Positions 1 through 64,000 of a DNA stretch of 64,000 nucleotides are shown here, one piece after another. The DNA comes from Hormiphora californensis. Lineage: Eukaryota > Animalia > Ctenophora. Every line of letters begins with the position of its first letter. Position 1 is the first letter of the stretch. Made by a program: the position numbers and the translations under genes. The notes beneath the pieces were generated by a model. It searched no databases. It was not told where the DNA came from and saw nothing but the letters and a program-made list of their open reading frames with translations. The stretch lies in NCBI GenBank assembly GCA_020137815.1, contig CM035352.1:7254001-7318000 (forward strand). The letters run 5' to 3'.

Positions 1-181
1 TAGCCATGGAACCACATGGCCGATTTGAGTTATTATTATTATTATTAAATCTAAAATGTATACATTGGATAAAATACAACATATACTGCCCCTTTTTGTG
101 GGCTAAATTGATAGTCATAAGGTTCCTTTTGAAGTCTCTTTAGAGTACAAATTACATGTAGCAGGTCAGCCACATTTAATT

Positions 182-435
182 GGTAAGCGGTAAAGGTTTC
201 TATATTTTTAATCAATTTCTTGTTTCCATGCATCCGGTCAGTATTAGCAGCAGTTATACTGTGTCAGTACTGGGTAAGTGGTAAAGGTTATGACTTGACG
301 CATGTGTGTATAACAGAGTACAATGTACTCAACTAAACGTCGCGCGCGAGACATCGGTCAACTGACCACGGAGAACCTCGCGCGCTGTCGCACGTACCGT
401 CTCTCAGGAGACGGGTCAACCTTTACCGCTTACCG
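182..435. mobile_element. Short MITE-like element, uninterrupted copy
   Basis: TIRs GGTAAGCGGTAAAGGTT...AACCTTTACCGCTTACC. It is the reverse complement of 886-1735 once that copy's insert is removed. Confidence 0.75.
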
Positions 436-885
436 ACACTGCTGCGCGTGACGTAAATTGTATGGAAAGTAGTACTAGCGCGCACCGTCAGCACTCACTT
501 GCTTGCCGACCTTGGCAACTGCCGTGCTTGGGAACTGATGCCTGGGAATCTCTAACTGGTGCCTTATGGTTCCTTATGGACATGCGCTCTGAGGACTGCC
601 GATTGAGTGATTTTTCTTAAAAAAGTTGACCCGACCAAATAAAACCTTTTTTTAGATGCAAATCCGCGCGCGCGTATTGGTTCAGCAAATGGCGCGGCGC
701 GGTTTTTCCAATTGACCAGCGCGTTACGTTCAATCAGGTCTGTGTTTCTCATGCTAAGGCTCCCGCTTTTGGGCTGGAATTCCATGGACCTAGTCAGACA
801 CTGCAAAGTCTACAGTAGCACAGCTGCACAGTTACAGTGAGTGTGTGCTGGATCCAGCTGTAGCATCAGCCATACCCATTGGGTG

Positions 886-1735
886 GGTAAGCGGTAAAGG
901 TTGACCCGTCTCCTGAGAGACGGTACGTGCGACAGCGCGCGAGGTTCTCCGTGGTCAGTTGACCGATTGGAATGCGCTGCAGCCCCCTCATGCGCGCACC
1001 CCCGCAACGAGGGGACTGAAGGGAATGCCGCGCGCGCGTTTGGCCTGAGCTCAGGACGGGCCCGGCTAGGTCGAAGATAACTTTGCGAGCGAAAAAACGG
1101 CGGTGCTTATAACTTTGGCCCCTGAAGTCCGTTTGACTTGATTCTTTCACTAGCTGTTAGATCTGACAATTATCTACCTTGCTGTTTTTGAGAGAAGTAA
1201 ATTGGACTTCAGGAGGCTGAGCAATAACCGTTCAAAGATGGGTTGTTTTCAAAAAGTGACGTCACAGATCCCTGCAGGGACACTTTGTTTCAAATTTGAA
1301 TTAAAATCTCGAATTTTTTTATTTTACCGCACTCGATTTTGCGGAGTTTGGTTCATATCTCCTGTTCCTGATAAGATAGAGACCTGAAACCGGTTGCATT
1401 TTAAAGCTGTTATCTTCCTCTTTCCAACGCTACCAAAACGATTTCTGTACCTTATCTGGAACCGGAGATATGATTGTTTATGTATTCCCCCCCAGCGCGG
1501 TATTCCCTCCAGGCCCCTTATATTATATTATAAGGGGCCTGCAACGTATGCCAAGTTGACCGATGTCTCGCGCGCGACGTTTAGTTGAGTACATTGTACT
1601 CTGTTATACACACATGCGTCAAGTCATAACCTTTACCACTTACCCAGTACTGACACAGTATAACTGCTGCTAATACTGACCGGATGCATGGAAACAAGAA
1701 ATTGATTAAAAATATAGAAACCTTTACCGCTTACC
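886..1735. mobile_element. Second, inverted copy of the same MITE carrying a nested insertion
   Basis: 886-967 matches the reverse complement of 353-435 and 1554-1735 matches the reverse complement of 182-363; same TIRs. Confidence 0.75.
968..1553. mobile_element. Non-autonomous DNA transposon with 11-bp TSD (MULE-like)
   Basis: AGTTGACCGAT duplicated at 957-967 and 1554-1564, but single in the empty copy (reverse complement at 353-363). Imperfect TIRs TGGAATGCGCTGCAGCCCC / GGGGCCTGCAACGTATGCCA. Confidence 0.8.
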
Positions 1736-1859
1736 AGCAGTGTCACATGGTTCCCACAGAACCATCTGCACATGATGGCCGGGCATGCAGGAACGCGCCG
1801 TGCCCTGATATCAGGGAGCGTCCCCCTGATATCAGGGGGACGCTGGTTTAACTGGTGTG

Positions 1860-2206
1860 TAATAAAGTTCAAGAGCCTCCAAGAGCGCACCACAATCAAG
1901 AGAGACCAAAATCAAGAGCACACCACAATCAAGAGAGACCAAAATCAAGAGCACACCACAATCAAGAGAGACCAAATCAAGAGCGCACCACAATCAAGAG
2001 AGACCAAATCAAGAGCGCACCTCATCCAAGAGAGCTCCCTATCCAGAAGATACCAAATGTGGTGCGCTATTGAATTTGGTCTCTCTTGATTGTGGTGCGC
2101 TCTTGATTTGGTCTCTCTTGATTGTGGTGTGCTCTTGATTTTGGTCTCTCTTGATTTTGGTCTCTCTTGATTGTGGTGCGCTCTTGGAGGCTCTTGAACG
2201 TTATTA
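1860..2206. mobile_element. Foldback-type element with TIRs built from ~32-33-bp tandem units
   Basis: TAATAAAGTTCAAGAGCCTCCAAGAGCGCACCACAATCAAGAGAGACC... mirrored at 2074-2206; arms contain different numbers of units. Confidence 0.75.
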
Positions 2207-2590
2207 TGGTTCCTTATTGACCACGATTTGTCGCAGAAATGAAAGTGATTGACGGGTTCGGCAAGTGGGGAAGGGAGAGGGGCCGCACTTTAATGACAGT
2301 AGGATCTGCAGCTCTATTCGAGCCCATTCCAGATCAGGTCCCGAATTGTGGCAGGCACTGGGAATATGAATATGAATACAGAATATGAACTCCACAGGGG
2401 ACCTCATAAGAGGTCCCCTCCCTTTATCTCCCTCTTGTGCTGAACTTAATCAGTGAGAAAGACGTCGTTTAAAATACTGTGAGAATTTCTCACAATTCTC
2501 TCAATACTTGAGTTCACTGGTTGCACTAGCTAGTGTAGTCTCACTCTTATTTATCCCTCTTTGCATCGTAACCCACGTTTTGGTTTCAGG

Positions 2591-3879
2591 AACATGATTC
2601 CAGTGATGATTTGACAGAGGATGACGAAAGTTTCGCGGTAAGAGTAGCAAACGCTGCAGAGCCAATGAGCTATATCCTTCAACGATGCAATGAACTGGAA
2701 ATGTAAGTGGTATTACGACTGCTATGCTGGAAAGATTGCATCGTGTTTTAAATTAAACCAAAATCAATGTTGCAAGTTTTTTCTTAGACCGATGTATTTT
2801 TTCATAAGTTGTTAACGTGGCCATTCCGGATCGGCTAGTTGTGTTTTGGAACGCTTAAACTCCCCAAAAGTCACGTTGAGGGTGTGCGGCACAGTTGGCA
2901 ACTATATTGAGTCAGTACAGATGGTGAATCTCCAAGATATGTTTCCAAAGTCCAATGACCAATCTCACACCTTTTTCACTTTTCAGGCAGCTGTATCCAT
3001 TAAGGACGGGAGGCTTGTTCAACTTATGAAGGATGCAGGGTCGACCATCATGCGGCCCGACATCTCCTTTGTTTTGGGACTCCTCAAGTTGCTGAAGAAA
3101 TTTTCCCTTCAACTCCAGCGGGCCAACCTGAGGGTTGACGAGTACTTCCATCTGCTGGAGCTCCTCAGGTTCACGTTCGAGACCACCTTCAAGGTGCAAC
3201 CAATGACCCCGGCCGCCCAGTCCTACCTAGAGGTGTATAACAACATTCTTGCTGAACCTCTGAAGGACCCGTGGTACAGGACAGCCAGATCACGGGCAAG
3301 GGAACTAGAGTTGTTGGACATTGAAGCAGGAAACTCAGTGGACATGGAAATGAGGACAGCTTCCCACCAGCGCTTCTTAGATGCCGTCCTCAGACAGGTC
3401 AACTTGTACTGCTATAAGAACAAGAAGTTTACATATGGCAAGGGGGTGAACCTAAGTTTGACAAAGGCTATGGGGGAGTATCTGCGGGATCTGGACAGGA
3501 CAACCCCCCCTGTACACGTATGCGAGAAGGTCGAGGAGGGATGCCCTCAACAGGGTACCACGTGGACCAGCTGAAGCACTTGTGTGATGGTGATCTGACC
3601 CAGGATACTGTGGAAGTGTTCAAGGCCCAGATTGCGGGGACCGGCCTCCCCTTCAACAATGCCATCCAGAGGCTGGCCTTTAACCCCACCACTCCCAGCG
3701 GCCCCCTACAACTTGCTTTAAAATGCATCGTTTTATCGTGTAGTGAAGCGAAGGCCGAAACCTGGGGGCATATGATGGAGAGCCATATTCATAGCCGCTT
3801 CAATAACTCTGGATTATGGAATGATGATGTTCGGGGGCAAAAGGAACTCTTCATTCATTGTAACCTCCCCCGCAAATAA
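2591..3879 (+). pseudogene. Degenerate hAT-superfamily transposase (C-terminal half)
   Basis: DISFVLGLLKLLKKFSLQLQRANL and RFLDAVLRQV resemble hAT insertion-domain helices. LALKCIVLSCSEAKAETWGHMM...KELFIHCNLP resembles the hAT C-terminal dimerisation domain. GT-AG intron at ~2703-2787; frameshift at ~3550. Confidence 0.6.
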
Positions 3880-3891
3880 ACTAAAGCTGCT

Positions 3892-4410
3892 CAGAAAATT
3901 CTCTCTCGAACTTCAGAGAGCCAACGTGAGGGTGGACCAGTATTTTTGTGTGCTCGAGCTAATGAAGTGTACCTTCGAGAGCACCTGAATCCGATGACCC
4001 CGGCTGCCCAGTCATATCTGGAGGTTTCTAACAACGTTCTAGCCGAACCTCTGATGGACCCATGGTATAGGTCAACAAGATCACGGGCCAGGGAATTTGA
4101 GTTATTTGACATCGAGACAAACACAGTGAACTCTGTTGAGGACAGCTTCTCACCAATGTTTCCTGGATGCCATCCTCAAGCAGGTGAAGCTGTACTGTTT
4201 CAAGAATAAGAGATGGGAAGGGGGCCAACCTGAAATTGACGCAGGCGATGGGGGAGTATATGAGAGATGTGTACAGGACAACCCCCCCTGTCAGCGAGAG
4301 GGTGGAGGAGGGGTTCATCATGCCCTCAACCGGTAAGCGATCCCCTGGCATTGAAATGCATAGTTCCCTCGTGCAGTGAGGCGAAAGCTGAGACGTTATG
4401 GGGAGTCCCC
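3892..4410 (+). pseudogene. Second, more decayed copy of the hAT-like transposase fragment
   Basis: PMTPAAQSYLEV...RTASHQCFLDAILKQVKLYC...LALKCIVPSCSEAKAET parallels 3095-3770, with indels. Confidence 0.65.
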
Positions 4411-4516
4411 GTAAACACCACTGGACGTCCAAGTGATGAAGAGGTGGCCAACCTCTTGTGCATCATTATCGGAGAAATCCAACTGAAAGACAAGAGGATA
4501 CAACGCAGGTAAACTA

Positions 4517-6401
4517 CAGGGGTGGGCATAAAAGATGTCCGCCCTAGACTAGCATGGTTCCAGATATTGTAGAGCGCCAAAATTTGGCAGAGTTACTCTA
4601 TGGGACAAATAAATAGGTTGACCAAAATTTCAGACTTTTAGCTCAAAGTTCATTTTTTTGATCGGAATGAACATTTAGTAAGGTGATAAACCAGGAACAC
4701 CACAAAAAAATTTGTTACAAAGGATTTCCACCTCAAATGTACTCCTAAGGGTCCCCTCTATCGATTCCAACCAATGCTCATATTTGCTCAGGGGTGCTAA
4801 GGCCTCATTTCCGGGTGGGCGTGGTACCTGTATTTTCAGCCTGAGGCCAAAACCATAAATACCCTTAAAATAGGAGTAGAGACAAAATTGAGGCCACTAA
4901 AATGATCAGCGTCCTCGAATTAGTGGGGGTAGGTGCTGAAATTAAGTCTCTATCTCATCTGGTTAATTAGATAATTGGATAATTAGTTTTGCGCATAACC
5001 GTTTTTTGGCTATATGGCTATAGCCACTTAGGAATGGTTAAGAGACTTTTCATTGGTGCCATTTTGTAGGCAAAGCGAAATTATGGGGGGTCGAAGTCGG
5101 ACTTTTAAGCTCTATCTTCAACTGTTTAGCCGTTATTTGGCTTTAACGGTGTTCAAAATTGGGCTTTTTACCGTATTTTGCTCATTTGGAGCATCTTAAA
5201 AGTCAAATAACGGCTAAACGGTTGAAGATAGAGCTTAAAAGTCCGATGTTGACCCCCCATAATTTCGCTTTGCCTACAAAATGGCACCAATGAAAAGTCT
5301 CTCAACCATTCCTAAGTGGCTATAGCCATATAGCCAAAAAACGGTTATGCGCAAAACTAATTATCCAATTATCTAATTAACCAGATGAGATAGAGACTTA
5401 ATTTTAGCACCTACCCCCACTAATTCGAGGACGCTGATCATTTTAGTGCCCTCAGTTTTGTCTCTACTCCTATTTTAAGGGTATTTATGGTTTTGGCCTC
5501 AGGCTGAAAATACAGGTACCACGCCCACCCGGAAATGAGGCCTTAGCACCCCTGAGCAAATATGAGCATTGGTTGGAATCGATAGAGGGGACCCTTAGGA
5601 GTAAGTTTCAGGTGGAAATCCTTTGTAACAAATTTTTTTCTGGTTGGGGCTAAAATCTTAGTTAAATCCCCTTACTAATTGTCATTCATTCCAAAAAACA
5701 TGAATTTTTGATCAAAAAGTCAAACAATTGTCTTTTGCTATCAAATTTCTTTCAAATGCGACCAAGAAAATCCAAAACAGACAACCACAAGGCACGCAGT
5801 GATCATGTTTCTTACAGTGTGTCAGGTCATGTGATCCTCACCGAATCGTGGACAACTTTCTGAATTTCTAATCAGGCTTATTTAGGAACAATCACGTATC
5901 ATAGCCGCTAATGAGGGATGTGTATCGAAAAAGCGACATGTGATTCGAAAGCACTGAGATAAAGAGACCACTTGCCTCGGATCTCATGGCCAATCATCTT
6001 CGTCATCCCACATTGGCGGCTGTGATACGTGATTCTCCACTACTAATCCTGATTAGCAATTCAGAACAGTCCAAGATTCGATGGAGATCACATGACCTGA
6101 CTAACTGTCAGAAACATGATCACTGTGTGCCATGTGATTGCCCGTTTCTGATTTTCTTAGTCACATTTGAAAGAAATTCGATAGCCAAAGACAATTGTTT
6201 GAATTCTGGATCAAAAATTCATGTTTTTTGGAATGACTGACAATGTTCATTCCGATAAAAAAAAAAGAACTTTGAGCTAAAAGTCTGAAATTTTGGTCAA
6301 CCTATTTATTTGTCCCATAGAGTAACTCTGCCAAATTTTGGCGCTCTACAATATCTGGAATCATGCTAGTCTAGGGCGGACATTTTTTATGCCCACCCCT
6401 A
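4517..6401. mobile_element. Tc1/mariner-type non-autonomous element with two internal hairpins
   Basis: TA|CAGGGGTGGGCATAAAA...TTTTATGCCCACCCCTA|TA with ~150-bp TIRs. Internal inverted repeats at ~4704-5144/5199-5639 (near perfect) and ~5680-5920/6004-6243 (diverged). Confidence 0.8.
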
Positions 6402-6680
6402 TAGATTATTACCCTTTTCACATCTAAAGTCAAACTTTTTCTCTACCCGGCTGTCTCTTTGCTTTGTAAAAAGGCAAGAGCAGGGTTATAATTTGAAGAT
6501 GACATGTCGGTATACTAGTAAACCTGTAGACGGTCAATTTTGGTACCAATTTTGTCGCGAGGGGGCGTAAGCAACTGAGCTGCGCGCACAGCAACGGCAT
6601 GTTCCTGCCGCGTATTTCGCGTGTTTCATACACATTATCATCTTGCGAGTGTTGGAGGTTAGATAAGTAGTAATCCTGCA

Positions 6681-6871
6681 TTTTCGGAACGTGTTCGTCT
6701 CAACATTGCGCGTCGCAGGCTGTACCAAACCCGGGTGAACAAGCTAACAATAGTGCAATTACATGCGCGTGATGCAGTATATCGCATGTAAGTTCACTAT
6801 TGTTAGCTCGTTCACCCGGGTTAGCTCGTTCACCCGCGACGCGCAATGTGTAGACGAACACGCTCCGAAAA
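6681..6871. repeat. Nested inverted repeat (small MITE-like hairpin)
   Basis: TTTTCGGAACGTGTTCGTCT.../...AGACGAACACGCTCCGAAAA outside; CCCGGGTGAACAAGCTAACAATAGTG/CACTATTGTTAGCTCGTTCACCCGGG inside. Confidence 0.65.
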
Positions 6872-7087
6872 GAGAGCATTAGGTTAGAATGTCGGTAAAT
6901 AGCAAGTGCATTGGAGTTAGCTAAGCTATGTGAGAAGAATACTGACCGCTAGATTGTATGCATCTCATATTACATTACTACCAAGTCTTGATCCAAGATC
7001 CTGCGTGGTTACTAACAAAGGAAAAATTACCGTTTAGTACAGTAGTAAGCAGTAGTTTTTCCTCTGTTAGTTCATTTGAAATCTTCA

Positions 7088-7251
7088 GATACCTGGCCGA
7101 GTTGGCGGATAAATACAGCATCAAAGATCACCGAGGGAGGGATCGCCGAGATTGGAAAAAGGTGGCCAGCGCCTTTAACGGTATCTTCAGAACAGATCAC
7201 TCCCCCGAGGTTATCCGGAATCGCTGGAGGTTATACTTTGGCGACAAGAAA
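7088..7251 (+). pseudogene. Isolated exon encoding a Myb/SANT-like helix-turn-helix
   Basis: cttcag| acceptor and |gtaagt donor around YLAELADKY...DWKKVASAFNGIFRTDHSPEVIRNRWRLY, which has Myb-type W spacing. Confidence 0.55.
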
Positions 7252-7501
7252 GTAAGTTTGTGTAGGTCCACTGGACATTAGTTAATGCAATAGTATAGTA
7301 TATGAATAAAAGGAATGGAGGGAGGGAAGGAGATAGGGATAGAGATAGGGATAGAGTTAGAGAAAGAATAGTTGAATCTTCCGTCGGTACCACTGTCCAA
7401 GTTTGACATCCTCGCAATCATGATCACGTGATCTGAAAGATGAATTGTACTTCTAGTCGATTTATTTAAAAAAACCAGGTTCCTAGTCGACTCTACATGC
7501 T

Positions 7502-7864
7502 TTGCATCCGGGATGGGGACATAGGATGGAGACACATATCCACAGCAGGTTTAACAACCCAAGAATGCAAAACGATGATGTCAGGGGGCAGAAAGAACTT
7601 TTCATTCACTGTAATCTCCCCCAGCCATTAGACTGGCCTGCACTTGTCCGGCAATTCTTAAAGAATGGGATCGCATACCCATCAGATGAATGGGTACAAC
7701 AGGATGCGCCGGGGGTCGAAGAGTCTCAGGGAGGTTCTTCGACAACACCAGCTTACCAAAAAAGAATTAGGACAATAAAAATAAAAAAGAAGAAGGTTCC
7801 GAAGATTGAGGCGACCAGTGAGTTTAGGGACGGCCGTCCCAAAACAGTAAGTAATACCAACTAA
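7502..7864 (+). pseudogene. Third hAT-like C-terminal fragment
   Basis: WGHRMETHIHSRFNNPRMQNDDVRGQKELFIHCNLP is nearly identical to the peptide at 3762-3870. Confidence 0.65.
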
Positions 7865-8067
7865 TACCAACGCACGCCAACTCTTCTCTCCCTATAGTCT
7901 GAATGTGTCTCTCGCTTTTCCCTTTTTTACAAGAACGAATGATTCTGAAGATTTCAAACTGTGTTTAACGCGCCGTGTTTCATCTTTGCGTGTGATAAAG
8001 CAGGGTCTAGGGTCTGACTTTGGGTACGGTGTCCCCTCTCTTCTTGGGAAGGGGGAAGGAGAGAGGG

Positions 8068-8112
8068 ATTTACCCTTTCCCCGGAGCATCCCGGTAAATC
8101 GGGGTCCGACTG
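8068..8112 (-). mobile_element. Solo pogo/Tc1-like terminus
   Basis: Minus strand reads TA|CAGTCGGACCCCGATTTACCGGG; the same terminus recurs at ~45703-45722. Confidence 0.45.
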
Positions 8113-8139
8113 TATTATGTATATTATTCAATTATTGCT

Positions 8140-8194
8140 AATTTGCTAATTGTTGAAAACTATATATATTATAGTTTTCAACAATTAGCAAATT
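8140..8194. repeat. Short perfect AT-rich hairpin
   Basis: AATTTGCTAATTGTTGAAAACTATA...TATAGTTTTCAACAATTAGCAAATT. Confidence 0.8.
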
Positions 8195-8587
8195 ACATGA
8201 CGATTGCTAATTGATTGCATGAAACTTAAGTAGTAACAAAACCTGTGTTTGTTGTTCTTCAAGTTTGCTAGCTCCTACGAAAGTGATCGAGCAGTTTTCT
8301 AGGTTACCGGCTTGCAAAACCGGATAATTACTATTTATATTACTCCTCCTTACACCATGTCACGTTTCAGATGTGCGGAAAGAACACAGAGAGCCACATG
8401 CCAGCCACATGCGGCAACGCAGAGGAGGCGGCGAGGGGGGCAGGATGGGGGATGGCAGACTTTGGGTCGTGCCCCTGTGAGCATCCAGTGCAGCTCCACC
8501 TGACATTTGTCACATGTGGACATGTTGTCAAGGCCTGGAGTTGCACTGGATGCTCACCAATAAAAGGCACAATGTGTCAAGTGGACA

Positions 8588-8614
8588 GTGAGAGTGAGAG
8601 GGAGAGTGAGAGTA

Positions 8615-8680
<66 letters not shown>
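8588..8680. repeat. (GAGAGT)n microsatellite
   Basis: Direct reading, ~15 units. Confidence 0.95.
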
Positions 8681-8681
<1 letters not shown>

Positions 8682-10139
8682 AGAGGTGAAGCTCGGGTTC
8701 GATGTGTGGGTGAAGGCGAACCCGATACTATTTGGTGTTACTTGTGTGATTATGTCTTAGTTTTTGTGATCCTCCCGGTAGTATGGAAGTGGGTTTCATT
8801 TGAGCCTCCAGCTGCAGCTGTGTGCAGAAACAATGTAGCCGTGTGTCACATTGGTGCTCCAGTGATTGGATGTAGAGGAGTTCTTTTAAACTTTTTATAT
8901 TTGTTAATTCATTTTTTAGAAACAGTTATACAACGTTTATTCCCTTCATAGCTATTAGTTCATGTATGTTGCAGTAACCAGCTGGCCTAGATGATCGACT
9001 GATGGACTGATGGAGGGTGCTAGTATTGCAAGATCGTGTGGAGACTGCTAGGCGAGGATTTTCATTTAGGTACATTAATTAACTTACATGATTCTGTATT
9101 CTCTGAAGTATGGATATTGTCTAATGCTATTATACTAGTATAATATCAAGTTCTAACAAGATCCACCCTACCCAGGCGGAGAGGCAAGGAAGATACTCCG
9201 TGTCACGGTACCAAGAAGTTGTGACTTGTGCTTCTTCAGAATAAAATCACACACCATCAGCCATCTCATGTTTGAGGTAAATAATCAGTGATCTCTGTGA
9301 TTTGGGTTGTAACTCTGATCTTTTGTGACAGACAGTGTGCCATCTGACTGAACCAAAGTTATTTTAACACATGAATGTAGCGCGCGAGGTCTCACCAGAG
9401 GGTAAAGAGTAGTATTTTTGCGCGGCGCGTTCAAAATTTGTCCCCCACGTTCTGTTTTGGAACATTGCTCGTTCCAAGCATGCCGATTCTTCCGCCAGCC
9501 GGGGCCCGGGCTTGAACGCAAGAGGAAGGGGTTTAGACCGCAACATTGCATGCTGTTATTATCACTACCTCATCATTCTCCCTTTTCAGTCGATATAACA
9601 GCTGTGGGTGACGGGGGAGTGTAACAGAAACGACTGAGAGCCCTTACTAAACAGGAGCCAGCTAAGTGATATTACCCTTTCAAATTAATTACTATCAATA
9701 TTAACAAATTTAAGTAATATGAGATAGGAGAGGGAGAGAGCTTTTAACGCTCACTTCCATTTCCCAACTCCTCGCGTTAAAGTTATTCATGTCCAATGGT
9801 AGCGTTCTGCCATATGTAGGTCATTGTTGGCCTTTAATATGTTTTACTTTGATCAGCTCCAATTCCAATTTGAGGTTTTTATCCCGTTTGGGATGAAAAT
9901 GTGCAGTGTGGGCAACAAAAAACCTCCGCCGTTTATTTGTTTACTGTTCCCCAATTTAGTTACTGTAATTGTAATAAATGTAACTGATGTAATATGAGAT
10001 TTCAAACTATTTAGATCGTACTAGATAAGGGCTAGAATTTAGCTCGATATCCGGTGATTGTGTTTGTCCGCCGTGGATCGTGAAATGCCTTCCTCCTTAG
10101 CCACTACTATAGACTCCTATACTATGAGGGACGAGAGTA

Positions 10140-10191
10140 GATGCCTTTCAGATGCCTTTCAGATGCCTTTCAGATGCCTTCAGATGCCTTT
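10140..10191. repeat. (AGATGCCTTTC)n short tandem repeat
   Basis: About five 10-11-bp units. Confidence 0.9.
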
Positions 10192-11567
10192 GTCTTGTAC
10201 TTGTTTCAAACTTTCATCAACTACAACGTAAAACTATTTATTGAGACGGCACCCCCCCCCCCCCCTCATCTCATTGCATCTCATTTCTCATATAATTATT
10301 TTCATCGGATATAGCTGCTGTTCTAATGGGTCCTGTTTATCATTTACCAGTAAACTGCTCGGTAGCTCATTCGATAGGTGTGTAGGCCCGGGGGGGGGGG
10401 GGGGGGGGGGTATTCTCAAATCTTCATCCATTCTTTGAAGTCCCAGGCCAGTCCCAGTCCCAGCTGCCCCAGAGCCACCAGTCATCCATTGTTGGTAAAG
10501 GTAGGTGGAGAACAAATGGTGGTAAGACGGTGCCACCTTCTGAAACACAATGAAGGACCGTGTATAAATCATAGTATGTTTCTAACGGTGATTTTCTAAT
10601 TTATAATTTTATGTTCGGCACTAGTCTGTCTAGTTACTTCATCATCGAACCCTGCCTCAGGATTTGTCCTCCGGCATTAGCCACGGATATATGTTAATGG
10701 TTTGACTATGGGTCATTATAGACTGGGTCAGCGATCGATGTGTGGTGGAGTTCATTCAGCTTCCTTTTCTTGTTGAAATGGTTTACGATTCTATTCTTCC
10801 TTTCCTCATCAATCGTTGGTTTAGGCTTCAATCTTATTTTGTTTATCGTCCTTTACTACATCTACTATGCTGGGCCAGCATTTAAATACATATAAACAGA
10901 TCAATTTGAGCTTTAAAAACATATTATATGCTGTGGAAGTTTTCCACGTCAATTGATGAGAATTCCCTCAGTGCAATTTCCTTCCCGGACATCCCGTAGC
11001 AGTGGAGATCTATATTGGTCTAAGCTGTGTGTATTTATTATCATTAATTATTTTAATTTAATATCAACCGACCATGACAACCATTAGTTATGATAATTTT
11101 TTATTATTTACCCCGTCTTTCCATCAATGTCCATTCTGAATTCTGGCTGGAAATCTGCTACCATCCCGTCATCTGGACCGGCCTAGTTTGAGGTCGGATC
11201 TACTAGCATCTACTGGTTAGATCTGTACTAATATATCGAATCTACCCCTCTCTTAACTCACCTGTCTCAACATAAAACTGCTCCCAGCATGCTTTAGATA
11301 TCGAGGACAGATTCCTTTGCTCTGTAAATAAATTGGGTGTTTGCGGCAAACCCTGTCAAACTAGTGACGCTTTTCGCCAGTATACTTTTCGCCAGTGTAC
11401 TTAACAGTGAGTTACCTGTCTAAAGGTAGTGGCATGAGTTCCAATACATGTACACTCCTTCAACTTAGGGACCCCATGCGACCTTTAATCGCTCCCATCA
11501 CCGTTTGTTCGATACCGAGATCAGGGGAAATCGCTCCATATTGCTACACATATTGCTACAACAAAAT

Positions 11568-11745
11568 GAAGCCTGTCAAAACTCCAATCACAATTACTTT
11601 CAGAGCAAGGGTATTGCTTCTGCTTCCGACCAGGTGGCTTGGTCCCATGCGTGAGTTTAATATGACGGTCCAAAGTGTCTCTCCGGGTTGTGGTGTAACA
11701 ACGATTGGGAGTGAGGACTGAGGACACATTACGTGTTTACAAGGG
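11568..11745 (-). pseudogene. C2H2 zinc-finger remnant
   Basis: CYTTTRRDTLDRHIKLTH followed by YPCSESNCDWSFDR; second finger truncated. Confidence 0.5.
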
Positions 11746-12674
11746 TCTTTATCAGCCAATCAATAATCTGCCCCTTCGACCATCCTTCCTCTTTCCGTGA
11801 TCCTCGGGGGTAGAATTGCTACTAGTTTTGCCTTTGTTAGGGGGGAAAGGTTTCCAATCCTTCTCCAGATTGTCTGGGTGAGTTTCTCCAGCCTCCTGAG
11901 TGCAACTAAAATACATATTATAACCTAATTAAATCTTAGCATATATTGAGTATCCTCAACGGTGTAACTCAAAAATGAGCCTATACTCTGCAAAAAGGTT
12001 ATTCCATTGATACATGATTAGCGATTACTTTATTATTTATTGTTACTTTATATATTATTACTTTTGGTGATGACATCCCCTATTACGTAGGCTTCGTTTA
12101 GCTGCGCTGTGCGCGGCTAGTGTAGGGGTGGCTGCGTCACCAATTATTCCACTCAGGAGTCAGGAGAGTTGTGATCTCGTGGCAGATATCATTGCATAAA
12201 GAAGTTCAGCTAGAGAAGCTAGTTGACTACATGACTAGTCAATAGGAGTTCCGCTATCTTCTGAACTCTGTCCTAAGCGAAATCGACTCTTCCTGACCGC
12301 CGCAGGAGGTGTTTCTAACAGTTATCTCCTTATCAGAGATATTCAGGTGGGGCCACGCACATTGCATTTTTCATCCCCCACGCTTTAGCTATCTCTTCGT
12401 TATTAACTCTATAGGCTGAAAATTGTGGATGTTGAAAAGACATGGAGAAGATTACTATGCGAAATCTTCATCAGCTTCTCTTTATCATCTTCACATGTGT
12501 GTTGAGGCCCTTGTCTTTGTATCCACTTTTGCCTTTCTCTCATGTAGCCCGTCATTGTAAGATCTTCGTTGGAAGCCGCACTTTCCCCGTCGCAACCAGT
12601 TTTGCATGAACATGTTACCCATTTTCTTATCACAGTGTCGGGCAAACTTCTTCAACTCTTTTACAGGGGTTTAA

Positions 12675-13955
12675 GGGTACACCTCGGCAAAATTTTTGTC
12701 GAGTGCCCGCTTAGCTCTCCATATGGGGTTGTAGGGCATACCAAGCCGACCTCAAATATGCAATTTTAGCCCTTAACTCGAATTCATATTTTTGCTACAG
12801 CCCCTCAAAGTTTGACCCTAAAAACCGGTTTTTAAGGTCCCTAAATTTTATTTTTAGGGCTAGAAAGCTGAAAATTTAGGGATTCATAGAGAATACCAAG
12901 GTGTATAGCTCAAACAGAAATTTTTTTGAAATGGAGCTCAATTTTTTGTCTGAGACTATTTTACTTTTTTTGACTTTGAGGCCATATTTGAACATGTTCC
13001 TATGGACCGTTAAGGCTAAAAATTGGATATTTGGTGCTCCTCACAATTGTCAAAGTAGCCACAAATTTTCAGGAGGTCCGAATTTGAAATGTGGCCTACA
13101 GGTTTCTTTTTGTAAAGCACATATTTTAGGAAAACTTAAAATGGCTATATCTCAAAAACGGTAGGTCCTAGCGATCTAATTTTGTGATAAATCGATTCAG
13201 CGGGTCCGATTTTGGGGGGGTCGTCTCTTAGACATTTTGCTCTAAGTCTAACCGTTTTTTCAGAAATCGTATTTTAAGGTTTGTACATGTTTAGCAGAAA
13301 TGCTTCTTAGCTAGAGCTAATCTTACCTATTTCTGCTAAACATGTTCAAATCTTAAAATACGATTTCTGAAAAAACGGTTAGACTTAGAGCAAAATGTCT
13401 AAGAGACGACCCCCCCAAAATCGGACCCGCTGAATCGATTTATCACAAAATTAGATCGCTAGGACCTACCGTTTTTGAGATATAGCCATTTTAAGTTTTC
13501 CTAAAATATGTGCTTTACAAAAAGAAACCTGTAGGCCACATTTCAAATTCGGACCTCCTGAAAATTTGTGGCTACTTTGACAATTGTGAGGAGCACCAAA
13601 TATCCAATTTTTAGCCTTAACGGTCCATAGGAACATGTTCAAATATGGCCTCAAAGTCAAAAAAAGTAAAATAGTCTCAGACAAAAAATTGAGCTCCATT
13701 TCAAAAAAATTTCTGTTTGAGCTATACACCTTGGTATTCTCTATGAATCCCTAAATTTTCAGCTTTCTAGCCCTAAAAATAAAATTTAGGGACCTTAAAA
13801 ACCGGTTTTTAGGGTCAAACTTTGAGGGGCTGTAGCAAAAATATGAATTCGAGTTAAGGGCTAAAATTGCATATTTGAGGTCGGCTTGGTATGCCCTACA
13901 ACCCCATATGGAGAGCTAAGCGGGCACTCGACAAAAATTTTGCCGAGGTGTACCC
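12675..13955. mobile_element. Kolobok-type palindromic MITE (K)
   Basis: TTAA|GGGTACACCTCGGC...GCCGAGGTGTACCC|TTAA (TTAA TSD, RR...YY termini); ~625-bp arms. Confidence 0.75.
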
Positions 13956-13979
13956 TTAAACCCCTGTAAAAGAATTGAA

Positions 13980-14045
13980 GAAGTTTGCCCGACACTGTGA
14001 TAAGAAAATGGGTAACATGTTCATGCAAAACTGGTTGCGACGGGG
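13980..14045 (+). pseudogene. CXC (tesmin-like) remnant typical of Academ transposase C-termini
   Basis: SLPDTVIRKWVTCSCKTGCDG; mirrored copies at ~12585-12650 and ~15909-15974. Confidence 0.45.
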
Positions 14046-14507
14046 AAAGTGCGGCTTCCAACGAAGATCTTACAATGACGGGCTACATGAGAGAAAGGCA
14101 AAAGTGGATACAAAGACAAGGGCCTCAACACACATGTGAAGATGATAAAGAGAAGCTGATGAAGATTTCGCATAGTAATCTTTTCCATGTCTTTTCAACA
14201 TCCACAATTTTCAGCCTATAGAGTTAATAACGAAGAGATAGCTAAAGCGTGGGGGATGAAAAATGCAATGTGCGTGGCCCCACCTGAATATCTCTGATAA
14301 GGAGATAACTGTTAGAAACACCTCCTGCGGCGGTCAGGAAGAGTCGATTTCGCTTAGGACAGAGTTCAGAAGATAGCGGAACTCCTATTGACTAGTCATG
14401 TAGTCAACTAGCTTCTCTAGCTGAACTTCTTTATGCAATGATATCTGCCACGGGATCACAACTCTCCTGACTCCTGAGTGGAATAATTGGTGACGCAGCC
14501 ACCCCTA

Positions 14508-15446
14508 TAGTAGAGGCAATAATTACACTCACCTCCTCTGATTTCTATGAAACTTCTCCCATGCTAAGAGGTGGCAATAGAGGTTCAAATACCGCAGAGT
14601 TTAAGTCTGAACAAGGTTCGGTTCGTTAATTATCGCTAATTGAAAAACGCCAAAATGGCCTAAAATCGCCCTAAGTTCCAAATTGAAATTTTGGAGTTGA
14701 GACTCCAGACTTCGTGGAGATGTCCGCTAGGATGACAATGTGCACCAAAATCGGACGGAAGCCTAAATTCGTCCGAATTCGGTACGAAAAGCCGGGTAGA
14801 CTGAATTTTGGTCACGTGACATGGGTCCAAAATCAGTTTTTTGCCATTTACGCCTTTCCTGTACGTCGGAGACAAAAAATATGGCCAATACTTGTCATTT
14901 CCATCGCTTTCTGCATCTTTTAAGCCCTCTATAAATATCCCTTACTTCAACGGTTCAGTAGTTAGAGTTTTTCAGGAGACTAAAAGACGTCACTTCTGAA
15001 CCGTTGAAGTAAGGGATATATATAGGGGGCTTAAAAGATGCAGAAAGCGATGGAAATGACAAGTATTGGCCATATTTTTTGCCTCCGACGTACAGGAAAG
15101 GCGTAAATGACAAAAAACTGATTTTGGACCCATGTCACGTGACCAAAATTCAGTCTACCCGGCTTTTCGTACCGAATTCGGACGAATTTAGGCTTCCGTC
15201 CGATTTTGGTGCACATTGTCATCCTAGCGGACATCTCCACGAAGTCTGGAGTCTCAACTCCAAAATTTCAATTTGGAACTTAGGGCGATTTTAGGCCATT
15301 TTGGCGTTTTTCAATTAGCGATAATTAACGAACCGAACCTTGTTCAGACTTAAACTCTGCGGTATTTGAACCTCTATTGCCACCTCTTAGCATGGGAGAA
15401 GTTTCATAGAAATCAGAGGAGGTGAGTGTAATTATTGCCTCTACTA
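14508..15446. mobile_element. Academ-type palindromic MITE (B)
   Basis: TAGTAGAGGCAATAATTAC...GTAATTATTGCCTCTACTA (TAG...CTA termini) with ~450-bp TIRs. Confidence 0.6.
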
Positions 15447-15998
15447 TAGGGGTGGCTGCGTCACCAATTATTCCACTCAGGAGTCAGGAGAGTTGTGATC
15501 CCGTGGCAGATATCATTGCATAAAGAAGTTCAGCTAGAGAAGCTAGTTGACTACATGACTAGTCAATAGGAGTTCCGCTATCTTCTGAACTCTGTCCTAA
15601 GCGAAATCGACTCTTCCTGACCGCCGCAGGAGGTGTTTCTAACAGTTATCTCCTTATCAGAGATATTCAGGTGGGGCCACGCACATTGCATTTTTCATCC
15701 CCCACGCTTTAGCTATCTCTTCGTTATTAACTCTATAGGCTGAAAATTGTGGATGTTGAAAAGACATGGAAAAGATTACTATGCGAAATCTTCATCAGCT
15801 TCTCTTTATCATCTTCACATGTGTGTTGAGGCCCTTGTCTTTGTATCCACTTTTGCCTTTCTCTCATGTAGCCCGTCATTGTAAGATCTTCGTTGGAAGC
15901 CGCACTTTCCCCGTCGCAACCAGTTTTGCATGAACATGTTACCCATTTTCTTATCACAGTGTCGGGCAAACTTCTTCAATTCTTTTACAGGGGTTTAA

Positions 15999-17552
15999 GG
16001 GTACACCTCGGCAAAATTTTTGTCGAGTGCCCGCTTAGCTCTCCATATGGGGTTGTAGGGCATACCAAGCCGACCTCAAATATGCAATTTTAGCCCTTAA
16101 CTCGAATTCATATTTTTGCTACAGCCCCTCAAAGTTTGACCCTAAAAACCGGTTTTTAAGGTCCCTAAATTTTATTTTTAGGGCTAGAAAGCTGAAAATT
16201 TAGGGATTCATAGAGAATACCAAGGTGTATAGCTCAAACAGAAATTTTTTTGAAATGGAGCTCAATTTTTTGTCTGAGACTATTTTACTTTTTTTGACTT
16301 TGAGGCCATATTTGAACATGTTCCTATGGACCGTTAAGGCTAAAAATTGGATATTTGGTGCTCCTCACAATTGTCAAAGTAGCCACAAATTTTCAGGAGG
16401 TCCGAATTTGAAATGTGGCCTACAGGTTTCTTTTTGTAAAGCACATATTTTAGGAAAACTTAAAATGGCTATATCTCAAAAACGGTAGGTCCTAGCGATC
16501 TAATTTTGTGATAAATCGATTCAGCGGGTCCGATTTTGGGGGGGTCGTCTCTTAGACATTTTGCTCTAAGTCTAACCGTTTTTTCAGAAATCGTATTTTA
16601 AGATTTGAACATGTTTAGCAGAAATAGGTAAGATTAGCTCTAGCTAAGAAGCATTTCTGCTAAACATGTACAAACCTTAAAATACGATTTCTGAAAAAAC
16701 GGTTAGACTTAGAGCAAAATGTCTAAGAGACGACCCCCCCCCCCCCAAAATCGGACCCGCTGAATCGATTTAGCACGAAATTAGATCGCTAGGACCTACC
16801 GTTTTTGAGATATAGCCATTTTAAGTTTTCCTAAAATATGTGCTTTACAAAAAGAAACCTGTAGGCCACATTTCAAATTCGGACCTCCTGAAAATTTGTG
16901 GCTACTTTGAGTATATTAACACCAGTATGATCTCCAAGTTCAATTTGTTGCGTAGGACGTGCTGCTGAAAAAACGGTTAGACTTAGAGCAAAATGTCTAA
17001 GAGACGACCCCCCCAAAATCGGACCCGCTGAATCGATTTAGCACGAAATTAGATCGCTAGGACCTACCGTTTTTGAGATATAGCCATTTTAAGTTTTCCT
17101 AAAATATGTGCTTTACAAAAAGAAACCTGTAGGCCACATTTCAAATTCGGACCTCCTGAAAATTTGTGGCTACTTTGACAATTGTTAGGAGCACCAAATA
17201 TCCAATTTTTAGCCTTAACGGTCCATAGGAACATGTTCAAATATGGCCTCAAATTCAAAAAAAGTAAAATAGTCTCAGACAAAAAATTGAGCTCCATTTT
17301 AAAAAATTTCTGTTTGAGCTATACACCTTGGTATTCTCTATGAATCCCTAAATTTTCAGCTTTCTAGCCCTAAAAATAAAATTTAGGGACCTTAAAAACC
17401 GGTTTTTAGGGTCAAACTTTGAGGGGCTGTAGCAAAAATATGAATTCGAGTTAAGGGCTAAAATTGCATATTTAAGGTCGGCTTGGTATGCCCTACAACC
17501 CCATATGGAGAGCTAAGCGGGCACTCGACAAAAATTTTGCCGAGGTGTACCC
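15999..17552. mobile_element. Second Kolobok-type MITE (K2) with internal tandem duplication
   Basis: Same termini and TTAA on both sides. ~16692-16910 is repeated at ~16965-17178, with ~54 bp of filler between. Confidence 0.75.
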
Positions 17553-17561
17553 TTAACAATG

Positions 17562-17665
17562 CCCTAGTCGCGTCGGTAAGTTGCATTTACCGCTCGGTAA
17601 GTGTCGGTATACCGAAGCTTACCGAGCGGTAAATGCAACTTACCGACGCGACGTGTTTACTAGGG
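17562..17665. repeat. GC-rich hairpin with GGTAAG motifs ending in TTTACTAG
   Basis: GTCGCGTCGGTAAGTTGCATTTACCGCTCGGTAAG / CTTACCGAGCGGTAAATGCAACTTACCGACGCGAC. Confidence 0.7.
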
Positions 17666-17775
17666 TGCCTTCCTCAGAACTACTAAGTGGACAGTTTATA
17701 AATACAGTTATCAAATAAATATTAATCGTTCTCGTCGGCGGTCGAGGTCCCACAAGAAGGAATTCGAATCTGTCC

Positions 17776-18168
17776 CAACTGATCTCCCTGCTGCCTGGTA
17801 GGAGTGCACGCTGGTGAATCTGGCATCCTCAACTGATCACCCTGCAGCAGGTCCTGGTAGGAGTGCACGCTGGTGAATCTGGCATCCTCAACTGATCACC
17901 CTGCAGCAGGTCCTGGTAGGAGTGCACGCTGGTGAATCTGGCATCCTCAACTGATCACCCTGCAGCAGGTCCTGGTAGGAGTGCACGCTGGTGAATCTGG
18001 CATCCTCAACTGATCACCCTGCAGCAGGTCCTGGTAGGAGTGCACGCTGGTGAATCTGGCATCCTCAACTGATCACCCTGCAGCAGGTCCTGGTAGGAGT
18101 GCACGCTGGTGAATCTGGCATCCTCAACTGATCACCCTGCAGCAGGTCCTGGTAGGAGTGCACGCTGG
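17776..18168. repeat. 59-bp minisatellite, ~6.6 near-identical copies
   Basis: Unit CCTGGTAGGAGTGCACGCTGGTGAATCTGGCATCCTCAACTGATCACCCTGCAGCAGGT; GGTCCCACAAGA lies on both sides (~17746 and ~18167). Confidence 0.95.
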
Positions 18169-18434
18169 TCCCACAAGACCTCTCCTTCAAAGGATCTGTC
18201 AAAGGTTTTCTCGACTGTTTCCCTCCGCTCGTCCTCCCGCCAATTCTTCTCCACTGGAGAGATATATACAACATAATATATAGCGGTGGGTGCTACTGGA
18301 GTTCCTGAAGCTGACGCTAAGTACCTTTCATTGTTACAGGTAACACCTCATAACATTTTACCTGCCATTATATGTGACTAGTAGTCATGCATATTGTAGT
18401 CACTGACTACAATATGCATGTCAACTTCTTTTCA

Positions 18435-19085
18435 ATCATACTATTATTAAAGCAAATAGGGAAATCCAGTGTAACGTTTTTTACCTTATATGGCATTTAG
18501 CACGTGCAGGTTTAGAGCCTAGAGGTGAACTGTGGAGTACTATTGGAGTGGGGCCAGGAGTCGGAGCCGTTGCCAATGGCATGGTTGCTACTGTTATACT
18601 GCACGTGCACGTGCATTTGATCTTGCTTTAGTCTGTTTCACTGTTCCAGCTAATTATATGCTCTCTTCAACAACTCTTGATATACGACAGCGACAATTGG
18701 AGTTATTCACGCAAGATCTCACCGCTATTCTCTACTTTTCCATACACTGAGGGGTTCAAATGCAGCATCACCAAAAGAAGTGCAGAGAGAACGAACAAGA
18801 CGTTAGAGGTTAAACAGAACCGATGATCAATCTCAGAGATTAAGGCAGATGAATACTGCAAGCAGACGAAATAGTAAGTTCTTTTATAACTTTGATCGCC
18901 GGATCATCATTTGACGTTCTGAAACCAGAAACTCGCAGCGATCCCGCCTGAGCTCCTTCTAAGGTACCGTTACTTAAGATGGGATTGTGCATGTCATTAG
19001 TTAGACTGATGATGTCAGTGTTCCCTATTCCAGCTACCAATACCATTTCCCCGAAATTCGCCCGTAGGGCGAACGGGTTTACTAG
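18435..19085 (+). mobile_element. Non-autonomous Helitron, 5'-truncated copy
   Basis: 3' hairpin TTCGCCC-GTA-GGGCGAA, 8 nt, then CTAG|T; homologous to 19627-20242. Confidence 0.75.
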
Positions 19086-19511
19086 TAGGAAGAAGGAGGG
19101 ATGAAGTCGAGGAGGAAATTGGATGGGAGCTTGGTCCTCTCGTCGAACTTTTCTCCTTACCAGAGCCTCTATCTGATCTGGAGAGCCTCTATCTGCTCTG
19201 GAGAGCCTCTATCTGCTCTGGAGAGAGTGGACAACTTCACAATTTCCTGTGGAGTCAAATATGAATATGAAAACACAAATATTTTCCGCTTTGTTTTGAG
19301 TTATTGTGAGTTCACTGTCCTCCTTCTCAATTATATAATCCGGGTTTATTGATTTTGCAGCAACACTCTCGACATATCACATAAAACAGATGCTATGACA
19401 ACTTGCAAGTTCAAAAGATGATTTATTTGCATAAAAAACAGGAAACGCAGTAGCAAAAGATGATAAAAGTGATAAAATTAATGGGCCCATTCTACTGAAG
19501 GGTCTCTAGTA

Positions 19512-20242
19512 TCTATACAAAATGATCAATAACTAGTATAAACGCAGAGATGAAAAGATGAAAAAAGGTTAAAAGAAATAACAAGTTAAGTGGTAAAAAT
19601 ATACAACTCTGAAAAGATGATAGAACATCATACTATTATTAAAGCAAATAGGGAAATGATGGGTGATGATATTTTTACCAAATATGGCATTTTGCACGTG
19701 CAGGTTTAGAGGTGGAGTACTATAGCTGGAGTGGGGCCAGGGGTGTGAGTCGTTACCAAGGATTGTTACTACGTACTGCAGCTGCACGTGCAGCTGTTCT
19801 TGCTTTGTATTGTGTCACTGTTCCAGCTATTATACTCTCTTCAACAACCGTTGATATACGAAAGCGACAATTGGAGATCTCACTACTTTTCTCTACTTTT
19901 CCATACACTGAGGGATTTAAATACAGCAACACCAAGAGAAGTGCAGAGACAACAAAAAAGACGTTGGAGGTTAGACAGAACCGATGATCAATCTCAGATG
20001 AATACTGCAAACAGACGAAACGCGAGGAGTCTGCAAAATAGTAAGTTCTTTTATCACTTTGATCGCCCGATCATCATCATCTGACGTTCTGAAACTCGCA
20101 GCGATCCCGCCTGAGCTCCTTTTACGGTACAGTAACTTAAGATGGGATGGTGCATGTCAACAGTTCGACTGGTGATGTCAGTGCTCCATAACCCAGCTAC
20201 CATTTCCCCGAAATTCGCCCGTAGGGCGAACGGGTTTACTAG
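19512..20242 (+). mobile_element. Non-autonomous Helitron, probably complete
   Basis: A|TCTATAC at the 5' end; hairpin plus CTAG|T at the 3' end; no TSD. Confidence 0.75.
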
Positions 20243-23200
20243 TGCTTATAATACTGATAAAACATAATGCATAATTGTCGATAGAATATCTTTTATCCCT
20301 TAGTTGATCCCCCCCAACCTCAGCTTGGAGATGCCTAATCACTCCGTCAAGTAGGACCTACAGTGTGTGAAAGCTGGGTCTGCTAGTATCTCTCTTCGTG
20401 TTCTGGATTTTAGATCCCTATTGAGCCCACTTACAATTAATTAATAAATTGAATAAAGCGTCTAGTGACGAAGGATCGGCTGTTGGAAAGCTTCGTCAGC
20501 CAGTAAATCCCTCCCCGTTCGGGATTCCAGATCTCTTTAGGCCACTCACAATCAATGGAGAAGAGTGTTTGGTGACGAAGGATCGGCTGACTCTCTCTCT
20601 CTTACAAAAAAAAGTTACAGACAATACATTGTTATATGTCTGTAATTTTTCTTTTTTATATCCTCTGGCCCAATACCCCGCAGGATATTCTGCATTTCCA
20701 TTCATGTACGTTCTCTCGAACTCCAGCAGAAACGATGAACGTATTCTGCGCTAGCTGGGTCCTACGTTTATAATAGACCGGTTGTCAGGGAGAATGAGGT
20801 TAGACGTTTTCGGTTTTATCGAATAAACACGTCATGATCATTCTGATCAAGTCGAATAATATTTTTCCCATATTGGTGAAGACGCTTCTGCTGAAGGATC
20901 TTCCTCCATCATCAGCCTCTTTACTAGCCTAGTATTAGTATTAGTATTAAATACTAGGGGTTTACCATTCACAAAGAGTCTTTGCGACTTCCCTAGTGTC
21001 TGCATCAATCCTTTATTACCTATAAAGTTATATGTAAAGTGTGTCTATTTTATAAAGCAGGTCTTTGCAACTTTCTCTAAAAGTGTCTGTATCATCAGTT
21101 GGGGTCGTATCATCAGTTGGGGCCCGTTGAACCTTACAAATAGTTCTTGCTGCAGGTGTTGGTTTCCAGCTTTCGTTCTCCTGTACCTGGATTTGTCGGC
21201 GGAGTCGAGTTGGCTACTTGATATTATCCACTGGTTTAGCACCATATATGCCTATCATGTCCGTAGAAATGAAACACGGAGATTTACGCAAACATATGTT
21301 TCACAGAATGTAACATTCCGCTCATCAGTGCTCAAATACTCAAATGACAAGGTTGAGCACTTTCGGTGGTAAGCGCAACTTCATGCCTATCATGTCACTA
21401 TCCAATTTTTATATAACACGGTTTTTGGCTTTTAGTGAAAACTCAACTCACTTCGAAACCCCCCTCCCCTCATTTTATTTACTTTTCATTTTCTACAATG
21501 TGGATCGGACACACTGTGGATCGGATATTTCCATGAAACTGGAGCTACGGTCTCACCCACTGACATCCCTATTATTATTATTTGTCATACCCTCTAGCCA
21601 CAAGTCCTCTTCCTGCTACTGAAAAAGCAGCTCCTCCAGTAACGCCTTGTCCATAGGCCGGACCGCGCGCTACGTTTAGTTCAGGTGCACCGTACCCAAC
21701 ATTATATATCAGGAATAATAAATTTATCGAACTAGAAATATATAGTGCAAATTATTGAAGTGTTATCATACTGCATTAGACAACAATGACAGAATGAGGT
21801 TACTATTTGTCAGAAGTGGCAGCAGGAACATCAGAAGTGATCCGATGTGTACCTCGGCAGTTGCTAAAGCCACAATCGTGGCCAGCTGCAAAGTTCCGGC
21901 ATAGTCTCGGAGTGTCAGACATGACCTATAAATTCAGGTACAAGGATAGTTAACAGAATCTAATATAGTTCGGAAAATCCCAATCCTCCCATTCTTTCGG
22001 CCCTCCCACCAATCGTCCCTTGTCTAAGATTTAGATTGCCGCGTTTTCAATGTATAATATATTCCAGGTAAAAAAGCCAATTGCTATGTTATAAGTCCCT
22101 CCGTGGCGTCGTTCACGCATCTTTATATATTTAAACTAAATTGTAATTTTATCCCACTTTTGAGCACTGCGGCTTTCATATTACACATGTGAAAAGTGAG
22201 CGTGGTGACACTGGTTTTCCTGGTCATTCTTCCATACCATCTCTATCTCTTGTTGATGGGATATGCAATGCATATTATGCATCCCCATCCCCATACTTTA
22301 GACGTGGATAGCCTCCAATAACTGTTTGTCAGAACTCGCGGAGAAGCCCTGTTCAATAACCAAAATATAGGTGCATAGTCATTCAATAACTCTGGTTCCG
22401 GAACAGGATCTCCGGAATCCGCAATACTGGTGTTTCCACCCTGGTCCTCTTCCATGCAGTTTGCTAAGTAAGGGGAATAGTAACATGTGTAGTAAAAAAC
22501 ATTACACTGTATGTCTGGTAGAGGGCAGTGGAATGGAACGAGTATCCATACAGATGGGGCCGGGGTACCCATAAGCATGGGCAAATGCTGGGGGTGATGG
22601 GTATCTAACGGCTAAACGGTTAGGGGCCACCGGGGGCTCTTTTAGTCCCTAGCCAGTCTTTATGTCAGTCTTATGTGTATTATGTATGGATAGTTTATAT
22701 AAACAATTTAATTCCAAGTTGACTGTGTCAATCAACCTGAAAGTTATAGATGAAATCCGTTTAAACAGCCTCCTTAATTGGTAGGATATACATTTTCTGC
22801 TTCGTCATCACGGACGATCAATCGCAAAAACATACGTGATTCCTCTCCAGCCATAATCCATTCAGATATAACCAACTCTTCCATTCGCTCACCAGCACGA
22901 ACCCCAGGTGGAGGAGCCGGGTCTGTGTACACTGTACATGCTGCACTATTTCGGACCATCTTATCATCATTATTCAGAAATAATAAATTTATCGAACTAG
23001 AAATATATAGTGCAAATTATTGAAGTGTAATCATACTGCATTAGACAATAATGGCAGAATGAGGTTACTATTTGTCAGAAGTGGCAGGAGGACATCCGAA
23101 GTTATTCGGTGAGTTCCTCGGCAGTTTGTGAAGCCACAATCGTGTCCAGCTGCTAAGTACCGGCAGAGAGTGTTGTCAACATGACCTATAAATTCAGGTA

Positions 23201-23679
23201 CAAGGATAGTTAACAGAATCTAATATAGCGGGGAAAATCCCAATCCTCCCATTCTTTCGGCCCTCCCGCCAATCGTCCCTTGTCTTAGATTTAGATTGCC
23301 GCGTTTTCAATATGTTCCAGGTAAAAAAGCCAATTGCTATGTTATCAGTCTCCTCCTGGCGTCGTTCACGCATCTTTATATATTTAAACTAAATTGTAAT
23401 TTTATCCCACTTTTGAGCACTGCGGCTTTCATATTACACATGTGTAAAGTGAGCGTGGTGACACTGGTTTTCCTGGTCATTCTTCCATCTCTATCTCTTG
23501 TTGATGATGAAAATTGACTGGTAGGATACCAGTGGGTTATATCGTAGATATCTTATCGGATAGAACATGCACGGTTTTTTTACTTACGCTCAGCAGGTGA
23601 GAACATGTTTGTGACTGGAGAGAAGGACCTGCGACTCCTTTGCCATTTAGATTGTTGTTTGGTAGGAGTTTGATTGCCA

Positions 23680-24402
23680 CTTTTATGCCATCTGTGGTGA
23701 GGAATTTTGGGAGAAATTCCTCCCCCGTGTCCGTATAGGTGGGATACTTTTATGCCATCTGTGGTGAGGAATTTTGGGAGAAATTCCCCCCCCCCCCCCC
23801 CCGTGTCCGTATAGGTGGGATACTTTTATGCCATCTGTGGTGAGGAATTTTGGGAGAAATTCCTCCCCCGTGTCCGTATAGGTGGGATACTTGTGGTGAG
23901 GAATTTTGGGAGAAATTCCTCCCCCGTGTCCGTATAGGTGGGATACTTTTATGCCATCTGTGGTGAGGAATTTTGGGAGAAATTCCTCCCCCGTGTCCGT
24001 ATAGGTGGGATACTTTTATGCCATCTGTGGTGAGGAATTTTGGGAGAAATTCCTCCCCCGTGTCCGTATAGGTGGGATACTTTTATGCCATCTGTGGTGA
24101 GGAATTTTGGGAGAAATTCCTCCCCCGTGTCCGTATAGGTGGGATACTTTTATGCCATCTGTGGTGAGGAATTTTGGGAGAAATTCCTCCCCCGTGTCCG
24201 TATAGGTGGGATACTTTTATGCCATCTGTGGTGAGGAATTTTGGGAGAAATTCCTCCCCCGTGTCCGTATAGGTGGGATACTTTTATGCCATCTGTAGTG
24301 AGGAATTTTGGGAGAAATTCCTCCCCCGTGTCCGTATAGGTGGGATACTTTTATGCCATCTGTAGTGAGGAATTTTGGGAGAAATTCCTCCCCCGTGTCC
24401 GG
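23680..24402. repeat. 67-bp minisatellite, ~11 copies
   Basis: Unit GGATACTTTTATGCCATCTGTGGTGAGGAATTTTGGGAGAAATTCCTCCCCCGTGTCCGTATAGGTG; only ~2 copies in the paralogous block at ~26751-26873. Confidence 0.95.
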
Positions 24403-24896
24403 ATCCACCTGAACCACTTTGCACTGGAAATATAATTTGATTAATCGATTTTTTGAGACTTCAATGAACAGAACCGTTTAAACCAGATTGATATATTACT
24501 CACCCATTCCTTGAGTAACGAGTACAAGCGGTTAAACTCGGTTTTTTTGTTGTTCCTTAACAGTTGACAATTTACGGTGTTCTCCCCACCCTTCTATTGT
24601 CAGAAGTGGCAGCAGAACATCCGAAGTTATTCGGTGAGTTCCTCGGCAGTTTGTGAAGCCATAATCGTGTCCAGCTGCAAAGTTCCGGCAGAGAGTGTTG
24701 TCAGACATGACCTATAAATTCAGGTACAAGGATAGTTAACAGAATCTAATATAGTTCGCGGGGAAAATCCCAATCCTCCCATTCTTTCGGCCCTCCCGCC
24801 AATCGTCCCTTGTCTAAGATTTAGATTGCCGCGTTTTCAATGTATAATATGTTCCAGTTAAAAAAGCCAATTGTTATGTTATAAGTCCTTCCGTGG

Positions 24897-25632
24897 TGGT
24901 GTAAGGGAGTCAGTTGATATATTCTGGGGCGTTACCAATGATTACCGATCCGAGAGACTAAGTAAACGCAGTGGTTTCGTGGGTTGAAGTAAAGAATGAA
25001 AAGTACCCAGGTTTCTCGTTCTTTCAGAAGTCACCAAATATACTCGTCTTTCCCGAAAGTCATACATGCAATAAGGTTAAAAGTCAGTGCTACACTGTAT
25101 ACAATATTAACATTCGTTACTTTTTCTATTTTTCTCTTTTACTAACCGTGTGATTTCAATTCTCAATCAAAATAGTGTCTTTCTCCCACACACCATAATA
25201 GTGTCTTTCTCTCATCCTCCACATCACCAGGGGCTAGAGTTAAGGTTCAGTAAAAATATCCTCTGAAGTTCCAAGGGGAGTTACACTGTTACATCGATTT
25301 GGCCGATTCCTTCCACTCCGGAACAATGGAACATCTCTTCAATGGGCGGTGGGTAGGCTGGTATAGAACACAGGGAGTAATTTAACTGGATCAGACACCG
25401 GTATGTCCCACTCTTTTTAGGCTAATGTCTCTGGGGCCACCGAAGCCACCAGTTGGTGTAAGGGAGTCAGTTGATATATTCTGGGGCGTTACCAATGATT
25501 ACCGATCCGAGAGACTAATTAAACGCAGTGGTTTCGTGGGTTGAAGTAAAGAATGAAAAGTACCCAGAGTTTACAGAAAAGGTTTCTCGTTGTTTCAGAA
25601 GTCACCAAATATACTCCTCTTTCCCGAAAGTC
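24897..25632 (-). mobile_element. TRIM-like miniature LTR retroelement
   Basis: Direct repeats 24897-25062 and 25454-25632. On the minus strand: LTR end CTTACACCA, 2 nt, PBS TGGTGGCTTCGGTGG (tRNA-Leu-like); purine tract before TGTTAA at 25112; ~340-bp non-coding interior. Confidence 0.6.
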
Positions 25633-28600
25633 ACAGATTCAGGTTTTCACTTCAATATCACCTTATAAAGTTTTCTGGCCTGGCCCCTTGATGCCAAACA
25701 ACGAAGAAGGTTTCAACATACCATATCCTGTACACCCGATCGCCAACTGAAAGAGTTTTTATCAAAGTATGCATCCAGGAGCATTTGTATACACTTTAGA
25801 TAGAAGCCTGTACCGGTATACCCTGCATCAGTGATCTACTGGTGGATGGCAACCAGACTACCAACAAGTGAGGGTTTATCGGTTATTAATAAACCACTGA
25901 GAGTAACCACCTCCAGTAACGCAACATTACCACTAACCGCTTCAAATTGACATAATCCATTCAGACTCTTCCATCCAGCACGAACCCCCAGGTGGAGGGT
26001 CTGTGTACATGCTGCACTATAATTTCGGACCATCTTATCATCATTAATCAGGAATAATAAATTTATCGAACTAGAAATATATAGTGCAAATTATTGAAGT
26101 GTTATCATACTGCATTAGACAACAACGGCAGAATGAAGTTACTTCGTGGTAGTAGGACATCCGAAGTGATCCGATGTGTACCTCGGCAGTTGCTAAAGCC
26201 ACAATCGTGGCCAGCTGCAAAGTTCCGGCAGAGTGTGTTGTCAGACATGACCTATAAATTCAGGTACAAGGATAGTTAACAGAATCTAATATAGTTCGCG
26301 GGGAAAATCCCAATCCTCCCATTCTTTCGGCCCTCCCACCAATCGTCCCTTGTCTAAGATGTAGATTGCCCCGTTTTCAATGTATAATATATTCCAGGTA
26401 AAAAAGCCAATTGTTGTGTTATCAGTCCCTCCGTGACATCGTACATTTCTATATATTTAAACTAAATTGTAATTTTATCCCACTTTTGAGCACTGCGGCT
26501 TTCATATTACACATGTGTAAAGTGAGCGTGGTGACACCGGTTTTCCTGGTCATTCTTCCATCTCTATCTCTTGTTGATGATGAAAATTGACTGGTAGGAT
26601 ACCAGTGGGTTATATCGTAGATATCTTATCGGATAGAACATGCACGGTTTTTTTACTTACGCTCAGCAGGTGAGAACATGTTTGTGACTGGAGAGAAGGA
26701 CCTGCGACTCCTTTGCCATTTAGATTGTTGTTTGGTAGGAGTTTGATTGCCACTTTTATGCCATCTGTGGTGAGGAATTTTGGGAGAAATTCCTCCCCCG
26801 TGTCCGTATAGGTGGGATACTTTTATGCCATCTGTGGTGAGGAATTTTGGGAGAAATTCCTCCCCCGTGTCCGGATCCACCTGAACCACTTTGCACTGGA
26901 AATATAATTTGATTAATCGATTTTTTGAGACTTCAATGAACAGAACCGTTTAAACCAGATTGATATATTACTCACCCATTCCTTGAGTAACGAGTACAAG
27001 CGGTTAAACTCGGTTTTTTTTGTTGTTCCTTAACAGTTGACAATTTACGGTGTTCTACCCACCCTTCTATTGTCAGAAGTGGCAGCAGAACATCCGAAGT
27101 GATCCGATGTGTACCTCGGCAGTTTGTGAAGCCATAATCGTGTCCAGCTGCAAAGTTCCGGCAGAGTGTGTTGTCAGACATGACCTATAAATTCAGGTAC
27201 AAGGATAGTTAACAGAATCTAATATAGCGGGGAAAATCCCAATCCTCCCATTCTTTCAGCCCTCCCGCCAATCGTCCCTTGTCTAAGATTTAGATTGCCG
27301 CGTTTTCAATGTATAATATGTTCCAGGTAAAAAAGCCAATTGTTGTGTTATCAGTCCCTCCGTGGCATCGTTCACGCATCTTTATATATTTTAAACTAAA
27401 TTGTAATTTTATCCCACTTTTGAGCAATGCGGCTTTCATATTACACATGTGTAAAGTAAGCGTGGTGACACTGGTCTGCAGCGCATGTGTATTTTCCTGG
27501 AATCTCTAAACACCGGTTCAGGTTCTCCAGCCCCTGCGCAAGGGTCACCGCATCCACATTTGTCCGCCTGCCATGATATCTGCCTAGCCGGACATAGGCA
27601 AAAGCGGTACACTGATCACTTGTGAAAAACCAGGGTACAAACAACTGATCCGGGAAGTATCGTTTGAGGGTACATACATACAAGATAAAACCATCGCAAC
27701 AACAGATCAAATCTTTGTACGTCTATTATAAAGTTTTCTGGCCTGGCCCCTGGTGCCAAACAACGAAGAAGGTTTTAACATACCAAATCCTGTACACCCG
27801 ATCGCCAACTGAAAGAGTTTTTATCAAAGTATGCATCCAGGAGCATTTGTGTACACTTTAGATAGAAGCCTGTATACCCTGCATCGGTGATCTACTGGTG
27901 GATGGCAACCAGACTACCAACAAGTGAGAGTTTGTCGGTTATTAATAAACCACTGAGAGTAACCACCTCCAGTAACGCAACATTACCACTAACCGCTTCA
28001 AAGACATAATCCATTCAGATATAACCAACTCTTCCATCCAGCACGAACCCCCAGGTGGAGGGTCTGTGTACATGCTGCACTATTTCGGACCATCTTATCA
28101 TCATTATTCAGAAATGATAAATTTATCGAACTAGAAATATATAGTACAAATTATTGAAGTGTAATCATACTGCATTAGACAACAATGGCAGAATGAAGTT
28201 ACTTCTGGTAGTAGGACTTCAGAAGTTATTCCGTTTTTCTTTGTTGTTCCTTAACAGTTGACAATTTACGGTGTTCTACCCACCCTTCTATTGTCAGAAG
28301 TGGCAGGAGGACATCAGAAGTTATTCGGTGAGTTCCTCGGCAGTTTGTGAAGCCACAATCGTGGCCAGCTGCAAAGTTCCGGCAGAGAGTGTTGTCAGAC
28401 ATGACCTATAAATTCAGGTACAAGGATAATTAAGATATATTTTAGATTTAGATTGCCGCTGGTTCAGGCAGAGAGAACAATTATTGTCAAGCAGAAATAG
28501 AGTTCCATATTATATATCAGTCCAAGAAACGTTTCATGGCCACGAGGCAGTCATGCATGATGCCGGGATGGACACGTGGCATCAGTATTCAGTATACTCA

Positions 28601-29862
28601 GTTTTCTTTAGTTCTGGGCATCTATGTATACATTTAACGTTTATCCTTACTGCCAAACACCTTTTATTGCATGGGTAACTATCCTTTCCAATTTGTGCAT
28701 GGCCATTCTTAATGGTGCTACATTTGATAGTTGACACACTGTTTCCTTCGTTCACGCACTGAACCACTGCCCATGTATTGTGTCTCCCTATTAAAATGGA
28801 ATTATTTTCAATTAAATGTATAATATGTACTAGGTAAAAAAGCCAATTGTTGTGTTATCAGTCCCTCCGTGACATCGTACATTTCTATATATTTAAACTA
28901 AATTGTAATTTTATCCCACTTGAGCACTGCGGCTTTCATATTACACATAACATGTAAAGTAAGCGTGGTGCAGGTGCCCCTTTCAATGAGATACTCATGC
29001 ATGTATCTTTGGGCAGCGTCTCCCTGGGCAACGTCTCTTGGCTTTTTCACACTTGTTCTTTTCTGAGAACACAAACTACCAGTCGCTACAATAATATTGC
29101 CCCAGAGATAGATATTAATAAAGGGACTCTTAGAAGTGTAAAAAGGGTAGAGGCACTGGGGTAACATGGGTACCTCACATATTCCACACCTGTTCAATAA
29201 CCAAAATATAGGTGCATAGTCATTCAATAACTCTGGTTCCGGAACAGGATCTCCGGAATCCGCAATACTGGTGTTTCCACCCTGGTCCTCTTCCATGCAG
29301 TTTGCTAAGTAAGGGGAGTAGTAACATGTGTAGTAAAAAACATTACACTGTATGTCCGGCAGAGGGCAGTGGAAGGGAACGAGTACCCATACAGATGGGG
29401 CCGGGGTACCCATAAGCATGGGCAAATGCTGGGGGTGATGGGTATCTAACGGCTAAACGGTTAGGGGCCACCGGGGGCTCTTTTAGTCCCTAGCCAGTCT
29501 TTATGCCAGTCTTATGTATGGATAGTTTATATAAATAATTTAATTCCAAGTTGACTGTGTCAATCAACCTGAAAGTTATGTGCATTACTGCTGCCACCAT
29601 CCTCTTGCTGTCCGTACAGCCCCATTTAACCATATCATCCTCGATGGAGGTGTGGACCTCATCTACGAGGGCTTTAGTATGCTGCTTTGAGAAGAAGTCT
29701 CATCTGCGAAATAGCACTTCTCTCACACCGTGGTCAGTTGATGTGTTATATTGATTACATGAACCTCATAGGATCTCTTTTATATCGTGTAATATACTGG
29801 CTTCTCTCGTGTCAGCTTTTCCATTCAATTATAATTGTAATAATTTAATATACTCATATTAA

Positions 29863-30085
29863 GCCAAAAACTAATTGAAATTAGTTGGCGGGAAAGGTGA
29901 CCCACTTACACCTTTTGCTACTGCCGGGTATCACCACGAACTCTCATTCTATCCCTCGGTATCTCAATCTCTTATTTTTCGAGGGTAACTTATTCCTACT
30001 CGTTCTATCCCTCTCTCTCTCATCCCTGTCTTCCTGTCCCTGTCTCTCTCTCTCTCTCTCTCTCTCATTCTCTCTCTCTCTCTTG

Positions 30086-30157
<72 letters not shown>

Positions 30158-30280
30158 CTATCAAACTCTCTTTCACTGTCTTATTCCATTATATTCACCT
30201 CTTATATCCCTGATCCCGGCAGCAGGCAAAGGTGTAAGTGGGTCACCTTTCCCGCCAACTAATTTCAATTAGTTTTTGGC
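29863..30280. mobile_element. MITE with ~70-bp TIRs, TTAA (or TA) TSD and internal (CT)n
   Basis: TTAA|GCCAAAAACTAATTGAAATTAGTTGGCGGGAAAGGTGACCC...GGGTCACCTTTCCCGCCAACTAATTTCAATTAGTTTTTGGC|TTAA. Confidence 0.85.
30005..30156. repeat. (CT)n microsatellite
   Basis: Direct reading. Confidence 0.95.
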
Positions 30281-31879
30281 TTAATTTAGGTCCCTTTTTG
30301 GTTTCTAATCGCAGCATGAGATTATTTCATGATGTAATATTGTCGAAATGATGCGCTATATGAGAAACGAGACGAATTTCTGTGAAAATCGTATTTTAGA
30401 CGTCGTAATGACGTCATTTGACGTAATTAGTGACGTCGTAACGACGTAATTGCATCACGATATATTTTGAATCAATACCCCAAAGGAGCTTGTAAAGTTT
30501 CATTGACCACAGTGGTCAGGAAAGGGAGTTTTTGCTCGAAAAACGTTGAATTTGCTGAATTTTTCGTCAAATTTTTGACTTTCGACGCGATTTAAGGGCT
30601 CAAAATGATAAGCTACGAAAATTCGCTATATAGTATCTGAAAGTTCAGACGATTTGCCGGTAACGATTTCTCGTCAAATCAGAAATCGGAACACGTCTTC
30701 AGGGTGCTAGAGGCGTTTGAAAAAAGTTAGTCGGTCTCGCGCAATGACGTCACTCGTGACGTCATTGCGCGCGTCATAGGTAAGATGGAGAGTCGCCACC
30801 CAGATGGGTACATGCACGAGACAATTATCTGTCGAATGCCGCTTGGTTTAAGGTCGTACGATGTCTGGTTCGTCTCAAACTGGGACCAAACGGATGGTAA
30901 CAAAGCGTCTATACATATATATATATATATATCAACCTAGTTATCCCCACACTTAATTTTCTGTTTTGGGGGTGGTGTTATAACTTTTGAACAAAAAGAG
31001 CTAGCCACTTGAAATTTTTACCATCGATAGAGGTCTACAAGAAGCTTCTAAGTACAAAATTTCAGCTTCCTAGCTCTTCCGGTTCGGGAGTTATGGCATG
31101 TCAAAAAGTGCCAAAATGGGCTAAAAGTATGAAATAACTATATATACGCTGTGAGCAAGCGGTCCGTTTTGGGGGGAAATTTTTTTCGGGGGATGGATGG
31201 GGTCACCTTTGCGCTTGCCAGCGCAGTGATCAATGAATATCTGTGCATCTCCTGTATGTAATGTGGACTTCAGCTCTCTTCATTGTCGCTCTATTTTTTG
31301 AGTATGAACTGATCGGTCGTCTTTTTTCACAGATTCAACTTTGTGGTCATACTAAGTGGTCATATTTAACTAAACAAACTAACCATCGAATAAATCAGTT
31401 TCACTCGTGTAGTCATCTCCATTTAACCACGTCATCCTCGAGAGAGGTGTGAACCTCATCAATGAGGGCTCCAGTAGGCTACTCTGAGGAGCCTCATCCG
31501 CGAAATAGCAGTTTTTCGTTAACACAATGAAACCTCTTTATCCTTCCCTGGTTTATCTTTCTATCTCGTCTCGATCGTGAGAGGCTCTAACAATTTAATT
31601 ACATTTGTAATACACGTAAAAGATGCCTTAAGGGTTAAGATCTTTTGTTGAAAGGGAGCCATTTCCTTGCTTATTACCGGTGATGGATGTTACTGGTTCT
31701 CAATTTTCTCGAGGTACAGATAAGACAAGCAAGCAAGCAAAGTAGAATTTCAGAAGTGTAATATAGCTCGTACGACCCAGTAGAAATGTTAACTGTCTGC
31801 AGAATGTTTCCTCCAACATCTTTGGCCTGATGGATATTGACAGTATCTGGTGCTATGTAACCGGAACCAATGTTAATCA

Positions 31880-32455
31880 GTCTCAGATACTGGATGATTG
31901 CTCCCCTATCCAAGATACCCCGTGAAACAAAAAACCTCATCATCAACCCACTCGTTTTCTCGTGCGATGACTGGCCGTTTCAAATGCCTGCTGGCTGCTA
32001 GGGTTGGTGTATCCTTCTATGACACCAGCCATCAATCTCAAGTTCCTGTCCAGCTCGCCAAGGATTGGAATAGTAAGAATCCAGGTTTTTCGATTAAGTG
32101 TCGTGAGGCTACGTCCTCTTGTCAGACCTGAAAGGATATGAATACAAATAATATTTAATTAGTCTACTTTATACTATATATACTAGAGGTCGGAGTACAG
32201 CTTGATTTCCGGGTACACAGCAATCTTCATCAAGTCATCATAACTTGACCTCGACACTGTCGGTGCTCGAATCACCTCGAAGAATTGCTTCGACGGTGAG
32301 AACCGCTGGCCAGTCAACGCCATAGCTGTCATAACATCAGAGTTCACCTTCTGTGTCTGCACTCTCCTGTTATTCGATTTCCCTGCTGTCTTAGTGTTCG
32401 ACCAATTATATTTTTCCTTGCATCCTGGGCATTCCATTGTCACGTGGATCCCCAT
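31880..32455 (-). pseudogene. Degenerate Kolobok-type (Mutator-like domain) DDE transposase
   Basis: CPGCKEKYNWS...VNSDVMTAMALTGQRFSPSKQFF...VSRSSYDDL...VYPEI, then an intron (~32128-32183) and QEDVASRHLIEKPGF with stops. Confidence 0.65.
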
Positions 32456-32949
32456 ACCAACATCACTGGAACATTATTTATCACGAGCCCTTCCATCTCA
32501 TGCACCATTGCAAAGCTAAACCACCGAGATTGCTCAATAGGAACGTGGTCAACTGTCTTCCCGTCATCAGTGGTGTACCCAGCCACTGCATAATGCATAT
32601 TCGTCAAAGTCGTAATCAGGAGCCCGAAGAAGTGTACTATTGAAACCTGGAGATGAAGCAGTCAGGTTCTGCTGAATGCTGATCAAGGGATTCCAGTAAA
32701 CTGTGCTGTAAGATATTAAAAGTTCAATTATGTTTATAAGACTCTTACCTAATATTTTATTATTTTTGTCTCGCTTCGAAATCTTCATGCTTCCCTTCCA
32801 TGAAAAAATTCCCTCTGGTGACCAGTCTGGTACCGCTTATTGAATGGATATAGGAATCCGCCTTCTTGTCTTCCAATAGGAATGGAACGCTTCCAATAAG
32901 TTTATGACGCCCATGGCAATGAACCACTCGCCGATAATTCAGTAATCAT

Positions 32950-33340
32950 GCTATAGAACGTTCTATCAGTTTTTCCTCTGATTTCTTTATGAACTCATTA
33001 ACCATCTCATCTGCTGCCTCGCTTGTCCTGTAGGCCGCCTTCCTTTTTCATGTCGTACCCTTTATTATTTCGGCTTTTCTCGTTTAGGCATCTTCATTCT
33101 TCATGCGCTTCATGTCCTTTTCTTACAATTCGGATGTTTAACGGATAGTATGAATACCCATTTTATTGAAGACCTGGCTGCGGAGGGCAGTATCTGTACC
33201 AACACAAAGAGCATACCAAGCTCTGTAGATTCTTGCTTTGGGTGTTAGTCCTTTAGGGTACCAAGCTTCAATGAGAAGATGTAAAGTTTTTTTAAAATAT
33301 ACCAGTTATCCCAGGCTATGTACGGAGTATGCTGGTATAT
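32950..33340. repeat. Segmental duplicate of ~42078-42620
   Basis: Near-identical sequence; a 45-bp unit present once here occurs ~4 times at 42356-42545. Confidence 0.85.
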
Positions 33341-36300
33341 CTCCTCTTCGCATCCATTTGTCAAACAGACCCAATGGGTCTGACCCATATTCGGTTACTT
33401 TTCCCAGGGGAAAACCCATTGGTGTTAGGGGTACCGGGTTTTATTCAACCCAATATAAGTTCTAAATTGTACGTACTATTATTTACTTACTAATCACGTG
33501 TGTCCTCATTCTCCTTTATTATTACAAAGTTGTGAGGGGGTTCCGTTTCCGCGCTTTCATTGACCTTGATGAGTTTCAGGCATCTTCTATTATAATCGCA
33601 CCTAGTTCCAGTGGAAATCTGAATGGGGATATAGTTACAGCGTTGGGAGATAAGAGACGAAGGTTTGAGGTCATACTAGATATTTAGCTGTAATGTGTAA
33701 GATTGAGTGTAAAGTGGTTGATGTGTGTTCATTTTTTCCAGGGTAACCCCGCATGCAGGGTACCAGCCACTATATCAGCCAAATCATACTACTTTATTCT
33801 GTATATTAACCTTTATTCTCCGTTATACATAAAAGGTATTCCTTCCTGGGAAAATTTTGTCGCGAGCAGACAACTAAATAATTACAAGTTAATAAAAAAT
33901 TGTATTATCACATTCGAGGTTTATACTAGGGGAGTATTAATTGGGACTGTTGAGACGTGTTTGATCCTGTTTAAGTGCTGTACATGAATGTGTATAATCC
34001 TTAGTAAATGGCCAGTGGATGAATGATGTTGATAATTTTAAAACGGAAGGAGTTTCGCATGGTCTGTTCACGAGCCATATCACCTTGTGCTCACGAGGAC
34101 GTTCCTCCTGTGATGCACACGGTCTACTTCTCATACGAAGTCTTTCCTGACCCCGACCTCTAGTGGGTAATGGAGTGTTTCCAGCTGCAGGTCATCTTCA
34201 AACCGCTCCTAAGTTTAATGGGTCGATGTAACGACTCCTGTTCTTACCCGATCCTCAGATGGTCCTGGACCTGGTTCTCTCGATGCTTCCATGGTTTCTG
34301 TTGACCTCACGGTTTCCGGTTCCACTCTAGGTTGTACCGATGCTGCTGCCTCTTCGTCAAGCAAGGCGTTTTCCAGATCAATTTCCGTGATCAATCCTTT
34401 CTGGTCATCATCCGGAAACGGTGGATGCTAACTGATGAGCAAACACAAAGTGGATACAAGTTCTGGGTTATCCTGTGCTGTATTTCTGGTTGCTATTTGT
34501 ATAGTAACCGTTGCAGCACGTAAGAGTCTCTCCGTGGTGACGGCCAGGGCAGAACTCCAATTAGTTGCTCAGCTGTTTCCACAACAATCGTCCTTTTTGT
34601 GGATAGTCCCAATCGGAGCGAGTTTTCTCTCCGTACTGGTACGTTGATCCCCTATTTTTCGTAAACAAATGGGTCTTTAAAGAAATCACTGACTGGTGAT
34701 CATATGCTTTTTTAACAGAGCTGGTACCTGTGTCGGTATACATACCAGTTATCCCAGGCCATGTACGGATCGTGCATATGTTGGTACAGATCTCTGTCCC
34801 TTCCATATTCCGTTTGGCATCCATTTGTCAAACAGACCCATAGTTTTGACTGCATTGCGCCAACCTAATAATCACTGTGCTGGCGTGCCTTTCCCTCTGA
34901 AAACAGTAAACTGGTTTACGAACTGGGCCTCTTGACATGTTTGTGAGCGAATTTTTTAAATAAATGGAGAGCCTTGTACTGCTCTTGCCCATTTTCCAAA
35001 ATATCTTCCAACTTTTCCCAGGGGAACACCCCATAGGTGTGAAACCCGCCCCAAAATCGCATGCCCCATTTCTCTTCAAGGTTGGGGCGAGTTAACAATT
35101 CCTGTCCTAACTCTAACTGTCTTAGACCCACTATATCAAACATATAAATGTTACCTTCAGTTAGAATTCAGTCTCCTCGTGATGTGGATAGCCATTGCAG
35201 TTTACACCGAGGAGCGTGCAGAGATTGATGATCTGAAATTTTTAAACGCAGACGGACTGTGTAAAATACTTTCCCCGGTTAATTGGGTGAAATTTTTGTA
35301 GGCTGACCCAGTTCCATTTGCTATGTGTGTGGCAGGTTAAAAACAACAAAAACAAGGTAACTATAAAAAAGAACCCAGATCAACAAATCAAGATTTGTAC
35401 AATTTAGAGCACTTCCCAATCTCTAGGTGTTGCTTCATCTGATCCATATGTTTAAAACAACCGGTGCAGTGGGTAACCATGGTAACCATCGTTCCGTGTG
35501 AACCCGACTACGGTGCCGTGTCAATTCTGGGTGAAAGGAAACCAAACTTTGTCAGCATCACTGTCTGGGAAGCTGTCAGTGTTTATCACAACCAACAGCT
35601 CTGTGAATGAAACTCGGGCGAGCTATAGGTACATACTGTCCTAGGAAAACGATTGCACTGCTTTTATCACTCGAGTTTCTTTTAGGCGGAAGTGCATTGT
35701 AGGAGACTATGATCTGGAACTACTATTGTTGTCGTCCATATTTTCACCTCCTGATTCCTCGGAGCAGTTCTTTTTCTTCCTGTACATATGCATATGTATG
35801 TGTTTCCGTCGGTGACGGAAAGTGGCAGGGCAATTACAAGGAGTGATTTGCAGTTGAGAAAGTACTCCCGGTATGGTTCTCCCACAATCTTAAACGCACA
35901 CTTATAGAACGTGCAGATTTTGATGTCAGCATTATCAATCAAGATCTTCCAACTCTCTAACCAAATATAAATACTAGAATAACTCTGCTCTATAACTCTT
36001 ATGATAATTTAATAATTAACATGTCGAACCGACGTACTTTCTATAACTTAAGGTGGAGAACAGGGGGCTTTTCTAACTTTAAATTTATAATCAAAATCAG
36101 CATAATAAAAACATTGTTTAATTATTTGCCTCCAACATGTTTTTCGTCGGTTGGCGGGGCTTGAACTGGAGAAAAAAAACGATCCTTACACTGCTGTCTC
36201 CACTTCCAGATTAAGGACATCCATGCAGCCGTAATGAATCCTCTATCTGCTTAGTTGTCAGTTTCCCATAAGGTTTCACTAGCGAGTGCTTTTGACACTC

Positions 36301-39196
36301 CGAAAGGAATTCTTCTTTCAGTTCAACTGATTTACGAACTGGGCGTATTGGACCTCTTGACATGTTTGTGAGCGATTTTTTCTTTTGTTGCTTTGAAGCA
36401 TTTTAGAGTGTCCGGAAACTTTATCAAACGCACCCGATTGCCGGCGAGACTCCAGTGGTGAAGTAGATCTTCTACGGTATGGTGGCAAAGAATCTTGTGG
36501 GGACTTTTCCCATGTATTATCAACGGCCTGAATTTTTTCCGTCGGGCTTTATACGATCATCCATGACTGCTGCACTTCTTTCAAGCTGTCGAACATGCTG
36601 TGTGCTCTCACACACCCCAAACTTTGTCAGCTGTCACAGTGGGAAGCTGTCACAACCAACAGCTCTGTGAAGGTGCTGTTGAGATGCAATGGCTTTTCGG
36701 TGCGGCTATCGACGGAGTTTTCACAATTTCAGCAGTGACGTCGATATCCCTGCTATCTTACAGGTTGTTGATGCATATGGAACACCTGAAGTTGAAGCGG
36801 GGGAATGAAACTCTTGGGCGAGCTAGGTGCATTAGAGAGACTGTCCTAGGAAAACTGCTTTTATCACTCGAGTTCCTTTTAGGTGGAAGAGCACTCAGGA
36901 GTTGCAGGGGACTATCAGCAACTACTTGCTGTTGATGATCTATTGATAGATTTTCGGGATCAAAAACGCTGGGTTCCAGATTCTTCGTAACATGTACACC
37001 ATTGTCCTCCCTTATATATCCGACACGCAAGGTCCATCACCTTTTCTTTTCGTTTCAGTGCTGTCTGATTTCCTAAGGAATGGGCAATGATTAATCAAAT
37101 GCAAATTTAAAATCGAAATTGTAATTCCTTTATATTTTTCATTCTCTCGTATTACGAGTCGTAGCAACAAAACATTACTTGTAGTTTAACACAAATAGAA
37201 CCTACATGATCTTGGAAAGATATTGGTGACCATGGGTCCGAGAAATTACGAGGAATTAAAATAACTCTGCTCTATAACTCTTTAAATAATCTGTAGATCA
37301 GAAATTGTCTTCTTGTTTCTGATCGCATGTCGTAACTATGAATTTCTCTACTGCCAAACTTTCAAATGATTGGAAAGGAGGGGTAACTTTTCCGGTGTAG
37401 GCAATTTTATTGCTCAAGCCTAAGAGCTTTACACCTCTCAATCTACTTTCGGAGGAGCACTTGATCGCAGGCGATGTCGGTATTCTCTGCTCCACGTACA
37501 ACCTGTGACAGTAGACTAAGCATCGAAAAAATACGATTAACGAAAAGTTTTCGAGCTCTTGTTCTGAGTATTCTTTAAATAATTTAATTAACTTCGAACG
37601 GACTTTCAATAACTAAAAGTGAAGAACAGGGGGCTTTTCTAACTTTAAATTTATAATCAAAATCAGGTAATAATATGTAATTGTGGAACAGGGTTTCTGT
37701 CAGCGGACAGGTGAAACTCTTTGGAACTCACTAAGCTTACTAAGGTTCAGGGGTTGCTAGAAATGAGGATATCCTATGATGATGAGGATACCGGAGAGAG
37801 GATGGATTTGGATGTGATCGATCTGGCTTGTATGAACGGTGAGTGCTGGATGTTTCAGTCCCTAAAAAATGTGGAACAGGGCATCTGTCAGCGGACAGGT
37901 GAAACTCTTTGGTACACTTAACAGACCAATGCAATCACCATGGTACCACTGCTGACATGATTCGCACTGTATTATAAACTTGTGTGGTGTTTTCTAGCTC
38001 TTGTTCCGTTCAACCTTCAGACCGTTCTTGGTGAGAATCTCCTTGATATATCCAGTACACTAATGTGTGCTCGTCCACTTGCTGCTTTGCAGGCTTCTAC
38101 AAACGTCGAGAATGTGTGTGGTGTTTTCGAGCTCTTTTTCCGAGTATTGAGCTGAGTGTTTGTATGTTCAATTAATGGTACAACATATGCTCCTAAATCA
38201 TGTGCACTTTTTTCGATTCTGTAACCTTGAAGATCTGGTGGGCAATAAGAAATGTCTTGTCGATGATCTTCTTCTTTCTCTTTTCGGCCCTTCAAATTCG
38301 TATCAATATTCACCTTTGATAATTGGTGGGAGTAGTGGTTTCGGTAGCTGCCCTGGGAGGCTCATCCCACCAGTTTCACTAGTAATGGGTAAAAGTTGAG
38401 ACGGTATAACGTCTTTACAGCCAGCTTCCACAGGTAAATTAGCCGTTATAAGTCACAGATGCTTGAGGCCCTCTACAATTAAGACCATCAGCTCAATGTT
38501 AGTTCTTGAGAGCTCTGTTGAGGTAGCTGCATCTGTTGTGTCTGGGAGGATGTCAGAAACGCTGTAGTAACTTAGTGTTTCTGCTTCCTGTTCCTCCCCG
38601 GTTGAGGCAGGGTTCCCCTCTTCTTCTGTCTCCATCATGGCGCTGGTATAATCGGGTAGACAGGTTCACGACAGCGGTAAATAAAAAGGGGGAAAGAAAT
38701 GGGAAACAATAAATCAATATCAGTCACGGATGTTGTTGTGACGTAGGTAGACATATCCTCCGAACTGATACCGTTTCCCCTTGTACTCAGGACAGGTCCA
38801 CCTCTTCCCTCCCAAAATCGTGTGGCTACCCAGTGAGTGTCAAGCACACGAATATTGTCTGATGTGAGTGACACTTTAAATAGCCTAGAGTTCCAGTCAT
38901 TAATTTCTTAGTTGAGCCATGGACCTAATTTGCGACTGTTCGTGTCCAGGCCAGTAAGAAATGTCAATCTTATCAGTTCCCAGTCTTTCGGCTCTCAAGT
39001 CACAACGGGTCGATAATTTCTTTACTAGCGGTCTCCACTGACCCGTGCCATCATTTATCAAATGTTAATGGCTTTTTAAGTACAATTCTTCCACTTTGTA
39101 AAATGTATAAATTAGATATAATAATAAGCACAAAAGCACTGTTAGTGTCCTTGTGTCGTAGTTAGCAGGGTAAATTCCAACTTTTCCTTCCTACCA

Positions 39197-41443
39197 GCAG
39201 CTTTTGTTAAAGAGGACTTGGATGCGGCAAAAGGGGACCCGAAGAAGCTACAAAGAAAGTTACAGAAACTCCTGGGAAAAGCGGAAACTATTCTTCCTGA
39301 GACTACCAACAACAAGAACCTGGCTGATGATTTTTCAAAGTTCTTTAGTCAAAGGTGACCAAAATTCGGACCCAAGTCAATGAGGAGCAGCAGCAGGCTG
39401 GCGATTTTGTGGAATCTGGAAAATCCTGTCATACAACATGGAATGAATTCAAAGAGATATCTGAGGAGGAACTTGTTTCATTAGTGAAATCGATGTCCAG
39501 CAAGCACTGTGACCTGGACCCGTTGCCCACTTGGGTGGTAAAGGAGTGTATAAGTGATCTGGCTCCTGCATTAACATCAATAGTCAATCAGTCTCTACAT
39601 CAGTCTTCGGTCGCAGAATCTCTCCAGGAGGCACTTGTCTTTCCTACCATCAAGAATATGTATGGAGATCGTGAAGCTCTCAGCAACTATCGTCCTGTTT
39701 CGAACATCCCATTTCTGTCTAAGCTTCTTGAGAAGGTAGTTCTCACGCAACTCAATGACTACCTGGATCGCAACTCTCTTTTGGGCAAACATCAGTCTGG
39801 CTATCGTGTTGGTCACAGTTGTGAAACGCTATTGGCAAGCATGTTCGATGACATTCTAGGGGAAATGGATAAAGGAAACGTAGTAGCTCTTATCTGTCTA
39901 GATATGAGTGCTGCTTTTGATACGGTTGACCATGGAAAGTTGTTGGAGGTGTTGCAGAAACGGTTTGGAGTGGATGGTGAACCTCTCCGATGGTTTAAAA
40001 GCTATTTGAGTTCCAGATCTTTTAGAGTTTCGGTCGGTGATTGCCTTTCGGAAACCCTTGCTTTACTTTGTGGAGTCCCTCAAGGGTCCCTCCTTGGTCC
40101 TATTTTGTTCCTACTCTACATCGAGGCTGTACAAGATATTGTGGAGCCATATGGACTCCGGATAAAGTTATATGCAGATGATTCCCAGCTCTACGTGAGT
40201 CTGGTTCCTACGGATGCTGCTGGCTGGGTTGAGGCAAAGGTGGATATTGAGGAGTGTCTGGCGAAGGTGAAGAGGTGGATGGTAGGGCAGTGGTTGAAGT
40301 GTAATGAGGCCAAAACGGAATTCATCCTGCTTGGAAAGCGCAGTTCTCTAAGCAAAGTCTCTTTTGATCCAGTTATTAACTTTGGAGGAACGGAAATCTC
40401 CCCCAGTGAATGTAGTGGAACAGATGGTAAAACCCTGGGAATTCTCTTGGATCATAACCTTGGCCTTGAACGACAGGTTAACAATGTGAGGAAACAGTGT
40501 GGACTGATGTTACGAAACCTTTGGCAACTGCACAGGTGTTTTGATATCCCAACAAAGATAATGTTGGTCAAACAGTTGATTTTATCGAGGATAGACTACA
40601 GTAACATTCTGTATTGTGGACTTCCTGGTCGAGTTCTCAGTGGGCTCCAGAAGCTTCTCAATGCCTGTGTTCGTTTTGTATTTAACCTCCACGGACACCA
40701 GGACAACTACATGGAGTATTTCAGGCAATGTCATATTTTACCGATCTCCTACAGGTTGGACTTCAAAGCATGTTTGATTGCCTACAAAATAGTCAATGGA
40801 ACAGCCCCGTGTTATCTCCAGGATTTGGTGCCACGTGATGAGACTTGGGGAACCTCTAGGACAACGAGGATGACTAATGTTCCGGATCCCTATAGGTTAA
40901 AACATCCAAAGATGACCAGTATCAATGCCAACTCTAAGTTGAGACGTAGGAGGTTATCAGTATTCCTGCCCTCTGTCTGGAATGAGCTTCCTCTTGAGCT
41001 CAGGTCAATCCCCAATGTGGATACTTTCAAAACCCGGCTGAAAACACATCTCTTCGTTGGTGCATTTGGAGTGGGTGATGGGGAACCCATGGCTGAGTTG
41101 TAATGTTTGTTGTAGTTGTGGGGCCTGCGGGCAATCAGTGTCATCCTCTCTCTAGCCATGTTATTAATTCATTACCTAGTATCCTTTTTTCGAGCAGGTG
41201 TGAGTATAGTGTGTTTTAATTTATATCTACAGGATTATGGGACCAGTTATTCCCTCAGTTTTATAAGTCAAGTTTATTTAGTCGTCTATATATTGTTTTT
41301 CAACCAGAGCTGTTCGAGTGTGTCATATAAGTAGTCGAGGATATACCGCTCTGATGATTCGGCGGAACATCGTCAATATTTTGACATGTCTCTGTCGGGT
41401 ATGGGCGGTATATAAGCGCGGAATATTATTATTATTATTATTA
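39197..41443 (+). mobile_element. 5'-truncated L2/CR1-clade LINE
   Basis: RT ORF, 3' UTR and (TTA)n tail at ~41424-41443; possible short TSD TACCA. Confidence 0.9.
39355..41103 (+). CDS. LINE ORF2 reverse transcriptase (endonuclease missing)
   Basis: NYRPVSNIPFLSKLLEK, HQSGYR, LDMSAAFDTVDH, GVPQGSLLGPILF, YADD. The frame continues upstream to ~39197 across a frameshift at ~39352. Confidence 0.92.
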   Translation: MTKIRTQVNEEQQQAGDFVESGKSCHTTWNEFKEISEEELVSLVKSMSSKHCDLDPLPTWVVKECISDLAPALTSIVNQSLHQSSVAESLQEALVFPTIKNMYGDREALSNYRPVSNIPFLSKLLEKVVLTQLNDYLDRNSLLGKHQSGYRVGHSCETLLASMFDDILGEMDKGNVVALICLDMSAAFDTVDHGKLLEVLQKRFGVDGEPLRWFKSYLSSRSFRVSVGDCLSETLALLCGVPQGSLLGPILFLLYIEAVQDIVEPYGLRIKLYADDSQLYVSLVPTDAAGWVEAKVDIEECLAKVKRWMVGQWLKCNEAKTEFILLGKRSSLSKVSFDPVINFGGTEISPSECSGTDGKTLGILLDHNLGLERQVNNVRKQCGLMLRNLWQLHRCFDIPTKIMLVKQLILSRIDYSNILYCGLPGRVLSGLQKLLNACVRFVFNLHGHQDNYMEYFRQCHILPISYRLDFKACLIAYKIVNGTAPCYLQDLVPRDETWGTSRTTRMTNVPDPYRLKHPKMTSINANSKLRRRRLSVFLPSVWNELPLELRSIPNVDTFKTRLKTHLFVGAFGVGDGEPMAEL

Positions 41444-42355
41444 CCAATGGAATTTTGGTTATTGTTTAATGTTTCAATCTTTCTCCTCAATAAATGCAAA
41501 GTGTTGCGACATCTATATTGTTCCTTTTGTTGTCAGCTCTCTCTCTTCCGCAGGACAAGTATTACTATTAGTAAATGATCGAATATAAAATATTACCTGT
41601 AGGACAGCTGTAATCCAAGTGTTCTTCTACGTTAACTCCTTGATTTCACCATGAAGAAGGGTGAGGTCATCCTAACCAACATAGTCTTCTACTGCATCAT
41701 CAACATTCCGGGCTGGATCTCAATTTTGCTAGAAATAGAGTCCGGTGGAAGAGAACTATCAGAAGAACGTGTGTAACCGGTGTAGAAGTGTATTTTTGTC
41801 TAGTTTTGCTTAGTTTGTACCTTGTTTTGTCACATCTCTCTGTGTGTAATCACCTAAAATTATGATTGTTTTGCTTGTCATGTGTTTTCTCGCGGAATAT
41901 ATACTCAATAACGTCCTGCACGGCATGTGCAAGCGCCCCTATATCGCACTCGTTTCACTCGTGCAATATAGATGTGAAATGCACTCCAGCTCCGCTGTCG
42001 TGCATTTCACCTCCATATACGCTCTGCAGTGCAGAGCGTATATGGCGCGCTTGCACTGCGTGCAGAACGTTATGTACTATATAGAACATTCTATCAGTTT
42101 TTCCTCTGATTTCTTTATGAACGCAGTAACCAGCTCATCTGCTGCCTCGCTTGTCGTGTAGGCCGCCTTCCTTTTTCATGTCGTACCCTTTATTATTTAA
42201 CTTGGGTCAGTTTTTTCTTTCGGCTTCTCTCGTTTAGGCATCTTCATTCTTCATTCTTTATGCTCTTTTGTTCGGATGTTTAACGGATAGTATGAATACC
42301 CATTTTATTGAAGACCTGGCTGAGGAGGGCAGTTACTGTACCAACACAAAGAGCG

Positions 42356-42545
42356 TACCAAGCTCTGTAGATTCTTGCTTTGGGTGTTAGTCCTTTAGCA
42401 TACCAAGCTCTGTATATTCTTGCTTTGGGTGTTAGTCCTTTAGCATACCAAGCTCTGTATATTCTTGCTTTGGGTGTTAGTCCTTTAGCGTACCAAGCTC
42501 TGTAGATTCTTGCTTCGGGTGTTAGTACTTTAGCGTACCAAGCTT
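42356..42545. repeat. 45-bp tandem repeat, ~4 copies
   Basis: Unit TACCAAGCTCTGTAGATTCTTGCTTTGGGTGTTAGTCCTTTAGCA. Confidence 0.9.
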
Positions 42546-44792
42546 CAATGAGAAGATATAAAGTTTTTTAAAATATACCAGTTATCCCAGGCTATGTACG
42601 GAGTATGCTGGTATAGATCCCTATCTCTTCCATATTCTGCTTTCCCTGCCACCATTCCGTTGTATCACCTCTCAGCTGTGTGCTAGTACTGAGTGAACGG
42701 TCGGGTTGATCCCGATCCACCTCATCCTTGTTATTGAAATTATTCAACAGTAGGTGCTGTGTTTCACCGTCCGCTGTGTTTCACCGTCCGTGGCATCATA
42801 ATGACTGGAGTGGGTGACCAGTTTGGAGGTCATCCAGTGGCCCCCACTCCAATCATCAACAGTAGGTGATAGTTCTTTAGGCAATGCCTAAATGTACGTC
42901 TGCAAATCAACGAGTTTAGTCTTAATCTGCTCTGTAATTCTTTTAATAATTTAATTAACGTCGAATGGACTTCCAATATAACTAATAACCCGGATTTAAA
43001 CTTATAATCAAAATCAGCATAATAAAAGTCTTGTTTAATTAATAATAATTGTGGAACAGGGCATCTGTCAGCGGATAGATGAAACTCTTTGGTACACTTA
43101 ACAGACCAATGCAATCACCATGGTATCACTGCTGACATGATTGGCACTGTATTAGTGTATTATAAAATTGTGTGGTGTTTTCTTTCAAGCTGTCGAACAT
43201 GGTTATGTGTGCTCTTACTTTGTCAGCATCTCTGTATGGGAAGCTGTCACAGTGTTTATCACAACCAACCATCTCTGTGAAGGTGCTGTTGAGATGTAAT
43301 GGCTTTTCGGTGCGGCTATCGACGGAGTTTTCACAATCATTTTCAGCAGTGACGTCGATATATATCTTACAGGTTGCTGACGCATATGGAATACAATTGT
43401 GTTTCGGAACACCTGAAGCTGAAGCGGGGGAATGAAACTCTTGGGCGAGCTAGGTGCATTAGAGAGACTGTCCTAGGAAAACTGCTTTTATCACTCTAGT
43501 TTCTTTTCGGCGGAAGTGCACTCAGGAGTTGCAGGAGACTATCAGCAACTACTTGCTGTTGATGATCTATTGATAGATCTTTGGGATCAAAAACGCTGGG
43601 TTCCAGATTCTTCGTAACATGTAAAACACTGCATCATGGTTACCATGGTTACCATGGTTACCATGGTAACCATGGTTACACTGTACATTGTACAGCATTG
43701 TCCTCCCTTATATATATCGACACGCAAGGTCCATCACTTTTCTTTTCGTTTCAGTGCTGTCTGATTTCCTAAGGAATGGACAATGATTAATCAAATGCAA
43801 ATGAGCCATTGTAAAATCGAAATTGTAATTCCTTTATATTTTTCATTCTCTCGTATTACGAGTCGTAGCAACAATACATTACTTGTAGTTTAACACAAAA
43901 TGATCTTGGAAAGATATTGGTAACCATTGGTCCGAGGAATTATAATAACTCTGCTCTATAACTCTTTAAATAATCTGTAGATTAAAGCTATATAATACAT
44001 AATTGTCTTCTTGTTTCTGATCGCATGTCGTAACTATGAATTTCCCTACTGCCAAACTTTCAAATGATTGGAAAGGAGGGGTAACTTTTCCGGTGTAGGC
44101 AATTTTATTGCTCAAGCCTAAGAGCTTTACACCTCTCAATCCACTTTCGGAGGAGCACTTGATCGCAGGCGATGTCGGTATTCTCTGCTCCACGTACAAC
44201 CTGTAACAGTAGACTAAGCATCGAAAAAATACGATTAACGAAAAGTTTTAGGTATCTTGTCAACCTTTAAAATAGATATGCTCTAGTTCTGAGTATTCTC
44301 TAAATAATTTAATTAACGTCGAACGGACTTTCAATAACTAAAAGTGAAGAACAGGGGGCTTTTCTAACTTTTCGGCATCATGATTTGATTTGATTTGAAA
44401 AAGGATATTCAACAAGAATTATTTGCATTATGTATCCATAATGCTACGTTTCCCTGCCCTCTTCGATTTGCCATTCAACTCGCCATTAAGCTGTCCGCAA
44501 AATGGGGATTTGTGTTTTTCGAACTTTTGAAAAAAACGCAATTTCTCCATTTGCATTTTCCCCAAAAACGCGCGGCCGATATAAAACAAATTTTGCCGCG
44601 CGTTACAGTTTATAGCCACGCACGCCTCATAAATTTTCAATAGTTTGTGGCGCGCATGTTACTCCGCAAACTTCAAATCGCGCGCGCCGAACGGTTGCCC
44701 CTCGCAACGAAAGTGTGACCAAAAAATGTCCCTCTACCGATTAGTTAGTATACCAAAATGTCGTTTTCGAATTCTAACCCTGCTATGCCTTT

Positions 44793-45449
44793 TTACAAAG
44801 TAAAAAGGCATCCGGGTGGATGCCTTCGGCATCCACCCGGGCAGGGAAAAAATGGAATAGTCCAATCAACTCCTATACATTTCATTGATCTCACAACACT
44901 CGTTACAATCCTATTAAACATGAAAACATTGCTAGCAGTCCAACCGTAGTCTGGCCTAAGTGGAATAACTGTGGCCAGCACGATTTCAGTTGTCTTCCCA
45001 AACATGTTTCTAATTTCCCTAACGAGGTCTACATATGCGTCAAACATATCCTTCTTACCACGATGAGACCTAACAAATTTACCCCAATTCCTAATGTCGT
45101 TCGTACTGAACGCAACTATAACCTTTCGCACAACCAGTTCAGGTCGATTCTCTCTAAAACCTTTCAACATGTCTATGGCAAGACTTCCCTCCCAGTCTCT
45201 GAATGGCCTGCACAGCCTCGCACCCGATACCGACACATTTATCACATCCAGGTCCTCGTTCACCCACTTCGTCATGGAAGTTCCCAGGAGTAGAGTCCTT
45301 GGAGAATTAGGTGCCAATACCCCTGCTTCCTGTTCCTCCCCGGTTGAGGCAGGGTTTCCCTCTTCTTCTGTCTCCATCATGGCTGATTCTGCTGGAAGGG
45401 AAGGATCGGCTGGAAGCACAACGTCTTCACTGTTAGCGACAACGGTCAT
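44793..45449 (-). pseudogene. SGNH/GDSL esterase ORF1 fragment of an L2/CR1-type LINE
   Basis: Blocks TLLLGTSM, SVSGARL, VIVAFSTND and IVLATVIP; truncated before the DxxH block. The METEEEGNPASTGEEQEA segment is also at ~38582-38640. Confidence 0.75.
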
Positions 45450-47595
45450 GGTTACTAGAAGGGGAAAGGGGTTATGGTTAGTACTTCAACAAAGGGCTGT
45501 TACTGTAAAGGCTACTGTACAAAACTGGTGTGCTTAGCAATACTGCAAGGAACGGAAGTGAGTGATGTCCTTTTGTGCTTCTACCATCATCCACATCAAT
45601 TATTGGTGTCCTCGGAGGAGTTGAGCTCGCCTGGGCCATAATAAATATGCTCTAGCTCTATAACTCTTTTGATAATTTAATTAAAGGGCCCGAGGGTGTC
45701 CCTAAATCGGGGTCCGACTGTAATATCTGTTGATTGATGAGTTGCTAGTTGTTGCATCTTGTTTTTCTAATGGTTTCTGGGAAGCTGTCACAGTGTGTTT
45801 ATCACAACCAACAGCTCTGTGAAGGTGCTGTTGAGATGCTGTTAGGAGATTCTGTTAGGAGTGTTGACCATGTTGAGTCGTCCAAGTCTTCATGGAAAGA
45901 TAAGTCCATAATGATTTTGTTGATATCCTGATCTGTCATACGTGCCAGGTTTAGGAGACAATAGGCTCCGCCCTCTTTCCGGTTTCTGGGGGGAGAAGCC
46001 AGTGCTTTTGACACTTGAAAGGAATTCTTCTTTCAACTCCAACTGGTTTACGAATTGGGCGTATTGGACATGTTTGTGAGCGATTTTTTTTGCTTTCAAG
46101 CATTTTAGAGTATGCTTCTCCCACTATCTTAAACGTACACTTAGAGCGTGCAGAGTTTGATGTCAGCATTATCAATCAAGATCTTCCAACTCTCTAACCA
46201 AATATAAATACTAGAATAACTCTGCTCTATAACTCTTATGATAATTTAATAATTAACATGTCGAACCGACGTACTTTCTATAACTTAAGGTGGAGAACAG
46301 GGGACTTTTCTAACTTTAAATTCGTATCAATATTCACCTTTGATAATTGGTGGGAGTAGTGGTTTCGGTCAGCATTATCAATCAAGATCTTCCAACTCTC
46401 TAACCAAATATAAATACTAGAATAACTCTGCTCTATAACTCTTATGATAATTTAATAATTAACATGTCGAACCGACGTACTTTCTATAACTTAAGGTGGA
46501 GAACAGGGGACTTTTCTAACTTTAAATTTATAATCAAAATCAGCATAATAAAAACATTGTTTAATTATTTGCCTCCAACATGTTTTTCGTCGGTTGGCGG
46601 GGCTTGAACTGGAGAAAAAAACGATCCTTACCCTGCTGTCTCCACTTCCCGATTTAGGACATCCATGCAGCCGTAATGAATCCTCTATCTGCTTAGCTGT
46701 CAGTTTCCCATAAGGTTTCACTAGCCAGTGCTTTTGACACTCCGAAAGGAACTGTTCTTTTAGTTCCAACTGATTTACGAACTGGGCGTATTGGGCATCT
46801 TGACATGTTTGTGAGCGATTTTTTGTTGTTGCTTTGAAGCATTTTAGAGTGTTCGAAAACTTTATCAAACGCAACTCCATCTATTGGATGTGGTTGAAAC
46901 TCCGGTTGTGGGGAACACTCCTGTATCTGCTGCACTTCTTTCAAACTGTCGAACATGGTTATGTGTGCTCTTACTTTGTCAGCATCTCTGTATGGGAAGC
47001 CTCATCTATGTCCTCATCTATGTCCAATTGCCCTTCTACTGATAAATGGAGAGCTTTGTACTGTTCTAAATAGTATCGTCATTTATTATATCCTCTGACT
47101 CACAGAGTTCATGTCGTGTGTTCATACCATTTCCATTTCCGTCGTATTAGTTTTTACTGGTCAGCAGCATTTAATTTTTTTCCGACTTTCCCATGACTGC
47201 TGCACTTCTTGCTGTCGAACATGGTGTGTGCTCTCACACCCGCCCAAACTTTGTAAAGGTATCACTGTCTGTGACAAGCTGTCACAGTGTTTATCACAAC
47301 CAACAGCTCTGTGAAGGTGCTGTTGAGATATTGTAATGGCTTTTCGGTGCGGCTATCGACGGAGTTTTCACAATGGTTTTCAGCAGTGACGTCGATATCT
47401 ATCTTACAGGTTGCTGACGCATATGGAATACAATTGTGTTTCGGAACACCTGAAGCTGAAGCGGCCGGGAATGAAACTCTTGGGCGAGCTAGGTGCATTA
47501 GAGAGACTGTCTTAGGAAAACTGCTTTTATCACTCGAGTTTCTTTTCGGTGGAAGAGCACTCAGGAGGGACTCAGGAGTTGTAGGAGACTATACC

Positions 47596-50500
47596 AGCAA
47601 CTACTTGCTGTTGATGATCTATTGATAGATCTTTGGGATCAAAAACGCTGGGATTCTTCGTAACAGGTACAGCAATGTCCTCCCTTATATATCGACACGC
47701 AAGGTCCACCACTTTTCTTTTCGTTTCAGTGCTGTCTGATTTCCTAAGAAATGGACAATGTATGATTAATGATGGCTCGAGCCATTTTTAAATCGAAATT
47801 GTAATTCCTTTATATTTTTTGGGCATCTTGATTTTCTCGGGAGCGGTTTTTTTGCTTTCAAGCATTTTAGAGTGTCCGGAAACTCCATCGCAACTCCATC
47901 TATTGGATGTGGTTGAGATTCCGGTTGTGGGGAACACTCCTGTATCTGCTGCAATTCTTTCAAACTGTCGAACATGGTTATGTGTACTCGCACTTTGTCA
48001 GCATCTCCGTCTGGGAAGCTGTCACAGTGTATACATATCACAACCAACAGCTCTGCGGGGGAATCGCGAGCTAGGTGCATACTGTCCTAGGAAAACGATT
48101 GTACTGCTTTTATCACTCTAGTTTCTTTTCGGTGGAAGTGCGCTCAGGAGTTGCAGGAGACTATCATGAACTACAATTGCTGTTGATAGATCTATTGATA
48201 GATCTTTGGGATCAAAAACGCTGGGTTCCAGATTCTTCGTAACATGTACAGCACTGTCCTCCCTTATATATCGACACGCAAGGTCCACCACTTTTCTTTT
48301 CGTTTCAGTGCTGTCTGGTTTCCTAAGGAATGGACAATGATTATAATCATTTGCATTTGAATAAATTCAAATGCAAATGAGCCGAAATTGTAATTCCTTT
48401 ATATTTTTTATTCTCTCGTATTACGAGTCGTTATAGCAACAAAACATTACTTGTAGTTTAACACAAATAGAACCTACATGATCTCGGAAAGATATTGGTG
48501 ACCATTGGTCCGAGGAATTTAAATAACTCTTTAAATAATCTGTAGAATTAAAGCTATATAATACATAATTGTCTTCTTGTTTCTGATCGCATGTCGTAAC
48601 TATGAATTTCCCTACTGCCAAACTTTCAAATGATTGGAAAGGAGGGATAACTTTTCCGGTGTAGGCAATTTTATTGCTCAAGCCTAAGAGCTTTACACCT
48701 CTCAATCCACTTTCGGAGGAGCACTTGATCGCAGGCTATGTCGGTATTCTCTGCTCCACGTACAACCTGTATTTCATATTAAAACACATTGATGAATAAA
48801 TGTCAAAAAATTTCAATATTGATCTCAAATTAATTGGTCCAATTGGTATCCCACGCTCGTGTGGTCCGCCACCTTCTCCAGCGCTCCTCTCACGGACAGT
48901 TTCTCTTCCACAAGTAGCATGGCGGAAAGCTGCTCGTACTCCTTCCTGTACTCTTGCCACCATCAATCTTCGGGCAATGGGGCGACACTGTTCTCTCTCA
49001 CGTGACCTCTGTTCAAGTCTGTGTTCCTGTTGGGGCTCACGTGACCTCTGTTCAAGCCTGTGTTCCTGTTGGGGCTCACGTGACCTCTGTTCAAGCCTGT
49101 GTTCCTGTTGGGGCTCACGTGACCTCTGTTCAAGCCTGTGTTCCTGTTGGGGCTCACGTGACCTCTGTTCAAGCCTGTGTTCCTCTTGGGGCTCACGTGA
49201 CCTCTGTTCAAGCCTGTGTTCCTGTTGGGGCTCACGTGACCTCTGTTCAAGCCTGTGTTCCTGTTGGGGCTCACGTGACCTCTGTTCAAGCCTGTGTTCC
49301 TGTTGGGGCTCACGTGACCTCTGTTCAAGCCTGTGTTCCTTGCAACTACTTGCTGTTGATGATCTATTGATAGATCTTTGGGATCAAAAACGCTGGGATT
49401 CTTCGTAACAGGTACAGCAATGTCCTCCCTTATATATCGACACGCAAGGTCCACCACTTTTCTTTTCGTTTCAGTGCTGTCTGATTTCCTAAGAAATGGA
49501 CAATGTATGATTAATGATGGCTCGAGCCATTTTTAAATCGAAATTGTAATTCCTTTATATTTTTTGGGCATCTTGATTTTCTCGGGAGCGGTTTTTTTTG
49601 CTTTCAAGCATTTTAGAGTGTCCGGAAACTCCATCGCAACTCCATCTATTGGATGTGGTTGAGATTCCGGTTGTGGGGAACACTCCTGTATCTGCTGCAA
49701 TTCTTTCAAACTGTCGAACATGGTTATGTGTACTCGCACTTTGTCAGCATCTCCGTCTGGGAAGCTGTCACAGTGTATACATATCACAACCAACAGCTCT
49801 GCGGGGGAATCGCGAGCTAGGTGCATACTGTCCTAGGAAAACGATTGTACTGCTTTTATCACTCTAGTTTCTTTTCGGTGGAAGTGCGCTCAGGAGTTGC
49901 AGGAGACTATCATGAACTACAATTGCTGTTGATAGATCTATTGATAGATCTTTGGGATCAAAAACGCTGGGTTCCAGATTCTTCGTAACATGTACAGCAC
50001 TGTCCTCCCTTATATATCGACACGCAAGGTCCACCACTTTTCTTTTCGTTTCAGTGCTGTCTGGTTTCCTAAGGAATGGACAATGATTATTCAAATGCAA
50101 ATGAGCCGAAATTGTAATTCCTTTATATTTTTTATTCTCTCGTATTACGAGTCGTTATAGCAACAAAACATTACTTGTAGTTTAACACAAATAGAACCTA
50201 CATGATCTCGGAAAGATATTGGTGACCATTGGTCCGAGGAATTTAAATAACTCTTTAAATAATCTGTAGAATTAAAGCTATATAATACATAATTGTCTTC
50301 TTGTTTCTGATCGCATGTCGTAACTATGAATTTCCCTACTGCCAAACTTTCAAATGATTGGAAAGGAGGGATAACTTTTCCGGTGTAGGCAATTTTATTG
50401 CTCAAGCCTAAGAGCTTTACACCTCTCAATCCACTTTCGGAGGAGCACTTGATCGCAGGCTATGTCGGTATTCTCTGCTCCACGTACAACCTGTATTTCA

Positions 50501-50980
50501 TATTAAAACACATTGATGAATAAATGTCAAAAAATTTCAATATTGATCTCAAATTAATTGGTCCAATTGGTATCCCACGCTCGTGTGGTCCGCCACCTTC
50601 TCCAGCGCTCCTCTCACGGACAGTTTCTCTTCCACAAGTAGCATGGCGGAAAGCTGCTCGTACTCCTTCCTGTACTCTTGCCACCATCAATCTTCGGGCA
50701 ATGGGGCGACACTGTTCTCTCTCACGTGACCTCTGTTCAAGTCTGTGTTCCTGTTGGGGCTCACGTGACCTCTGTTCAAGCCTGTGTTCCTGTTGGGGCT
50801 CACGTGACCTCTGTTCAAGCCTGTGTTCCTGTTGGGGCTCACGTGACCTCTGTTCAAGCCTGTGTTCCTGTTGGGGCTCACGTGACCTCTGTTCAAGCCT
50901 GTGTTCCTCTTGGGGCTCACGTGACCTCTGTTCAAGCCTGTGTTCCTGTTGGGGCTCACGTGACCTCTGTTCAAGCATGT
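47596..50980. repeat. Recent ~1.7-kb tandem duplication
   Basis: 47596-49340 is nearly identical to 49341-~50980; duplicated ORFs 48421/50145 and 48800/50524. Confidence 0.92.
48997..49340. repeat. 39-bp minisatellite, ~9 copies
   Basis: Unit CTCACGTGACCTCTGTTCAAGCCTGTGTTCCTGTTGGGG. Confidence 0.95.
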
Positions 50981-51260
50981 GTTCCTGTTGTGGCTCACGT
51001 GACCTCTGTTAAAGTCTGGGTTCCTGTTGGGGCTCACGTGACCTCTGTTAAAGTCTGGGTTCCTGTTGGGGCTCACGTGACCTCTGTTCAAGCCTGTGTT
51101 CCTGTTGGGGCTCACGTGACCTCTGTTCAAGCCTGTGTTCCTGTTGGGGCTCACGTGACCTCTGTTCAAGCATGTGTTCCTGTTGTGGCTCACGTGACCT
51201 CTGTTAAAGTCTGGGTTCCTGTTGGGGCTCACGTGACCTCTGTTAAAGTCTGGGTTCCTG
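50721..51260. repeat. 39-bp minisatellite, ~14 copies with two unit variants
   Basis: Same unit plus the variant ...GTTAAAGTCTGGG... Confidence 0.95.
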
Positions 51261-52092
51261 GTGGATTTCCTGTTCTGTCTCGTTACTGTGTTCCTCAAGC
51301 ATCTCTTGGTCTTGCCACCATCAACCTTCGGGCGATGGGGATACAAAGAGAAGCAAGTGACTGTTACAGCGGAGGTCGACCGGGGGACGAACCAACGAAC
51401 AGTTAAGTGCATCACCCTGATTCAAGTCGTTGCACGCTCCTGCTTTGTCGTGGACAAGTAGCGAGTGTGTAGCATCCATTGCGACACCTGACTTTCTCCT
51501 CTACTTTCTTCTCGTCTGGCCAGGTGATGACTGTTATCTTGTAATTAACTCGTCGAACGGACTTTCAATAACTAATGGTGGAAAACAGGGGGCTTTTCTA
51601 ATATGTTTAGATTCAAAATCAGCATAATAAAAATGTTAATGTTTACAACAATAGTCGGTGTAAGAGGGGAGTTATTAAAACTCAGGTGAGTTTTACACGG
51701 TTAGGTTATTATAATACTCAAGGCAGTTGTATTCAGGGGAGTGCACTGTCGAGAATGTGTGTTTTCGAGCTCTTGTTCTGAGTATTGAGCTGAGTGTTTG
51801 TATGTTCAATAAATGGCATAACATACTACTACTACTACGAGTGCCTGGGCTTGCCAACGGCAAGCCCACAGGGGACTATCGCAAGCGATATCGCCGGCAC
51901 TAGGAGAGCAGCCCCCCCAATCCCCCCACGAAAAAACCAAGAGGTTACAACAAGGACCTGTCATCTGACACGATCACTTGAAGGTGGTTCAAGGATTGGA
52001 GGTGCGTCTCCTGCGGTAGTTGTTTGATTTGTTTCTATTGTTTCCCTGTTCTGTGTATTTCCCCTGTGCTACCATCAGGGGTTATACTCTCC

Positions 52093-52825
52093 TTATTTCA
52101 TTTTTTTTTCTTTCTCTTCTTTTGCTTTGAGTTCATGAACTTTGCTTATGATCTTTAAGGCTTCCTCTGTGTGGTGTAGTATTGTTTCTCCTAGGTTATC
52201 GTAGTTTGTTTTTCCGCTTATTCTCATTCTTACTATTTTCAGTGTTTCGCAATCGCATATCAGGTGTTTGGATGTTTCCTCTGCCTTAGAACATAGGCTA
52301 CATGTTGCTGAGTTTGTTTTCCCAATTTTTTGAGGTACTTGTTGAATGGTCCTATATTTGTGGTGAGGTGTGTGATGTTTCTGAATTTCTTCCTGTTCTT
52401 TTTGTATATTTCTATCTTTTTTGTGAGTGTTTTTCCAAGTTAATTTGCTCGTGATTATTTGTTTTGTTTGTTTGCCGCCTTTTTTAAGGAAATGATTCCA
52501 TGTGTTTTCCTTGGCTGTTTCCTTAGTGTTTGTTTTGATGTAACTCTGGGGGATTGGGCTTGGTAGACTTTCGCTTATTTGTTTCTTACTTCCTTCTTTG
52601 GCTAGTATGTCAGCCGCCTCGTTGCCTTCTATCCCTATATGTGCTTTAACCCATTTGACTGTTACGTGATTGTGTTGGGCCAGTTTATTTAGCTCGTTAT
52701 TGCTCTGCTTTATAGTTTTGGTGTCCACTGTATGTTTTCCTAGAGCTTTTATGCTTGCTGCTGAGTCTGATCTGATGTGTATTGTCTTGTTTCTGATGTC
52801 CATGTTGTTGAGTTCTTGTTCCATT
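52093..52825 (-). pseudogene. LINE ORF2 C-terminus: RNase H plus CCHC knuckle
   Basis: IHIRSDSAASIKAL, KWVKAHIGIEGNEAADILAK, CSLCSKAEETSKHLICDC; internal frameshifts. Confidence 0.9.
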
Positions 52826-52964
52826 ACAGAAATGCGACCCAATGGGCCCTTTTCGTAATTCGACAATAAACGTGGAACGTAATGTGTGAATTGAGATAGA
52901 GATCCACTGGCCAATCAGGACACTTGATTCTCAATGTGCGATAATTAATAGCCAGTGCCACACC

Positions 52965-53280
52965 TGAGAGGGGGATAACGAGAGGGGCATAATGAAATGG
53001 GGAACCGGGAATGAGAAATTGGGAGATAGGAGGGAAAGAGATGGAGAATGAGATATGGGAATGAGTTTGGGAAAGAGGGGAGAATGAGAGGGGGGAATGA
53101 GAGGGGGATAATGAGCGGGGGAGTGAGAGATTGGGATATAGTGGGAATGAGAGGGGGAATGAGAGGGGGAATGAGAGATGGGAATGAGAGATGGGAATGA
53201 GTTTGGGAGAGAAGAGGGAATGAGAGGGGAGAATGAGAGGGGGGACTGAGATTGGGAGAGAGGGGAATGAGAGGGGAATT
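52965..53280. repeat. Degenerate (GGGAATGAGA)n purine-rich repeat
   Basis: Direct reading. Confidence 0.85.
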
Positions 53281-53593
53281 TTTACTGGGAAGAACTATTT
53301 TAGGTATACTTACAAAGGCAAAGAAATCAATACACACATCAGAACCGTACACACTAAGGACCCCACACAGCGTCTGCTGCAGCTAAGGGGCCCTGAAATC
53401 TAGATAGAAGGCTAGTAAAATACTGCAAAAGCCTCGTCACGGTAATTGAAGTACTAAAGAGAGGGGGTAGAAAATACCTGGTGGACTGGGCGGCTATCCC
53501 GAGGGTGGAGCAGCCTCATATCTCGGACTGTGAACATGAACAGAGTGGGGAGGGGTAGGGGGAGGGGTAGGGGGAGGGGAGGTGTATTGTGTA

Positions 53594-54850
53594 CTAGAGA
53601 ACGTTACTGGGTACAATGGACTCAATCAGGTGTTTCTTAGTGAGACGGACAAACTCAGTCAGTGAATCACTCTGTCTGATAGAGTAGGGCAGCTTATTCC
53701 ACAAATCAGTGACTCGGTGAAAAAAGCTAGTCCTAAGAGCCCTATGAGTGTTCGTGTGGTAGGCAGACATGAACACTAGAGTCGTTTTGTCACGACCCTC
53801 ACGAATGTCACTATTCTGACGGGTGGCTCTGAGTGTGCTGGGGTTGATCGGTTGAATGTACTGAGGGACAGTGATGCTAATCATACCATACACAATCTTG
53901 TAAAACAATCTAAGATCGTAAAACTCGAACAGCTGCTTAAACGGGAGAAGGTTCAAACTCAAGAGATGATCCACATACTCGTCATTAGTATACGAGGCAA
54001 GTGGTTCATTTCTGATCCATTTCACAACCCGTTTTTGCAGCAGTTCAAGTGACCTCAGACTACCAGCATTCACACACGACCAGACCTGGTTACAGTGCTC
54101 AACTAACGACCTCACCATGGACAGATACAGTGTTCTCTTACAAGAACTCCTACTGAGGAAATAACAAGTCCTGCGGAGCAGGTTGAACTTAAACGACATG
54201 GATGTGATAATAGAGTCACAGTGGGAGTTGAAATCTAAAGTGCTGTTGATGACAATACCCAGGTCACGTTGGTTAGTGACATACTCCAGAGCCACCCCTC
54301 CAAGAGAGTAGAAGTACTTGTGGAAGGGGAGGCTACTGAATGGGTTAGATGACTGTGTGGTAGGGCTGATGACACTCAGAACCTGGCACTTAGCTGGGTG
54401 AAACCGCATCATGCTCCGAATTGACCAATCATACAAGGCATCAATTGACTTCTGAAGTTCAAAATGATCACTCATACTGTCTATTCTGCGCCAGATCTTG
54501 GTGTCATCAGCGTACAGGGAGATGTTAGTCCCAGGTGACGTTAAGTTAAATATATCATTAATAAACAGGACGAACAATACAGGACCTAAGATGGATCCCT
54601 GGGGTACACCAGAGGCCACCGGAAGGATATCAGAGCTCCCACCATCAATAACAACTTTCTGAAATCTATCCTTCAGGTAGCTCCTAATGAGTCCCAGCAA
54701 CTGACCACCCACACCAAAACCCAGCTTCAGCTTACTCAGTATCAGATCATGATTACAAGAATCGAAGGCACGGGAGAAGTCAAAGTATACAACATCTACC
54801 CTTGCCCTCGCGTCTAATGCTTCTGCCAGATTGTGGGTGAATGGAATAAG
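53594..54850 (-). pseudogene. CR1-type reverse transcriptase
   Basis: VDVVYFDFSRAFDSCNH (upstream of the tracked ORF), GVPQGSILGPVLFVLFINDI, LYADDTKIW, RDLGIV, FFHRVTDLWNKLP. Confidence 0.92.
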
Positions 54851-54879
54851 TTGTGTGGTACAGGATCTACAGATGTTAA

Positions 54880-55578
54880 CGAACTAACACGGTAAAAGGT
54901 GGTTATACAGAAACTGATGTTGGTACTACAGTTGAAAACAACACTGAGAATCTCTGCCTGGGTACTAAAGCGGTCAAACTTATAACTAGAGAGAGAAAGG
55001 TCTTCCCTATGCGCTATAAGCACCCCACCACCATTGGCCCTAAACTTCTTGGGTTGATCGGGGTCAAAGGGATGGGTAGCAGCACAGCGATCCAGTCTGA
55101 ACACTTTGTAACCATTAGAGAATATCTCACTAGGCTTGATATTGCTTTTCAACCATGTCTCGTTAATGACTATAATATCGGGCTTGTGAGTGTAGATGAA
55201 GTCCTGGAATTCTAGGACCTTGCTCACAGCCAGGTCAGGAGAAGTCTGACTAAGGTTGGCAGTGTGAACAAAGCCCCGAACATTATTATAGAGCACACTC
55301 AGAGAACGAGGTCCTGGGTTGGCAATACTGGGGTTACAGACAAACAGCATGAGAAAGTTCATCACACACAAGAAGAGAGAAATCACAATATGGGACGTAC
55401 TATGATCTCTCTGTCTGGTGGTAAAGATGACGATACACACTAGATTAACAAACGGTCTAATAGCACACAGGGGGTGGGTAGGGGGGAGGAGGGGCAGAAC
55501 AGCTGGGGTTACTGTAGGGGATGGGTTAGTGATAGACAGGTGAGCAAAGAAACAGAGTGAAACGATAAACGTGTACAT
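54880..55578 (-). pseudogene. APE endonuclease N-half preceded by a hydrophobic leader and NPGP
   Basis: SIANPGP, YNNVRG, PDIIVINETWL, YKVFRLDR, GGGVLIA, TTFYR; fused to mid-RT by a deletion. Confidence 0.88.
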
Positions 55579-56184
55579 GAACAGTCCGAGAATGAGGCCA
55601 CATACCAGTTCGAGGAAAGCCGCAAAGTCCGCAGGTCCTTCTAGATTCCCCTGGTTTACACATCTAGAGACATAAACACACTTTCCAATCCTCTCTCTAT
55701 ATAACTCTAAACATATTGGTATTAGTGGCGAGAAGGGGGGCTACCCGTGCACAGGTAAAAACAGTATAGTGGGGGCAAGAAGGGGGCGGACCGGGGCAAA
55801 CAGCGAGGTAGGTAGAGCAAAAGGGTTAGGGAACGACCAGCAAGTATAGGGTTTGGGGAGTGGGGATCAGATAAACAAACCCGAGTAAATATCCAATTAG
55901 ATATTCAATCACTGTGAGAGTAAAAACTGAGAATCTAGACTTGTTTCCAAAAAAGAAACAAAACACAGTTCAGCTAAAAATAGACACTATAGCTCCACCC
56001 TCCCCAACATTCTCTACTCCTGGGTTAGGAAGAACAGTCTCCCAAATAAGGTATAAAGAGTTCGATCACGTGACAAGCGGTGCTCTCTCTCCCTCGCTCC
56101 TTACTACCCTTGCCTGCAGATGTACAATACATATAATACACGACACGTGATCAATCAGGCAGGGGCTAAAAAAGACAGTCAATA

Positions 56185-56923
56185 CTAAGATCTCTCATTC
56201 AGTTGATTCACATTTGTGATCCGTCTCTTGAAAGTATCGTCAGACATCTTAACAGAGAACATCTTAACCGGCCCGTCGAAATACACTTTGCTCACTCCCT
56301 CACACTCCTCCAGTTGCCTCTTCCTCTCCAGAACAGCAGGTGGGGTATAATGGTAAGCACCAATATTCTTCTTTCTCAGGGGACCCTGTCGCCTGTAATC
56401 AGAAACAATGTCCTTATCCCGGATATGACTAAAAACAATAGTGACTGAGCGGGGTTTGGCTGGATCCTTCAATTTGTTCCGGTGTACAGTTGATATCCGG
56501 CTGGATGTGAAGTCGGGAATGATCTCCCTAACATGCTTGGCCACCACCTCAGTGATGTCCTCGCTGGGGTCCTCTTTTATACCGGTCAGAATGGTGGTAG
56601 ATCTCCCGGAGTATGATTCAGACTTCAGCAGGCGGTCCTCAAGGGAGGGGTCGCTGGTCTGGCCAGTGGAGACAAGAGCCAAGAGGTCCCATCGACTCCA
56701 AACGAGTCTCAAGAGCTGCATTACTCTTCTGGAGCTCTGCAACGGTGCTTTTGAGAGCAGCATTTTCCTCTCGGATCTCAGCGATGGCAAAATACAGAAC
56801 ATTGAATACTGCGGCAATGTCACCATGTTTAGCAGCAAGTTTTTTGGACTCAGCTATCACCTTAGACTGGTCTAGAGCAAGAAAGGCACTGGTATCGGTT
56901 CTAGTACGGGTAGCAGTGACCAT
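56185..56923 (-). pseudogene. LINE ORF1 (coiled coil plus RRM-like), one frameshift
   Basis: EIREENAALKSTVAELQKSNAALETRLE, then ESYSGRSTTILTGIKE...ISTVHR...PRSVTIVF; frameshift near 56670. Confidence 0.8.
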
Positions 56924-57777
56924 GTTTAATTAATCAAGGTGGCAGGAATTTGTTGGGGGTGAAGAAGAGTAGATGTATCAGGAGCTCTAAAAACACGACC
57001 AAATATACGATGGCAATTGCAATGAGAGAGAAGGAGAGAGAGGGAGAGAGAGAGAGAGACTATAAGAGAGATATGTACTTACTTTTGATACTTTTGCTAT
57101 GATTTTGCTAGTTAAACATAATACAGGCAATTCTATCCGGTATAATATTTCATTTTGGCCCCCTAGTACATATCTTGAGAAGTACTGTCTAATTATACTC
57201 TTTCATATATCCTCTCATATTTCTGGGATATGCACATAAGGAATTCTCTCTCTCCCTCTTATCTCGTTCCTTTAAAATTATTTTTTCAATTTTAAACAAT
57301 TTCAATATCTCAAGTTCATCATGTAAGCATGTATGTCAAAGACAGCCGTGGCCATTTTGGCAATTTTGGGTCATTTTGGGGTCTTAATTGAATATTAGTA
57401 CTGCAAAATCGTTGTTTCTCTTTAATCATTTTGGGGTCGTTTTGGGAACGCATTTCCACAATAGTAAAATTTAGTTTCAATTTAGACAGCCTTTGGGTTG
57501 GCTAAATTCTCAGCCTGTTTAGTCGAAATTTTAGTGCTAGGTTAGTGGGGCTTATATGGGTTCAGTGTGAAATGGGGCGTGAAATCACGTGACTTGTACC
57601 ACGTGGAGGGGGTTTTAGTATGGAACTAATCCCTCTCTAAAACCCTACTCAAAGCACAAACAACCAACACTAATTCTGTAGTTCGTGGACGAAATCGATA
57701 GAGCTCTCCAATTTTCACACTCAAAAGGCCTAATTAGTCGAGATCTAAAAGTTTAGTACTGTTCGTGGAGGACACCC

Positions 57778-58287
57778 GGGGGACGAACCAACGAACAGTT
57801 AAGTGCATCACCCTGATTCAAGTCGTTGCACGCTCCTGCTTTGTCGTGGACAAGTAGCGAATGTGTAGCATCCATTGCGACACCTGACTTTCTCCTCTAC
57901 TTTCTTCTCGTCTGGCCAGGTGATGACTGTTATCTTGTAATTAACTCGTCGAACGGACTTTCAATAACTAATGGTGGAAAACAGGGGGCTTTTCTAATAT
58001 GTTTAGATTCAAAATCAGCATAATAAAAATGTTAATGTTTACAACAATAGTCGGTGTAAGAGGGGAGTTATTAAAACTCAGGTGAGTTTTACACGGTTAG
58101 GTTATTATAATACTCAAGGCAGTTGTATTCAGGGGAGTGCACTGACGAGAATGTGTGTTTTCGAGCTCTTTTTCCGAGTATTGAGCTGAGTGTTTGTATG
58201 TTCAATTAATGGTACAACATATGCTCCTAAATCATGTGCACTTTTGTCGTTTCTGTAACCTTGAAGATTGGGGGGAAAATAAGAAAT
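57778..58287. repeat. Duplicate of the LINE target locus (empty site)
   Basis: Matches 51382-51824 and continues into sequence matching 63872-63935. Confidence 0.9.
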
Positions 58288-59899
58288 TTTGAATTTTTTT
58301 GTATTTTTCCCAGTCAGTGTTTTTGTCTGATTTGGTTTTTCTGAATTTGTGTGTCATTAGATTCAATTTAGCTCTTATGTATTTGTGATCTGTATTTATG
58401 AATTCGTTACTAACTTTCCATTTGTCGATTAATTCACTTCCTAGCTTGTTGGTGATTGTAAGATCTATTATTGTTTGTTGAATTCTTGAGTTCTCGAAGG
58501 TAGGTTTGTTGTCATGGTTGATGATGTAGAGTTCATTCTGTGCTATCGCGATTTGTAAGTCGTCCCCTCTCTGGTCTGTTTTTTTGTCGCCCCAAATGGT
58601 ACTATGTGCGTTCGTGTCGCTGTTTATTATTAGTGCGGCGTTCTGTTTTTTGGCGTGTGTGGTCAGACCCTGTATGATTTTTGTGTATTGTGATATGTCC
58701 TTTTTCTCTTTCTTCCCGGCCATGTATATAGTGGCCATTACTATTTTCTGTTTATTTTCGTTTATTTGTATGGCAATGGAGTCTCTGCTGGAGAATTCGT
58801 GTAGAGTTATTGCTTTTTTGCAGTGGTTTTTGTGTAACCCCATGGCCACTCTTGGTCTTTCTTTTGTCTCCTCGGGTTTAATTATTCTGATGTCCTTGTG
58901 TATGTTTGGGATTTTAAATTTGGTGTTGCAATAGGGTTCGCAAATGAAGATGATCGGCGCTTGATTATTGATAATGTTAGAGGAGAGTGTTGCTATTGCG
59001 TCTTCTTTGTGTTGTTGGTTGGTGTATATCATGGATATTTGTACTGGTTGGTTGTGAGCAGATTTGTTTCTGTTATTTTTGTCAGATGGTTGTGTTTTAT
59101 TTATTTCTGTGGGTTCGGTTTTGTTCCCGCTTGTTTTTTTGAGTTTCATGTTCAGTTTCATTTCTGCAGTTGGTTTCGCTTTTTGTTGAGTTCTATTTAT
59201 TGTTAATTGAGTGTTTTTTGTTGGTTTGAAGTATGATGTAATGGGTTTTGTTGTCAATTCTGTCTTTACTGTTGTTATGTCTGTGTGTCCTTTTGCTGTT
59301 GTTGTTTCGTGATTAGGTTCTTCTGTTTGTTTGTGAGATCGTTTGTTGCCCGTTGATCGTTGTGTTGGTGTTGACCATGGCCCATGGTCGCTTTGGCATT
59401 TAGGTGTTATAGATTTGCTGTGTGGGGTGGTCGGTTCTACCGTTTTAGTACCATGTTGTTTGTTAGCAGCTGCTTTTGTTTGGGTTTTGTTGGTGTTTTC
59501 CTTTTTCCTAATTTTTGACCTGAATTTGTTACTTCTTTCTTTGGGTCGTTTCCTTTTTGTTGTTTTTCCTTCATCCTGTTCCGCTGTTTCTGGTTTAGTT
59601 GAAGTATGCTCCACTTTCCTAATTTTTGCTCGGTGCATGTTTGGTTGTGTTTCAGGTCGTTTCCTTTTTTGTGTTGTTGGTTCAGAGTTGGTTTGACTGT
59701 GTCTTTTTCCTATCGGACCGTTCTTTGTGGGTTTGTTGTAATAGTAGGAATTTGTTATTTTTATTGGGGCGGTTATTACGGCTTGTTTGTCGTTTGGGTC
59801 CCCGTGGTTTTTGGTCAGTTCGGAAGTCGTTGCTGCATGTGTGTTCGTGGCACTTGGACCATTACGAGGCACTGGGGCCTTTACGTTGCTCTTTGGCAT
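58288..59899 (-). CDS. LINE ORF2 N-terminus: low-complexity basic leader plus APE endonuclease (3' truncated)
   Basis: MIYTNQQH, PIIFICEPY, ATIYM, IINSDTNAHSTIWG, KPTFEN, IIDLTITN, TDHKYI. Confidence 0.9.
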
Positions 59900-60630
59900 T
59901 ATGGTTGTTCGAGGCTCTTGGGCCTTTACGAGGCACGTAGGCCTATAAGTTGCGCTTGGGCAATTGTACTTACCGATCCTTGGTGGTTGTTGTCTACATT
60001 GCTAGTCTGCAGGGTGAGAGTTAGTGTCAGAATGGTGAATAGAAGGAGTTTCGCATCATGTAACCACGCGCTTGGAACTGATGTCTGGTGGGCTAGCGGA
60101 CGTTTCTCAGAGCAGAAGATGACCTACGCTGCAGCTACCTCTTCGTATTGAGGCGCGCGGCGAAGGGATTGCAGCGCATTCGAAAACAAAAGGGAAAATG
60201 TACAAACAGAATTTATTTGTTTTTTATTTTTATGCTCGCCCTGGGGTGCAATGAAGCTTCGCACGCCGCTAGTCAGTTTGCTCGCGCGGTTGTGTTTTAG
60301 CGCGTGACAGGGACGGCAGTCTTGCTTTCCGGAGATTTTTCCCGTGGTTAAAATCTGATTTTTGAAGATGTCACCCCCTGGGTGACGCGCGATGTTTTAT
60401 TTGCGCGTCGTAAACATTTATGCTAGTTTTTTGGCTCTCCCACCTTTGTTTCTTGACCACGCGTGAGAGGGGAGGAGACAACTTCAAAAAATCCGACTTT
60501 AGGCTATTAAGAGTCGTTTGTTAGGTTTGGAGTTAGAAAATTTAAAGTTTAAAATTTAAATGGATATTAAAAAGAATAGTTCATCGATTACAGTTCAACA
60601 CAATGGCCAAAGGATTGTCTGGAGGGGGTA

Positions 60631-62973
60631 TTAGTCATCCATGGGATGGCTGATGTCCAACACGGATACCCCCTTGACCAACATTCCACTAGCATCTTTA
60701 AGTTGGAACGGTTTGAGTCCAGGGTCCTTGGTCTTGGGGCTTGAGCTTCCAGTCTGTCCCTGTGGTGAGGATGTGTTGTTAGGGGATGGTTTGGGAGAAA
60801 ACCAGATTTTCTCAGACGTGTGAAATGTTATTTGGGTAAAGTGACTGGTTCTCAGCCAATCGGTAAGTAATATTTCCTGGTTCGGTCGGTTACTAATTAC
60901 GTAAGTCTAGTTATAGTACCTGCTTCTTGTCGGGGGGGGGGGGACATGTTAATTGTTAATAAATCACCTCTTTTTTCCGATTTTGTTAATTAACGTTAAT
61001 TAACAAAATTAACAAAATTAACAAATGCTAAAATATTGGTGTTATCGGTTGATAATACGACTTTAACTGATTTAATTTTGTAGTTTAATAACTTATCTAA
61101 CATTTGTATACCCATGCAAGACCTCCTCCGATAACCAAAGTCCAACATACAAGTTTTTTGGCTCCAAATTGATCAAAATTTAAAGAGTACGAATATTTCA
61201 ATTTAGCGTGTAAAATGTCACTTGAATGTAATTTTTTCATTGATAATCCATTCTTCAGACGAAAGAAAGTGATGTACAACGTTTCTGTTTGAAAAATACG
61301 AAAAAATTCCCAAAATTGCTTTTTTTGGTCAAAAATTGAAAATTTGCTTCGCTACAAATCCTTGTGTTTTTTTAGAAAAAATTATTTTTGGGATATTTTT
61401 CGATTGAAGGTAAATTTATGAGTCTTATTAAGTTTTTAAGGTTAGAAAATGTGGATTAGTGTCATTTGACCTCAATTGCGGTTCAGGTTGGCTAGTTTTT
61501 GTTCGAATTTACAAAATGGAACAAATCGTTGTGGGAAGGCTGTAGTAGACGGCTTGGGGGTATGCAAATCATGCAGAAGGAACATCTTTGTTCGCAGAAC
61601 AACATGCAGCATGTGTAATACCAAAAAAGGGACTTTAGATGGTATACATGGCATTTGTTAATGTTTGTTAACTTTTGTTAATTATGTTAATAAATCACCT
61701 GTTTTTTCGATGTTAATATTAACAAAGTTAACAAAATTAACATGTCCCCCCCCCTTCTTGTCCTTATTCTTGTTCCTCTTATCCTTTTCTTGTCTGAGTT
61801 GGTTCTGTGCTTCTTGTAGTGCTGCTTGGTGTTGCTGGAGTTGCTCCGCCTGTTGCTGCATCAATAGTTGCTGCTGTGTGATGTATTCTTGCTGCTCCAT
61901 CTGTTGTCGGGCCAGAGTTTGTATCTCCTGTTGTTGTGCTAACAGAGCCTGTAGGTGGAGTTGTTAGCCTTGCTGTAGGAGGGGTTAGTTGGGTGGGGTG
62001 TGGAGATGGGGGTGGAGGGTATGGGGGGGGTGATGGTGTGTATTGTTGAGTTGTACCTGGTTTGTGTTGGCGTTCTGGTCTAGCATCTGTTGGTTAGCTT
62101 GGTCATTCTGGTCCATACGTTCATCCGCTGGTTCATTGTTACCGGGTACTATTCCATTACCGGGTACTACTCCGTGTCCGGGTACAGCTCCATGTCCAGG
62201 TACAGCTCCGTTTCCTGGTGTCATTCCGTTGACTCCAGCAACATTTCGGTTTCGGTTCTGTATGGGGGGAGGGGTTGTTAGTAGGGATTGTTATACTTCA
62301 TCTTCAGAATTTGATAGTTAGAGGGGGGAGTGGTAATTTGTTTACCAGTCTTATATAAGTTAGGGGGTTGTTAGGGGGGGGGGGGTTGGTAGTGGGTTTG
62401 TACTTTTATATTATTCTGAATTCGGTAGTTTTGAAGGAAGGGATTATGGGAGGAGGGGAGGTGTATTTCACTTGCCTGTCTTATATAGGGAGGTGGGGGC
62501 CTAGCTGTTCCCTCTCGTCTTCTTACATTGAGTATTCTGAAACCAGGAACTGGTACGATCAAATCTTGTGCTAAATCTCCCATTACATAGAGTAGATGAT
62601 GGCCCTTTATACTGAGTTGGACTGGAGGTCTGGTCAGAATTGCAGGTTCTAACCACCCGAGAATCCTGGACATTGTCTCCCTCGATTGTAAATGATTATA
62701 TGTATCGACGTCCCGTAGCGAGTGGGTATGGAGATCATCCTCTTCACATACGTATTGAGCAGGTACACCTGGAATGTTATCTGCAGTCAACATCAGGGAT
62801 CTGCCTCGGTAGTCCCGGTTCGTTAACAAGGGAATGTTTTGTTGCAGGAGGAAAGCCTCCAGATCCTTAAAATCCGCGTCTTCAAGCGTCAGCATCTCGG
62901 TACTATAAATCCTAAGTTGGCGGCCTCTCGGGGCACGCATTATCTTCTGCTGTGGGGTCAGTCTCCTTGCCAT
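60631..62973 (-). CDS. Predicted 4-exon, ~341-aa gene in the ORF1 position, interrupted by a MULE MITE
   Basis: Exons 62973-62476, 62257-62057, 61948-61754 plus 60922-60920, and 60759-60631. Introns are GC-AG, GT-AG and GT-AG, each phase 0 with a CTAAC branch point. ACCATGG start; Q-rich coiled coil. Confidence 0.7.
60932..61753. mobile_element. MULE-type MITE with 9-bp TSD
   Basis: CTTCTTGTC at 60923-60931 and 61754-61762; TIRs G(n)ACATGTTAATT...AATTAACATGTC(n); internal CxxC...CxxC remnant at ~61560-61615. Confidence 0.85.
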
Positions 62974-63793
62974 GGTTGCTACATGAGAGAATATTGGTTA
63001 TTTGCTGCTGTCGATAGGGGTGTGAGGGTGGTGGGTTGGGTGTAGAGGGGGTGAGAAGGGAGGGGCGGCGTAATTACAAGTGGTATTTGGATAATAAGAG
63101 ACGAGGGAAAGGGGATACTGATATTACACTACTACAGTTGTGTTGGAATGGGGGCAGTAGAGAGCAATATTATTAACAATGTCAGATTTTGAGGGAGGGA
63201 GGCTAAGGGTGATGCGTTACAATTATACTATCAAGAGCTTAGGATATTGACAATTGAGACTTGAGATGATGGGGAGAGAGGTAAGACTGATGTCATCTAA
63301 TTAGCGGCAGTCGAGAATTGAGATATTATTATACTACAGCATTTAGGAGTTGTGAGGCTACAATATTGCTAACAACATTAGTGAAATGCGATAGTTGTAG
63401 AGGAATACTGTTGCTGCAGTGACTATAGTGATATGGTATAGAGGAACAACTGTACTACTGTCAACAGGCAATGAAAGAGGAGGTCAGGGAAGAGCGGCGT
63501 AACTGCTGGCTACGTTTGAGAAATGAGGTGATGAGAGAGAGAGAGAGAGATTGCGCGCGCGCTGTTCGTTGGTTAGTGGAGTTGTGTATCTGTTGTAGTC
63601 GGCGCAGCTGTCGGTACTCGCGCGTTACGTCTTTGGTTTGGGTCTGTATAGAGTGCGGGGTAAAGGTCAGTTGGAAAGAAGGAGAAGGGGGTTGTTGTAA
63701 GTGTGTAGATCGTGGTGTCGACGGCGAGCCGTTATCGTCGGTAATACCGAAGGTCGGATAGGTCCGAAGGTTGGAGGGTGAAGAAGATTGGTT

Positions 63794-63859
63794 GGCTCTC
63801 AGTCAAGACTGAGAGCCTTAAGCCACTGCGCCGCGGCAAGGCTCTTCTTCGTGCAGTGG
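63794..63859 (-). ncRNA. Predicted pseudoknot and alternative hairpin at the LINE 5' end
   Basis: CCACTGC/GCAGTGG crosses AGAGCCTT/AAGGCTCT; competing stem GGCTCTCAGTC/GACTGAGAGCC. Confidence 0.45.
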
Positions 63860-64000
63860 ATGGCATAACATGCTCCTAAATCATGTGTACTTTTTTCGAT
63901 TCTGTAACCTTGAAGATCTGGTGGGCAATAAGAAATGTCTTGTCGATGATCTTCTTCTTTCTCTTTTCGGCCCTTCAAATTCGTATCAATATTCACCTTT

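Follow-up and report, generated by a model that had tools for sequence, protein, structure and literature searches.

A LINE of the ctenophore Hormiphora californensis with a first gene that is spliced in RNA yet keeps its introns in DNA copies

Introduction

By textbook account, retrotransposition of a LINE is recognised by introns that have been lost, and the standard reporter assay relies on the same effect. The retention of introns by Penelope-like elements (PLEs) is called highly unusual, and its cause unknown, in the matched passages of PMC8557442. Introns have been recorded in transcripts of L1, Tad, kangaroo-1 and PLEs and in antisense transcripts of TART, their importance being unestablished according to the relevant excerpt of PMC1636488. 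The proteins encoded by ORF1 are sorted by a scheme that includes a type V and in which type I is recognised by an RRM directly upstream of CCHC knuckles (PMC4120745, in the excerpted text). Among the literature matches listed, a set outside of which lie Repbase, the Pleurobrachia bachei genome paper and supplements, the passages retrieved describe no LINE with an ORF1 that needs several introns to be removed, and those of PMC8226300, PMC6431247 and PMC10294476 contain no further such LINE.

The element described below is apparently an undescribed LINE variant, verified in RNA. It was found in a stretch of 64,000 nucleotides of Hormiphora californensis DNA (the window), and all its features lie on the minus strand unless stated otherwise. 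Of 13 public runs listed, the contigs of eight were compared with the window, namely all three labelled as RNA and five of the ten labelled as DNA (X1, X2, X7, X8 and X11), while X3–X6 and X12 (5 of the 13) were left out. The RNA label of X9 is an automatic guess, and the spliced joints found in this run fit RNA.

Results

The element and its target site

The window copy begins at 63859 and is bounded by a 12-bp target site duplication (TSD), as the preliminary description had proposed. Its 5' copy (63860–63871) and its 3' copy (51813–51824), the latter directly behind a (TAG)n tail, match exactly and there is no third in the window; in a chance estimate, a common 12-mer was met in only 2 of about 20,000 random 30-bp pairs. 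The flanks are the two halves of a host repeat that stands unbroken near 38.2 kb, and in this paralogous empty site (about 38.1–38.3 kb) the target is present once, with 2 of 12 letters unlike the version common to both element ends. Two independent insertions at one favoured site were considered as the source of the duplication and rejected, because both ends carry a target version that the paralogs lack; the unrelated flank found in X11 (see below) also counters this reading. No terminal inverted repeat was found at the ends of the window copy. The 3' UTR (51825–52092) is structured, with a terminal hairpin (51868–51846) before the tail, and none of 200 shuffles was equally stable (z = −3.99).

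Two remnants of ORF2 are preserved. The 5' part (58291–59899) encodes a basic N-terminal extension and an APE endonuclease (Pfam PF14529), the best solved-structure match of which is TRAS1 ORF2p, and is broken off at 58291; it is 87% identical to the relative P0002 and has its start in common with P0001. The 3' part (52093–52818) encodes the second half of RNase H (Pfam PF00075) and a CCHC motif, contains two compensating frameshifts, and shows 72–85% identity to P0002 in windows that avoid the stretch with the frameshifts. In place of the RT and the first half of RNase H stands a foreign segment (52819–58290, no strand assigned) made of a copy of the host repeat, another repeat, an internally deleted CR1/L2-like LINE (56929–53594) and simple repeats. 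The window copy is dead, since its RT has been replaced by 5.5 kb of other repeats, and the RT at 54883–53594 belongs to the nested CR1/L2-like LINE and has about 20% identity to the family ORF2. In the nested LINE (53594–56929), the coiled-coil ORF1 is frameshifted, and sequence between APE and RT has been deleted.

Four relatives of ORF2 (P0001–P0004) were found in metagenome assemblies at 88, 86, 56 and 51% identity. All of them carry APE and RT, three (P0002–P0004) have RNase H and CCHC after the RT, and P0002 matches both remnants of the window copy. With an APE domain N-terminal of a non-LTR RT (in the relatives), RNase H and CCHC, a TSD with a short-repeat tail, and neither LTR nor terminal inverted repeats, the element is by its ORF2 and its ends an APE/RNase H LINE with the architecture of the I/R1 group. 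From its motifs, we take this ORF2 to be a member of that group (LOA, R1, I, Nimb, Ingi, Tad1), and it presumably resembles LOA.

A gene of four exons

Between the 5' end at 63859 and the start of ORF2 at 59899, within the TSD, lies a gene that the preliminary description had assembled from four frames joined through three phase-0 introns into one protein, with the third donor in frame only when a MITE is left out. The introns, their splice signals and the MITE lie where that description had placed them. Exon 1 (62476–62973) encodes a conserved domain of about 155 aa that belongs to no known family, and is followed by intron 1 (62258–62475; GC-AG, 218 nt). Exon 2 (62057–62257) encodes VPGxG repeats and an N/Q-rich linker, and intron 2 (61949–62056; GT-AG, 108 nt) separates it from exon 3 (61754–61948), which is Q-rich, with a likely coiled coil and a basic end; a motif scan finds a further in-frame acceptor at 61973 within intron 2. 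The last codon of exon 3 (60922–60920) lies on the far side of the MITE (60932–61753, no strand assigned), a high-copy element of 822 bp with terminal inverted repeats and a 9-bp TSD (61754–61762 and 60923–60931). Intron 3 (60760–60919; GT-AG, 160 nt) and exon 4 with the stop codon (60631–60759) complete the gene. Joined as 62973–62476, 62257–62057, 61948–61754 plus 60922–60920 and 60759–60631, the exons give 341 aa with 0 internal stops, a reconstruction without the MITE (822 bp) and with its 9-bp TSD reduced to a single copy. Left unspliced, the frame meets a stop at 200 aa. The G content of the introns is 5–12%, against 22–26% in the exons.

Contigs of RNA that span the junctions were found for all three introns. 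Intron 1 is skipped exactly in contigs of X9 and X10, which come from two studies, and intron 2 in X9, from one study. A 991-nt skip in X10 reproduces letter for letter the MITE-free form minus intron 3, and contig 9 of the same run covers 60671–60762, reaching into exon 4. Splicing thus takes place at the predicted bases of all three introns. The gene is present in two of the three RNA-labelled runs, X13 having pieces of the MITE only. The X9 transcript has all 10 exon-1 differences of the X2 majority element contig, plus 2 more, and therefore derives from element-type sequence.

In DNA, the same introns are present. Record 6 of X1 bridges intron 1, and record 6 of X2 holds it whole together with 26 letters of exon 2; the acceptor of intron 2 is crossed unspliced in X1 (record 4) and X2 (record 5); intron 3 is crossed unspliced, with the MITE absent, in X2 (record 5) and in X7 and X8. 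The MITE is an insertion in the window copy, missing from the DNA of X2, X7 and X8, where it appears as an exact skip of 831 nt, as well as from the RNA of X10. The DNA contigs of three samples thus retain introns, and all show or fit the MITE-free form. No joint falls on an intron boundary in the full table of X1 or among the 15 of 17 joints listed for X2, X7, X8 and X11, and a continuous intronless ORF1 was not seen in the four gene-covering DNA runs of three samples. As contigs drop rare variants, this is evidence for the dominance of the intron-bearing form, which rare intronless copies could accompany. X7 and X8 also contain a copy with a deletion of 189 nt (61971–62159) that has cost it some of exon 2 and the greater part of intron 2 and does not end at splice sites.

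Several insertion sites and the link to ORF2

The first base of the element, 63859, meets other flanks in four samples (X1, X2, X7 and X11). In X11 and X7 the contigs carry 84 and 30 unaligned flank letters, respectively, which are unrelated to the flank in the window, and in both X1 and X2 a contig starts exactly at this base. We infer that in a de Bruijn assembly such a start marks the point where different flanks converge; several loci are indicated, because a filled and an empty allele of one locus would have left 30 nt of flank on the contig. The depth of the gene is 3.7–6.5x (X1) and 4.1–6.3x (X2) relative to the contig with the ORF2 variant of the window copy, a ratio taken against one variant and without a single-copy calibrator, so that it could mean as few as 2–3 loci. 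The gene is thus not single-copy, and the family is low-copy, with perhaps 2–6 loci. At an 80% threshold, the depth of ORF2 in X7 and X8 is 20–40 over the APE region versus about 5 or less over ORF1, which fits 5'-truncated or diverged copies. The introns thus disappear from the RNA but remain in the DNA of copies inserted at different sites.

The gene is linked to ORF2 outside the window locus as well. Record 5 of X2 runs from intron 2 through exon 3, intron 3, exon 4 and the spacer to a point 10 nt short of the ORF2 ATG; record 4 of the same run overlaps it by 30 nt, is identical over 1648 nt, and extends a further 639 nt past the break at 58291. A loose end of X7 at 58291 translates, by eye, to the continuation seen in P0002. 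The link between the gene and an intact ORF2 is thus a chain of overlapping contigs and not one molecule, and the TSD and the tail are known from one copy, no second copy having been seen whole, with both ends and a TSD of its own.

The predicted ORF1 protein

A full HMMER search of 1.84 billion representatives returned four relatives of the exon-1 domain, at 77, 55, 38 and 32% identity, whereas word-based searches with exon 1 gave no match. The two named relatives are gene models of P. bachei, and one of these models, P0012, contains two nearly identical copies of the domain in tandem. The protein had no match in Pfam, in PDB by sequence or in the Atlas, and locus scans of metagenome contigs, viral contigs and prokaryote genomes yielded no relatives. 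AlphaFold models built from the single sequence could not be used (pLDDT 33 and 35), and a fold search gave Z ≤ 3.3; a candidate double-RRM pattern can be discerned by eye. Past the exon-1 domain follow a G/P-rich linker, a Q-rich segment with heptad bias and a basic stretch. The earlier report of VPGxG repeats, of a Q-rich segment and of missing CCHC knuckles stands: with 1 Cys in 341 aa the spliced protein has no CCHC knuckle, the feature expected of a type I ORF1.

The place, size and charge of the protein suit an ORF1 of the unclassified type V, its putative function. In X9, 7 synonymous and 9 mostly conservative changes were counted among 16 of 19 changes listed (expected synonymous fraction 0.227, P = 0.05), a borderline test in which transition bias was ignored and which lends weak support to constraint on the protein. 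Just past the domain, two distant relatives read Q-V-S and K-A-S where the protein described here has Q-A-S; at the amino-acid level this is a hint that a donor may be read through in the relatives.

The 5' region and the spacer

The region of 886 nt upstream of the gene (62974–63859) is likely to contain an internal promoter and to serve as an outron. It has four upstream ATGs and, by a simple score, no donor-like site. An unpaired candidate spliced-leader acceptor (62979–63010) ends 5 nt before the ATG of ORF1, and its AG-free stretch of 24 nt and G content of 8% are as in the confirmed acceptors. The spacer of 731 nt between ORF1 and ORF2 (59900–60630) contains AATAAA motifs at 60401, 60228 and 60217, branch plus acceptor motifs ending at 60504 and 60007, and a GTAAGT donor motif at 59973. 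The motif at 60007, which has no paired donor by a simple score, follows the last AATAAA by about 210 nt and precedes the ATG of ORF2 by 108 nt. The two acceptor-like sites of the spacer (three motif hits, two of them with one common AG) compare with 0.33 in shuffles. Near the 3' end there is no acceptor motif with which the donor at 59973 could skip ORF2. Splicing in cis from exon 3 to 60007 would give an ORF1 of 325 aa ending 26 nt before ORF2.

At least 56% of ctenophore mRNAs are trans-spliced with a leader (PMC8527503, in the passages matched), and the corresponding passages of PMC7986045 hold no ctenophore operon data. Our RNA contigs contained neither a leader-bearing sequence nor a poly(A) end, and in them the 5' region and ORF2 are without cover; to this missing cover, as to the missing cover of APE in X1, we gave no weight. 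Eleven loose letters on contig 22 of X9 were considered as a spliced leader and rejected, being the NuGEN SPIA adaptor (PMC4595745, in the part retrieved). The end of this contig at the 62979 acceptor site has by itself a chance of about 0.1, and the final six letters of the ctenophore leader are spelled by the end of the adaptor together with the base that follows it, which is a weak hint only. Contig starts at 59938/59941 were likewise rejected as 5' ends of ORF2-only copies and taken as ordinary graph branches: in X1, a listed sequence variant is 30 nt away from the start, and the other starts were interpreted likewise. No class of copies starting at 60007 was seen, record 5 of X2 crossing this position unbroken.

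Part of the spacer (60267–60660) is a very high-copy repeat (depth to 42,000 in X1 and 6,200 in X2) that is nevertheless fixed in the family consensus; it was either inserted long ago or has given rise to a short element derived from it. At 59842–59962 the first codons of ORF2 are duplicated in tandem (57 bp, 81%); the extra copy stands immediately before the ATG and is not in frame, and it is accompanied by an ATG-stop mini-ORF (59999) and the 59973 donor motif.

Other features of the window

The window also contains a GDSL/SGNH esterase-like ORF (44796–45485, minus strand) and a separate LINE RT (39349–41100, plus strand). Near-perfect inverted repeats at 12117–16740 and 4510–6408 (1749 nt at 100%, 1185 nt at 99% and 461 nt at 96%, with loops of 24–29 nt) are fold-back elements or assembly artefacts. 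At 48832–51401, two arrays of a 39-bp unit with frames open on both strands lie within a tandem duplication of 1.7 kb.

Discussion

The data are best explained by an APE-RT-RNase H LINE that makes an ORF1-type protein from spliced RNA, while the introns stay in its copies, the template being the unspliced full-length RNA (probability about 0.7). What was seen directly is the splicing, the introns in DNA, several 5' flanks, the TSD and tail of one copy, and the contig chain into ORF2. The preliminary description had suggested that this family mobilises unspliced RNA and expresses ORF1 from spliced RNA; the splicing and the retention in DNA proved correct, none of the three outcomes that it had named as refuting was observed, and the unspliced template is a likely conclusion from these results: the RNA is spliced while the DNA copies are not, so new copies probably arise from unspliced RNA. 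Insertion would proceed by target-primed reverse transcription, and ORF2p, judging by what is known of this family of elements, would recognise the structured 3' end. Against this reading stands the protein, which is unlike any known ORF1 in Pfam, PDB or the Atlas.

The same element might instead use as its template a nascent nuclear or an antisense RNA that the spliceosome has not touched, with no selection against processed copies. For the introns of PLEs, the excerpts of PMC3846280 propose an antisense template or unspliced sense RNA. The antisense idea, however, was made for elements with terminal repeats, which are absent in this LINE, and its tail, 3' hairpin and TSD fit ordinary priming on the sense strand, so that we regard this version as unlikely.

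The absence of CCHC and of any likeness to known ORF1 types could also mean that the gene is a passenger and not an ORF1, a host gene captured once before ORF2 by 5' transduction or promoter capture; even then the template would still be unspliced RNA. The base composition of exon 1 is indeed host-like (29% A, versus 46–49% in ORF2), and its domain occurs in the two P. bachei gene models. On the other hand, there is no other ORF1 candidate between the 5' end and ORF2, and the displayed DNA contigs place the gene in the element throughout and show no parental locus in which the exons adjoin other flanks. The identities of the exon-1 relatives (77, 55, 38 and 32%) moreover parallel those of the ORF2 relatives, which, though the two sets are unlinked, is as expected if subfamilies of gene and LINE have travelled together. 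On balance, capture seems to us rather improbable.

The proteins of a LINE usually act by preference on the very RNA from which they were translated, as is established for L1, and this raises the question of whether spliced RNA is copied too, intronless full-length copies being rare or dropped from contigs while intron-bearing masters dominate. Contigs show presence and not absence, and the splice from exon 3 to 60007 would make an ordinary bicistronic LINE RNA with the 325-aa ORF1. An intronless copy with an intact ORF1 and a promoter, however, would be fully fertile and should take over, since introns cannot return, and none appeared in the four DNA runs of three samples; we consider this course very unlikely. 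That gene and LINE have spread as a unit of DNA, by segmental duplication or as the cargo of a DNA transposon, so that the introns never passed through RNA, is very unlikely too: duplicated segments abound in the window (51371–51825 recurs at 57767–58221 with 97.8% identity) and the copy number is low, but the copies leave their flanks exactly at the base adjoining the TSD, and the ends of the window copy have no inverted repeat, the 3' end having the hairpin, the (TAG)n tail and the TSD instead.

Within the reading that the unspliced RNA is the template, it may be asked why the introns are kept. A fertile intronless copy with a promoter should take over, and processed RNAs may for this reason be poor or sterile templates, an explanation that we hold tentatively and put somewhat short of even odds. 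The ORF1 RNA could end early at the AATAAA signals of the spacer and would then lack the 3' end with its hairpin, and spliced-leader trans-splicing at the acceptors at 62979 (for ORF1) and 60007 (for ORF2) could strip the promoter region. New active elements would in this case be founded by copies of unprocessed RNA only, and introns would be without cost. In a more specific and doubtful form of this explanation, the LINE would behave as a spliced-leader operon: from one promoter-bearing pre-mRNA the host would produce an ORF1 mRNA, trans-spliced and with three introns removed in cis, and an ORF2 mRNA, trans-spliced separately. Both would lack the promoter and be sterile as templates, and only the unprocessed nuclear RNA would be copied into new active elements. 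If this is true, a LINE in a host that practises trans-splicing is at liberty to carry introns.

An APE LINE whose first protein requires the removal of three introns, and which nevertheless inserts with these introns, must keep apart the RNA that serves as mRNA and the RNA that serves as template. Such a LINE may offer a natural system for studying the choice of template RNA by a retroelement and the reason for which PLEs keep their introns. Annotation would take ORF1 genes of this kind for host genes, and the two Pleurobrachia models may be examples.

With the LINEs of the I/R1 group the element shares an ORF2 of the order APE-RT-RNase H-CCHC, the TSD, the short-repeat tail and the 3' hairpin. 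It differs from them in a first gene that needs three introns out and has neither CCHC nor a recognised RRM, and in a spacer of 731 nt with poly(A) signals and acceptor motifs. As in L1, where spliced copies that have lost the promoter (SpIREs) are dead ends (matched text of PMC5860796), the LINE RNA can be spliced; in those cases and in the antisense RNA of TART, however, splicing damages ORF1 or concerns antisense, non-coding RNA, whereas here it is needed for the protein. The survival of introns through retrotransposition is common to our element and the PLEs (PMC8557442 and PMC3846280, in the passages retrieved), the group in which it has mainly been described so far. PLEs, according to the same passages, have a telomerase-like RT, a GIY-YIG endonuclease or none, and pseudo-LTRs, and the characterised active ones carry one intron in the 5' UTR, in contrast to the APE, LINE-type RT, RNase H and three coding introns found here. 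The closest working model is the short Gag RNA of Ty1/Copia elements, in which the structural protein is made from a spliced, early-terminated RNA and the unspliced RNA is the genome (excerpts of PMC5580714). That system is an LTR element with one intron, the removal of which takes out pol; in our case the structural gene of a non-LTR element contains three introns, and early termination is what we propose for its RNA.
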